A stretch of DNA of 58,780 bases, the filler included, from Sphacelaria rigidula (taxonomy: Eukaryota): the NCBI GenBank assembly GCA_964200075.2. It is 8 parts of 8 records of this genome, joined end to end, with 100 filler letters (N's around TTAATTAATTAA, not from the genome) between each part and the next. Parts side by side here need not be neighbours in the genome. Positions count along the whole stretch, not along the records: positions 22,084 to 29,343 come from CAXNAA020015730.1; positions 29,444 to 36,703 come from CAXNAA020015731.1; 6 more parts are not named here. One strand, given 5' to 3'. Positions 1 through 58,780 of this stretch are shown here, in pieces. The notes under the pieces were generated by a model. The model did not search any database, was not told the origin of the DNA, and was given only the letters and a program-made list of their open reading frames with translations. The first letter of the stretch is position 1. Each line of letters begins with the position of its first letter. Made by a program: the position numbers and the translations under genes.

Positions 1-91
1 AACAAGCAGCCCAACGAGCACGAGTGCCACGAGTGACACTCGTGCTCGTCCGACGTATGAAACTTTCTCACGGTTTAATAGCCCATCTTAC

Positions 92-352
92 ACCATGCCC
101 AACAGTGTAGAGCGACTATGTCATAGGTACATAACATTCGACTGAACGGTCAGCGAGGAAAAAGACTGCTGAACCCTTCTCGGGATGAAAAGTAAAGGCA
201 AGCATCGCAGAAGGAAAGTGGAGTGCCGTGCTAAAGAAAAAACTCTCGTGTTGACCTTCCTCTGTGACACCGGATGGTGCGCCCACATGTACCAAAAGGT
301 GAAGTCCAGCGTCGAAAATAGATGGGACCACAACACACACATCCCATCACAC
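92..352 (+). mobile_element. tRNA-derived SINE, head-less copy
   Basis: Body (CATGCCCAACAGTG..GGTGCGCCCACAT..AATAGATGGGAC..CAACACAC) matches the copies at 370-684 and 45445-45808. Confidence 0.7.
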
Positions 353-369
353 ATTCCATTTATTCTGGA

Positions 370-684
370 CGACAGTCTACATCTTCCGGTATATCTGGGT
401 CGATCAGCCGGGGTCACAGGAGGAAGGCCAACACAACAAGCGTTTTTCTTCCTTTGTTTTAGTACTCCACCCCCCTGCTTGTGCTGTGCTTGCCTTATTT
501 TCTATCGCCAGAGGGGTCCTGCAGTCAGTCTCTTTCGCTCATCGACCGTGAAGTCGACATTTGTGGATCCACAACATAGGCGTCCCCCACTATTGGGCAT
601 GGTGTGACTGCACTCAGATATGAACCTATGACCCAGCCGCACGTCACAAGGTTTCGAAGTTGCCAACTGAGCCACCGGGGCGAC
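370..684 (-). mobile_element. tRNA-derived SINE
   Basis: Minus-strand head GTCGCCCCGGTGGCTCAGTTGG (Pol III A box) and a degenerate B box GGTTCATATC; body homologous to 92-352 and 45445-45808. Confidence 0.75.
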
Positions 685-2898
685 TGTACGTCGCCTTGCT
701 TTGTTCCCGGCCTCTCTCCTAATGGTGCGTCCAAGTAAAGAATGGTCGGAAATGTCGCGAGAGGCTATGTACGCAAGCGGATTACTAGCTCGTCAGTAGC
801 TTGAGAACGTCAGCACGCGTCTCTCTATTGTTTGATTCTAAGACGGAGTTCTCCACACGAGAGAGCGTCAATCGACGTCAACTTTGCGCGCGTCAACTTC
901 GCAGACAATGGATAATGACAAAACATTGTTAAAGACCTCCAAAAATGACCAGATTGATTGTGTACGAAAAAGGCGCGCGTGGGCGAGGGGTAGGTCTGAG
1001 TAGAGGAAGGGTGCTCGGTGGGCACGGAGATCAACCTGCAATAGGTGAGGGGTATTATTGTTTACCAATTGTCGGTATAGCCCCTCTTTCAGATGAAATA
1101 TATGAGAGCCCACCACTGTCACCTGTAGACCCGTAGGGTACTTGTAAGTCGTGGCGTGTCTGTGTGTGAGACCGACCTGTTGCCCGCCTGGGGTCATGGC
1201 CTCTACTGTACTGTATCGGGTCTACTTCCTGTACACCAAGTTATATTCAAAAGTTTAAATGGGCTTCTGTTACGTGACCTGTGACTACTCAGGCCGTCGT
1301 AGCCGCGCACACATTTGCGCCGACTGCTGGTCCTGCTGTCCATTCTATAGCCCTTATTTCACCGGGCTCTGTGGCCAATATTCGGGTGCTCTCCGTGTGT
1401 GTTTTCTGTACAGTACAGTATTCGTACAGCATACATGGATATCTTAGAAAGTCTGGCACGCTTGGTACAATGTGCCGTACTTACTGTCGCCTGTACAGTG
1501 CTGGGAAGATTGGAATGGTGAACGAAGACGCATCATTGCTGTTCCAAAGATTTGTAAACTAGACTGCACACTCAAGGTGTTTTGTTTGTCTCCGCACCTT
1601 CGCCTACTTTCGAGTAGCTGAGTCTACAAGTTTGCGTGTACAGTTAGTTGGCGTTTGCAACCCAAGCTCGCGCGTTGACATGTGTTTATTTATCACGTGA
1701 AAGCCTTCACCACATGCGATAATCGTTCGCCCGCGAGCGCTCTGCCCTTGTTCTTGCTTGTGATTGTATCGTGGGTGTCTCTTGCTGGGTGTAGAAACTC
1801 CGCACCGACAGACAGGCGTGGGGTTTCGCGTGTTTGTACAGGTACAGTAGTGTGCATCTAGCAGTCTAGCATTTTATCTGGTGGAAGGAACATGGGTCGA
1901 GAAGAAATAGTTGTTTTCACAGCTCTTGAGCTTTGTGTTCTGGGGATGTTCGCCTGCATTGCTGTACTCTTTACGGATGCCATCATGCTGCACATCTATG
2001 TTGCACCCGTCCCGTGCCACAGCAGTAGACGGTACAGTAGCTACGGCTATACCCCAAATAAATGCCGCACATGTTGGCACCCACCGACTGTACATGGAGC
2101 ACTGAGTACAGCACTGCAGTGGGATACTGTCGCGTCCTCTAGCGTGGCCAATCGCACTCGGAGACTTCGGTGCAGTTTCCCGGCGGTGCGGCACGTTTCT
2201 CGCAGACGTCAAGTGCGCCATGTGTACTGTATGTAAAATGCGGAACTGGCGCGGTTGGTGCGGACCGGAAGTTGTACGATGCGATTGACGCTTTTTATCC
2301 CTTGTGACCAGTAAGTGAGTGCTCCTCCCCCCGGTAGCCAACAGCACGTACCTTTTCGGCTTGTGCGTGCTGACTCTATCATGTCACCATGAAACGCTGC
2401 ACACATAACGGCCAACCCTCCGGGAATAATCACACAGGTGGTGGTTATCATTGTCCACATATTTGAAGTACAGGTCGATGGGTGATTCTTGTGAGTTCGC
2501 TTGCAGTATTTTTAAATATTGTGCTCGAATCATCTCAGTCGTTAATTCTTCATGTCTTGCTTTCATGGGTTTGTGATACTGTAGATTCAGCAGCGACTTC
2601 CGCACGCATCGCTAGCTAACTCAGCGATGTTTTGTACGCCGCATACAAACGCCCCGCTAGTCAAGGTTTGTCTGGATATTTATCGAATTTCCTCGTCGCG
2701 CCTGGCCATATCAGATCAACACGCAGCAAATCGTCGCCGCTGGTCGTGGGAGCAGCGTGCGCTCGTGCAGGCGCTACGTATTGGTAGCCTTCACGCAATA
2801 GGGGAGGTGCGCAGTATCGCCGTTATAACGTCAAGCTACCGGAAGCAACAGAAAAGGCTCTTGAGGAAAAGTAGCTACTTGTGTTTTTTGACGAGACG

Positions 2899-3731
2899 AT
2901 GTCAGACGAGTCGTTCGACGCCGCCGATACCACGGCGCAAGCAAGTGGCGAAGAGCCTGAACCTATGGATGATGACGAAGAGCAACATGAGCAGCCCTCG
3001 GGCGATGACGATGATGGTGGTGATGATATGGAGGATGATGACAATAGCGACGACGGAGAAGCAGAAGATGAGGATGCATCTAGGGGAGGGGACGGCGCTA
3101 ACGTTGCTGGCCCCATGAGCGAAGACGGCGATGGTAGCGAAGGGGATGGTAGCGGAGGTGAGGGTGACGGTGAGGGTGAAGGTGAGGGTGAGGGCCTGGC
3201 GGAAAACGATGCTAATGCGAATGATGACGACGATGATGATGATGATGATGATAACGATGGCGATGATGTTGATGACGATGGCGATGAAAATACCGCCGGT
3301 GCCCATGCCACGGAGCGACAGCAAGAAGGCGGCGGAGAGGAAGATGATGACGTCGAAGAGGCGGAAGAGGCGGAGGCGGCAGAAGACAATCAAGACGGAG
3401 ACGAACATGAAGAGGAGGAGGTCGAGGAAGAGGACGAGGGAGAGGAAGGAGAGCAAGGGGACGAAGAGCAAGGGGACGAAGAAGGGGAGGAAGCAGAAGA
3501 AGCCGATGCAGACGAGTCAGCCGCAGCCGCTACCGCTGACGGTGGTGAAGATGTTGGTGATGAAGCACCGAGTAATGCAGCCGATATGGAAGAACATGAG
3601 GACCAGGAGGAAGAAGAGGGGGGAGGAGAGGGGGAGGGGACGGTTCGGTATCAGACGGCGAAGAACGGCAATGCTGTCGAAGAGGGAGACGAGGAGGATG
3701 AGGAAGAGGATTCGGATGTAGAACTAGAAGG
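2899..3731 (+). CDS. Extremely acidic (D/E-rich) low-complexity protein, exon 1
   Basis: ATG at 2899 (MSDESFDAADTTAQ...), open for 833 nt, ends ...DVELE-GG before a GTGAGT donor at 3732 (phase 2). Confidence 0.7.
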
Positions 3732-4109
3732 GTGAGTTCTCAGTGTTTCTTGGCAGCGGTTTTGTCGAGACGCGGTTCGGGTTCGGGTGACTACCCGTAG
3801 GTGAGGTACCCTGGATTTCACCGAGTTTGCAGGGTCGAGCACATGTGGGTACCTGAGAACGGGGGTTACCTGAGAGTGAGCGGGTACCTGAGAATGGACC
3901 TCCACGCACCTGTCTGTCCAACGATGAGACTGTTCACTTGGACTCCCCCCCTCCCTTTCCCCCCCTTCCCCCCCCTCGCCTAACGTTGTTCGTGGCGAGT
4001 CTGTACTGTCGAGGGATGAGTCCCTCTCCTATCCTCTCCTCTCCAGCATACAGCACGCACCTACTAGTGGCTTGCAGTGTATAGTTGATCTTTGGATCCG
4101 CAGCATGCA

Positions 4110-4450
4110 TACCCGCTACTCATCGACTTTCATTCTATCGAATTATTTTGCCCAGAACTCCGTTCGTTGCTCATATTTGTCGAATGGCGGGAAAGCCAAG
4201 GGAAAATGACTCTTTACTATTACCCTCGGGGATCCGAGCCCATAGAATTTGCCCACAAGTAGCCGTACATAATCATGTTCCAGTTTGGGTTTGGGACCGG
4301 TATCAAGCGAAGAAATAGGCAGACACAAGACTCTCAGAAATTCAACTATGAAACAAACGATCGGAAGCTTGTCATGACAAGAAGGCGGTTCTTGGACTGG
4401 TGCAGGTTCAGGATTCGCCAAATCTTCGGCGACTTCCTCCTGAATCGCTG
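4110..4450 (-). pseudogene. Possible decayed coding fragment, unknown product
   Basis: Protein-like frame EEVAEDLANPEP...KLPIVCFIVEFLRVLCL...RTEFWAK*FDRMKVDE*; no recognised motif. Confidence 0.25.
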
Positions 4451-4544
4451 TCATCGGGGTAGAAGTGTGTGTTTTTTCCGACGTGGTGATTGTCACCGCG
4501 CCATGTGCTTTGGTACTTGAAACTAAACCGCTTTTGTTCCGGTG

Positions 4545-5062
4545 CCCCCCTCCCTATTGGGTTGGCGTCGGTTGGCAATGGCGCTGAATTACACACCTCT
4601 AACTGTGTTTGCTAGGCGACCAGGTTTACGGGGTTTTTTTCGCCCTTGCGTTTTTATTGTGGTAATCATGATGGTCGAGCTAGATCATATTGTGCGGGTT
4701 GGGAGAACCTCAACTCCGCGCGAAGGCGATGATCATACTACTTTTTGTTCAAATGATGAGACACCCATGAAACAGCGTGTAAGCCATGGCTGTCTCTGGA
4801 AGTGGCGATACCAGAAAGTGAAGCAACTCATTGTAGGTTGCTATCCGTATGCAAGATACTCAGCACGTTTCGGGCCGAACAATCTTAGCAGGATGCAGCT
4901 CACCCTTCATGCGACTCGCCGAACACATCACGGCGCTTCGCCCTTGGTGATTGATTGCGAGCCTGGTCCGGCGAAAGCCCGGCGCGCTTCGTGCCGGCTT
5001 CTTGGGGATGCGAGGTCAATGGCCTCATGACTACGACATGCACATAATGAGTACACCCTCCC
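4545..5062 (+). mobile_element. LINE-derived 3' fragment, family B (~500 bp, C-run tail)
   Basis: Homologous along its length to 44200-44705; ends ATGAGTACACCCTCCC. Confidence 0.75.
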
Positions 5063-6323
5063 AGAAGTAGAACGGAGGTGGTCATGTGCGTCCATGTCGC
5101 AGAATACGGTGTCTATCACCCATACGCGTCGAATTCCTCTCCTCCCTCTTTCGGAATGAGCACAAGCGTTGATACTTTGGTCGATGTTTGGCTTAGTAGC
5201 ACTACCTACAGTGCTGAACCGGGTACGTAGTATATCACCCCCTGCATACCGCCGCCGGGTCGGCGAGTTTCTTGGACCTCAACAGCTGATTACCCCGCAT
5301 TCTATGGTTTAAATTTACCCGCATTCTATGGCAGGCAACACTTTGGGCGGGCCGTGAAAATGATAGACTACAGTGGCAACAACGCCCTGTGAAAAATTGA
5401 AGGTTGTGTTCTGCACGGTATACCCGCAAGCGGGAGATTTGAGAATGACAGGAGCAGTGGCTGTAGTCTTCTTTTATCATGATCAGTCGGACATTCTCCG
5501 GTGGTGTGCTCCCACGTGAAGATATTTACCTTTTTCTGGCAGGCGCGCGATCGCCCTTGTGCAGATTTTTCACTTGGTTCCAGAACAGGACAGAGTGCGA
5601 GATGCAATTAGAAAATTCTTCACGGATGGATCGCGGGTATTCTAGCCCAGTCGAGGCGTGGCTCGCATCGTACAGTCAGCACTACATTACTCGTTGTACT
5701 GGCACCAGAAACACACAGTATCAACTTCGTCGGGTCTGACCGTGCGCGGATACATATCGTGCTATTAACGCATCCACCTCTCGTAGTAATATGCACCCTT
5801 TCCCATCCGGCTGCCAAACGTGCGATGGCTGGTCTGTAGCGCCAGGTATCCGTGCTGATATGGAGACCTCTCTTCCAAGGATGTCTGCTCCTCTAGTCTC
5901 CGCATATTTTAGGCCTTAGAGCAAGACATTCTCCAGTTGAAGCCGCAGATGATGAATTCTAATTTTAGTAGAATGCCTCCATAATATTGAAAAGGAACAA
6001 CACTGGTTGGGGCTGTCAACCCCGCTAAAGATTCGAATACCGGTGTATACACTCAAATCAAGTAATAAAATCCCGGAAAGGTTCTGATCGACCAAGTGGT
6101 GAAGGCTACTGGGGGGTTTTCGGTCGGCACACTATTAGTATTATAAGGCATACCGGAATGTGTATCGAACACCCCACTAGCGTTCGGGAGGAGATCGAGC
6201 CCTGTTTCGAATACACCGGTATGATCCGGAAGGGTATTTGCCGATGCATTTCTTCTGTCCTGTAAATACCCGGCCTTCAGCCGGTGTACCCTACGGAACA
6301 CAACCTTGAAAACTTCCACACGT

Positions 6324-6571
6324 TGAACCTGTTGGAACCGTCGATGAAAAAGTGACGATTTACGATTGACGTTTTCTTGGGCAAGATGTGTTTTTTTTCT
6401 GCAACTGTTGATGATGCAGCCCACCTAAACGATGCACTACTCTAAGTTCAAGTATCCTAATGTGACGGATTCGTGCACCCAACTCGAAGTGACGTTTCCC
6501 GGTGACGAAAAGATCGCATATGGGACTTTGTAAATCGTCACTTTTCCATCAACGGTTCCAAAAGGAGTTGA
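6324..6571. mobile_element. MITE with ~35-bp TIRs (relatives at 16843-17078 and 50668-50944)
   Basis: TTGGAACCGTCGATGAAAAAGTGACGATTTAC at left pairs with GTAAATCGTCACTTTTCCATCAACGGTTCCAA at right; internal sequence recurs in two other contigs. Confidence 0.65.
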
Positions 6572-6666
6572 ACGCGGATTCGCTGTACAGAGTTTTATAT
6601 ATGTATGAATATATTTAATTATTTTTCATTTTTCATTTTTTATTTCTTCGTACTGATATTTTGTAG

Positions 6667-6865
6667 GATTGACATGGAGGGGCTAGATGATGAGGCAGAG
6701 GGGGATGACGACACTTCGGCGGGTGTAGATGAGGAGGCTGGGCAGGATGAGACTCTGGATGATGACGAAGAGGAAGGGGACGAGGAAGAGGAAGAGGAGG
6801 AGGAGCCAGTAGATGATGGTGAGACGATAAATGTACCATCGAGTAACGAAATCGACGTGGAGTAG
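6667..6865 (+). CDS. Extremely acidic protein, exon 2 (terminal)
   Basis: T-rich tract and TTGTAG acceptor ending at 6666; the phase-2 join gives G-IDMEGLDDEAEGDDD...EIDVE*, same composition as exon 1. Confidence 0.62.
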
Positions 6866-7209
6866 TTGTAAAGACAAAGCACAATAATCACAGTGATGAC
6901 AACAACAAATGATTATGACTGTGACCGGTTGGTGTGGCTGGTGAACAATGACAGGGTACAGATTTCAACAGACCGGGCTGAGGTGCGGAAGTAGCTATCA
7001 CAATCATGGTCATTAAATAGGTGATGTATGATACATGATACATGATATGATTCAAATATGCCGCATTGTGGAGGTTTATGTCACCGTCATAGACGCGGCA
7101 CATCCCATGATCAAACTTTTCCTTTCATTGTCATGGTGGCAGCAGCAGCAGCAGCAACAGCAGCCTAGAGACCATATCTTCGTCAATTTTCGTCACTCCC
7201 CCCCCCCCC

Positions 7210-7261
7210 GAATGTTGGAGGTGCCTCTGATAGGAGTAGGAACGATGCTCCGTCTCGAAAG
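7210..7261 (+). mobile_element. LINE 3' fragment, family A, cut by the contig end
   Basis: GAATGTTGGAGGTGCCTCTGATAGGAGTAGGAACGATGCTCCGTCTCGAAAG directly after a C-run. Confidence 0.75.
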
Positions 7262-7361
7262 NNNNNNNNNNNNNNNNNNNNNNNNNNNNNNNNNNNNNNN
7301 NNNNNTTAATTAATTAANNNNNNNNNNNNNNNNNNNNNNNNNNNNNNNNNNNNNNNNNNNN
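7262..7361. other. Artificial contig spacer (44 N + TTAATTAATTAA + 44 N); identical spacers at 14623-14722, 21984-22083, 29344-29443, 36704-36803, 44063-44162, 51422-51521
   Basis: Seven identical 100-nt spacers with a six-frame-stop 12-mer; the contigs between them decrease in length from 7261 to 7259 bp. Confidence 0.98.
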
Positions 7362-7454
7362 TGAGGCGCTTCATGCAGCCTGAACCCGAACATCAGGCGC
7401 TGTATGGCCACTTTTTTCGTTACACTTTTAGCTGGGATTTTTTGGGGGGGGCTA

Positions 7455-7746
7455 TCGTAGAAAGTATCTTGAGTGTAGAGAGCAAATTAAGAGTGGCTTT
7501 GATTATTCGCTTTTACTCAGCCAATCTTTCATTCCTTGTGTGTTCTTTGCGTCCATCACTGCCGTGTGCTCACAGCTACACGTCGATATCCTCCTCAGGG
7601 ATATCAAGTGCCTCAGTGGCGCACTACTACAGAATTAACAATGGACCTCGTGTAGGGGCATTCCGGAACTGAAACGATTCATTCACTGATTGACCGGTTT
7701 TTACTCTCAATCGTATCCTCTACTCTCAATCTCACGAAAACATTGT
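7455..7746. mobile_element. MITE copy, same family as 18681-18980
   Basis: Shares CACAGCTACACGTCGATATC...GGAACTGAAACG...CTCTACTCTCAATCTCACGAAAAC with 18785-18980. Confidence 0.65.
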
Positions 7747-7749
7747 TTC

Positions 7750-8396
7750 ATGTGATGTTGTGACTTGTCATTTTGAGTTTGATGAGATGCATCTGCATCG
7801 ACCTTCGCAGGATGAGTAGAAAAGTCCCGCTATCAAGGGTTTTCACATAGAGCGGTAACACAAGTGGAACGCTCGTTTCTAAAACCAGAATAATAATTCC
7901 TATACATATTCCAGTATGTTCGATATCAGTACAACGTACACTCATCGTGCCAGATCGTGATGGATATTCGAATCAGCAGGTTGCCCACCATTTGTCTTGT
8001 CTGCAGGGCAGTGGGGACGTTCTGATGTGTTGCTTGCCTTAGTCGTTTGACCATTGACCACGCATCCCTTTCGAGACGGAGCACAGGGCAGTGGGGGGGC
8101 GGCATATAGCACAAGATGCAGTACATGTAGTGCGCAATGATATACAGTGATGCAAGGTGTACGACAACGGGAAAATACGGCATTCAAGCGTCCTAATGCA
8201 CGCAGGTAGTATTTCGTATTGACATAACATGCATATAGTGATCGGTGGGTCTGTATTGGGTCGAAAATGGCACCCTTGCCGGATATTACGAGCATAAATC
8301 GCGCATTTTTTTGGATGCGAGCATGAATCGGGGAATAAATTCCGCTTTACGAGCATAATTTTTGGTGAGATTACTAGTATAATAAGTAAAAGCCTA
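7750..8396. mobile_element. Terminal fragment of the hAT element (second copy of 13510-13981)
   Basis: Colinear with 13510-13981; ends ACTAGTATAATAAGTAAAAGCCTA, the near reverse complement of the TIR at 11413. Confidence 0.65.
8017..8083 (-). mobile_element. 67-nt family A LINE-end insertion with 13-bp TSD
   Basis: Flanked by CAGGGCAGTGGGG at 8004-8016 and 8084-8096; the empty site is visible in the paralogous repeat near 13660-13680. Confidence 0.85.
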
Positions 8397-9583
8397 CTGG
8401 CAACGCACCCTTTGCCCAGGCAACACATTGCACCCCCCTTGCCAGAGGGTTCTCGGTATGCCTTCGTTGTGGTTACGGTTAGGGCCAGTGTTAAAATTTG
8501 TTCTCTCCGCTGCTGCGAAGACGCGAAGATGATTTTACCTTCTGGGGGTTCGGTCGAAGGTTCAAATTGTTAGTTGGGGTGATGATGCGATAAGGGAATA
8601 TTCCTTCCTAGTATGTACGTGAGAGTCCTGAAAAAGCCGTAGTCCAGCGCTCACTGAAATTACACATTGATGCAACAACAAGAACAACTCAAAACAGCCA
8701 CGGCACAAAAATTACAGAACATGTTGGGGAGCAGGAAGGTGAGTTTCCAACACTTTCTGCTGCCTCTCGAATCTCAGACGCCGATTATGGTGCAGTACGT
8801 GAGACATGCACAGCAGAGACGGTTCGCAATAAGTACTCTTCTTGCCCAATCTCAGCATAAATTGGCGGGGAAAATGAGGATTTATTTCGAATAGCTTCTG
8901 CTGTACAAATTCCACACCTGCCCGTGTATGAGATTTGTACAGCAGAGGCTGTTCGAAGTAAATCCTCTTTTTGCCCAATGTTGGAAATTAGGCACGAAAA
9001 TGAGGATATACTTCAAAGAGCTTCTGCTACACAAATAATTCTACAGATCTTATAGCACACAATTTTCACCTTTCAAAATGGGCGGAGCAACGAAAAAAAT
9101 TTAATAAGAATTCCGAAAATGTTAGACAAGATTTCTATCGGAACGGCCGTGCAGGGCTTCGCCGACGTGCCTCCACGGGGTTGCTTGTAGTGTCGAGAAA
9201 ACGCCATACAGAATGCTGGTGAAGGTACCAGAGTTTGCAAATCCTGTGCAGAGTTGCCGAACCCTGTAGAGGTGTCATACGGGGTGCTATCTGCCCACGT
9301 GTGCTGTGCAGTACGTGCATGAACCGCTTTTCCCGGCTTGTGCCAGGCTTGTTTACAATTTGTGCATGGTACGGTTGCACCGCAGGTGGTTGAGGTACGT
9401 CGACGTAAGTGACGTTCAAGTTTCTATTATCATCCGTGGGAACAGAATCCTCTCGTAATAGTCGACTCGATAGCGTGCGGCACGATACATGAATCTGTAA
9501 AAAGTTCTGGAAATATAGCCGTGGTTGAAGCCCGCACATTGTTGGAATAGACTATGCCAGCATGAAATAGGATTACAGAACCA

Positions 9584-9916
9584 CACACGCGGCCATTTTG
9601 CTACCCCCCAAAATGCCTCCGGAGGGATGCGCGGCCCTCCAGAGGCAAAACAAGCCTCCGGAAGCCTCCAATCCCTCTGGAGGAAACCCAACACTACCGA
9701 CCTGGAGGGCCAAGCACCCCTCCAGGGGAATTTAGGGGTATGCGCGGCCCTCCAGAGGCAAAAACAAGCCTCCAGAGGCGTTTAATCCCTCTGGAGGAAA
9801 CCAAAAAATCTCCTCTGGAAGGCCGCGCATCCCTCCGGAGGCGTTCAATTCCTCTGGGGGCTCGAAACGTTTACCCACCTGGAGAAATGTTGGGGGTGGC
9901 CAAATGACCGCGTGTG
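9584..9916. mobile_element. MITE with CAC...GTG ends and 2-bp TSD (CMC/EnSpm-like)
   Basis: TIR CACACGCGGCCATTTTGCTACCCCC versus GGGGGTGGCCAAATGACCGCGTGTG; CA on both flanks; internal CCTCCAGAGG repeats. Confidence 0.7.
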
Positions 9917-10603
9917 CACGACTTGTTGACTACTTTTTTTGGCGACACCATCTTCACGAGATTCTCATTTGTCCCTTTTACCTGTAATGCTGTGCAGTAT
10001 GCCGACCATTAGAGATTGCCGCTTCGACAGAGCTGTCCCAACGCGGGCACCGCCTACGCGGGAACTGCCTACGCGGGCACCAGTCATCATCCTTGAATCA
10101 TCTACAACTGGTTGATGCCATGGAAGCACTGTCGGGACATTTTTATGCCAATTGGAATTATACAGCCAAGTCATAGTAGTAGTGTATACCTTTGGTGTCA
10201 CTCAGCAATACGTACAACTCGCAGTTCACTTTCCTTGGTGGACAAACAGAACGCCATCGGGTTCACGTCTTGAGTACGCGGCCCTCTCCAGCGCTGCGCC
10301 CTCACTATCCAGCGATTCCTTGACTGAAAAGTCATCATCCAACTGCAAAGTTCTCTTCCCTGCGGCCGCTAGAACAACTGATGTGCTCACACTCCTCGGT
10401 TTTGGGCTGCTTGGGTACAGGCCAGCATCGTGGTGAAGGTACCGTTCAATTCTGCATTCTGGCGAACAGGAAGAAAAGGGTTTTCGGACACCACTCTCCG
10501 ATTTTTTCCTCACTCTCGACCGCCTCTGGGGGGTGTGGGGGGGTTAGGCCCTGCGTCACGTATCCCAGTCTGTAAGGCCGCTTGGTGTAGTGTCAGATAT
10601 CTG

Positions 10604-11133
10604 TAGGCCCTGACTTGTAAGGCATGCCTTAAATTTCGCCTTAGAGCCCCTTTACAGAAAGGGGTTGCCTGAGATGAAGTTATGGGGCCTGATATGCCTT
10701 GTCTGGGCGAGGCACACACATATACTACAACAAAGAATGGAAGTAAGGCACGCGAATGACGACGCCAACTCCAATAAGTCGGGATAGCGGGGTTTGACGT
10801 TTTGCCTTAAAGCCCCTTTTCGAAAAGGGGTTGCCTGATAGGGTGTTTTATACCTTGTGTGACAAAGGCAAACACAATATACTATAAAAACAATAGCTAT
10901 GAGTCAAGCTTGTGACAACGCCCACTACAATTATTCGGGTAACCGAAGTGATTGTCTAAGGCAAGTCTAAGGCAAGTCTCAGGCATCCCGAGCTATAAAC
11001 TAAGGCATTTCAGGCATGAATACGGGGTAAGGCATGCCTTAGCAGTTGCCTGAGGCCAACTATCTTGCCTGAGACGTGCCTTGGACAGTTTGCCTTAGAT
11101 CCCCCTTCGGCATGCCTTAGAAGTCAGGGCCTA
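10604..11133. mobile_element. hAT-type MITE
   Basis: 25-bp TIR TAGGCCCTGACTT(G/C)TAAGGCATGCC; flanks GATATCTG / GATATCGT (6 of 8 match); many subterminal TAAGGC/GCCTTA repeats. Confidence 0.8.
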
Positions 11134-11412
11134 GATATCGTCGATCGCATGTCATTTTGGGAAATGACTTTCTGGCCTGTACAAAGAGTAACCGCTGTCT
11201 GAGGTGTGCTTACCACCTGGCTTAGTTATTTTCTTCATCGACCAAGTGGTGAACACTACTGGTTGAACAAGACTTCGTTGACAGCATAGCTCTATATACA
11301 TACTATAGCCGTGCATCAGCATCATCGTGGCTCAGTATTCTGTCCACTTTTTGACTAATCTGTTTCTTGTTTGTGGGGGTGGCGAAGAACGTGACACTAG
11401 ATCGGGCGTAAC

Positions 11413-13981
11413 TAGGCTTCTACTTATTATGCTAGCATAATTTCTGGCATAATTCCACCTTGGTGGCATAAATAGCATAGCGTTTCAGCAAGTGGCAAAA
11501 CCGAACATAATTTCCACGTTAGGAGCATAACTGAGCATCATTCTTCACAGTAGGGGTGGGGACACTGGTCTTAACGCTCACCTGCTGTGTTATTTTGGGC
11601 GAAAACTCTGCTATCATCGACCGCGGGTCTGAAAACGTGTATGCTCTGGAACTAGTCATTAAAACTGCCAGTCTGATCGATCTCAGGTCTGAAAAACGTT
11701 TTCATGAAAGCACACGACACAAAACATGAACACGTACAATGTACTGTACAGTATAAACCCTGACCACCTCGCCCTCTGTTGTACTCAAGGGCCACTGCCG
11801 GGGCAAGGCGACCACCAAAAGTCTGCTCCCGTCTACTATCCAGACGCGCCCGGATGATAGAGAAAACTCACGCTATGAAGCATGGCGATGGCTGGATTCG
11901 CGCCAGGTCCATCGCCACGCTGTGCCAAGCTGACAGATGGCCCCTGTTGTTCCTCCAAAACGTCAATAGGTCGTCTTCAGCATCGATATCGGTTGGCGCT
12001 ACGCGATACTCGTCCCTTTCCATGACGAGCTTGTCGACGATGTCATTCGTCAAAAACATAAACACCGTCAACGCGCTGACGTCGTTCTTTGTGTACATGT
12101 GTTGCTTCATGTACGTGAAATTCGCGAGTTTGGCAGCTTTGAAAACTCTTTTTTTCTTGGCTTATCATTTTTGTGTGTGTGTTTTTGTTCTTACTTTCTC
12201 TGGCTACTTCATCCTTCTTGTACACTCCAGTATTTTTCCACAATTTCTACCCCTTCATGTGTTTCCTTTTTTGCACCTTTTTTCATGGGTTGTACTCATC
12301 TTGCGACCTCGGCTGGATTCGAAGCAGATCGGTCCATGCGACACAATCGATCTAACAACCATTCATCAATTAACCCTTTTGGGATTGGGCCTCCAGAACG
12401 ACCAATGAGGCTGCTTAGGGATGACATGTCCTGCATATGCATGAAACAGTGGCGTCATGTTGCTAAAAAACAACGTATGTATGTAACGGCAGGGTTAGAT
12501 GAAGACCGAAAGTTTCATCCAACCTATTTTTAGGTGCAGGTATGGACTGTTGGTACTTTAATTCGGGTGTTGTGCGCGTCAGGTAATGTACAGATGTATC
12601 AGGCAGTGTGAGTCGCTGTGGGGGGCTTTGAGCAGGATGTGGCAACCGCCGCCCGCCACTTGTGGCCTTCGATATTGTCTTCATCACCTTGCCACACAGA
12701 CCTTCGCGGTCGGGGTGGGCCGCGATCCCCCTATTTGTTGCAAGCGGCAAATCGAACGGCATGGGTGTTGCGCCGCAGATACAGTACGGTGCAACACGCC
12801 TTTCCGAATGCAGTAGCAACTGCCGCTGCATACCCCCTCACATGTTCTGGGCAGCTCTCCGCGACGGAGATCAGCTACCTCCACACAGCAAGTTCGTTAC
12901 CGTCGATTACATACGACCTCACCGCCGCTTGTACCGCTCCGGCCGAGGGATACGCAGAACTCATACCTCTAGCTTCGTCTCTCGTCCCACGACGTTGCCA
13001 GATTCAGTCACCTTGTGAACATGACCATATATATATATATATATATAAAGCAGGGGACATTTATTCCCGAATTTCCCCCCGAGCACTACGTGTGAGTGTT
13101 ATCAACTAGGGTTGACTATTGAATGGTGACCTGAAAAAAAAATCGGGGGATGGGAGGTCGGACCTACATAAAATGCAAGTAAATGATGAAAAAATCGGGA
13201 ATTCGAGCCCCGACAATATGGGCTTTCTTTTGCTTCGAAGGCTTGTTTGTGGGCTAGGGACAGGGTACACCAACTTGCGGTGACATCACTCCCGGCGGCA
13301 ACACCCCCCCCCACTGGTCGTTCGGATGGGGTCGATAAGTTTCGCCTCGCCCTGAGTGGACAGGCCGCTTCCAGACTTGTTTATTTTTATTTCACCAACA
13401 CATACCCTTTGTTAGTGAGATTCAGTCCCAAAAGGATTAATTGTCATTTTTTCGTTTGTCGTTGTCTGTGGACACGAGTTCCTCGACATGGGACAGGCGA
13501 AGAGTGACCACATGATGTGATTTCGTGACTTGTCAGGGTGAGTGTGGTGACAAGATGCGTCTGCATCGGCCTTCGCAGGATGCTGCGTACAACGTACGCT
13601 CATTGTGCCAGATTATGATGAATATTCGAAGCAGTAGATTGCCTGCCATATGTCCTGTCTATTCGGCAGTGAGGGGGGCGGCATATAGCACACGATGCAG
13701 TACAAACAGTGCGGGATGATATTCCACGATGCACCGTGTACGACGGCAGTAAAATGTGGCATTCAATCGTACTAATGTAGGTAAGCAAGACTTCGTGTAT
13801 ATATTCAACATGCATACAGTGATCGGTGGGTCTGTATCCGGTCGAAGGTGGCATCCTTGTTGGATACAGTATTACGAGCATAATCGAGCACCAATTCCAC
13901 GCTGCAAGGATAAATCGAGCATAAATTCCACTTCACGAGCATAATTACTAGTGAGAATACTAGCATAAAAAGAAACCTTTA
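11413..13981 (-). mobile_element. Decayed hAT DNA transposon
   Basis: TIR TAGGCTTCTACTTATTATGCTAG at 11413, degenerate partner near 13958-13981, GCATAA subterminal repeats, transposase remnant inside; no TSD seen. Confidence 0.6.
11760..13010 (-). pseudogene. hAT transposase remnant including the C-terminal dimerisation domain
   Basis: FKAAKLANF...DLLTFWRNNRGHLSAWHSVAMDLARIQPSPCFIA*VFSII...ALEYN resembles the hAT W..P/L..A..PSS..ERVFS motif; in-frame stops present. Confidence 0.75.
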
Positions 13982-14722
13982 CTACAGTCAAGCGCCAAAA
14001 GAAAAAAAAGTGAACTGTGTACCAATTTTCGCATACATTGTACGAAGTATAAATTATCAGCTGAGTTCATCTCCAAAATGGGTGTAGTTCACACGAGCGA
14101 GGTGCCCCAGAGGGAGGACCTACGGCCCAACACGCAGGATATCTGAAAATATATATTCAAGGCTGGATCGTTGGCACAAGCTGCAGGCTGAGAACGTGAT
14201 TATGTCCCGCGTTCGGTGGTGTACATGGTGTCGCTCGATACGGGTGCCTTGCGTGCCCCGTTGTAGGACGATCGGTGGCGACCACGCTTCGCGTTCCAGC
14301 GCATCACCACACCTAGGGCGTAGTATACGGAGTGTGCGATCCGCCTGAAAAAGAAGGATCTCAAATGCTTTTGGAGAGAACGAAAACTGCACGATTGTTT
14401 GCATCCATGTCTGGCGGCGCAGCTGATGGCCTTGAAATTTGAAAACTCCGTCATGACCAATATAAAGTTCAGTATAATACGCTGATACAATGCACGGTCT
14501 ATAGACAGTACCGGTACTGTACTGTAATACTGAGTAACCGCATATATCTCATGTGTACGAGCTGGGCCAGCCTAGAGGCGGATTTGAAGTTTGCAGGCCC
14601 ATGCTCTTTTATACATTTAGAGNNNNNNNNNNNNNNNNNNNNNNNNNNNNNNNNNNNNNNNNNNNNTTAATTAATTAANNNNNNNNNNNNNNNNNNNNNN
14701 NNNNNNNNNNNNNNNNNNNNNN

Positions 14723-14995
14723 CCGTCCAGGCTTTGTAGGGATGCGAGGTCAATGATCATATGACTACGGCATGCACTATCATGAGCACCCCCCTCCCCC
14801 CCCTCCTTCACATTAAAACCAAGATATGTAAAACGGTGTTTGTGTCGAGTATGGAAAAAAACGTAATGAGCACCGAAATGTTGAAGGTGTCTCTAGTAGG
14901 AGTGGGGACGGTGCTCCGTCTCGAGAAGTATGCGTGGTTAATGATCAAACGACGAAGGCAAGCAACAAATGAGTACGCCCCCCTCCTTCCCCCAT
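14723..14995 (+). mobile_element. Tandem LINE 3' fragments (family B then family A), each ending in a C-run
   Basis: ...ATCATGAGCACCCCCCTCCCCCCC followed by ...GCAACAAATGAGTACGCCCCCCTCC. Confidence 0.75.
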
Positions 14996-16516
14996 ATCCG
15001 CTTGATTCGAAGACGGCGGAGCGAGGGGTATACAAGTGAAGTGCGTGCGATTGTGCTCGTATTTGACACCGTCCGACGCTTCCCACAACATGGCCTTCAA
15101 TCTTCTGTCGTCTTTGCGACTACAGCTATGCACGATTTTGCTCGCCAGATGTCGGTAAGTACAAGGAATAGTCTTGCGCAGGTTCCCCACATCCCCGCCG
15201 CTGCCCCCCGCCCTCTGTCCTTGGCACCGGACGCGCCTAGCGCGGTTTTTTTCCCCTCGGGGTGCTGTACGAGCTGGACCAGCCTAGAGGCTGATTTGAA
15301 GTTTGCAGACCCATGCGCCGGCCAATATTTAGAGTTGGAGCGTATAACTTAGTATGGACAATGCATAAAGAATATATATATATATATATCACGTCGGTAT
15401 CAACACTTTTTTTTTCCTTCGTGAGTTGAGGGCATTTTACTGATACCTAAACACTGATCATCGCCCTCAACTGATGAAAAAGACTTTTGATACCGACGTA
15501 ATTTGTTGTATCCCCTGTGCATTGTTCATACCAAGTTTTATGCTTCACCTCCAAATATGGGCTGGCGCATTCGCCTTTAAAAACCGGACCGGTAAGAATT
15601 CGGAACAGTATTTTGCAGGTCACTCACCACTCACTGGCCCACGTTTGGTTTTTGTGTATTGAAATTTTGTGTGGGTCCTCGCTAGGGCATAATTTACAAA
15701 ACTCAGTGGGTCAGGTTGATTTTTCTATTTTATTTTCGCTGGTTTAGGGGGTTCTAGTATAGTGAAGATCATTTTTTTCACGAGAACGCCTCAATCTCGA
15801 TGAAAAAAAATTGAAGACCCATTTTTTTTTTCATTCGGCACATCTTCGTGGTTCTCTGTTTTGAGTTTCAAATCACAACTCTAGAAATTGAGATGATGTC
15901 TACGAGTATTGTTCATTTCTCCTCAAAACTTCCCTGAAAACACGAAAAAAATGAAAAAAGTTAACAAGCTGTTTTGTTTATTTTATCATGAGCTAGCGAT
16001 TCTCCATACGAAATTTCATAGCACAACTCTCAAAAACTGAGACGCGATATCCAGATTTAGGGCATCTAGGGTCTTCTCGTAATGTATTGATTTTAGTATG
16101 GAAACGAATGTGCGCCATATGTCGAGGTGTATTAAGAATTAGGTGAAGGTGAGGTTATATATCGTCTCCCCAAGCTCCAGGGAAGGTCCACACCAAAAAT
16201 CGTCATCATCCTCTGAATTTATCGTTCGGGTTTCACATAGATTTTAGTGTGGACGCTATCTGCGTACGGTATAGGAATTACTACACATGGGGTTTAATCA
16301 ACGAGAAAATATTGGCCTAGATCTTTGAGCAGATGGGCACCTTTCCCTTGATTGAACGATCAATACAATGTGCGGATTACGACCCAAGTCGTGTGTGTCG
16401 ATGAGATATTGCTTCGAGAGCTTAAATCCGTTTTTGGGCTGGCCAGCTCGTGAGCAATTGTTGATTTCTGTTGAAATACGGCACGTAACATGTGAGTTCA
16501 TTTTTTTTCTTCGTTG

Positions 16517-16700
16517 AGGGGAAGCGTACTCATTCGTTGGTTGCTTTAGTTGCTTGACCATTGACCACCTATCCCTCGAGACGAGGGGGCGACGAGGGGG
16601 GTACTCATGATCTCGCATGCCGTAGTCATCGAATCAGTGACCTCGCATCCCTACAAAGTCGGGACGGAGCACGTGGGGTTTTCGCTGGGACCGGAGGGGG
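16517..16700 (-). mobile_element. Adjacent short family A and family B LINE-end fragments at G-runs
   Basis: GGGGAAGCGTACTCATTCGTTG... then GAGGGGGGTACTCATGATC...GGAGCACG. Confidence 0.7.
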
Positions 16701-18002
16701 TATCTGATGATCATTGAAAACGTGAGGATGTGAAAAGCGAAGGAAATTCGTTCGATGAGAACGGACGCGCGGTGCAGGAGTAACAGGGGATCCTGGGAAA
16801 TGGAGGTTGAATTTTCAGAAGACGCTGAAACCGGGGACGGCACTTTACCCTTTTGAAACTCGCGAAGAACAGGTGAAATAGTACAAACTCCGATATGCGA
16901 GCTTTCGTCACCAGGAAAACGTCACTTGGAGTTCGGTGCACGAGTCTATCACATCAGTATACTTGAACCTAGAGGGGTGCACCGTTTTGATGGGCTGCGA
17001 AAAAACAACCATATCTTGCTCAAGAAAACGTCAAATGGAAATCGTCATTCTTTCATCAACGGTTCCAGAAGGGTTGAATCCCATGAAACTACATCCTGTT
17101 TTTTTCATTTCGATAGACGTACGTAAAAAACCCGGATCGATTGTTGATAACACCCGAAGGAAACCGACGAAAGCATCTTCCTTTCACCTGCTGAGGGCCG
17201 TTCCAAATGTTTGGAGCGAGTTCCAGATGGCTTTAGACTTTGGACACCGGAGCAACGGTGCGCGACAAGGCAAGCTAGAGGAAGTTTTGACAAATGGAAT
17301 TCTCAGTTGGTTGTTTTGGTGAAACTGTTACGGGGATAATATGAATTTTCGGAAGGTGGGTACAGCCCCATTTGATAATTCAATCCCCCATTTTCCAGGA
17401 TCTTCTGTTGGGTGCTGTTCCAATCTGCGGTACCAAAATGTATGGTGTATACTGGGGAAGAGGCGGGTTGAATGTTCCCCTGAGGCCAAAAACTCATGCC
17501 TAGAAAGGGAATGGAATGGAAGTTTGACGAAAAATAAACCGAGCTGGGCTGACCAACATACTATTTTTACGGGAGAAAGGTGACGCCACGCTGAATTCGA
17601 GGAGTTCGGGGCTGAAATATTGACGAGATATTTTTGCCATCATAACGCGAAATTTGTCGAGGGATACGAAGAAAAAAATGAGGAAAATGAAAGAGTCAGG
17701 GCGATTCGAAATTTTAGCAAAATACTAGAAAATGTCATCACTTCATGAAAAAAACGAAGAACACGGCCGTATCTCGCAAAACTTTGGACACGGAAGATCC
17801 CGGTGTAAGTATTGGCAAAATCTCGTTAAATTGGCCTGCGCGTGGAACTTCTTGTGTGACCCCGCTGCACCCCGGTGCAGGAGCCTCCAATTGCACAGGT
17901 TGTGAGTTCGAATTCGGACATGAAGCTTTTTCATGCACGTAAGCTGACATATTTTCTCCTCCCCATAATCTGAGAGTTTTTTGTTCAATCTCAACACTGC
18001 CA

Positions 18003-18335
18003 TCTCGAGTCCTACACCAGGCGAGCAAATGTTTAGCCGTCATGACGGCCGTGCATGATTCAGTTGGCTCTAACCATACAGATTTGCTGAGATCATCCAT
18101 GGTTACCAAGATGTATGTGAATCTGTCACCTTCATCCAATCTATCGTCTTTCACCGGCCAACTCTGAACAGCATACAGATAATCGAAATGAAATACTTTG
18201 CCTGGCCGTGCACCATGCACTGTTTCTCCAAGTGGCCTTGGAACTATCCTTCCAGCTTTCGAATCCACACAATGAAGACTCTGTTTAATGAGCTGCTGAC
18301 GAGTTTGATGCCATCTCGCAGCATCACCAGTGCGC
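18003..18335 (-). pseudogene. Ty3/Gypsy integrase fragment
   Basis: LHCVDSKAGRIVPRPLGETVHGARPGKVFHFDYLY...YILVTMDDLSKSVWLEPTESCTA..TAKHLLAWC: end of the zinc-finger region plus start of the rve core, truncated. Confidence 0.8.
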
Positions 18336-18680
18336 TTTTGACTCTGCATTGCGGGTTGTCACGTGCCCGTGCGGCGAAATTGTCTGTGGTGATTCCGCGG
18401 CGTTTTGTAAAGAGAACGTCTCTGGACACGCTATCGCACCACGGTTTGAGGCATACCTAATATCCAGCGCAGTACAAGAACGCCATGGCCAAAACTGCGC
18501 CAATCGAGCAGCGGCGGGGCTTTTGTTACCAGATAAGTCTGCAGCTCACTGCGATATGCTTAAATCGGGCTGATTCGGGAAACTGACGAAGTTGTGGCGG
18601 GCCACGGTTTCTAGTTTCTTCACGGCCGGCCCAACTCGCACCTGCGAAGATTGGGAGAGGAGAAATAAGGCAGACGTACG

Positions 18681-18980
18681 ACAACGCCTCCGTGAGATTG
18701 AGAGTCGATCGCTGATTGAGAGTGGCTTCGGTAATTTCGCTTCAACCTAGACATTTTCTTCATCTCGTGTGTGTTTTTCTTTGCCTCCATCGCTAGCGTG
18801 TACTCACAGCTACACGTCGATATCTTTCTGGGGGATATCAAGGGCCTCCGAGGCTAGCTACTACCGAAAGCATATCGGGCCTCGTGGAGGGGCACTTCGG
18901 AACTGAAACGGCTCATTCACTAATTGACCGCTTTTCACTCTCAATCGTATACTCTACTCTCAATCTCACGAAAACGTTGT
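18681..18980. mobile_element. MITE with ~40-bp imperfect TIRs
   Basis: ACAACG..CGTGAGATTGAGAGT..GATTGAGAGTG at left, its reverse complement at right. Confidence 0.65.
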
Positions 18981-19092
18981 ACTTGACGCCGCCCCGTTGT
19001 GCCTCCCTACGACGTGCTTCATGCTGACATTTCCCTCACTTGCTATCCGTGACTGCCGCTGTTTCGGTTTTGAACAAATAAAATCGATTTAG

Positions 19093-19233
19093 GCGGTGTG
19101 CACAGAGGCTGGAATGTTTGCGTTGAGGGAGCGACGCATCCACGTGACGCAAGAAGACTTCGAGATGTCTGTGGCGAAGGTCATGAAGAAGGACAGCGAC
19201 ATGAACATGTCCATCCGCAAGCTGTGGAAGTAG
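19093..19233 (+). CDS. RPT6: 26S proteasome AAA-ATPase regulatory subunit RPT6, final exon
   Basis: After a TTTAG acceptor: [46 protein letters not shown], the characteristic RPT6/PSMC5 C-terminus. Confidence 0.96.
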
Positions 19234-21821
19234 TCTCCTCTCTATTACTAGTGGTTGTGTTTCCATGTTTTTTGTTTTCTTTTTGGTTATCGTGATTTTT
19301 TTTGTTCCGTTTTGTTTTTTCCTCTTCACGAGACGCAGTCGGGGGGGGAGGGAAGGACGCCGCGTACCGCATGGCCTTGTATGTATGCACCGCGACAATT
19401 AATATGTCCGACATTTCATGGATTTATTGCCTTCGTCCTTCTTTTGAACCAGAATTTTGCGGTTTGTGGGTGTCAAGATCGAGAATAAGATATGCTGTGG
19501 TATGCAGGACACCATTTTTTTCTTGTATCCATCATGGTCAGAAACCTGTTCGGGGTTGCTACAAGAAGTCGCACAGGTCGATTCCGTGGTTTTCTCTTCT
19601 GCTCGACGTTCGTCCTGACTGCAACGCATGTTCGGTTGCCGCCGACCTTCCCTGGTCGAGGTGGTACGGAGGTCTGACTTTCTGCGGCGCCAGTTGCTGT
19701 TGTAATATCTGGTGGGACATCTGAGATGAGCCGTGTGACCTGGTCTGGATGGCACCCAGTAGTTCGACCTGGATGGACGTCGCAGTTCGATGTAACTGAC
19801 GTCATTCGTTCGCGGAAGTGGGAAGCCGCACTGCTGCATCCATTCCCGGCATCGACAATGGTGGTACTCCATCATTTTCCCTTGACGACCACGTTCACCT
19901 AGCGACCGGTTTCTCATTTTTCATTTAGGGGCCGTGAACAGGAAGACATCTTACGCGGACATCACAAGTACGTGCTACCTCTCTTCGGGTGAATGAGAGA
20001 CTTGTGGAGTAGTTGAAACAAATCAATGCCGTGGCATCAGCCGTGTCTTGAAAAAAAATTCGACTTGAAAATATGCGGTCGAATCGAATTGGTCACTACG
20101 AGGCCGTATCAGATGCGTCCACGGTATTTATGTTCTCAGACCGCTTCAAGTCCATTCTATCATTAGTTGCGCGCGATGGGCATGGTCAATATCAGAAGAG
20201 CGTTGGTTTTTCGAGCGAAACAAGCGGCGGAATGAACGAATCGGCTCGTAACTCCTATGTTATAGACAACCATGCATGCCAGTTGTTTCCGGGTATTTTT
20301 AATAGTTGTATTACAGGAAGTTCATGACGAAGAAATGCTATTATAGGAATGAAGTCTGCAGTCTAAAGCAGTACAGATATCACTTCGTTGGTACCTAGTT
20401 GTTCTGCAGTTTCCACCTATCGACGACAGCGGGTCGGTCGACGGTTGGTCAGTCGAATGAGAAAAACGAGATCAAGAGGTGTGACTTATTTACGGTGGGA
20501 CGCTTGATGCGGAATGGCCGAACGCCAAACCCCAATTGCCAATTGCATGAAGAGCGTTCTGAACATGATGTGGTACAGATATGAACTTCATCCGAAGAAA
20601 AATAACGGTAACCGGCGATCACAAAATACATGAGCATTCTATTCAGCCAGCCGCGGTGATCATTTGCGCTCTTTGTCCCAAGGTACTGCCAACTTTGGCA
20701 TACTTGTCCCTCTCTTCAGGTGCTTATGGAGAGTCTCCGCTGCTGCATACTATAGATTGATATTTTTTCAATCGCTCACCACATTCGAAGACATTTTCGA
20801 GCAGTTCAAGCCTCTTGGCAGCTCAAAATGAGTGGTTGAACTTTTCACAACTATTTACGATCTTTGCAAGGAAAATAGATCAAACACCGTAATGTCTCCT
20901 GCCTCGGGCGGCGCTGCTCCGCGGCACCCCCCACCAGCCGGGAATTAACTCGAAAAAAATCGGCGTACTGGCAACTGGCGCGGCCAGTTTCGACCGAACT
21001 GAACAGAGCTGATTGTCGACAGCCCTGACAAGACCGCTGTTTTTCCGTAGGGTGAGGGTGTGTTCGGTAGGGTATGAGAGTCTTCACAAATCTTACGGAA
21101 CTGACGAGTACCGGGATGAAATTCATTCTTCGAGAAGTATAATTACTTCATTTTCACAAAAGGAGCATAGTAGAGGATCAGAGCGTAGCGGGATCTGAGG
21201 GTTGTGGATCGGGACGAATTTTTACAATATGTAACTCTTAGCCAACCGGATTGTAGTCAAGTACGATCGGACTACGCACAACCGGATTTTCAATATTGTT
21301 CCGGTCGACGGAGGGAAGAACGAAACAGCTGTCACTTGGCTGTCATGATGATTTCGATGGAACCTACCACCGTTCGGACGAATCATTCCCGGTTCGAAGA
21401 ACCAAATCCACGATTTCTTTGGCCTGATTGGTCGAAGAAGAGAAAAAAAGTCGACTGCTGTTCAAACAGGTCTCCACGCAACTTTTGCACCATTCCACGT
21501 GCCTGGGCTGCGCATACCTGGCTCGCAACGCTGAAAATAAAGCTTAGGGATCGATTCGTAGGGTACGAATCAATGACACCAAAATCAAGTAATTTCCAGA
21601 CGAATCATCAATTCTTCCGACCCTGGGAACCTGCAGACAGTGCAGTAAAGTAAGATAGTACAGTACACAATGGTTCACTGTTCTCCACGAAGCACCTCCG
21701 GCTCCTCCTCGGTGGTTGTATGGACACACACAGTAAGTACAGTGGGAGAGCACACTTAGCATATTATCATACACACACTTGGCTGTAGGCTTAGAAGATG
21801 GAAGCCAGGAGAGAGAGAGGA

Positions 21822-21983
21822 CGGGGGGGGGTGTACTCATGATCATCATGCATGCCATAGTCTTAAGACCACTGACCTCGCATCCCTGCACAACCGGGAC
21901 GGAGCACGCCGGGTTTTCGCCGAACCAGGCTCGCACTCAATCACCAAGCGCGAAGCGCTGTGGTGTGTTCGGTGAGTCGCATG
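21822..21983 (-). mobile_element. LINE 3' fragment, family B, cut by the contig end
   Basis: G-run then TGTACTCATGATC...CACTCAATCACCAAGCGCGAAGCG. Confidence 0.8.
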
Positions 21984-22649
21984 NNNNNNNNNNNNNNNNN
22001 NNNNNNNNNNNNNNNNNNNNNNNNNNNTTAATTAATTAANNNNNNNNNNNNNNNNNNNNNNNNNNNNNNNNNNNNNNNNNNNNCCTAGCTTCCGTAGTGA
22101 GTGGCGTGTTTTATAGCGTCATCGCCAACCGACGCCAACACCATCGGGGGTCCGCCCCTACAAAGCCGGGACGGAGCACGCCGGGTTCTCGCCGGACCAG
22201 GCAGAGGTTCGGGGGGGGGGGGCAATCGTAGAAAGAGTCGTGTGTGGAGATAGGGTGAAAATTGGGCTTGGAATTCGTAATACGATCTAAGGACAATTTG
22301 AAGGGCGCTGATTGGTCGAGACACTTATTCGTCCTCAGTGCTACCATTATGGCCTCGAACACAAATCTGACTATGTCACGCCCTTCAAAGTGTCCATGGC
22401 GGGTCTGTATGATGAAATGTTTGCAATTATTTGGTAGGTACTGCGAAAATGCATTTGCTGATGACACAATTCTGGGCGATAAGCATGAACCAGCCTGTAC
22501 TGTAGTTTTTGGCCGCAGGGAAACGTACACCAAAAGTAGAATCAAAATGCTCTCCGTGTGACGAGTGCGTGACAACGCAGGAAACCCAATACCTTCTCTC
22601 CCGGAATTGAAATTTTTCGTCGCGACAAAAGCACGTCCCTTCTTCTCAC

Positions 22650-22710
22650 CTTCTCGGCGAAAAAAAACTGGTCGAAGGCTATCGGAATGACGACTTGAGC
22701 GACGCCAGCC
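22650..22710 (-). CDS. GT1 family glycosyltransferase (sterol 3-beta-glucosyltransferase-like), exon
   Basis: CAG acceptor and GTGAG donor; encodes (V)AGVAQVVIPIAFDQFFFAEK, in phase with the upstream exon and completing the UDP-sugar binding motif. Confidence 0.88.
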
Positions 22711-23657
22711 CTGACTCGATACAAGTCCGCAAAAAAAATCGATAAAGGAAAACATAACAAACGCAGCAGACGAAGCGGAAACACGATACACGCATACATG
22801 CGTAGAGCGCGCAATCATTGGCTGCCCAATATGCAAAAAGCGCAACGAAAATCGGACATGAACAATAATATTGTTGCAGGTTCAGCTTAGTTTACCCGGC
22901 AATTCTGATGCTGCGATCCAAGACGCCTGTCACCTATTTTTTTCGTTTCATCTCCATGTTAGCCCTGCGCACACGATGGCCGCCATGCAGCGACGCAGAA
23001 GATTGCTATTGCGATACAGATATACTCTGTATTCCAAGCAAAGACCACTAAGACAATTTCATCAGCGACCGGAAGAAACAATACATGCAGCGCGTTGACT
23101 AGAGGGGGAGCGGGAGGAGGGGGGGAGGTGCGTACTCATTTGTTGCTTGCCTTAGTCGTTTGACCATTTATCAAAAGGCGATTATTAGGGGACTGAATAC
23201 AAAAAAAACAGTACAGTGTAGTTAGGTCAAGTTACGACTTCTGATTTCTGCTGAAAGATTCCAGATATCTCTGGGCACAACAGCCAAGTTTCTGCCGAGT
23301 ACGACCGCGTTGTGACAGGATTCTTCAAAGTACAAGCGATCCTGCAAACAAAAAAATAAAAAATCTTGGCAGTTGCAGGGTTCACGAAAGGTATGCAAAG
23401 GTTTTCAATTTCTGTGCTTCTTTCCACAAATCCGCTTGAAACGCAAAGCACAAGGTCACATTTTTTCCAGTGACACCATCCATGTACGGTAGCATACGAC
23501 ACCAACGCGGAACGCTGCATGACTTCGGCTATTTGTATCTACATCAATACTGCATGTAGAGTTTAGAAGGAAAAATAAAATAACATACGATTGAAGATAC
23601 GATCTTTCACTTCGCATTTACTGGGTGCTTTTTTTGTTTTTTTCTGTAAAAACTTAC

Positions 23658-24307
23658 ACGAGAGCAGCCGCGGTCGTACCGCTACCGCCGTGATGCACGA
23701 GGCCTCTACATCGCGCCAGAAGCCACAGATGCGGCACAAACGCAGAAGAACCTTCTCTGTCTCCGCCACCACCAGTGGACGCCGCCGCCACCACAGCAGC
23801 AGCAGCGATAGAAAGATCCAACACCCTATCATCCGCCCACGCCTTGTCCCCTGCGGGTGCTATCGGTGTTGTTGGTGTTACTGTTGGTGTCGCCGTTCGT
23901 CTCGATGCTGGCGCTGTTGCTGCCTCTGGAGTTGCTGATTTTACCAGTGGTGTTGGTGGTGGTGGTGTTTGTTGCATTGGTGTCGGCTGCTGTGCTGCAT
24001 CATAATCTCTCCTGACGGTGTGCATGGCGTGGTTGGCGGCGGCTTCGCGTGTAGGAGGCGTTTTTCTTTCCAAACGCCGCATACTTGCAGTACAGGCGCT
24101 GCTGTTGGTTTTGCTGGCCCCATCATCGTCACCATCATCATCATCATCACCATTACGATTATTGTTGTCATGAGCAGCACCTGCAGTGTCAGCACCACAG
24201 CAGGAAATCCCTCGGCGGTCATCCTCCAGGCCGGCGGGAAGGAGGATGACCGCGACCCCCGCCTCCAACAAACAAGAGGCGACCAGGGATAGTATTCTAG
24301 ACGCATT
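23658..24307 (-). CDS. GT1 family glycosyltransferase, exon
   Basis: TTTAG acceptor, open 650 nt, ends FVPHLWLLARCRGLVHHGGSGTTAAAL-GT before a GTAAGT donor (phase 2). Confidence 0.88.
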
Positions 24308-24308
24308 C

Positions 24309-24310
<2 letters not shown>

Positions 24311-24342
<32 letters not shown>

Positions 24343-24496
24343 CGGCGACGACGACGACGACGACGACGACAACAACAACGCATGGATAACACGGGAAGAC
24401 GGAGGAAGGGGGTGCGCGGGAGGGGAGTGGGGTCGAGCGGAAAGTTAGAGCGAGGGAGCGAAGTGGGTGTGCTCTTTGAGATCAAGGGAGAGAGAC

Positions 24497-24535
<39 letters not shown>
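24311..24535. repeat. Microsatellites (CAA)n, (CGA)n and (GA)n
   Basis: Directly visible at 24311-24380 and about 24500-24535. Confidence 0.9.
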
Positions 24536-24539
<4 letters not shown>

Positions 24540-25887
24540 TGAAGTATAAAACGAGCGGGAGTGGACAGGTAGAATGTGAGAAGGAAAGAGTGGAGGGGGC
24601 TTATTTCAGGTGCTCGGGGTCATCCAAAGGTTACAAGCTTGCCCTGGGCGGCGCTACGATCGATCGAACTTCCGTACCGGCTTACGCACCGAATATTCCC
24701 AACAAACAACAAGTGCGCCAACTCTGGTACGACGCGTGGACGGTTGCAGAGCAGCAGCCTGTCCTTTCGTGAGACGCAGACCACCACAACGAAGGCATTT
24801 TTTCCAGGTTTTGGAATGATGTTGGAGCAGAAAATGATTGCGAGCGCTTCAAACAGCACACAGGGCTCCGTTGAAGACCGCACACTACTATTCCCTACGT
24901 ATGTGAGGCCTCGAACGGCTGAAAGAGTAGCGCTCATCGACAGCAATCGACGTCAGCAAAGGCAGCTACTTCATCATCGAGGACGCATATATCAAGGGGC
25001 CATCGGGAAATCACGGCACCAGCCCCCCCCCCCCCAAGGGGTCGAGAATGAGGAAATGACCACATCAGCTGTGCAAAAATCTTATTCTTCCCGTTTCTCA
25101 ACAAATATACGGAATTAAACGATCAACGCATGACCTAGGGTCTTCCTCGGCATGAGCAGCCCAAAACCGAGGAGTTTTGGTGGGTCAGCCGTTCTTGTGG
25201 CCGCAGGGGAGCAAATTCGCTGGCTGGATAATGACTGTAGAGTCGCGATGATCGCTGGATAATGAGTATTGAGTGCGCCAGCTTCGGCGAGACCGGCGGT
25301 CACCGACTTAGTACTTCCGCCAAGCTGCTGTAGTGGTAGGGCCGCCATGCTGAGGAGAGCGGTGTACGACGAGTAGCTCTTTGCTGCTACCGAATGATAT
25401 GTAATATCTTGTGCAATGTACATGCTGTGCTCGTGATGTAACCTGACTTCGGGATTACCAACCGGCATGGATCTCTTATGATATTCTATATAGTATATTA
25501 ATTGATGAATGAATGAATTGGTTGGTTGGTGATGTGGTTGGTGCATGGAATTATATTTATTGGACAAAGGGGAGACACTATATGTAACGTATGTGAATTT
25601 TATATGATCACGTAGATTGCCCCCGTTTGAGCAGACAGCGACGTTTATCCAACGTGCATCTCTACATGTCGTCATCATACTGCACTGCGACACAATATAT
25701 GGATAGGTTGCAAAGGGAACATTTAATTATTATTTATTATTTATTATTGTTTATTGTTTATTTTCATTATCTCAGTACAGCAAGTACCTGCTCCTGCCCC
25801 AGAATGAGGTTTTGGCGACAAGGGGGGCCCTGGTGCCGTAATTTCCCGATGTAGGGCCCCTTGCATATAGTATATATATATACACAC

Positions 25888-26070
25888 CACACCCTGGATA
25901 ATGACAGTATATGGTTAACAGTTGCAATAAACAAAAAATGTACCGCGTAAAGAATAGGTTTATTGCAACTGTGGTCGGTCGTCAATAGTTGCAATAGGCC
26001 CATTTTTTACCCAGTACATTTTTTGTCTATTGCAACTATTGGCAATATGTCGCCATTCATCCAGGGTGTG
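25888..26070. mobile_element. MITE with CACACCCTGGAT termini
   Basis: CACACCCTGGAT ... ATCCAGGGTGTG with long imperfect internal inverted repeats (AGTTGCAATA/TATTGCAACT). Confidence 0.7.
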
Positions 26071-26380
26071 ATAGATTTACATAACTGTCACGTCAGCTGC
26101 CGCACCCCGGTTGTCTATCTAATGACCTAATGGTCCAACTGACACGATGAGGATGGAGAGAACGCGGGTTCGATTCCCGCCATATCGCTTTTAGGAGTTT
26201 TGCTTTAAAGTATCTCATTTCTGTCGTGAAAAGCGCCACGACACGAGTATCCGGAAATAGTTGGTTTGACCGAGTTTGTTTGACAAGCATCGACTCGGTG
26301 CGGGAGTGCCGATAGTCATGATCCAGTCCGCGACATTAAACTGATCCGCTCCGGATCCAGCAGCCATGTCAGGGGGAGAT

Positions 26381-27680
26381 GGGGTACCTATTCGTTGCTC
26401 GGCTTCGTCATTTGCCTATTGGACACGCATCCCTCTTTAGAGGGAGCACCGTTCCACAGGCACCGTAGGTAAGGTAGGTACCCGGTACCGGTATTTGGGA
26501 CATCACATACAGTACCGATACCGGTCAAATCTGGTATTTTCAAAACTTATACCTACGATACCACGGTATTTCGAGATCTCAATACCTACCGTACCCGCTA
26601 AATCCGGTATTTTCAAAACTCATACCTATAATACCTACGATACCACGGTATTTCGAGGTTCCAATACCTACCCTACCGGCCCAATCCGGTATTTTCAAAA
26701 CTCATACCTACGATCCCTACGATACCAGGGTATTTCGAGTTTTGAATACCTACCGTACCGGCCCAATCCGGTATTTTGAAATGTCATACCTACCATGCCT
26801 ACGCATACCACGGTATGGGATACCCCGGTAAATACCGGCGGTACGCTCGGTACGGTACCTCACCTATGGTGCCTGTGAAAACTTCGGCTGCCCAACTTGC
26901 ACCCAGATCTGAAACGCTTCGCACTGCCGAATGACAGTTTTGAATTCGGTATAGAGGGTAAGGCAGGTACCCGGTACCGGTATTTGGGACATCACATACC
27001 GTACCGATACTGACCCAACCCGGTATTTTCGAAGCTCATACCTACAATACCTACGATACCACGGTATTTCGAGATTTCAATACCTACCGTACTTGCTAAC
27101 TCCGGTATTTTCGAAACTCATACCTACGATACGATACCACGGTATTTCGAGATTTCAATACCTACCCTACCCGCTCAATCCGGTATTTTCAAAACTCATA
27201 CCTACGACACCTACGATACCTACGATACCTACGATACCTACGATACCACGGTATTTCGAAATTTCAATACCTACCGTACCCGCTCAATCCGGTATTTTTA
27301 AAACTCATACCTACAATACCTACCGTACCGGCCCAATCCGGTATTTTGAAGTGTCATACCTACGATACCTACGCATACCACGGTAAATACCGGGGGTACG
27401 CTCGGTACGGTACCTTACCTACGGTGCCTGTGCACCGTTCCTACTCCTAGTAGAGACACCTCCAACATTAAAGCGATCCCTAAGTTTCTTCCACACATCA
27501 CCACACAAAAACTTTTCTACATATCTTATCCCCTTCTTGTTTCGCTGTCTGTGGCCACCCATCTATCGCCTAGCATACCAATCGTTTTGCTCACGACCAT
27601 CTAACGTATCAATTAATTTTATGCCACTTTCGTTTTACTTCCCACATATTCCCCCTATTAACGCGTTGCTCCGGCCCGAA
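26381..27680 (-). mobile_element. Longer family A LINE 3' fragment interrupted by the P-like element
   Basis: Removing 26455-27440 restores GGAGCACCGTTCCTACTCC; the minus strand gives a frameshifted C-terminal peptide like LGDR.WPQTAKQEGDKICRK..VWKK..NVGGVSTRSRNGAP. Confidence 0.7.
26455..27432. mobile_element. Composite non-autonomous TIR element with 8-bp TSD (P-superfamily-like CACAG ends)
   Basis: Perfect 22-bp TIR CACAGGCACCGTAGGTAAGGTA; TSD CACCGTTC at 26447-26454 and 27433-27440; an internal extra right end at 26877; TACCTACGA repeats. Confidence 0.85.
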
Positions 27681-28839
27681 AGGGAGGCGTGGTCAATGGT
27701 CAAACGACTACTGTAAGGCAAGCAACAAATGAGAACGCTCCCCCCCCACTAACGCGTCCCGTTCCTCCTTGTGCAGTTCACAATCCTTCCAATGTATGAG
27801 TTTTACTCTCTACTGCTTTTGCCCCGGGGGCAATGATTTGCATCTACTTCAAGCGTCGAACGAATAGCGATTCGTCTTCGTATTATTTTGCTCCTAGAGG
27901 AATTGATTTGTACCGTAAGAATCTATATCCTTTTCTTTTTTTTTCCCAGCATAGCACCCCAGGTACGAGCACACATCCCAGGCACGTAGGACAGCGTAGA
28001 GACTTCTTCGACCCGCGGCCAACTTTTATTTGTTTTGTTTACCCTCTTTGGAGCAATCAGACCTCGGAAAACGTAAATCCGGTGATTCGAACAGCGATGA
28101 TTCGTCTCACCCTTCATCTACTTCCACACGTATGACGGAGCAGAACACGCAAGCAGTGATACTAATTTTTTTTTCTAACTTGATTTTTATTTATTTTTAG
28201 TAGTCAGACTTTGAACCCCTACTTCCCTTCCTCGGGACGACTGCTGCACTGTGGTTTGTCTCAAGAAATCCATTTAGCCATGCATGTCACCCCGGTGTAC
28301 CGGCCAAGCGTTCGCCGTTTCAGAACAACACGTTCTGCAACGGCTCGGTGGGTGCGCTGGTGTATTGTGTCCATGTGCTTTACTCGGCCGGCAAGAGAGA
28401 GCCTGCTCCTTTTTTGGCTGCTGCTGCTGCTGCTGCGTTTGAATTTACCAAGAATGCTCTACGTACATGTGGGTTCGCCGCAGAACAATTCGATGGTGTG
28501 TTGAGTGGGGTAAATACCGAGGTATTTACTCTCCCGAAGTTAGCGTTGTAATAGTTTGATCTCCAAACTCTATCCAAAATATTCGTTAGCGTTGGGTACG
28601 ATCTCGTTCATTCCACCTGGGTGTTGGCGGGTACGATCTCAGTATTCTATCCAAAATTTGGGTGATTCGGGGACAATTTTCCAAAATACCCCAAAATGTA
28701 GAATATAGCGTACCCGACACACACACCCTTGGAACCAATTGTTCGACGATTTAGGAATCCTGCCACGTGTTTCGCGTCATGTGTGTTCAAGAACGAGACT
28801 CGATATTGCTCCAGAAGCTGAGAGTCATCCTACGACAGT

Positions 28840-29282
28840 GGGGGGGGGGGGGGGGGGAGGAGCGTACCCATTCGTTGCTTGCCTTAGTTGTTTGACCATT
28901 GTCCACGCATCCCTTGCGAGACGGAGCACCGTTCCTACTCCTACTATAGATACCTCCAGCATTCTGGCGCCCATCTCGTTACTTCCATACATTACACAGA
29001 AACATTTTTGCACATCTTGTCCCCTTTCTGAATCGCCGTCTCCTAAGGGGGGGGTTGTACGCATGACCGAGCCGGGACGGAGCACGCCGGGTTTTTTGCC
29101 GGACCAGGCTCGCACTCAATCACCAAGCGCCAAGCGCCGTGGTATGTTCGGCGATTCGCATGAAAGGTGAGCCGCATCCAGCTAAGATTCTTCGGCCCGA
29201 AGCGTACCGACCATCTTACATTTTGGATGGCAACCTACAACGAGTTGCTTTATTTTCTAGTATTACCAGTTCGAGAGACAGT
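28840..29282 (-). mobile_element. Family A (28840-29020) and family B (29070-29282) LINE 3' fragments
   Basis: Long G-run then CGTACCCATTCGTTGCTTGCC...; family B body follows. Confidence 0.75.
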
Positions 29283-29456
29283 CATATATTTGGGGGAGGG
29301 GGGGGGCGGGCGGGGAGAACGCATGGGTTGCATGGATTAGACGNNNNNNNNNNNNNNNNNNNNNNNNNNNNNNNNNNNNNNNNNNNNTTAATTAATTAAN
29401 NNNNNNNNNNNNNNNNNNNNNNNNNNNNNNNNNNNNNNNNNNNCCCCCATCAGACT

Positions 29457-29522
29457 TGCTCCGTCTCGAAAGGGATGCGTGGTCAATGGTCAAATGACTA
29501 AGGCAAGCAACAAATGAGTACG
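29457..29522 (+). mobile_element. 66-nt family A LINE-end insertion with 13-bp TSD
   Basis: Flanked by CCCCCATCAGACT at 29444-29456 and 29523-29535. Confidence 0.88.
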
Positions 29523-31951
29523 CCCCCATCAGACTAGCAAGAGAGGTGTACCACATCAACAGTACACGTTTTAACCTAATATCAGTAGTACATTAGTTCG
29601 TGATATGATGACGTCCCTCCAGGGCCACCAGTATGCAAAATCCGTGCATTTGCGCATGCGATCAACCCGTGTTGGAGGAACACTTGACCTAAAACTTTGG
29701 TATGCATGGTGAATTCTGAACACACATACATGCGGTACATACTCGTCTCTAGGAACTTGATCCAACACGAAGGAAACCCCAAACAACGCCATTTTTTTAT
29801 ACCCTTGTCATGCGATGCCCAACGGGAACATTTTTTTTCAAACGCCCGACACTATCCTGTTGTTGAGCGTGACGACAATGAACACCAACGTACAAATTTG
29901 AAGAACGGGGAGAAGGGTGCCCTCAACTTGTTCGACAGCTACCCCCAAGTCATGCTAGGACGGGGGGGGTGGGGGGATCTGTTCGATTCCACGAAAAATA
30001 TATGCTCGTAGGTGCGTCAGATGATCTACCACACGCGCGGTGCGCTTGTATTTGGGTAAAAGCGGTGTCAAGCAGTATGAAGGAGCATTATTTATCGGGA
30101 ACAATCGCGCCTTAGAACAACCGTTCTGCTTTCAACGACTTGAGTAGAATTTCGTGGAGGGAAACGGCCCAAAATACCCTCCCGCCCCCCTTGCCCTGAT
30201 CATAGCATGACTCCCCTCACCATAAACAAAAACGTTTTTTAGACTGCGATGTAAGGGACTCTGCCGACCTGTGCGTGGCTGCCCACATCTAGACTAACTG
30301 CAAGATGCCCTCAATATGTAACGAGTGCGTATATTTTCGTGGAGATGCCATAATCCACAATCTTCAGCTAGCATGGCATCAATACTTCGTGCGCTCTCTC
30401 CCGCAATAACGGGACACATGCACAGACTTCATGTTTGTATGTACATGGTGTAAGTGGGGATGCCGGCCTGCCTTTTACCACGGCGATTGTCTTCGGTACG
30501 TTCACCGAAGTACAGTAGTCGCCTATTATCTGCCAAACTATTCAACCGGCCATGGTATCGACACCCGTCCTGTACCCCCTCCACTTCACAGTACCGCCCG
30601 CGATCAATACTTGAAAGTGTCAACAGCTGACATAACGAACACTCGTCGAATATCTCCTGGAATGATGCCGAACTTTTGAGACCACCCCCTTTTGCTTTCT
30701 GTTCTCGTTGGCTGTACGATGATATGTAAAACGTATATTGGTAAAATCTCTTTTTTTTGGGACACACACACGTCCTACTGTGATGACAGACGAAACTCAG
30801 ACCACTTCACGTGCCGGTAACATGGACCACCCAGCGGTTCTGTTTGACATGAAGTTGTGGGCGCGGTCTAACTGGTGGTTTTGTGGCATTTAGTGACTTT
30901 TTCGTAAGGGGCGATATTCTCGTGCTCTTTTCGCTTGCCACCGTTCATCACATTGGGGATCTAAAGATATTCGTATCCGCTCCACGTTCCAAGGGAAAAA
31001 TCATCTATACTCAATGTTGAGGTGACTCACGGGCTGACCGGTCATCCGGGGTCCTTTCACGTTTCAGCCCAGATCCTTACTCTTCGGTATTCTAGGTCGA
31101 TCGAGCCTGTGCCGATCATATTTGTGGAGAAATACACAGTTTTGTTTTTTTGAAAGTTCATCTTTTCATCGCACTAGAGCCGAAAAACTGTGTTTCACGG
31201 TCAATAACACCCTCCTGATAAACGGGGTATTTACTCTTATCGCCCGACAACATCAAGTAGCATTGACTTGGGCAGCACTGTGTCTCGAGGATGATCTGTT
31301 TATTTAACCAAAATCTACCGACGCTAGCTATTTCGAGTTCTATCGAAGAGCAGTACGCGAGGAAAACCCCAAAACACCCCTGAATAGTTAGACCGCCCAC
31401 TCCTGTACACAGCAATACCATACACATGCTGCTCCAATACGGTGTAATGACGCAGTAAGGCACACCAATCCGACTCAGAGTGAGACGAAACTTGCAGGAG
31501 GTCGTGCCATGCCACCAACATGGTTCACCCCGAGGGATTCCCGACCGCACGGCGCCTATGCTACGGGCCGAGAACATGCCATTCCAACAATTACCCGACG
31601 GCCACTGAGCAATGCTACGGTAGGGGTTGCACTTTTTGTTTCTGGTCTCTTTTTTGCAGGAGCCCAAATATATCGAGCTTACTGGGCAACCCACATCTCC
31701 GAGGACTGGACTCCCAGAAACATGATGATTGCACGCAGGGGCCTTGTCGTGAATCGGCATCATTTTCAGTATTTTGCAAGGAAAAATGATGCCGACTCCC
31801 GAAATGATTCATCCAACATCCCGAGCAACCCCGAGAAACGTTTTCGCTTTGAAAAAGTGCAACCTACTGTAGCATTGCTCTACTCTGGGATTATTTTCGC
31901 CTCCGACCGCCTCTCAAAGGCAGTCTGGTTGAACTGCACCAACACGCTCGC

Positions 31952-32365
31952 GGCCTTATTGCCATACCCCCATACATCGAGTGCCCGAAGAATTGTGGCA
32001 AGGTGGTCGGATCACCAGGATGGTGAGTCTTTGACGTGCGCAGTGTGCGGTATGTGTGGCTTGAACTGAACGGGCTGTGTCAAGGCAAGAGTCATCCGGT
32101 GGCGGAGATGATCCCTTGCAAGGACGCACGGGGGGTCGAGTTCACATCGAATGAAGTCTCTGAGTCATCCGATGTGAACTCGGTCTCCCTCGCGTCCTAG
32201 CAAGGAATCATCTCTGCCACAGGATGACTCTTCGCTTCACACAGTCCGTCCAGCGCGCCCCATGCACACCGCGCACTGCGCAGGTTAAAGACCCACCATC
32301 TCGGCCACCTGACTACCGTGCCACAGTTCTTCGGGTGCTTGATATGTTGGTGTGGCGCTGGGGCC
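31952..32365. ncRNA. Long imperfect hairpin, candidate miRNA/siRNA precursor
   Basis: Arms 31976-32154 and 32165-32343 (179 nt each) pair without gaps around a 10-nt loop; a weaker basal stem extends to 31952/32365. Confidence 0.5.
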
Positions 32366-32693
32366 TTCGGGCGCTTCCGTCGAACTGTTGACAGGGTGAT
32401 CTCGTTTTTACTCGGGCGCCGCCACCACGCGCGTGGCAGAATCTGCCCTTTTTTTCTTCTTGCTCCTTACCCTACAGTTCGCCGATTAGGCGGGGAGGAG
32501 GGGGGGGACACCGGTGTGAGTGGAAAGAGGTTCATCACAGAACTGCGTGAGACCGCGACCCAACGCTTTCCCAGAACAGGCAATATACAGTTAATCGAGC
32601 GCACATGTGTATACACGTTAGATATTCGGGCAATAAATACAAGACAGAACACGCAATTGCCTCAGCGGGCCCAGCTCACACTCGGACACAACT

Positions 32694-35600
32694 TCACCCG
32701 ACCAGCATCGGAGTAATCTTCGTCAACTCACACACCAGCTGCGCGCGTAATGCATCGCGTTCGACTGGCAATAAAATAACCTTTGATTCACTCGCCAGAT
32801 ACGCGCTCGATGATGGACAGTGGATGTCACCCAGCACGAGTGTACTACGGATACAAATGCTAATACCCCAGCAGTTTCTCGGGGATAAGTGCCACAAAAC
32901 TAACACGGGTGCGTACAGTAAATATTACACGCGCGGCTGCTGTCCATCGGCCGCTGCCTCACTGCCGCCGCCTACGGGGAAGAGGGCGATTTCTTTCCGG
33001 TCCAGGTGTCTTCTGGACCGGAAATATATCGCTCACGTTCCCACAGGCGGCGGCAGTGAGGAAGCGGTCTATGGACAGCAGCCGCGCGGGTACAATCCGT
33101 TGTCCTCACCCTTGTTCGTCGACGATGGCGGCCCTCGCTGCTGAAACGAAAACAAGATAGCTGGGAACAGATGAGAGAATTGGACATGCTCAGTGAACTC
33201 CACCAGGGACGGCAGGCGGCGGCGCATGGTAAACTCGTTCAACAAGGGCACTCCTCCACGCACCTCCACCCGACCTGCATCGACCCAATCTTCGTCAACT
33301 CACGCACCAGCTGCGCGCGTAATGTATCGCGTTCGATTGTCAGTTTGATGACGTTTCGTTCGCTCGCCAGAGACGTCCATCGATCTTGAACGAATCCACC
33401 ACCAATAACAACAATAACAACAACAGCAACGATAGTAACGCCCGATTTTCAAGGCCGGCAATTCTGTGCGACACAAGAAACCGTCTCGACCTCGCATCGT
33501 TGACGAGAAAAGCAAACTGAAGAATGAAAAAGACTGTTGCAGATCTTTCCTCAGCGTAGTCAACGCGACAGGCTTTTGAATTTTTTCCGAGATGTGCGTG
33601 CGTGCGTGTGTGTGTGTGTGTGTGTGTGTTACACCTGCTTCTCGTTGGTGGTTGTGTAGTTCTCAAGGTTATCTTTTGGAGCTTGTGCCAAGCATGTGTC
33701 TGCTCCGACCCACAAGACACGCTGATCTGATCTGCGGTCGGGGGGCGGGGGGCACGAAGATCGACATGCCAGCTGCGGCACCCACTACGCCCGCGGTACC
33801 GAGCGTGATCTTCGCGACGTCGTCGATAAGAGTGTTGTGAGTTTTGGGGTCTAAGTTCCCGACGATCGTCGTCTGTATTCCGTGACGCGATAGTAGGTCC
33901 TCGTCGATAATGGCCTGGTGGTGCGCACCGGAAATGGTGCCGGTGCCGACGGCATTCATCGCATGGTATAATCCGGATGGGCAGTCGGACCGCATGACAC
34001 CCGGTTCACCATCATCGTGGGTCTGCCAAGAGTCGATGGCGGCTCCACTCTTGACTTTCCTGGCATCGGCTATTCCGACCTCCAGCTACTTCAATTTATC
34101 CGGCGCGCCCGGATCATGAATGGTGATGTATATCTGAAACGGCCCGTTCTCGCCGTCACAGTGTCGCCGACCGAACTTTGTGTCCTGCCTGACGCGCTGC
34201 TTGAGGAACCGGCACGTGGTCGACGGCCTTTCCGGCACGACTTCGCCAGTGGTTCCAGACACGGGACCGGCGATGTGAAGTCGTCGGTGACGACGATGCA
34301 GTTGTGCAATGTTGACGGACCACTAGGTTCCCTCTGCCAGACCTGTTTCCCACCGGTTCCGACTTCGTTGAGCGTTGCGGCCTCTTACGCGAAGAGACAC
34401 TGATCGTACGAGAACCGGCCGGTGGCGATATGGCCCTCGCCGAAGAGGCGCGAAACTGTTATCTTCGCGTACTCGGGGTCCAGGAGCCGGTAGTCGTGTC
34501 GAATATTCCTCCTTTCCCGCTCTGGCGCGATGGACCGTTGTCGTATGGCAAAGGAAGGGAAACATGAAGCATGTGAGATAGAGAGTGATGACGATGAGAA
34601 TATTGTCGGGTTGAAACTGTAGGCACACATTGTGATTCTTGTGCTTCTGTCTCACCCGGGTAGAGCTGAGCTGGTGAGTACGAACACACGTTCCGACACA
34701 CGGATGGTCTCTGTTGCATGACCGAAAGAGCTCTTGACCGTACTCGCCTTCTCTTCCTCATACCTTTTCCCTTTCTTCTCCTTTTCCGTCGCCCCCACGT
34801 CGCCGTCGACATCTTCATCGGTGCCGTTATGCCGTTTTACGACCTCCCCGCTCCTGAAGGTCGGGAGGTCAGCCTGTACCCTGATTTTGCAACAAAAATA
34901 ATAGTGATGTGCTTACATCGAGTGTAAGGCAGATGTGCCGAACACTCGTGTAAGAGTCGCCCAGATTTTCATGCTTCCTCTCCGTTCCAGTGACTTGCAA
35001 GCGCCTAGCTGTCTTCGGTGCTAGTAAAGGATATCTGTACAAAAGTGTGGCTAGGTGTCAGGATTAGGGTTAAGGTTAGTTGACGAGATCTGTAACAATA
35101 TACCCTTTTTTATTTTGGCAGTAGGAGAATTAAGCGAGGCAGTGAGTGACGGGAGGTTGGCAGTGATGCTTGCTTGAAAAATACTCCCAACACTCGAAAC
35201 CCCGTTGGGTGACATTTTTTTTTTTCGGCCGGGAATTCGCAACGAATTCAGATCAATGACAACAAGCGCGGGCTCAATGGGCAGTTTTACAAAGAGCAAT
35301 CATCTGTTCGAACCCCGCGCTTTGGTTGTTTGTATGCAAATGGATGACTGCCAAGGGAAGACTGGAAGTGTCTAACCTCCAGATATTTGAAGAGGACCCG
35401 TCTCCTCACAGACCTGGTAGCCCCGGGCCCAGACGCGGCCACAGTCGACCGTATCAAGGCCGTAAGTTGCCGCGCGAGAGCGTCACGAAGGCGCGCAAGA
35501 CACGTCTACATTTGACGTTACATGACGAGAACACCACCTTATGAATGGTAGCTTCATGGCCGTCCCTGTTTCCGAGGACGCGTTGAAGCGTCAAGCCGTT

Positions 35601-36240
35601 TACATCATAGGGTTCCGGTCAAGACCGGAGGGTGCGGGTAACGAAGGAATCGAACCAGACGTGATGGGACATTCTTTAGGGGGCGGGCTAGTGTTATTGC
35701 GTATTGGTAAAAGCGACCAATCTGTTGATCACTACACGTTCGTAGTTCACCGAAACTCACTGAATACGGAGGCATGGTGGCATCTTTGTCGAGTTCACAC
35801 CGGTATGAAGAGTTGCTGGGGGTCGTGGCACGTACTACTTGTCTCGTCTCGATGTTTCGAGGTGGCGAGTGGTGGCCATTGATTGTTGTAGGGAGGAGAA
35901 GAGGAAGAAGCGGGAATGAACTAGACACAGCTTGCTCGCGGGTGTAGTGGACAGAGAGCAAAATCGAGCACAAAAGGCGCGTTACTATCGGTCGTTGTGT
36001 CATCGTTGAGCTCTCCTAGATGAGGCGAAACGAATGAAGAAAATCTATGGTAGAAGGAGAAGATAGCACCACTTTTGTGGTCAGTACGGATAGTGATTGT
36101 AACTCCCAAGCCCGATCGTACCCCATGCAATTGACAAGCCGGCAACATATCGAGGCCTCCCAGTGTGCACTCACCTGCATGACGTCTTGGGGGATACGTT
36201 GAGAGTCTTTCGTGAACTTCTCCAGCACGGGCTACGATGT
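32694..36240 (-). pseudogene. Decayed multi-exon gene of unknown product
   Basis: Exon-like segments with plausible splice sites: VLEKFTKDSQRIPQDVMQ|GTGAGT; ...TEKEKKGKRYEEEK...LPG|GTGAGA; HDYRLLDPEYAKITVSRLFGEGH...; GLYHAMNAVG...; duplicated LASExxVIxLxxERDxLRAQLVxELTKI; stops and frameshifts present. Confidence 0.4.
32930..33088. ncRNA. Imperfect hairpin, candidate miRNA precursor
   Basis: Arms 32930-33005 and 33013-33088 (76 nt each) pair without gaps, 7-nt loop, about 11 differences. Confidence 0.5.
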
Positions 36241-36547
36241 TTTCACCAAACTATGCCACGTGAGGTGACGAATCGTTCTGGTGTGAGCATATAATCATAC
36301 GCCAGATGGATGCATGCACGCGTTTCGAATTCGAGAGAAGCGAGTGTTTCGGCTCATCGTCCATGTGATTTGACGGCCCGGCACGTAGACACCGGCGATT
36401 CAGTCAAGTACCCACTATTCACCCTGGGGTAGAGATGACGTGAGGTTACCCGTCGTGCAATATTCGACTTATTGGAGATCGGCAGTCGTGGTGTTTAAAC
36501 TGGCGCCTGAGCCCGTGTTTGTTGGTTCCCTACAATACGCTGGTGTG

Positions 36548-36703
36548 GCACCCATGAGGCAGCGTATAAGCCGTGGCTGTCTCAGGAAGTGGCGATTCCA
36601 GAAAATAAAGCAACTCATTGAAGGCTGTCATCCAAATGCAACATAAATCAGTAGGCTTCGGCCGAGCAATCTTGACAGGATGCAGCTCACCCTTCATGCG
36701 ACT
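36548..36703 (+). mobile_element. LINE-derived family B fragment at the contig end
   Basis: CACCCATGAGGCAGCG...GGATGCAGCTCACCCTTCATGCGACT matches 4762-4917. Confidence 0.75.
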
Positions 36704-36829
36704 NNNNNNNNNNNNNNNNNNNNNNNNNNNNNNNNNNNNNNNNNNNNTTAATTAATTAANNNNNNNNNNNNNNNNNNNNNNNNNNNNNNNNNNNNNNNNN
36801 NNNCGCGGGTTGATTCGAGGAGTTCGGCA

Positions 36830-37940
36830 TTGCTGCCGCCAGCATAGAAGAATCACGGCTATGTGATCTGCTCGCGGTTACTTTCCTCGCCAGTCTATTG
36901 GCATACATGTTACGGAGGGTACTTTCAATATCCCCGATGCTCAGTCTGGGTCTCGTTCTGCGTTATATTATTCACTTGGTCATACTCGCTGGTTAGACCC
37001 TCGACTATGAAATCAGTGAGTCTTTCGTCGGAGATAGGCTCGCCAATGTGCACGAGTTCGTCCCGGAGCTGGAATAGTTTTGCCAAAAAAACATCCGGGT
37101 CTTGTCCTGGTGACATAGTCATGTTGTCCAGCTGTCGCATCAGTATGCGACGTCTTTGCGTAGATGAATCTTGATACTTGGCTACCAGTCCTTCCCACGC
37201 ATTTTTGCCGTTTGGTTTCTCTGAACCCTTCGGCTGAAAACGTAAGAGGTAACTTGCCGCTGAGCCAGTTGTCGATCAGTACAAAACGTTGAACAACTGT
37301 TTGTTATATCGGTCCCAGTTTTGTATCTCACGCGTGTTCAAGATTTGTCTCACATTTGAGTCCACGCTGGGATGATCAGACACTTCTTGAACAGGAGGTT
37401 GGGCTTGGTCATCGGCAGCTTCAGTGTCACCCGCCGCTGCTGTCGTCTCGCTCCTCGCGGTTGCTTCCGCCGATGGTTACGGCGAACGAGCGGGTGGCTG
37501 CTGATGGCTTCTGGAACGGGTCGCAATGGGGCTTCATCTTGATGTCGATCTGGCAGCTGGTTGTGGGTGATCTACCTCAGAAAAATCTTCATCATGAATT
37601 TCCGGGGGGCGTTCAACCCCGTTGAGGATATCAGATATCGCTGGATGAGTCAAGGAAATATCAGATATCGCTGGATGAGTCAAGGAAACTATCGCGCGTG
37701 TAGAGCGCGTCCACTCGACGAATTTCGTACCGTCGAACTTGTTTATACTCCTGATGAGTTGAGTTACAGATGGCTCTCTCGATGTATTCATCTGCCTCAA
37801 GTTTTATTTGTAAAACTTTCTGTTCACACCGGCCAATCCTCTGGAAGGATCTGATTTCTTGGTCTTCTGATTGATGCTGCTGAGACGACCTTGAAGTGAC
37901 GTCCCCTCGCTCGTGCTGACCGTCGTAGTCTTGACTCAAA
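36830..37940 (-). pseudogene. Ty1/Copia gag remnant
   Basis: KFDGTKFVEW...; NKQLFNVLY*STTGSAASYL...GKNAWEGLVAKYQ...MRQLDNMTMSPGQDPDVFLAKLFQLRDELVHIGEPISDERLTDFIVEGLTSEY (Copia gag/UBN2-like); stop and frameshifts. Confidence 0.85.
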
Positions 37941-37978
37941 GGCCGATGACCTGGAGGACTACGTGGTCGCGAATCGAA

Positions 37979-37989
37979 GGCTCAAAACC
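37979..37989 (-). promoter_or_regulatory. Copia primer-binding site
   Basis: GGTTTTGAGCC directly after the LTR terminal CA, resembling the GGTTATG(G/A)GCC tRNA-iMet half-molecule PBS of copia-type elements. Confidence 0.65.
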
Positions 37990-38475
37990 TGTTGGAAATA
38001 TTGATGGCTGGTGGCGTTTGGTACTATTCTCGAAACAGACCGACTACTGTCGCGGAGACAGTAGTTTAGCAAAGGTTGCGCAGTGGTAGTCAAACCACTT
38101 GCTTCTGCAGCAGACAGAAAGTTCAAAGACAAAAATGGTGGTTGGGGCTCTTCACTTCGGCCGAACAAAATGAAAGCAGCCTCTTTTGCAAGCAGAGTGC
38201 TGAGGAAATGAAGAAGAGCTGGGTAAGCTTGGTAAGCTTGGGAGAGTGATTGCAAGGGCGAGAGGCCACCGAATACAACCATTCTTAATCCTGGAAGAAT
38301 CCAAAACTCTACACGTACGTAAGGGCTAATCGTATCATTCAATTCAACCTCGCTATTGCTGACGCGGTAGCCTTGCTAGGTTAGATTAACTGCAAAGTTG
38401 CACACAATATATCCTGTAGCTTACGTGGCCTAAATACTCTGCTAGAGTATCTTTCATTGACAAATCATGGCAACA
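37990..38475 (-). mobile_element. Copia 5' LTR (486 bp)
   Basis: TGTTG...CAACA termini, directly upstream of the PBS and gag. Confidence 0.7.
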
Positions 38476-38639
38476 CGCCTACTGTAGCAGTATCCTACCT
38501 GAACGTCATTCACACAGGTAGACTACAAATCAATACATTCGTTGTTTCCTTGAAACGCAACAGGTTGTACCGCTATCTTTTGTTGCAACAACTCTATTCA
38601 AACATAATGAATATAGAGTACATCGTCTAGATTTTTCCA

Positions 38640-41600
38640 ACACGACATTGGCGGCGGCATGTTGTTGGAGTTGCCGTCGGGCGATGCCGCGGAGATCGTC
38701 TCTGATCTCCGGAGGTATTGTGCTGTGGTAGTTGGACACGGTGGGTTCTTGAGGCTCGGGCAGCTCGAACTTGACGGCGCTGGAGCCCACGGAGCGAAGG
38801 CTGCGGTCAATGTCTAACAGCGCCAGGTTGCGGAGGTCGTCGTTCAGTTGTTTTTTGCTGTCCAACTGGCGTGCCTGGTGGAGGAAATCGGCGGCGAGTT
38901 CATCGCAGTGACGATTCCACAGCAGCAGGGGCTTCTGGACCTGACAGCACCGCAAGAGGGTAACAAAAAGCTGACGGAGGGCGGGAATGGACGTCTGCGA
39001 GATGATGGCGTCTTGTAGGCAGCGGTTCCACCCGTCATCATTCTGCAGCAGCAAACGGCGGCGGCAAGCCTCGTTTCAACGTCTCCATCATCCAACGTGC
39101 GCAGCGCTTGGAAAGATGTGGCCCCAGCAACGTGGCAGAGGAGGAGACGGATGTAGAACCTCTGTCCCGATGATGGATGGGTGGTGTTAACACACCCGAT
39201 CTGACCTGTCTACCGCCGGCGATCCTTCCATGCCTTGGTCTTGGTGTGCCAGGTGAAGTGCGCGGGGAAGTTGTTGTACAGTATTCGTCGTGTGGGGTCA
39301 TACGGCCCCACCCCCGCGTTCTTTGCCAAGTACGCCGTGAGAGTAGTGGGTCCGCCGTTCGCCAGCACTTGCTGCGCGGTAGCCGGTGTGAACATCACGC
39401 ACTGACCGTCTGGTTCATGTACAGCAAGATGTATAACTGACGGGTGACGGTCGGTCATGCCGAGGTCGAAGATACGCCAGGCCGCCTCGCATGATCCCAG
39501 ATATCGAGCGTCGTCATACGTCGTGATCTTGTCATCATCATCTCCCTCCTCAGTGACCCCGGTGATAGTGCGGTCACCCCCCTTGTAGACGTACTTATGG
39601 ATGTACTTGACGCTCTTCACCGAAGCGCAGAGCTCAACGTTGATGTGAGCGTTATACTTTAGGGTTAGAGCAGGGTTGTATGGAACCATCCACGTGTTGT
39701 CCACCCACCGGCCTGTGAGGAACACACCCTGCGGTCCCACCCGGTACGTTTTGGACCGGTTTCCATCTACATGGACAGAGACATCCAGTATGGAGTCATA
39801 AGGGGGCCGCCGCCGCCGGTACTCGGCGTACCCGTCTTCCGCCGCGGTAGTCCGCTCCGCGGGTTGTCGGGGGAATCGCTTTGAACACCGGCCGTCTTTC
39901 ATGCACGAAGAGCCGCAAGGACCATGGATGTTGGAAGAGGCGATGATGTGGAAAGGTCGCGGCTGCTGGCGGATGTCGGGTAACTCGGCGGAAATGTACT
40001 TGTCGTATTCATCCGGAGTTGGCTTGTCCTCCGGTGCGAATATGATCAACATGTGGGCATGGGGTAGACCGCGCTTCTGGAACTGGACAGATGTGACAGG
40101 TGCGACAAATAATGTGGCAGAGAGTGCAGGTAGAAATAAGTCATCAACGCGCGGCGTCGCCGGGTGCACAATCAACGGGGATCACACAGGACACGGATTG
40201 TCTGCGTGCGGGAGGGGGAGGGGGGGGGGGAATATTGGAGCTGAGGACAACTATTTCACTCGGAAAGTCTCGGGAGACGCACCTCGATCACTCTAAGCCA
40301 GGCGACGGCTCTGCCCCCAAGTACCCTTTCTTCAGGATATCATCTTCCAAAGCTCTCAGCTCCAGACGAAAAACGCGAGAGACGATGTCGGGGCGATCGC
40401 TTGGGTCCTGTCCTTCGAGCAATGCCTCTGTGATCTCCGGCCAGCCTGCAAGGAGTCACAGTAAACAGAAACGAAGGAACGGTGATGTAATCTGAGATCT
40501 TTTACCGAAGCCAACATCGTGTTAAAAATATTTCGAAGAATCCACCAGCCAATCAGGCACTCGGTCAATGTATTAAACTGATTAGCAAAAACAATGTAGT
40601 CAATAGTCAACAACCCATAAGCCCACCTGTCGATGACATGAAAAAACCAAGTGCTGAATCTGAGGGTACTCACTTGGGTTGCACGTAAAGGTAGCGAAGA
40701 CGTCCGGCTTCCCGAAGTGACAGACGATGGCCATGGCGTCAAGATAACGCTGCGCCATGTACCGGGGGCCACCGGTGAAACTGAGGGAGAGGACGGTGAC
40801 AGCCCGGCCAACATCGCTGGGGTGATTGCCTTGCTGCAGGGCGTCGCGGAGCTCTCGGCGCTCATTACCGCGAAGGGCTTCCTGGTTGTTCCGTTGGAAC
40901 TGCAATCTTTCGTGCTCAATCTGACATGCATAGTCAACTACCCACTGCTGGAATAGCCTGCCGCCGACGTGGAGCATGCTAGAGAGCGGTAGGGGAGGTG
41001 CGCCGATTGCGGCCCCCCGCTATTGTGTCCTGCACGTGAGACGGTATGCAGTAAATTCTCGCTTGGAGACCATACGCCGCGCACCGCCGGTGGCGCCGCC
41101 GCCTCGCGGACGTCTTTCCCCCGGCGCATTAACTTGCAGCGGACGCAGAGGGTCGTCGCTGTGCTGGGGGATCTCATTGTGGGACCCGCACTCACCCGTA
41201 GGGTTGAGGATGGGGTACGACAGGGCATCTACGGGGGGATGATTCTCGCAAATCCTCCTCAAAATACCTGGCAAGTCTTGGATGACAATGTCGCGAATGT
41301 AGTTGTGTCGGTCGTGAGCGTCGGGCATCACGGCGGCAACCTCACGTGGAGCGGCCGTCGCGTTGTAGCGCCGGGAATCCGGTGTTGGTTCGGCGCGCAA
41401 GAAGAGACGCCCCCCTGGTCCCACGGCACCGCCAGCCCGCTGCAGACTGTCTGACGCAGACAGGTACATTCTGGCATATCTGTGTTCACGAGAGATGACT
41501 ATCTGCACCATTTGCGCCGCGCGTTGGAGGTCACCCTCTCGAAGCTCCGAAACAGTGTTGAGGCGATACCCCAGTTGCTCGTCTTCGCTAGAGTAGAAGT

Positions 41601-42368
41601 AGATATGACTGTAGCGGGGGATGGGGTCTCGGCGCAGCAACTGTAGCTGGGGATGAAACTGCCCTTGTACAGCAAAAGTGTATGGACCGTTGATCTCGAA
41701 CCGGCAGGGTTCGCGGACTACAGGTCGGTGTTGTCCCATCGAGCAGCGGGAGGCGTGGGTTGTGTTACCGTTGTACCGAGGTGGAAGGTGCGTGATCCCC
41801 AACCAGCGTTGCCAATTCCCTGCGCGGCTCAGCGCGTACACCTGGCGTACTTGGCCACACCACCGCTGGACGGGCCGATGACCGGAGGGTAACATCACCA
41901 GAAACGGTAGCGGGCATCCTAGTTGCCTCTGTGACAGAAACCCTGATCGTCGCGTGGGAAGTTACCGTCATCGAAGCAGCTAACGGATGCTACCGGTCCC
42001 GCCCCTGATGCAACTAGCTGTTCTACCACCTCCCTCAACTAACGAACCTCGTCAGTAATCGAGGTGATCTTGGACACTAAACCCTCAGCGCTTGCCTCGG
42101 TGCCATCACGGTTGTTTACGATGGTGTCGACGCGGTCGCTGGTGCGGCCCATATTTTCGGTAATGTAGCCCACCTGATCGTCCAACTAATCAGTTTGTTG
42201 GATAGTAGCACGCGGCAAGCTTGTCACCATCCCACCGTCGAGGGCGAGCCATCCCGACGAAGCAGGACCGTTACTGTGTGTAGCCTTTCTGGTGACAAAA
42301 GCGGGCGCTGCGGCCCTTCGTTTCCAGTTGCCACCCATCCCCGCCGAAGCTCGTGCTGACGACGGCAT
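38640..42368 (-). mobile_element. Helitron Rep/Hel gene, decayed and truncated before the helicase
   Basis: Conserved motifs GPYTFAVQGQ, RRYN..EVAA, HP..DALSYPIL, GGRLFQQWVVD, SFTGGPRYM..YLDAMAIV..FGKPDVF.TFTCNP, EFQKRGLPHAHMLI (HUH), HINVELC.SVKSVKYIHKYVYKG, ARYLGSCEAAWRIF; frameshifts; GT-AG introns 40446-40673 and 40083-40282. Confidence 0.95.
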
Positions 42369-44177
42369 GTCGGTCAGAGCCGTGACGTAGCTGCAAATGA
42401 AACCCTTCAGAAAGCTCTCGGGACGCAGGGGCTACGGCAGCCACTCAAGATGCTGCTACTCGCTGATAGCCTCGACGCCCGTATCCCGTAACTCACACAC
42501 CTCGAGCTCACTCCACACCCCCCTACGCTTAGTCGTGCGTGCACTTGCCCTTGTATCTTGGCTACTTCCTACACACTGAGACTCCCGACTGACTCACGCA
42601 CACACTCAAAGTACATCTGTTCCCCAATGGCTTCAAGATGCGTCAACCGCAATCGACATGTGGGGAAATTCTATCTACTTCTGCACTTGAGATCGATTCT
42701 TTACAAACGCAGGATCGAACCTTTTTCGATCAAAACATGCGGTCGAAAGACACGAAGCGGCACTTGATTCCTATTCTACAGACCAGCAATGCTATGATAG
42801 GGGTTGCATGTTTCGTTTCTGGGTCTCTTTTTTGTAAGAGCCCAAATATATGGGGTTTACCGCTCAACCCAAATCTCCGGGGACCGGACATGGGGATGCA
42901 CGCAGGGGCTTTTTCGTGAATCGGCATTACTTTCCGTCTTCTTCAGTGAAAATGATGCCGATTCACAAAATGACCCAATACCCCGAGAAACGTTTTCGCT
43001 GAAAACGTGCAACCCCTATCGTATCATCACTCCACGCCAGATAACACCTGTTCACAGGACCATGCAAACTCCGTCCAACTCGTCCTCAGCTACCACCGCA
43101 ACCCTGCACCAGAGAGTACATGTTGAGGCCAGAGATCCACACGCTGCAACAGTTGGGTATGCTTCGCTTGTTGTTATTGTTGGCGAAAACTCGCGCATCG
43201 TCTTTCATGGCAGGGGTCAGCGACGACTTCGTGGTGCAGTGGGCAACCGAGTGGTGTTCACGCTCATGGACAGCGCAGGCAGTGCGAAGCTGCACGTTGC
43301 TCAAGTCCTTTCACGTCGCATTGTAAGCAGAGAGAACTGGTAGTCCTGGCCTGTTTGCACTGTACGTTGCCCACTTTGCTTTCATATCCTACTGTACGAA
43401 ACACGCACACACGCCCTCGAGAGACTGCTTGCAAGCAGTGCAGACAGACAGTACAGACTGCCTGTACTGTGCACCAGTGACCATGTATCGATTCACGATT
43501 TGCTTCGTCTTTTTTCGATCGAGAGCTTGAAAATTTCGCTTACACTCAACTCGAGAAAAGCGAGTGATTCTTGCTCAAATCGATTCCACCGCTCCCTTTT
43601 TTTTCGATCGAAGGACAAGGTGCGGAGACACGCTCTTAGCACATCACTTTTCGATTGAAAAAGTGCGATGGAAAACATATGTTCCGACCTGATGGGTCGT
43701 GATTTCAACCATCTTCGAAATAAGATACGATCGTTGAAATCGCGACCTATTAGAGCGGAGGTTTCCCTTTCCAACGCACGATTTCGACAGAGTAATGATG
43801 TGCTAAGACACGCCTTAAGGCCAGCGTCAGTGGGAGCCGTTCCAAATTTTATGCTCAAACATTTCAAACCCGTTTCTATCCTGTCACGATTCTGAACAGC
43901 GACCAAACCAGCATTAGAGAATGTCGACGCGGCGCGAAAGTACTAGTCCCATATGTGATACCCCAAGCTGTTAGGTATGTATCGGGGGGGGGGGGGGGGG
44001 GGGACACTCTTTTGTGAATTCGCATTGGCTCGTGGGATTGGAAAAACATTTGTTTAAAAACANNNNNNNNNNNNNNNNNNNNNNNNNNNNNNNNNNNNNN
44101 NNNNNNTTAATTAATTAANNNNNNNNNNNNNNNNNNNNNNNNNNNNNNNNNNNNNNNNNNNNCGCGGGGGGGGGGTG

Positions 44178-44199
<22 letters not shown>

Positions 44200-44214
<15 letters not shown>

Positions 44215-44705
44215 ACTCATGATCCTGCATACCGTACTCGTGGTCAGAAGATCATTGACCTTGCATCCCTACGAAGCCGGGACGGAGCGGGCCGAGTTTT
44301 CGCCAGACTCGGAGTCACCAAGCGCAAAGCGCCGTGATGTGTTTGGCGAGTCGCATGACGGATGAGCTGCGTCCTACCAAAATGTTTTGGCCTGAAGCGT
44401 ACTGATCATCTGCCATGTGGATGTGATGACAACGTACAATGAGTTGCCTTATTTCTGGTACCGCCACTCCCAGAGACAACCGCGGGTTACACACGCCGCC
44501 TCATGGGTGTATCACCATTCAAACATCACGTAGTACGATCACCCCATTTGCGCAGGGTTCGGGTTCTAAGATGATCTAGCTCGATCACCATCATGGTTGC
44601 CCCAAAAAACATGCAAACTAAAAACGGGAACCTGGTTGCCTAGCATACGCAGTGAGTGACTCGTTTCACCGCGTCGTTGCCCACCGACGCCAACCCTCAA
44701 TAGGG
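44200..44705 (-). mobile_element. LINE-derived family B element (~500 bp) ending in a long C-run
   Basis: Long G-run then TACTCATGATC...; colinear with 4545-5062. Confidence 0.8.
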
Positions 44706-45444
44706 GCGACGCCAAGGGGTGGGCCAGCTCCCGTATCCCATGCTGTTAAGATATGCGTACGGGACACGTTCCGTCTGTTTCCTTCATTTTTTTTAATGAT
44801 ACGTCTACGTCATCTGATGATGCAGCATACAGTATCCTACACCTCAGCATATCACTTACAAACATTCGACGCCAGTCTTCCAGTAAGACGTCATTTCGGT
44901 TCCGTTTTTTGTCCACAGCGGACTGCTCACTTGCTGACACTGTTGTGCTGCCTTCTGGACACGAAGTTCACAACTATCATCCAATCAAACTCCACAAGAT
45001 AGCCACACCAAAAGAATGCTCTGGATCCATGTGTTTTTATTCTCCTACTCACCACCGTCGCAGCACTGTTGCTGGGTGCAGACGCCGTTCTCGCACAGGA
45101 TGGCACCGGCATCGGGAATAGGAGGGGCGCCGACGCACGAGAAGCTCGAGCAAAACAACGAACAACACTGATCCACTGTACACTCGGCGCCGAAGCACGC
45201 AACGTTCGCAGCTCCGGCGACCGGTACGTACAGGTTCGGACAGGCAACCGAATCGCAGTATGCCGAAGGAGCTTCGAGTGGGGCCTGAGAAGAGGATCGA
45301 CAACGTGGCAGCGTGGACGATTGTCGGAAACAACGCGGAGACGAAGAAGTTTGGAGCTACTATACTAGGAGGGAATATTTTCTTGTTTCAATTGGCGGTA
45401 TCTTAGAGCCTGTCGTAGCACATGAGTTTTCGATCGAAAAAGTG

Positions 45445-45808
45445 CGCTGTGTGAGTGTTGTGTGTTGTCGTCCCATCTATTCTGGGTGCCGGTATACACC
45501 TTTCGGTATATGTGGGCGCACCAGACGGGGTTACACAGGAGTAAGGTCAACACATGAGCTTTTTCTTCTTTATTTGTTTTTAGTACTCCACCTTTCTTCT
45601 GCGGTGCTTGCCTTTATTTTTTTATCGCGAGAGGCAATCCCTTTTCCTCGTCGGCCGTCGAGTCGAATTTTGTGTACCCACGACGTAGTCGCTCTCCACT
45701 GTTGGGCAGTGTGTGACAAAATATCCCAGATCGCTCCGAGAATCGAACCCACGACCCAACCAACCATCAGAAGGTTTCAAGGTTACCAACTGAGCCACCG
45801 GGGCGACC
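45445..45808 (-). mobile_element. tRNA-derived SINE, best-preserved copy
   Basis: Head GGTCGCCCCGGTGGCTCAGTTGG (A box) and GGTTCGATTC (B box), then a body shared with 92-684 and a CA-rich tail. Confidence 0.82.
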
Positions 45809-46857
45809 GGTGGACAACAAAAATCCCGATCTGATAGGTCGTAATTTCAACCATCATCATTAATTTTGAAGATGGTTGAAATTATGGTCTATCAGATCGG
45901 GATTATGTTTTCCATCGCACGTTTTCGATCGAAAACTCATTTGCCAAGACAGGGCCAAAAGTGGCTGACTCGTCCATCATGGAAGATGTCAAGGGTGGAG
46001 TTTGCTCACCTCCGTCTCGGACGCTCTGCGGCTATACCGCGCCCCGCGAAGGCTCGTCCTCGAACCGTAATTGATTCCTGTGAATAAAAGGAACGTGCCC
46101 AAAGCGATCAGCGAGAGAAGAACGGCATGTGAGTGTGAACGCTATGTTACTGGATGTGAACTTATACAGGTTGGAGGTTGCGATATTTTTTTGTGAAGAC
46201 GCATTCGATCTGAATGATGCACGTTGTACGGTCAACACATAGTGCGGGGTCGAGTAACCGTGCATTGTATCCAGAAAGTTCCAATTCAGTCCCGGCGGGC
46301 GGTTGGACTCATGCCAAATGACCTCCGTACCGTTCTGTATGGAACATGGTAGGCACTGGATGGAGTACAGCACAGCTAAAGTGAGGTAGTATTTTTGCGT
46401 CTCGCTCTGCATGCCCTAAACGTGGTGTAAACAGGACATCCCTTGCGCAACACATTGATGGGCAGGACGAGCTGCGAGTTCCACCCTCGCGGGGAAACTC
46501 ATCCACCGACACTCAACAGTGTTTAGAGCACATCAGCAACACACGAGCTTGCTATTTATTTCGTACTTGGCGCCAAAGGGTATGGCACTCTAGCGGATAC
46601 CCTTTGCTTGGCACTATGTTGTTTGTGTTATTTAATGTGTGCAAGATTTCGTTGTATATCTTACGGAGGGGAACGACATTCATCACCTTTCGTGAACGTG
46701 CGTGAAGATGCAAGATGTTTTGCGATGCCATCTGCGAGCTACCATTTACACTTTGAGTCTAACCCTAGCTCTAAACCCAACGAAGGCAGATCGTCCACCC
46801 TGCGTTTCAGGAAACCAGGTGTAGTAGAGATATCTCAAACTCGATGTTTCTGGTATA

Positions 46858-47867
46858 CCGTAAGTTGCTCTGTGATCGCACAGGGCGTGAATTTCGCACA
46901 GGGGTCGTGAGAACGCACCCCTGTGCGATCAAAAACACGGTTTGAAATGATTCAAGTGCTTTTCCACACAGGGGGTGTTGTTTTCACACAGGGGTGCGAT
47001 CTCAAGGATGAAATGCGTTTCAGCTACCTTCCCGGCGCGAGGACGCTTGCGCGCGGATTGGTCTTTGGGGCGGACAGCCTGAGTTGCCACGATTTGTCTT
47101 TATTCCACTCGTCGTCGTGGGGCTTGTCTGGACTACGCACTGCGGTGTGGCAGTGCAGACACAAGAAACATACGGAGTGGTTTTCTTCTTCGATTTACAC
47201 AACTCCAGTTCTCGTCGTGCACCTTGGATGAAACCACCAAAGCCGAAACCTTTCACCAAACGCCAACACCGACGGAAAGAACGAAGTCCGAAAGCAAACG
47301 CGTACTGGCACTTAACCCTTAGACCGCGAGATTAATCTTCCTGGATCATGCATACTTTTTCACTTGAAATTGATGCCGATTCAACAGAATACTAACCTCG
47401 CGGTCTAGGGGTTAACGATATTTCTCGCAATCAATCTCGTCTCTCTCTTCGGCATTTCGTGTAACGGTATACCGGTACCACGACAACTACCGTAGGCTCG
47501 TGCGTGTGTACTTGCTTTGTTTTTCAGGCATCTTCAGACCTTGTTCCTACTGCAGTACTGTTGCAGCTTGTTCCTTTACACCGGCGAAGATTTATTCAGT
47601 ATCGCACATGGCGGGGTTATCGCACAGGGCGTGCGTTCAAAAACCCTGGTGTCATCGAAATGATTTTCTCAATATCGCACATGTCGTTGAGATGGCACAG
47701 GGGTGTGCGATGGAAAAGCAGCACCAAATGATTTAATTCGTTTTTCGCACACGGGGCGCGGTGTTCGCACAGGGGTCGTGAGAACGCACCCCTTCGCGAA
47801 AAAAAAACAAGTTCGAAAATATTTAAAAATCGATCACACCCCTGTGCGATCACAGAGCAACTTACGG
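46858..47867. mobile_element. Non-autonomous Tc1/mariner-pogo-type element
   Basis: 28-bp perfect TIR CCGTAAGTTGCTCTGTGATCGCACAGGG, TA on both flanks, subterminal GCACAGGGG repeats. Confidence 0.88.
47316..47411. mobile_element. 96-bp piggyBac-type MITE nested in the Tc1/mariner-type element
   Basis: TTAA|CCCTTAGACCGCGAG ... CTCGCGGTCTAGGGG|TTAA; decayed relatives near 50565-50668 and 50741-50847. Confidence 0.85.
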
Positions 47868-47981
47868 TACCCAAATAATAGCGAAGATCTGGATCTGATC
47901 TGACGTTTTTCCGAAATATATCGTGAAAAGTATACAGTATGATGTACAGTCAAATGCGAAGACTCGAGATCTCAACCTCAC

Positions 47982-48048
47982 CTTGTGCTTCGACACCGAT
48001 GGCAGCCGATGCGATAGTAGCAGTGAAGAAAACCGAGCTGATCTTCAT
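47982..48048 (-). CDS. First exon encoding a signal peptide (secreted protein, paralogue 1)
   Basis: MKISSVFFTATIASAAIGVEAQ-G before a GTGAGG donor, phase 1. Confidence 0.6.
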
Positions 48049-48616
48049 GATGCCCGTCGGATGCCTGTCGTCAGAGTGCCTAGGTTGGAGGGAGCAGAAG
48101 AAGGAAGATATGTAGATACAGTCACGTCGGCAAAAGACGGCGGCCGTGCGTGACGGCGTCTCTATTACAGCAGCTGCTTGTGACCTCAGGTCGACTGAAG
48201 CTGTAGAAGGAAATGTTGTGCGCGCTCTGATCGGTGCTGCTGCTGTTGCAGTTTGGCGAGAGTATGCTTCCTGGTTGCACAAGTGAGTTATCCGTTCCTG
48301 CACGACGGCGGAGATGGGAAGTGGTGATGGCGTGCAGAGAAAATTGGCTGTGGACTGTGATAGATGGGGGGCTGCGCGCAAATGGTGTTCGATGGCGGAC
48401 CCTCCTTCGACCAGTCATTACAGCACTTTGAATTACACGCATCTTCAGTTTTCTCGAAATTTCGGGGTCTCCGATTCCTTTCTGCACGTTTGTCCGCGTT
48501 GTTGTTCTGGCTTCTGTCGAAACGCGTGCGAGGGGTCGCCGTAATTGTTAATGAGTATTTCTCCGCATATTCTCATAGGGACCGGCCGTACGGACACGAT
48601 GTTCATTTTTGTTTTT

Positions 48617-48666
48617 GTGAATCGGCATCATTTTCACTCGAAGGAGTGAAAATGATGCCGATTCAC
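48617..48666. repeat. Perfect 23-bp stem palindrome of a dispersed repeat motif
   Basis: GTGAATCGGCATCATTTTCACTC-GAAG-GAGTGAAAATGATGCCGATTCAC; imperfect versions near 31749-31798, 42916-42967 and 50455-50508. Confidence 0.8.
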
Positions 48667-49846
48667 AAAGATTCACAAAGATTCACAAAACAAAAATTAG
48701 CGCTTTAGTTCCCAAACTACTGGCTGACTGATGTTGTGTGTTGGTGTGTTGGTGCTGATTGGAATTTCGTGAGCAGTCAATTATAGGACGCGTTTGTTGG
48801 GAGAAAACATATGTCGCTGTTCGCAAATGAATTCAGCCCGCGACGCTACGTTGAACATTTCTTGGACAACTGGATCGGGCGGCGAGAGTCTGCGTTTAGT
48901 TGCAGTGGTTTTGCGGTCTCGCCGATAGCCGTGTCCCCTGGTCACTTTAATACTTGAAAAACAAATATAGGTGTTGAACCGAAGACTCGGGGTGTATACA
49001 ACGCACACAGACAATCAGAGGGAACGAGTGCGTGCATATGCAGCACCCATGACCCGCCAATGGTATTCACTTCGTTCATACATTATCATCTATTTTTCTG
49101 ACAGGGTAATTTCGTGTGGAACAGTCTCGAAATTATTAGACACCTTTATTCGTGGTCCGTTATTATCACAACAACGCACAACCACGAATAAGTGTCGAAT
49201 GCGGATGTTAACGGGTGCTGGATGCTAGTACATCGTGCGCCAAAAGCAAGCCCCCAGTCGTCTTGTCACAGGCTACTTACTGCTAAAATCATTCCTAGCA
49301 ATATCATTTCTAGTGACCCCGTCCGTGGATTTTACAGAAATCAGAGTAAGAGTGAATACATGTGCGCAAAGAGACCTGAGGCCTCGGAATTGCGAGACTC
49401 CTGAAGCTGCTGTTATGTATACAGGTATTTTAAAGGTTTGGGTTTGCGATGGTTGAAGGAGGGTCCGCTGTCGAACACCACCCGTGCCCGGCCGCCCCCA
49501 TCTGTCACAGTCCGCAACCAGTTTTTCCCTGCATACCATCACCACTCCCCAGCTACCTCGTCGTGTAGAACAGAATACCTCAGACGTCGAATCAGGAAAT
49601 ATCGTCCTACAAAACCGCAACAGCAGCAGCACCGATCGGGCCTTGCACGAGATTTCCGTCGACAGCTGCTGTCGGCCTGCGACCGCAAGCACGTCCTGAA
49701 GATTCGATACGGTAACATACCTCGTTCGCCGTCTTTTACCGAGGTGAGGTTCTCCACTACATCTCTTCTATCGTCTGCTTCCTTCAACCCAGACACTCCG
49801 ACGACAACCCAGACACTCCGACGATAAGCATCCGACAAGCATCATC

Positions 49847-49913
49847 ATGAAGGCCAGCGCGTTTTTCTTCAGTGCTACCATCGCATCGGTTGTCATCGGT
49901 TTCGAAGCTCAAG
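49847..49913 (+). CDS. First exon encoding a signal peptide (secreted protein, paralogue 2)
   Basis: MKASAFFFSATIASVVIGFEAQ-G before a GTATGA donor; same 67-nt length and phase as 47982-48048. Confidence 0.6.
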
Positions 49914-51859
49914 GTATGATGAGATTTTAGTCTCCGCACTTGGCGGTACAACTTGTCCATGCACAACACATCATTTATTTGTGGCTTAAAATATCACATA
50001 CGGATCTCAACACGAAGCAATGCTAATGCTGCTGTGGTGGTAGGTGCACCTTCTGCGCAAAATCTTGTCTGCTTCAGGGGTTCCTAACGATTCCAGATGC
50101 CCACGAACATGGGACAGGGCATCCCCGTTTGCCAATTCTTTCGGCATATCCTTAGCACATTATTGTAATCCTGGCCTACTCTCACATATTTCATGAGTCA
50201 GTCGTGTTTGAGAGATGAAGGGCTTCAAACAATTCTAGCCTCGGAAATTTTGTGCACCCCTACCGTAGCATCACACTCTACAGTACAGGCTTCCCTCCCC
50301 ATAGTTGTGTGTTGTGTGTTGCCATCCTTATTCTGCTCTCCAGTGTGGAGGTTCATGATCTCAGCCTTCAGCCTTCGCTTCGTGGAGAGCTAATAAGAGG
50401 ACCGGACGCCAAGAAACGTGGTGTTCGCACGCAGGGGCCTTTTGTGTGTGTGTGTATCGGCATCATTTATTTTCATTAGTTTTCTAAGTAAAAATGATGC
50501 CGATTCACAAACAGGCCACTGCGTGCGCGAACACCAAGTTTCTCGGGATTCGGTCGCCAGGGGTTTGCCCTTGGATGGCGAGAATAGGTCATGTGTTGAA
50601 TTGGCATCAATTTCAGTTGAAAAAAGGATGCATGATCCAGATGGACTATCCTCGCGGTCTAAAGGCCAACCCTTTTGAAACCATCGATGGAAAAGTGACC
50701 AACTGTTGTTGATGCAGCCCACCAAAACGGTACACCGCACTTGACTCTCAGACCGCGAAGGTAGTCCATCTCGATCACGCATACTTTTTTCAAGTGAATC
50801 TTGATGCCGATTCAGCTGGTGAACTACCCTCGCGGTCGAAGGGTTAAGTTCAAGTACAGCATACCATGTGACAGATTCGTGCACCAAACTCGAAGCAGTG
50901 ACGTTTTCCCGATGACGACCTTTCGCGAGTTCCAAAACGGTCAAGATGCGACTGGGTGAGGCAACGCACGTGTCCGGATCTAATTTGTACGCCCAAGATA
51001 GTATTAAGAGGCCGCGCCGACCGAACTCGCTCACTGTGAATACGCGCAGTATCTACTCCACTGTACGATATGTGGTGCTCTCTCATGAGTTACACGCTGT
51101 ACCACAGTCTACTCGTGCCAAGTACGAAATGAAATTTCAGCCAGACCCCTGGTTGCTGCATATCCTTGAAGCAGATCTTTGCGTAAGTTCCCCCGCGAAC
51201 GTGGGACCTACAGCTCGTCCTGCTGCTCTCAAATGTGTTGCGCGAGCGATGTCCTGTTTACCCAACGTTTAGGGTCCGATTTTTCGTGGATCCGATTTTA
51301 TTTCCCGATTTTCCTTTTACCCTAACATGGGGTGGTAGCCTGTGACCACGCAAGACGTCCGAGTCAGATGCCCAGTACAGCACTGCGCAGATACCGGAAC
51401 GGCTTTTTAATGTGAAGACAANNNNNNNNNNNNNNNNNNNNNNNNNNNNNNNNNNNNNNNNNNNNTTAATTAATTAANNNNNNNNNNNNNNNNNNNNNNN
51501 NNNNNNNNNNNNNNNNNNNNNGTGGTGTGTTCGGCGAGTCGCATGGAGGGTGAGCTGCATCCTGTGAACATTGTTCGGCCCGAAGCCTACGTTAAGCAGT
51601 GGGGGGGGTGCATGATACATCGACAGCAGCCATGCTCACATTGACACTCCCCTAGCATAGTCGGAAACAACAGTAGGGAACGTGGCCTCGTCGTGTGCAA
51701 GTCGTGGCTTGGGCATCGCAAACCACGAACGCTGCAGGCCGTGCGCTAATGGGCCTTCCCACGACGAAATGCCAAGAACACTGACCGATGCACTCAGTGA
51801 CACGAGCCTCCTCCACACCACTACACTTGTCTCGAAACCCTCGCTACGAATGTGTTCAG

Positions 51860-52093
51860 GTGTTGGCGGTGTTCGTGCATGTAAACTGGCTAATAGTCGG
51901 GAAAGTCTCGGCCGACTTTACGACAAATCAAAGCGCCTGGCGAAGCATGCTCCGAACATCGCTGGGAGAGGCGGAGAACTTTTATCCTGAGATCTTGGGA
52001 GCTGTACCCGACATCGGCCCGGTGGTGGTAATCCTGTACCAGGTGTTGGGCATAGTGTTGCTGCTCAACGTGCTCATTGCCATCTTTTTGGAG
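51860..52093 (+). CDS. Polycystin-2/TRP-like cation channel, S5-pore-S6 exon
   Basis: CAG acceptor and GTAAGA donor, 78 codons: VLAVFVHVNWLIVGKVSADFTTNQSAWRSMLRTSLGE...IGPVVVILYQVLGIVLLLNVLIAIFLE, matching the PKD2 pattern F.T....FR..LGD...GP...LLNMFLAII. Confidence 0.85.
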
Positions 52094-52744
52094 GTAAGAA
52101 GTCGTTCGGGGAGAGAGAGAGAGAGAGAGCTCTGCAGTGTGGTACTTCCGTGGCCGGCTTGCCCTGATGAGTGACCTCGTACCTTCCCTGTTTTGAGCGA
52201 GACTGCAGCACTTTCGGAGCCTTGCAGGCCGGGGGTGTCGCGTAGCGGATGCAGTATTTGGTCTGATGTCGGCAGCAATCTGAAGGGTTGTGCACAGAAG
52301 ATTTGGCGGCGGGTCCCTCGAGAAGCACTACAATTGAGAATGCTGTACCAAGGAATCTCAAGTGATCAGTGCTTTTGTGGCACCTTCATCCGTCGCGACT
52401 TCGTGTCTGCCAGCCACCAGGAATTCTGAGAGCCACGCAAGCTATACTCAGTACCAAAAAGACACTAGCGTATTCGACTGCACATGCAAAGTACGTGTGT
52501 GCATCCTTCGGGGAATACTTGTCGTTGTTCTCCAACTCGTCTGAAACTACCCACACCGAGACAGAACGATTCAGATCTACACTCGTACCGACGTACATAG
52601 CCAAGCCTTCTCGCATGACCACCGTGACACGTGTGTTGTCCGCGTATTCATATCTTTTTTTCAAAGCGTGTTTCAGTTTCGTTTTTTTTGGGTAGGTCGA
52701 TCATGACACCACGGCTGGATCCCTGGGGGGTCATTTGAAGTGCG

Positions 52745-52776
<32 letters not shown>

Positions 52777-55700
52777 CTTCCTCAGCCGATTCAAGGATGT
52801 TCATGTGAGATGTTTCGCGGCAGAGTCGATCATGTATATTTCCGCACACGCCGAGGGGGATCCTCCAAACCAGGTCGCGGTGTCACTCGCCGACGCCAGT
52901 GCTTACCGTTACCGGGAACGCATATGTTACCGGGAACGCATATATACCGTTTCGAAACGAAATGCTTGGATCGTTGATTCTTTCATACGGTTGGGTATAA
53001 ACCCGTCACGACTCGAGAAGAGCATTATGTTGTGGTTCGGATTTTCCCCCGCAATTTGCACACGACCCAGAAGAATCACGCATATACTTTTTTCCAAAGC
53101 CTTAGACAGCGACCCCCCCCCCCCCCCCCCCCCACCCCCCCGCGCGCAAACACAACAAAAACAAAAAGCAAAAAACAAACAACAAACCACNNNNNNNNNN
53201 CCCCCCCCCCCCCCCCCCCGCGACGCGCAGAGGGCCCCCCAACAAGGCAACGCAAAGAACAGGTCCCCCCCCCCCCCCCCCCAGGTAGGCTGAGATCGAC
53301 TACGCTACATTTGGGGTTCAAAACAGCTTTGATCCCGCTACACAAAACATCATTTTTCATGAACATGTGGATGTTTAGCATCAATATAGAAAATATTCCC
53401 GGTGAATCAGGCAAGAAACAACCAGCGTGCCATCGCTCTCCACTGAACAAACACACAGTGTGAAGCTATGCTGGCAACACATGAGGAATCAGGCAGGCTG
53501 TATAGACCACGAGCAGACTAACAAGCACGTACGTTATTTGTGCCCATGTTATCGATGGCTAAATCGTCGTGAACGAAATGGGAGCTGCGGCTACACAGCG
53601 AAGTAGTCCATCTGTAGTCCATCTGCAGGGGAACAACGTGACAATTTTGATAGCCGTGATCGGTCAGAATGGTCACTCCGCTTTACTCGGGCCTCTTTTT
53701 TTACTCATGATTTTCCGTGGGAAACTTTTATACACACACGGTAGACTTCGTAAGTTTTTCGGCTGTTCTGCGAATAGGCCCAAACCCCCTTTCAGGACCC
53801 CCCCCCGCCCCCTGGAAACCCCCTCCCTGATTACGCTGGACTGTCAGCATGCAAAACTGTTCCGAGGCGACGCTCGCTGTCCAAGGGTTATGAAGTTGGG
53901 TTATACTCTTTGGTAACAGGAAAGGTAGAAATGAAGGGAGAATATTTCCGAGTCCCAGTGAAACAGAGAGCGAGCAAGGAGTAGATATGTTTATACTAGA
54001 ATGTTTAGAATGTTTGCCCAATTTCGAGATGGGTATGGAGATCTAAATATTTTGACGTCCGCTTCAAAGTTGAACATACGAGAGCTTTCTTTGCACGTGA
54101 AAAGCCTTTCCCATGATCTACTGTAGATGTACACCCTGCCAATGCATGTAGAGGATACGGAGCCACGGTTAGAGTTGGATATAGAGTTTGGGCTAGAGCA
54201 GGGGTGCATTCCCCCCCGCGCGCGCCCCCCGCCCCCCGCACACCATGGAGGGTGAGAACCCAACTGTTGGGCACTCAAAAAACTTGATGTTTTTTGGTAT
54301 CTGCACAACTAGATATCTCAATTGATGTATGTGTCTCTTTGTATATAGTACCGTCCGCCAGGTGCTTCTATTGAGTGACACTAGTACTGTCTGTGGAGTA
54401 CAACATACGAAGTGGGCAAGGATTTCGGACAGGTACGCGGAAGATGCTGTTCAACTTCCCTGGTGGTTCATAACTATCTGTGAAAATTGGACTGCACCAC
54501 ACGACACTGACTCAAAAACTTTCACGACAACATGCGTTCATTGGCAAGCACTGCTCTACATGAAGAGGCTCACACCCATTGTCTCGGCCTCTAGTGGACT
54601 GAAGTCGCCCACTTCCTGCTGAAACTCAGGAGAAGCATAGAATTGACCACGTAAATCACCGTCCTCCCTGCCCCCTCAAATCCACCAAGTTCCAACTCTG
54701 GGGGGTATAGATATCTTTAAAGTTGAAAAACGGGCACCCTGCTAAGTCGGGCTCCGTATTGGAGCTCATGTGGCTAGGTGGCAAGGTGCCGTCCTCGCAC
54801 ATGGAGTCGTACACCTACCTGTTAAGTTTTAGTGTGACATCGGCTTGATAGAAAAGATGAGCACTACTGGTCGCGGGATGCACAAATAAACATATATGAA
54901 TATAACCCGTGTCGCGATCCCTTCTGTGGGGACTGCGGCAGGCATATCGGGGAGTCATTGCGGGCATGCGAGACGAGGATACCATCTTCCAGTCGCTGAC
55001 GGCCTTCTTGGGAATGACCTTGTGAGAGTTTATTTTTACAGAGAATATTGCGTGCGTCGACTAGACTTCAGTGGGTAGATTCGATTTTGCTGCTCTTTCG
55101 TAGATCCACCACGACGCTTAGACTTACACCTGGCCCCCGATACATGAGTGGTTTGTGATGCGTTTGGCTTTATTCGAACCTTGCGCGTATTTATGCTCGT
55201 GTGTGTATCTAAGTGTATGATTTCCAACCTGATGAAAATACGCAAAGTGAACTGCGGGACGGCTTTCGACGGCAACAGGTTGAATTATTTGTCAAATCGA
55301 GTGTGCAATGCCTACTTTTTTTTTCTGTTGGTCGATGCTAGGTATAAGCGTCTCCCGCTACTGTATCGTCGAAATATTTTTGTATTTTCGACCATGTCTT
55401 CGGTTTACCCCACATGTCCCTCTGCTGCCATGACAGCACCATTAACCCTTCGGGTCCAGGTAAATAATTGCCCGTCCGCCGAAACACCCCACGCCCTGCT
55501 CGCGTTCGCCTCGCGATTACCAGACTATCCTTGCGCGCACGACTGCGATGGGCTCGTAGTTATCTACGATGGAGAATGCATAGAAGACGAGTACAATCTG
55601 AGCGACCCTCTCTCAAAGTGGGTTTGCAAGGGCCCACGGGCGTGATAGGCGTCGACGGCTTGCCTGTGGTGATGGTGAGGAGACCGGATCCCTCCGAGGC

Positions 55701-56436
55701 TGAGCTGGTGGAACGGCAACTGTCGTACAACTGTCCCAGATATATCACGGTGCGTGTGATAGCCGCGAAATGTTTTTGACAATGAATTCCATCACATTAT
55801 GCGTCTGTCAGGGCGTGTCTGAACAGATAGACTCGAAGTCGAAGTCAGAATTAGATTACGATCCCATTCGAAGTCAATTTCGATTTCGCGTTGCAGATCT
55901 GGGTCCAGCACCGGCAGCGAAGGTGCTTTTGGACATGCATTATAGTTTCGGGCTTATAACGACCATCAGTAACAGCAGAAACTGATAAACCACAGCCCAT
56001 CCAAGAGGTTCTTACATTGACCGAGAATTGCACTGGAACCAAGATGGTTCACGATAGCTCTCGCGATAGCTCTTACTCAATCAACTATGGTGCGCGTTTT
56101 GGGCCTCGGTCCGTCAAGAAACGAGGTGGCAATAGCTGTTTTCGCAGAAACGCGCGGCCCGAATGGGGCCAACATTCACGTCTCGGGCTGGGAAGACTCA
56201 TCATACTTGCTATTGCTGCTCGCCCAATGCAGAAGCAAGATCACATATTTTTTCAAAGTTGTACGTGATGTAGTGAGGATATCCATGCACGTGTGCCCGA
56301 TTATGCGTGCCTCGGAACGTGGGTTTGCGTCTCGGAAGCTTTCAAAGCACGCTGACGGTCGTGCAAGCATTCCACGCCTCGTTTCCAATAAAAGGTTTCG
56401 ACTTTTCAATCGCATGCGTTGGTTTCAGCGGAGGAC

Positions 56437-56720
56437 GGGGGGGGGGTACTCATGATCTTGCGTGCCGTGGTCATTTGATAATTGACCTCGCATCCCTAAA
56501 AAGCCGGGACGGAGCACGCCGGCTTTTCGCCGGACTAGGCTCGCAGTTAATCACCAAGCGCGTAGCGCCGTTATCTATTCGGCAAGTTGCATGAAGGGTG
56601 AGCTGCATCCTGCTACGATTTTTCGCCCGAAGCGTACTGATTACTTTTCACTTGGATGACAGCCTCGAATGAGTTGCTTCATTTTCTGGTATCGCCACTT
56701 CCAGAGACAGCCACGGGTTC
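56437..56720 (-). mobile_element. LINE-derived family B fragment
   Basis: G-run then TACTCATGATCTTGCGTGCCG...CCAGAGACAGCCACGG. Confidence 0.8.
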
Positions 56721-56765
56721 CGCACTTCCTCACAGGTGTCTCACCATAGGTGAGGTGTGTGTGCG

Positions 56766-56806
<41 letters not shown>

Positions 56807-56808
56807 GA

Positions 56809-56856
56809 GTGTACTCATGATCATGCGTGCCATAGTCATCAGACCATTGACCTCGC
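56809..56856 (-). mobile_element. ~48-nt family B fragment with probable TSD, beside a (TG)n microsatellite
   Basis: GTGTGTGTAGG occurs on both sides of GTGTACTCATGATC...TTGACCTCGC. Confidence 0.65.
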
Positions 56857-57507
56857 GCGCGTGTGTGTAGGGGGGGGTCGGGATATCGAGAGCCGTTTTG
56901 TTGCCGTTCAGTGTAGTAGCTCAATCACAACAATATACTCATGTTCGATGTTCGATTTTGACTGCACCATTGTTGTTACGACACGTGCATAGCCTTGTGA
57001 GAGCTCTTTCTAGGCTCGACTCCCGTCGAGCCAATCATAGGGCTGACTTCCTGAGTGATTCGGATGGAAACCGTCGAAGAAGAGTATTTTTGTGGAGATG
57101 AAATATCCCTCTTGCATTCTAGTACAACGTGTCTACGACCGCCTCGTCATTAGCGAGCTCTTCGATGCGCTTATCGTGTGAACCATGGAGTGTGAACAGG
57201 GCTTCCACTGTGGTCAAGCATTCAAGTTCTTCGAGGAATTGGCACCAGGAAAGCATCCTTTGTGGTGTGAAGCAGTAAACCGGTCCACAACACAAGCCCA
57301 CCCACCGGAAAAGTACAGGAGACAGTTCCGAGTTCGACCATGTTTTCGGGCAACCACGTAACGCAACGGAGTGGGAATTGGCAAGCGTGCCTATGCTGTA
57401 GGGATTACGCGTTGGTTTCCGGCTTCAGTGGTGCGCGTGGCAATATCCGTCTCTCTTGTTTCCGTTCCTTGGGCCGCGCGCGTATTGCCTCCCTACTCGC
57501 TTCGTAG

Positions 57508-57735
57508 GTGACAGAGATGCAGGCGTTGATCGAAGCAACCCCGGTGCCGCGGCATGTTGCCGAACGCATGGTGCGAAGGATAGTGCATCACTGGGTTTTC
57601 GACAGCGACGAGAAGATGGCACCGAGCGCTTACGTGCCTTATTGGCGTGGAGGAGGAGACGGGGACGGAGCCATTGAATTACCACCCACGCTTCGGCGAC
57701 GCAGCAATGGGGGGTCAAAAGTAGACTATATGTAG
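57508..57735 (+). CDS. Probable terminal exon, possibly of the polycystin-like gene
   Basis: Pyrimidine-rich TTCGTAG acceptor, GC-rich open frame VTEMQALIEATPVPRHVAERMVRRIVHHWVF...VDYM*; linkage to 51860-52093 not shown. Confidence 0.5.
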   Translation: MTEMQALIEATPVPRHVAERMVRRIVHHWVFDSDEKMAPSAYVPYWRGGGDGDGAIELPPTLRRRSNGGSKVDYM

Positions 57736-57765
57736 AGCTGTGTGTTAAAATGTCCTTTCGCACAT

Positions 57766-58161
57766 AGGGTCTTGCTATTTACGTCAACATTGACGTCATC
57801 TTTTACATCCGTCAATGTTCAGCATCCGTCCCACAAGCCCCGCATGGACACAGCAACACATGTAAAACACTCACACAGTCTCTAGCTATCGTCCAAGCCA
57901 TCGCACGGAGCAAACGGACCCGTAACGGATGAGATACATACTTATGGCAGAGTGAGCACTCTTGTGGCATGCCACCATGCATCATGCATGTATCTCATCC
58001 GTTACGGGTCCGTTTGCTCCGTGCGATGGCTTGAACGATAGCTAGAGACTGTGTGAGTGTTTTACATGTGTTGCTGTGTCCATGCGGGGCTTGTGGGACG
58101 GGTTCTGAACGTTGGCGGATGTAACAGATTACGTCAACGTTGACGTAAATAGCGAGACCCT
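57766..58161. repeat. Near-perfect long inverted repeat (hairpin RNA or foldback element)
   Basis: Arms 57766-57939 and 57988-58161 (174 nt each), gapless, about 8 differences, 48-nt loop. Confidence 0.9.
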
Positions 58162-58182
58162 CGCATTTATCTTGATGTACTC

Positions 58183-58270
58183 TGTGACGGTTTATAGGCA
58201 ACGGATTAGACTACCGTACAGTCAGCGCTGACTGTACGGTAGTCTAATCGGTTGCCTATAAATTGTCACA
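58183..58270. repeat. Loop-less palindrome
   Basis: TTTATAGGCAAC(G/C)GATTAGACTACCGTACAGTCAGC mirrored about 58226/58227, one mismatch in 36 bp. Confidence 0.9.
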
Positions 58271-58731
58271 ACTCACAGCCCTCCGTGGCACGTGGTCTCG
58301 AGCGCAGGTTGATACCTTCGTCTCTACAGTAGTCGGGGGTGCACGAGCAGGATTGAGCCGTTTGTTGGAATTATATACCGGTCTTCGGATGTCAGTATTT
58401 ATATCGAGTATACTCGTATTTTCTTGTGCTGTGTTGATATCGTCATACCGTCGTGTGTGAGGTATGGTCTCGGTTTCGCCCTCTCGCATCTGGTGGAAAT
58501 CCGTATAGCTCGCAAGCGCCTCAATCAGATCGCTAAATTAAATCAGCACGCCTCAGTCGAGCGATGCAGCCCGGCGCATGAGAAGCGCGTGAGAAAAGTA
58601 AGTCACAGAAAAACAAATCAGAACCGAGGGTCCAAGCGAGGGTACGATTGATCAAAGGAATGAGACAGAAGAGCAAAGCGGCGGATTCCGGCTAGGCAGT
58701 TAAATGTTTCACCCCCCCCCCCCCGTCAATG

Positions 58732-58780
58732 TGCTCCGTCTCGAAAGGGATGCGTGGTCAATGGTCAAATGACTAAGGCA
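58732..58780 (+). mobile_element. Family A LINE-end module cut by the window end
   Basis: C-run, 7 nt, then TGCTCCGTCTCGAAAGGGATGCGTGGTCAATGG. Confidence 0.8.

Follow-up and report, generated by a model that had tools for sequence, protein, structure and literature searches.

LINE-derived elements with C-run 3' ends inserted at C/G runs in Sphacelaria rigidula

At positions 29444-29535 of the 58,780-nt stretch of Sphacelaria rigidula DNA analysed here (the window), a 66-nt unit reading TGCTCC...AAATGAGTACG is enclosed by two exact copies of the 13-nt sequence CCCCCATCAGACT, and this raises the question of which kind of element left the unit and whether the C-run that follows it was brought in by the element or supplied by the target. 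We report that the unit derives from the 3' terminus of a non-LTR retrotransposon (LINE) that is autonomous, referred to as family A, and that a second repeat of approximately 500 nt, family B, which shares its 3' end, is a non-autonomous partner of this LINE. We consider it probable that the whole pattern is explained by LINE A and partner B, target-primed insertion at C/G runs and a C-rich RNA end that pairs with a G-run. The habit of ending in C is already recorded for Ectocarpus LINEs in a supplementary table; the present data add a second alga in which it is confirmed, together with target-site evidence.

Copies in the window, their ends and their abundance

The window consists of eight whole contigs of 7259-7261 nt each, linked by N44-TTAATTAATTAA-N44. 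Contigs begin or break off at C/G runs or within family A and B repeats, which explains where the short-read assembly breaks, and the length of a run at a contig end, e.g. at 44163-44213, may reflect an artefact of assembly or sequencing. Contig 5 begins with position 29444, and the left run at this position is possibly longer than five C; the junction was bridged by none of the 32 Logan pieces listed (of a set with 108,640 more), and the locus-unique piece begins at 29502. The insertion itself comprises the upstream duplication copy (29444-29456), a 5'-truncated family A unit on the plus strand with the last 19 codons, a TGA stop and GTACG (29457-29522), and the downstream duplication copy (29523-29535), the C5 of which constitutes the "tail".

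Several other family A copies were identified. On the minus strand, a short copy (16525-16583) lies directly on the tail of a 5'-truncated family B copy (16600-16680, minus strand, with a C-run at both flanks), the shortest copy (23132-23168) is followed by a complex C-rich tail (23104-23131), and the C-rich tail of a copy of approximately 180-195 nt (28863-29041) includes C18 (28840-28862). Two plus-strand copies are cut by contig ends; one of these (58732-58780) has the same TGCTCC start and a C13 run 7 nt upstream (58712-58724), while the 5' end of the other (7210-7261) adjoins C12 (7198-7209). Moreover, a 976-nt inverted-repeat element lies between the 3' part of a minus-strand copy (26383-26455) and its body (27432-27656).

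The two longest family B copies are approximately 500 nt. The longest (4552-5055, plus strand, approximately 504 nt) is probably full length and has a C-rich 5' flank and ACCCTCCC as its 3' flank, and the second (44212-44705, minus strand) has a tail of at least 35 plus 10 C that extends to the contig start (44163-44213) and is unreliable in length. The remaining copies are shorter: 29054-29285 (minus) has an internally deleted hairpin region and a C-rich 5' flank (29290-29318); 56445-56747 (minus) is 5'-truncated; 21832-21983 (minus) is cut by the contig end and has a C9 tail at 21823-21831; 51522-51590 (minus) is cut by the contig start, with C8 (51601-51608, read as G) 10 nt 5' of the copy; 36541-36703 (plus) is an internal part cut by the contig end; and the 5' end of the fragment 22130-22210 (minus) adjoins C12 (22211-22222, read as G). 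The latter run is the tail of a third repeat.

The element ends in ...ATGAGTAC(G/A), followed by a C-run that varies in length between 2 and more than 35 among copies. Within 15 nt past the 3' end, at least four C in a row are present at 14 of the 16 readable ends of families A and B and at least five at 12 of the 16, compared to 3.9% and 1.4%, respectively, of 115,886 background windows (binomial tails 2e-18 and 9e-20). Poly(A) follows none of these 16 ends. An earlier note on this DNA, made from the sequence alone, had stated that every readable 3' end stops at a C-run and never at poly(A); this holds with two exceptions that have no run of at least four C, one at 5054 (with ACCCTCCC) and one at 56811 (ACTCC, then (AC)n). 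Its description of variably 5'-truncated copies that stack on each other's tails is likewise accurate, with lengths from 37 to approximately 500 nt, one common 3' end and stacked copies present. Upstream of the copies, a run of at least four C is found within 30 nt at 16 of 19 5' junctions (background 8%, p ~2e-15).

Genome-wide abundance was assessed by a Logan contig search with a 600-nt query stretch in four public runs from three studies. The unit was matched by 37,645, 22,393, 44,306 and 2,566 contigs in the four runs, and with tens of thousands of matching contigs the family is very abundant in S. rigidula. In all four runs, C15 or more is the consensus of the largest class of loose ends past 29527 (1450, 1032, 1459 and 216 contigs), which extends the C-run ends claimed for the copies in the window to genomic copies at large. 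Head-to-tail joints with only C between the units were present in 72, 42, 73 and 8 contigs. None of the runs listed is recorded as RNA; contigs of run X6, for which an RNA origin is a guess, continue beyond the C-run and are therefore uninformative on transcript ends.

The LINE and its partner

Neither a reverse transcriptase nor an endonuclease was detected by Pfam among 29 frames of at least 150 codons and 143 of the 157 frames of 90-149 codons in the window (14 repeat-overlapping frames were omitted), where only Helitron and copia gag were identified, and an autonomous copy is absent from the 58,780-nt window. Intact endonuclease and reverse-transcriptase frames are present on two marine-metagenome contigs, L002 with 1426 codons (perhaps without the true 5' end) and L001 with 1253 codons (cut off by the contig end). 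Both frames end in ...GCVVNGQ(T/M)TKASNK with the stop within AAATGAGTACG, 5 nt ahead of C10 or C8, and the 3' end of the LINE on L001 matches 29457-29527 with 100% identity. C-run ends of this kind are present in three metagenome contigs. In the frame, an apurinic (APE)-type endonuclease is followed by the reverse transcriptase and a C-terminal Cys/His motif; Pfam gave Exo_endo_phos with E-values of 6.7e-13 and 3.1e-11 and RVT_1 with 1.1e-30 and 7.7e-33 for P0001 and P0002, respectively, and among solved structures the reverse transcriptase matched L1 ORF2p best (3e-22) and the R2 reverse transcriptase with 4e-18. The 1426-codon frame is the only sense-strand frame of at least 100 codons on L002, with no separate ORF1. 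Together with variable 5' truncation, duplications (four exact, 11-13 nt) and no terminal repeats, this organisation is that of a LINE. The LINE origin and the distance of approximately 5 nt between the stop and the tail, both put forward in the earlier note, are thus seen on intact frames, and the autonomous copies, for which ordinary poly(A) ends had been named as the contrary outcome, end in C10 or C8.

Among named proteins, those closest to P0001 come from Ectocarpus (59% and 47% identity), and GCVVNG is kept in relatives of 39-43% identity. Distant relatives carry GCVVNG..AMAA.

With respect to family B, its similarity to family A is limited to the last 58-77 nt (74-84% identity), and the sequence of this 3' module is kept between the families though family B is non-coding. 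Among longer proteins no homologue was found for the family B frame at 4527-5027, and family B was therefore handled as non-coding. Local hairpins are predicted in the 3' module, but seven 3' ends proved no more stable than shuffled sequences in their folding energies (z-scores between -1.4 and +0.5). When the family B head was compared with the initial 711 nt of L002, which perhaps does not include the true 5' end, no match was obtained with E up to 1e-3. The derivation of both families from a LINE, as suggested earlier, should accordingly be divided: the LINE proper is family A, and family B is an element apart that has only the last 58-77 nt in common with it. Family B was also considered as a SINE, and this was rejected as the polymerase III head (tRNA, 5S or 7SL) was not found, with no tRNA predicted by ARAGORN and no relevant RNA family in Rfam at E up to 1. 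We therefore place it among the non-autonomous, LINE-dependent elements, in line with the treatment of RTEX-N1 by the Ectocarpus authors.

Target sites and the origin of the C-run

Apart from the duplication of CCCCCATCAGACT, exact duplications flank three insertions: the 13-nt CAGGGCAGTGGGG (8004-8016/8084-8096) at a 67-nt family A copy (8017-8083, minus), the 12-nt CCCCCCTCCTTC (14798-14809/14978-14989; absent from the earlier note) at a 168-nt family A copy (14810-14977, plus), and the 11-nt GTGTGTGTAGG (56797-56807/56861-56871) at a 53-nt family B copy (56808-56860, minus). The 168-nt copy lies within the C-rich tail of a family B 3' end (14723-14791, plus, cut by the contig start, with C-rich sequence at 14792-14809). 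An imperfect duplication (27651-27666/27740-27757) flanks a short family A copy (27667-27737, plus), which interrupts an older family A copy on the minus strand (27432-27656 and 27743-27850). All five duplications begin within the C-run. A paralogous empty site at 13665-13678 (GGCAGTGAGGGGGG) consists of a G/C run without insertion, and since it carries the run, one run predates the insertion. Comparison of 3' and 5' run lengths at well-defined insertions gave 5 vs at least 5, 4 vs 7, 6 vs 8 and 2 vs 8, and the 3' run exceeds the 5' run only at 27740 (8 vs 5), i.e. at one of five. Hence, little or no tail was added in most cases and much of the "tail" is target sequence.

The scattered copies of families A and B combine 5' truncation with duplications of 11-16 nt, the hallmark of target-primed reverse transcription. 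On this point the earlier note had argued correctly, given the truncation, the exact duplications and the empty site; the duplications it had listed do contain the run, at 29444/29523 and 8004/8084 exactly and in the third case at 56797-56807/56861-56871, the empty site that it placed near 13665 is real, and the empty site and the 3'/5' run lengths support insertion at C/G runs that already existed. Because the duplications begin inside a pre-existing C-run, the first nick falls in the complementary G-run.

These data can be read in terms of target preference only, where the RNA ends in ...GTAC(G/A) without C, the endonuclease favours G-runs and the trailing C is duplicated target, as for microsatellite-inserting LINEs. 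The run at the empty site, the start of the duplications in the run, the four of five insertions in which the 3' run is not longer than the 5' run and the equal enrichment of 5' and 3' flanks are all in keeping with this, and endonuclease preference alone could suffice for insertions with a 3' run no longer than the 5' run. As the full explanation it is nevertheless unlikely, in view of what follows the ends of other copies. The complex C-rich tail at 23104-23131 and that of an independent copy on L003 have CTCCCCCCCTCCTCCC..GCTCCCCC in common after GTACG while their flanks and 5' extents differ, and a C9 tail followed by GTCCTC is common to two family B copies (56445-56747 and 21832-21983). 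Certain 3' runs reach from 18 to at least 35 C, and in the curated Ectocarpus library (C)n forms part of the 3' end of the consensus (PMC12477816). In addition, C or G runs of at least 7 number 35 in the window, including 11 of at least 12, where a hand estimate for random sequence at 25% C predicts approximately 5 and 0.005, respectively, and some generator of runs is therefore needed. Given that C-rich tail variants are common to independent copies the tail is heritable, and with this support priming by C:G pairing, which fits the data, is a reasonable inference from the sequences.

The runs might instead be made by the enzyme, i.e. the reverse transcriptase would extend the nicked primer by G or the cDNA end by C, prior to or following the copying step, such that they are neither templated nor derived from the target. 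R2 is a known case of a LINE reverse transcriptase that adds untemplated nucleotides, and run lengths of 2 to more than 35 among copies would be in line with it; the run is, however, also present in upstream duplication copies and in the empty site, and T-interrupted tail variants are common to several copies, which makes this a very improbable source. That the runs represent poly-G read errors or homopolymer mis-assembly can practically be dismissed: contigs do begin or end in runs or repeats and the longest run (44163-44213) is at a contig start, but the majority of runs are contig-internal with unique sequence on either side, and the same ends recur in contigs from three studies, in three metagenome contigs and in the curated Ectocarpus library.

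According to the C:G pairing model, the template RNA would have a short C-rich end copied from the tail of its source copy, the 3'-OH of the G-run at the nick would pair with this end and prime cDNA synthesis, and the enzyme would recognise its RNA via the conserved 66-nt module that overlaps the last 19 codons. Every insertion would leave a new C-run, and copies would stack on one another's tails. A more far-reaching reading, which we offer tentatively as possible rather than probable, is that the C-run is at once a self-renewing tail and a target: copied from the source tail, priming on G-runs and leaving a fresh target. The last 66 nt (19 codons, stop and GTACG) would then be doubly constrained, as protein end and as RNA handle, and alone be sufficient for mobilisation. 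A fresh preferred target after each insertion would give rise to stacks and tandem arrays. By our tally, five of the ten family A copies with analysed 5' flanks begin at, or a few bases from, the first base of the 66-nt module, and many head-to-tail joints in Logan contigs begin there as well. Long G/C homopolymers in brown-algal genomes probably stem mainly from this family, and if the self-renewing reading is true one lineage seeds tens of thousands of them.

Relation to known retrotransposons

RTEX-1_Ec32 and RTEX-2_Ec32 of Ectocarpus are autonomous RTE-X LINEs of 5.5-5.9 kb, annotated as "(C)n 3'" with a "C-rich" TSD and as "(C)n termini/TSD", respectively, and two non-autonomous partners are listed with them, RTEX-N1_Ec32 (607 bp; "60 bp 3' end 83% RTEX-1/2", "can be present in tandem") and RTEX-N2_Ec32 (188 bp) (PMC12477816 supplementary file 1). 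The C ends are not discussed in the main text of PMC12477816, where "C-rich" gave no match, and in the parts of the non-LTR and RTE-X literature searched no discussion of C tails was found beyond this supplement. Family A resembles RTEX-1/2_Ec32 in having a single endonuclease-reverse transcriptase frame without separate ORF1 (as far as L002, perhaps without its true 5' end, shows), a (C)n 3' end with C-rich duplications, a size of over 5 kb (L002 holds more than 5.0 kb) and a high copy number, and the C-terminus of P0001 is homologous to that of its nearest named Ectocarpus proteins, ...APSSRGRVVNGLTAK. It differs in alga and family, with 59% protein identity to an unnamed Ectocarpus protein, while RTEX-1/2 were compared by their curated description. 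By these curated features and this identity family A matches the brown-algal RTE-X LINEs and would belong with them. As described for RTEX-N1_Ec32, family B carries approximately 60 bp of the LINE 3' end (58-77 nt, 74-84% identity) and occurs in tandem or stacked; it is approximately 500 nt long, has C-rich flanks and resembles the LINE nowhere else.

Other RTE-X and RTE LINEs likewise consist of a single frame with hardly any 3' untranslated sequence, lack poly(A) and are heavily truncated at the 5' end. For green algae, all six RTEX families listed in Table 3 of PMC3747384 end in short repeats, including (CA)n, (CAA)n, (CCAT)n, (ACAATG)n and (CTTGTAA)n. Here, unlike in those LINEs, the repeat unit is the single base C and the target is a matching homopolymer.

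In mammalian L1, the RNA ends in poly(A), the nick is in a T-run, the duplications start with the tail base and old tails become new targets. The likeness to the present LINE would lie in a homopolymer RNA end and a complementary homopolymer at the nick; the differences are the base, C instead of A, and recognition, which for L1 is a relaxed poly(A) type, while a specific 66-nt 3' module is common to the LINE and its partner here. In the latter respect recognition here would be of the stringent type, which is described for UnaL2 and others in PMC3747384. A LINE that ends in C is a natural counterpart of L1, and allows primer-template pairing to be tested against the taste of the endonuclease in target choice.

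Family A as a LINE 3' end and its partner

We report that the stretch 29444-29535 consists of CCCCCATCAGACT, the 66-nt family A unit TGCTCC...AAATGAGTACG, and CCCCCATCAGACT again. All family A copies in the window are shorter than about 420 nt, and no reverse transcriptase or endonuclease domain was found in the window frames. Scanning public marine-metagenome contigs with a 23-nt stretch from the end of family A identified three loci (L001, L002 and L003), of which L002 has an uninterrupted frame of 1426 codons and L001 one of 1253 codons, limited by the contig end. Both frames carry Exo_endo_phos and RVT_1 domains, their proteins match solved reverse transcriptases of L1 ORF2p and R2, and both have the C-terminus ...GCVVNGQ(T/M)TKASNK, with TGA inside AAATGAGTACG followed by C10 or C8. 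Given these intact frames and domains, and since 29457-29527 is 100% identical to L001, family A is the 3' end of an autonomous LINE; on the intact frames the stop does lie about 5 nt from the run, as had been proposed in an earlier note made from the sequence alone.

The similarity between family B and the LINE is limited to the last 58-77 nt (74-84% identity). The two longest copies of family B, approximately 500 nt, have a common starting sequence, and neither a homologue of its longest frame nor a tRNA-like head was found. Family B is a non-autonomous partner and not a truncated LINE.

The A/B similarity begins at TGCTCC, the same point where short copies start, and according to our tally five of the ten listed family A copies start there or only a few bases away. 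Moreover, GGGATGCG(A)GGTCAATG, which encodes GCVVNG in family A, is kept in family B though non-coding there, and GCVVNG near the C-terminus is kept in relatives at 39-43% identity. Judged from these sequences, the frame end seems conserved far beyond the LINE's own family, and the module fits a putative RNA handle overlapping the end of the frame. Predicted hairpins in the module were no more stable than those of shuffled sequence and hence we claim no structure for it. Among the relatives, P0008-P0023 keep the C-terminal motif ...GCVVNG..AMAA.

C-runs as both tail and target

Poly(A) was present at none of the 16 readable 3' ends of families A and B in the window, while a C-run of ≥4 within the next 15 nt follows 14 of them (background 3.9%; binomial tail 2e-18) and a run of ≥5 follows 12 (background 1.4%; binomial tail 9e-20), where the background comprises 115,886 windows on both strands; the ends lacking the run are at 5054 and 56811. 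For the 5' side, 19 junctions were placed by alignments and 16 have a C-run of ≥4 within 30 nt upstream (background 8%; tail 2e-15), three of these runs being the tail of the preceding copy. Family A copies are stacked on family B tails (14792-14977, 16525-16680) and, at 28863-29285, on a B copy with a deletion.

Exact target-site duplications were detected at 29444/29523 (13 nt), 8004/8084 (13 nt), 14798/14978 (12 nt) and 56797/56861 (11 nt), and an imperfect one at 27651/27740; on the element strand all five start in the run. In addition, the 8004 locus has a paralogue at 13587-13790 in which the 67-nt unit is absent and the site reads GGCAGTGAGGGGGGCGG; the target therefore already had the run when the insertion occurred, and the nick lay inside this run. 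These data agree with the earlier note, which had described C-runs instead of poly(A), stacking of copies on each other's tails, duplications that include the run, and an empty site near 13665.

The C-run is both tail and target. Evidence for target comes from the empty site, from the duplications and from the 5' flanks with their runs. At well-defined insertions, moreover, the run 3' of the element mostly does not exceed the one 5' of it (5 vs ≥5, 4 vs 7, 6 vs 8 and 2 vs 8; the reverse, 8 vs 5, at 27740), hence little tail was added there. As for the tail, flanks and 5' ends differ between the copy of 37 nt at 23132 and the long L003 copy, yet after GTACG both have approximately 24 nt of interrupted C-rich sequence in common, and C9-GTCCTC is common to two family B copies; such common tail variants speak for a C end that was templated. 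The run counts of the window point the same way: it contains 11 C or G runs of ≥12 and 35 of ≥7, compared to roughly 0.005 and 5 in random sequence by hand estimate, and about half of the long runs adjoin an A or B copy.

Target-primed reverse transcription is the simplest account of the A and B insertions: the nick would fall in the G-run, and the RNA would have a short C-rich end, inherited from the tail of its source copy, which we infer to pair with the G-run at the nick. With this C:G pairing as a putative step, the reading in the earlier note was essentially right.

C/G runs of 11-21 nt are also present away from recognised A/B copies, at 43984-44003, 25023-25035, 40220-40230 and 53113-53282, the last having three long runs inside 170 nt, none beside a recognised copy. 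A third repeat (7440-7482 and 22215-22253, minus strand) ends ...CTTTCTACGATWG followed by C8 or C12, and its C12 is directly adjoined by a family B copy; it had no match to the LINE loci. The C-run habit may be common to further families in the window.

Copies in public runs and other repeats in the window

Three studies (organism A, an algae metagenome and a guessed-RNA set) have runs that contain the contig 5 sequence. Logan contigs were placed on 29444-30043 at ≥80% likeness; RNA ends are not visible in such contigs. Contigs with a match to the 66-nt unit numbered 37,645, 22,393, 44,306 and 2,566 in the four runs, and one contig per run covered the flank to its right. Run X1 is possibly from the same sample as the window and hence not independent; X4 and X6 are from other studies. 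Loose ends behind 29527 fall into classes, the largest of which reads C ≥15 in consensus (1450, 1032, 1459 and 216 contigs), with lesser classes of T and then a C-run; in 72, 42, 73 and 8 contigs another unit, from 29457 on, directly follows the run. Loose ends before 29457 lead into the LINE body and those before 29459 into a long C-run. Within the unit, variation reaches ≥10% of the depth at just three positions. Position 29495 is T in this copy and C in approximately 80% of the genome-wide depth; in the L001/L002 frame this gives Met here vs Thr in most copies, and the minority T is also present in L001.

The window's eight separate contigs (7261, 7261, 7261, 7260, 7260, 7259, 7259 and 7259 nt) are joined by spacers N44-TTAATTAATTAA-N44 (7262-7361, 14623-14722 and five others), and their order by falling length suggests a fragmented assembly sorted by size. 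Contig-edge features need care since many contig ends lie in families A/B or in G/C runs; 29444 itself is base 1 of the fifth contig.

Transposable elements abound in the window. A Helitron helicase-like N-terminal domain (39210-41961, minus; 5.7e-27) and a copia-type gag fragment (36928-37275, minus; 2.3e-13) were detected. A 976-nt element (26456-27431) interrupts a family A copy; its terminal inverted repeats are perfect over 19 nt (ACAGGCACCGTAGGTAAGG...), it contains internal repeats of approximately 82 nt, and the 10-nt duplication GCACCGTTCC flanks it on both sides. It looks like a non-autonomous DNA transposon. The inverted repeat at 57766-58161 (189-nt arms, 92% complementary, 18 nt between) is a possible foldback or MITE-like element, and a dispersed repeat of approximately 330 nt (356-684 and 45473-45807, 71% identity) has an inverted partner at 90-339/45459-45714.

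Comparison with known RTE-X elements

The finding at 29444-29535 is real. Among named proteins, those of Ectocarpus sp. come closest (59% and 47% identity), so the host belongs to the brown algae or is closely related to them. Supplementary file 1 of PMC12477816 describes RTEX-1_Ec32 (5867 bp) as 'single EN-RT ORF; (C)n 3'' with a 'C-rich' TSD, RTEX-2_Ec32 as '(C)n termini/TSD', and lists RTEX-N2_Ec32 (188 bp); the non-autonomous RTEX-N1_Ec32 (607 bp) has a '60 bp 3' end 83% RTEX-1/2' and 'can be present in tandem' (PMC12477816). RTEX-N1 is the most abundant family according to the main text, which does not discuss the C ends (PMC12477816). Green-algal RTEX families are recorded with (CA)n, (CAA)n and similar repeat ends, and the stringent mode of 3' recognition is described along with slippage on tails of repeats (PMC3747384). 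Compared by description, Ectocarpus RTEX-1/2 with their partners and families A/B have (C)n ends and C-rich duplications in common. So likened, families A and B are probably an RTE-X LINE and its partner of an already recorded kind, in another brown alga, to which we add the empty site, exact duplications, flank statistics, the genome-wide read-out and common tail variants.
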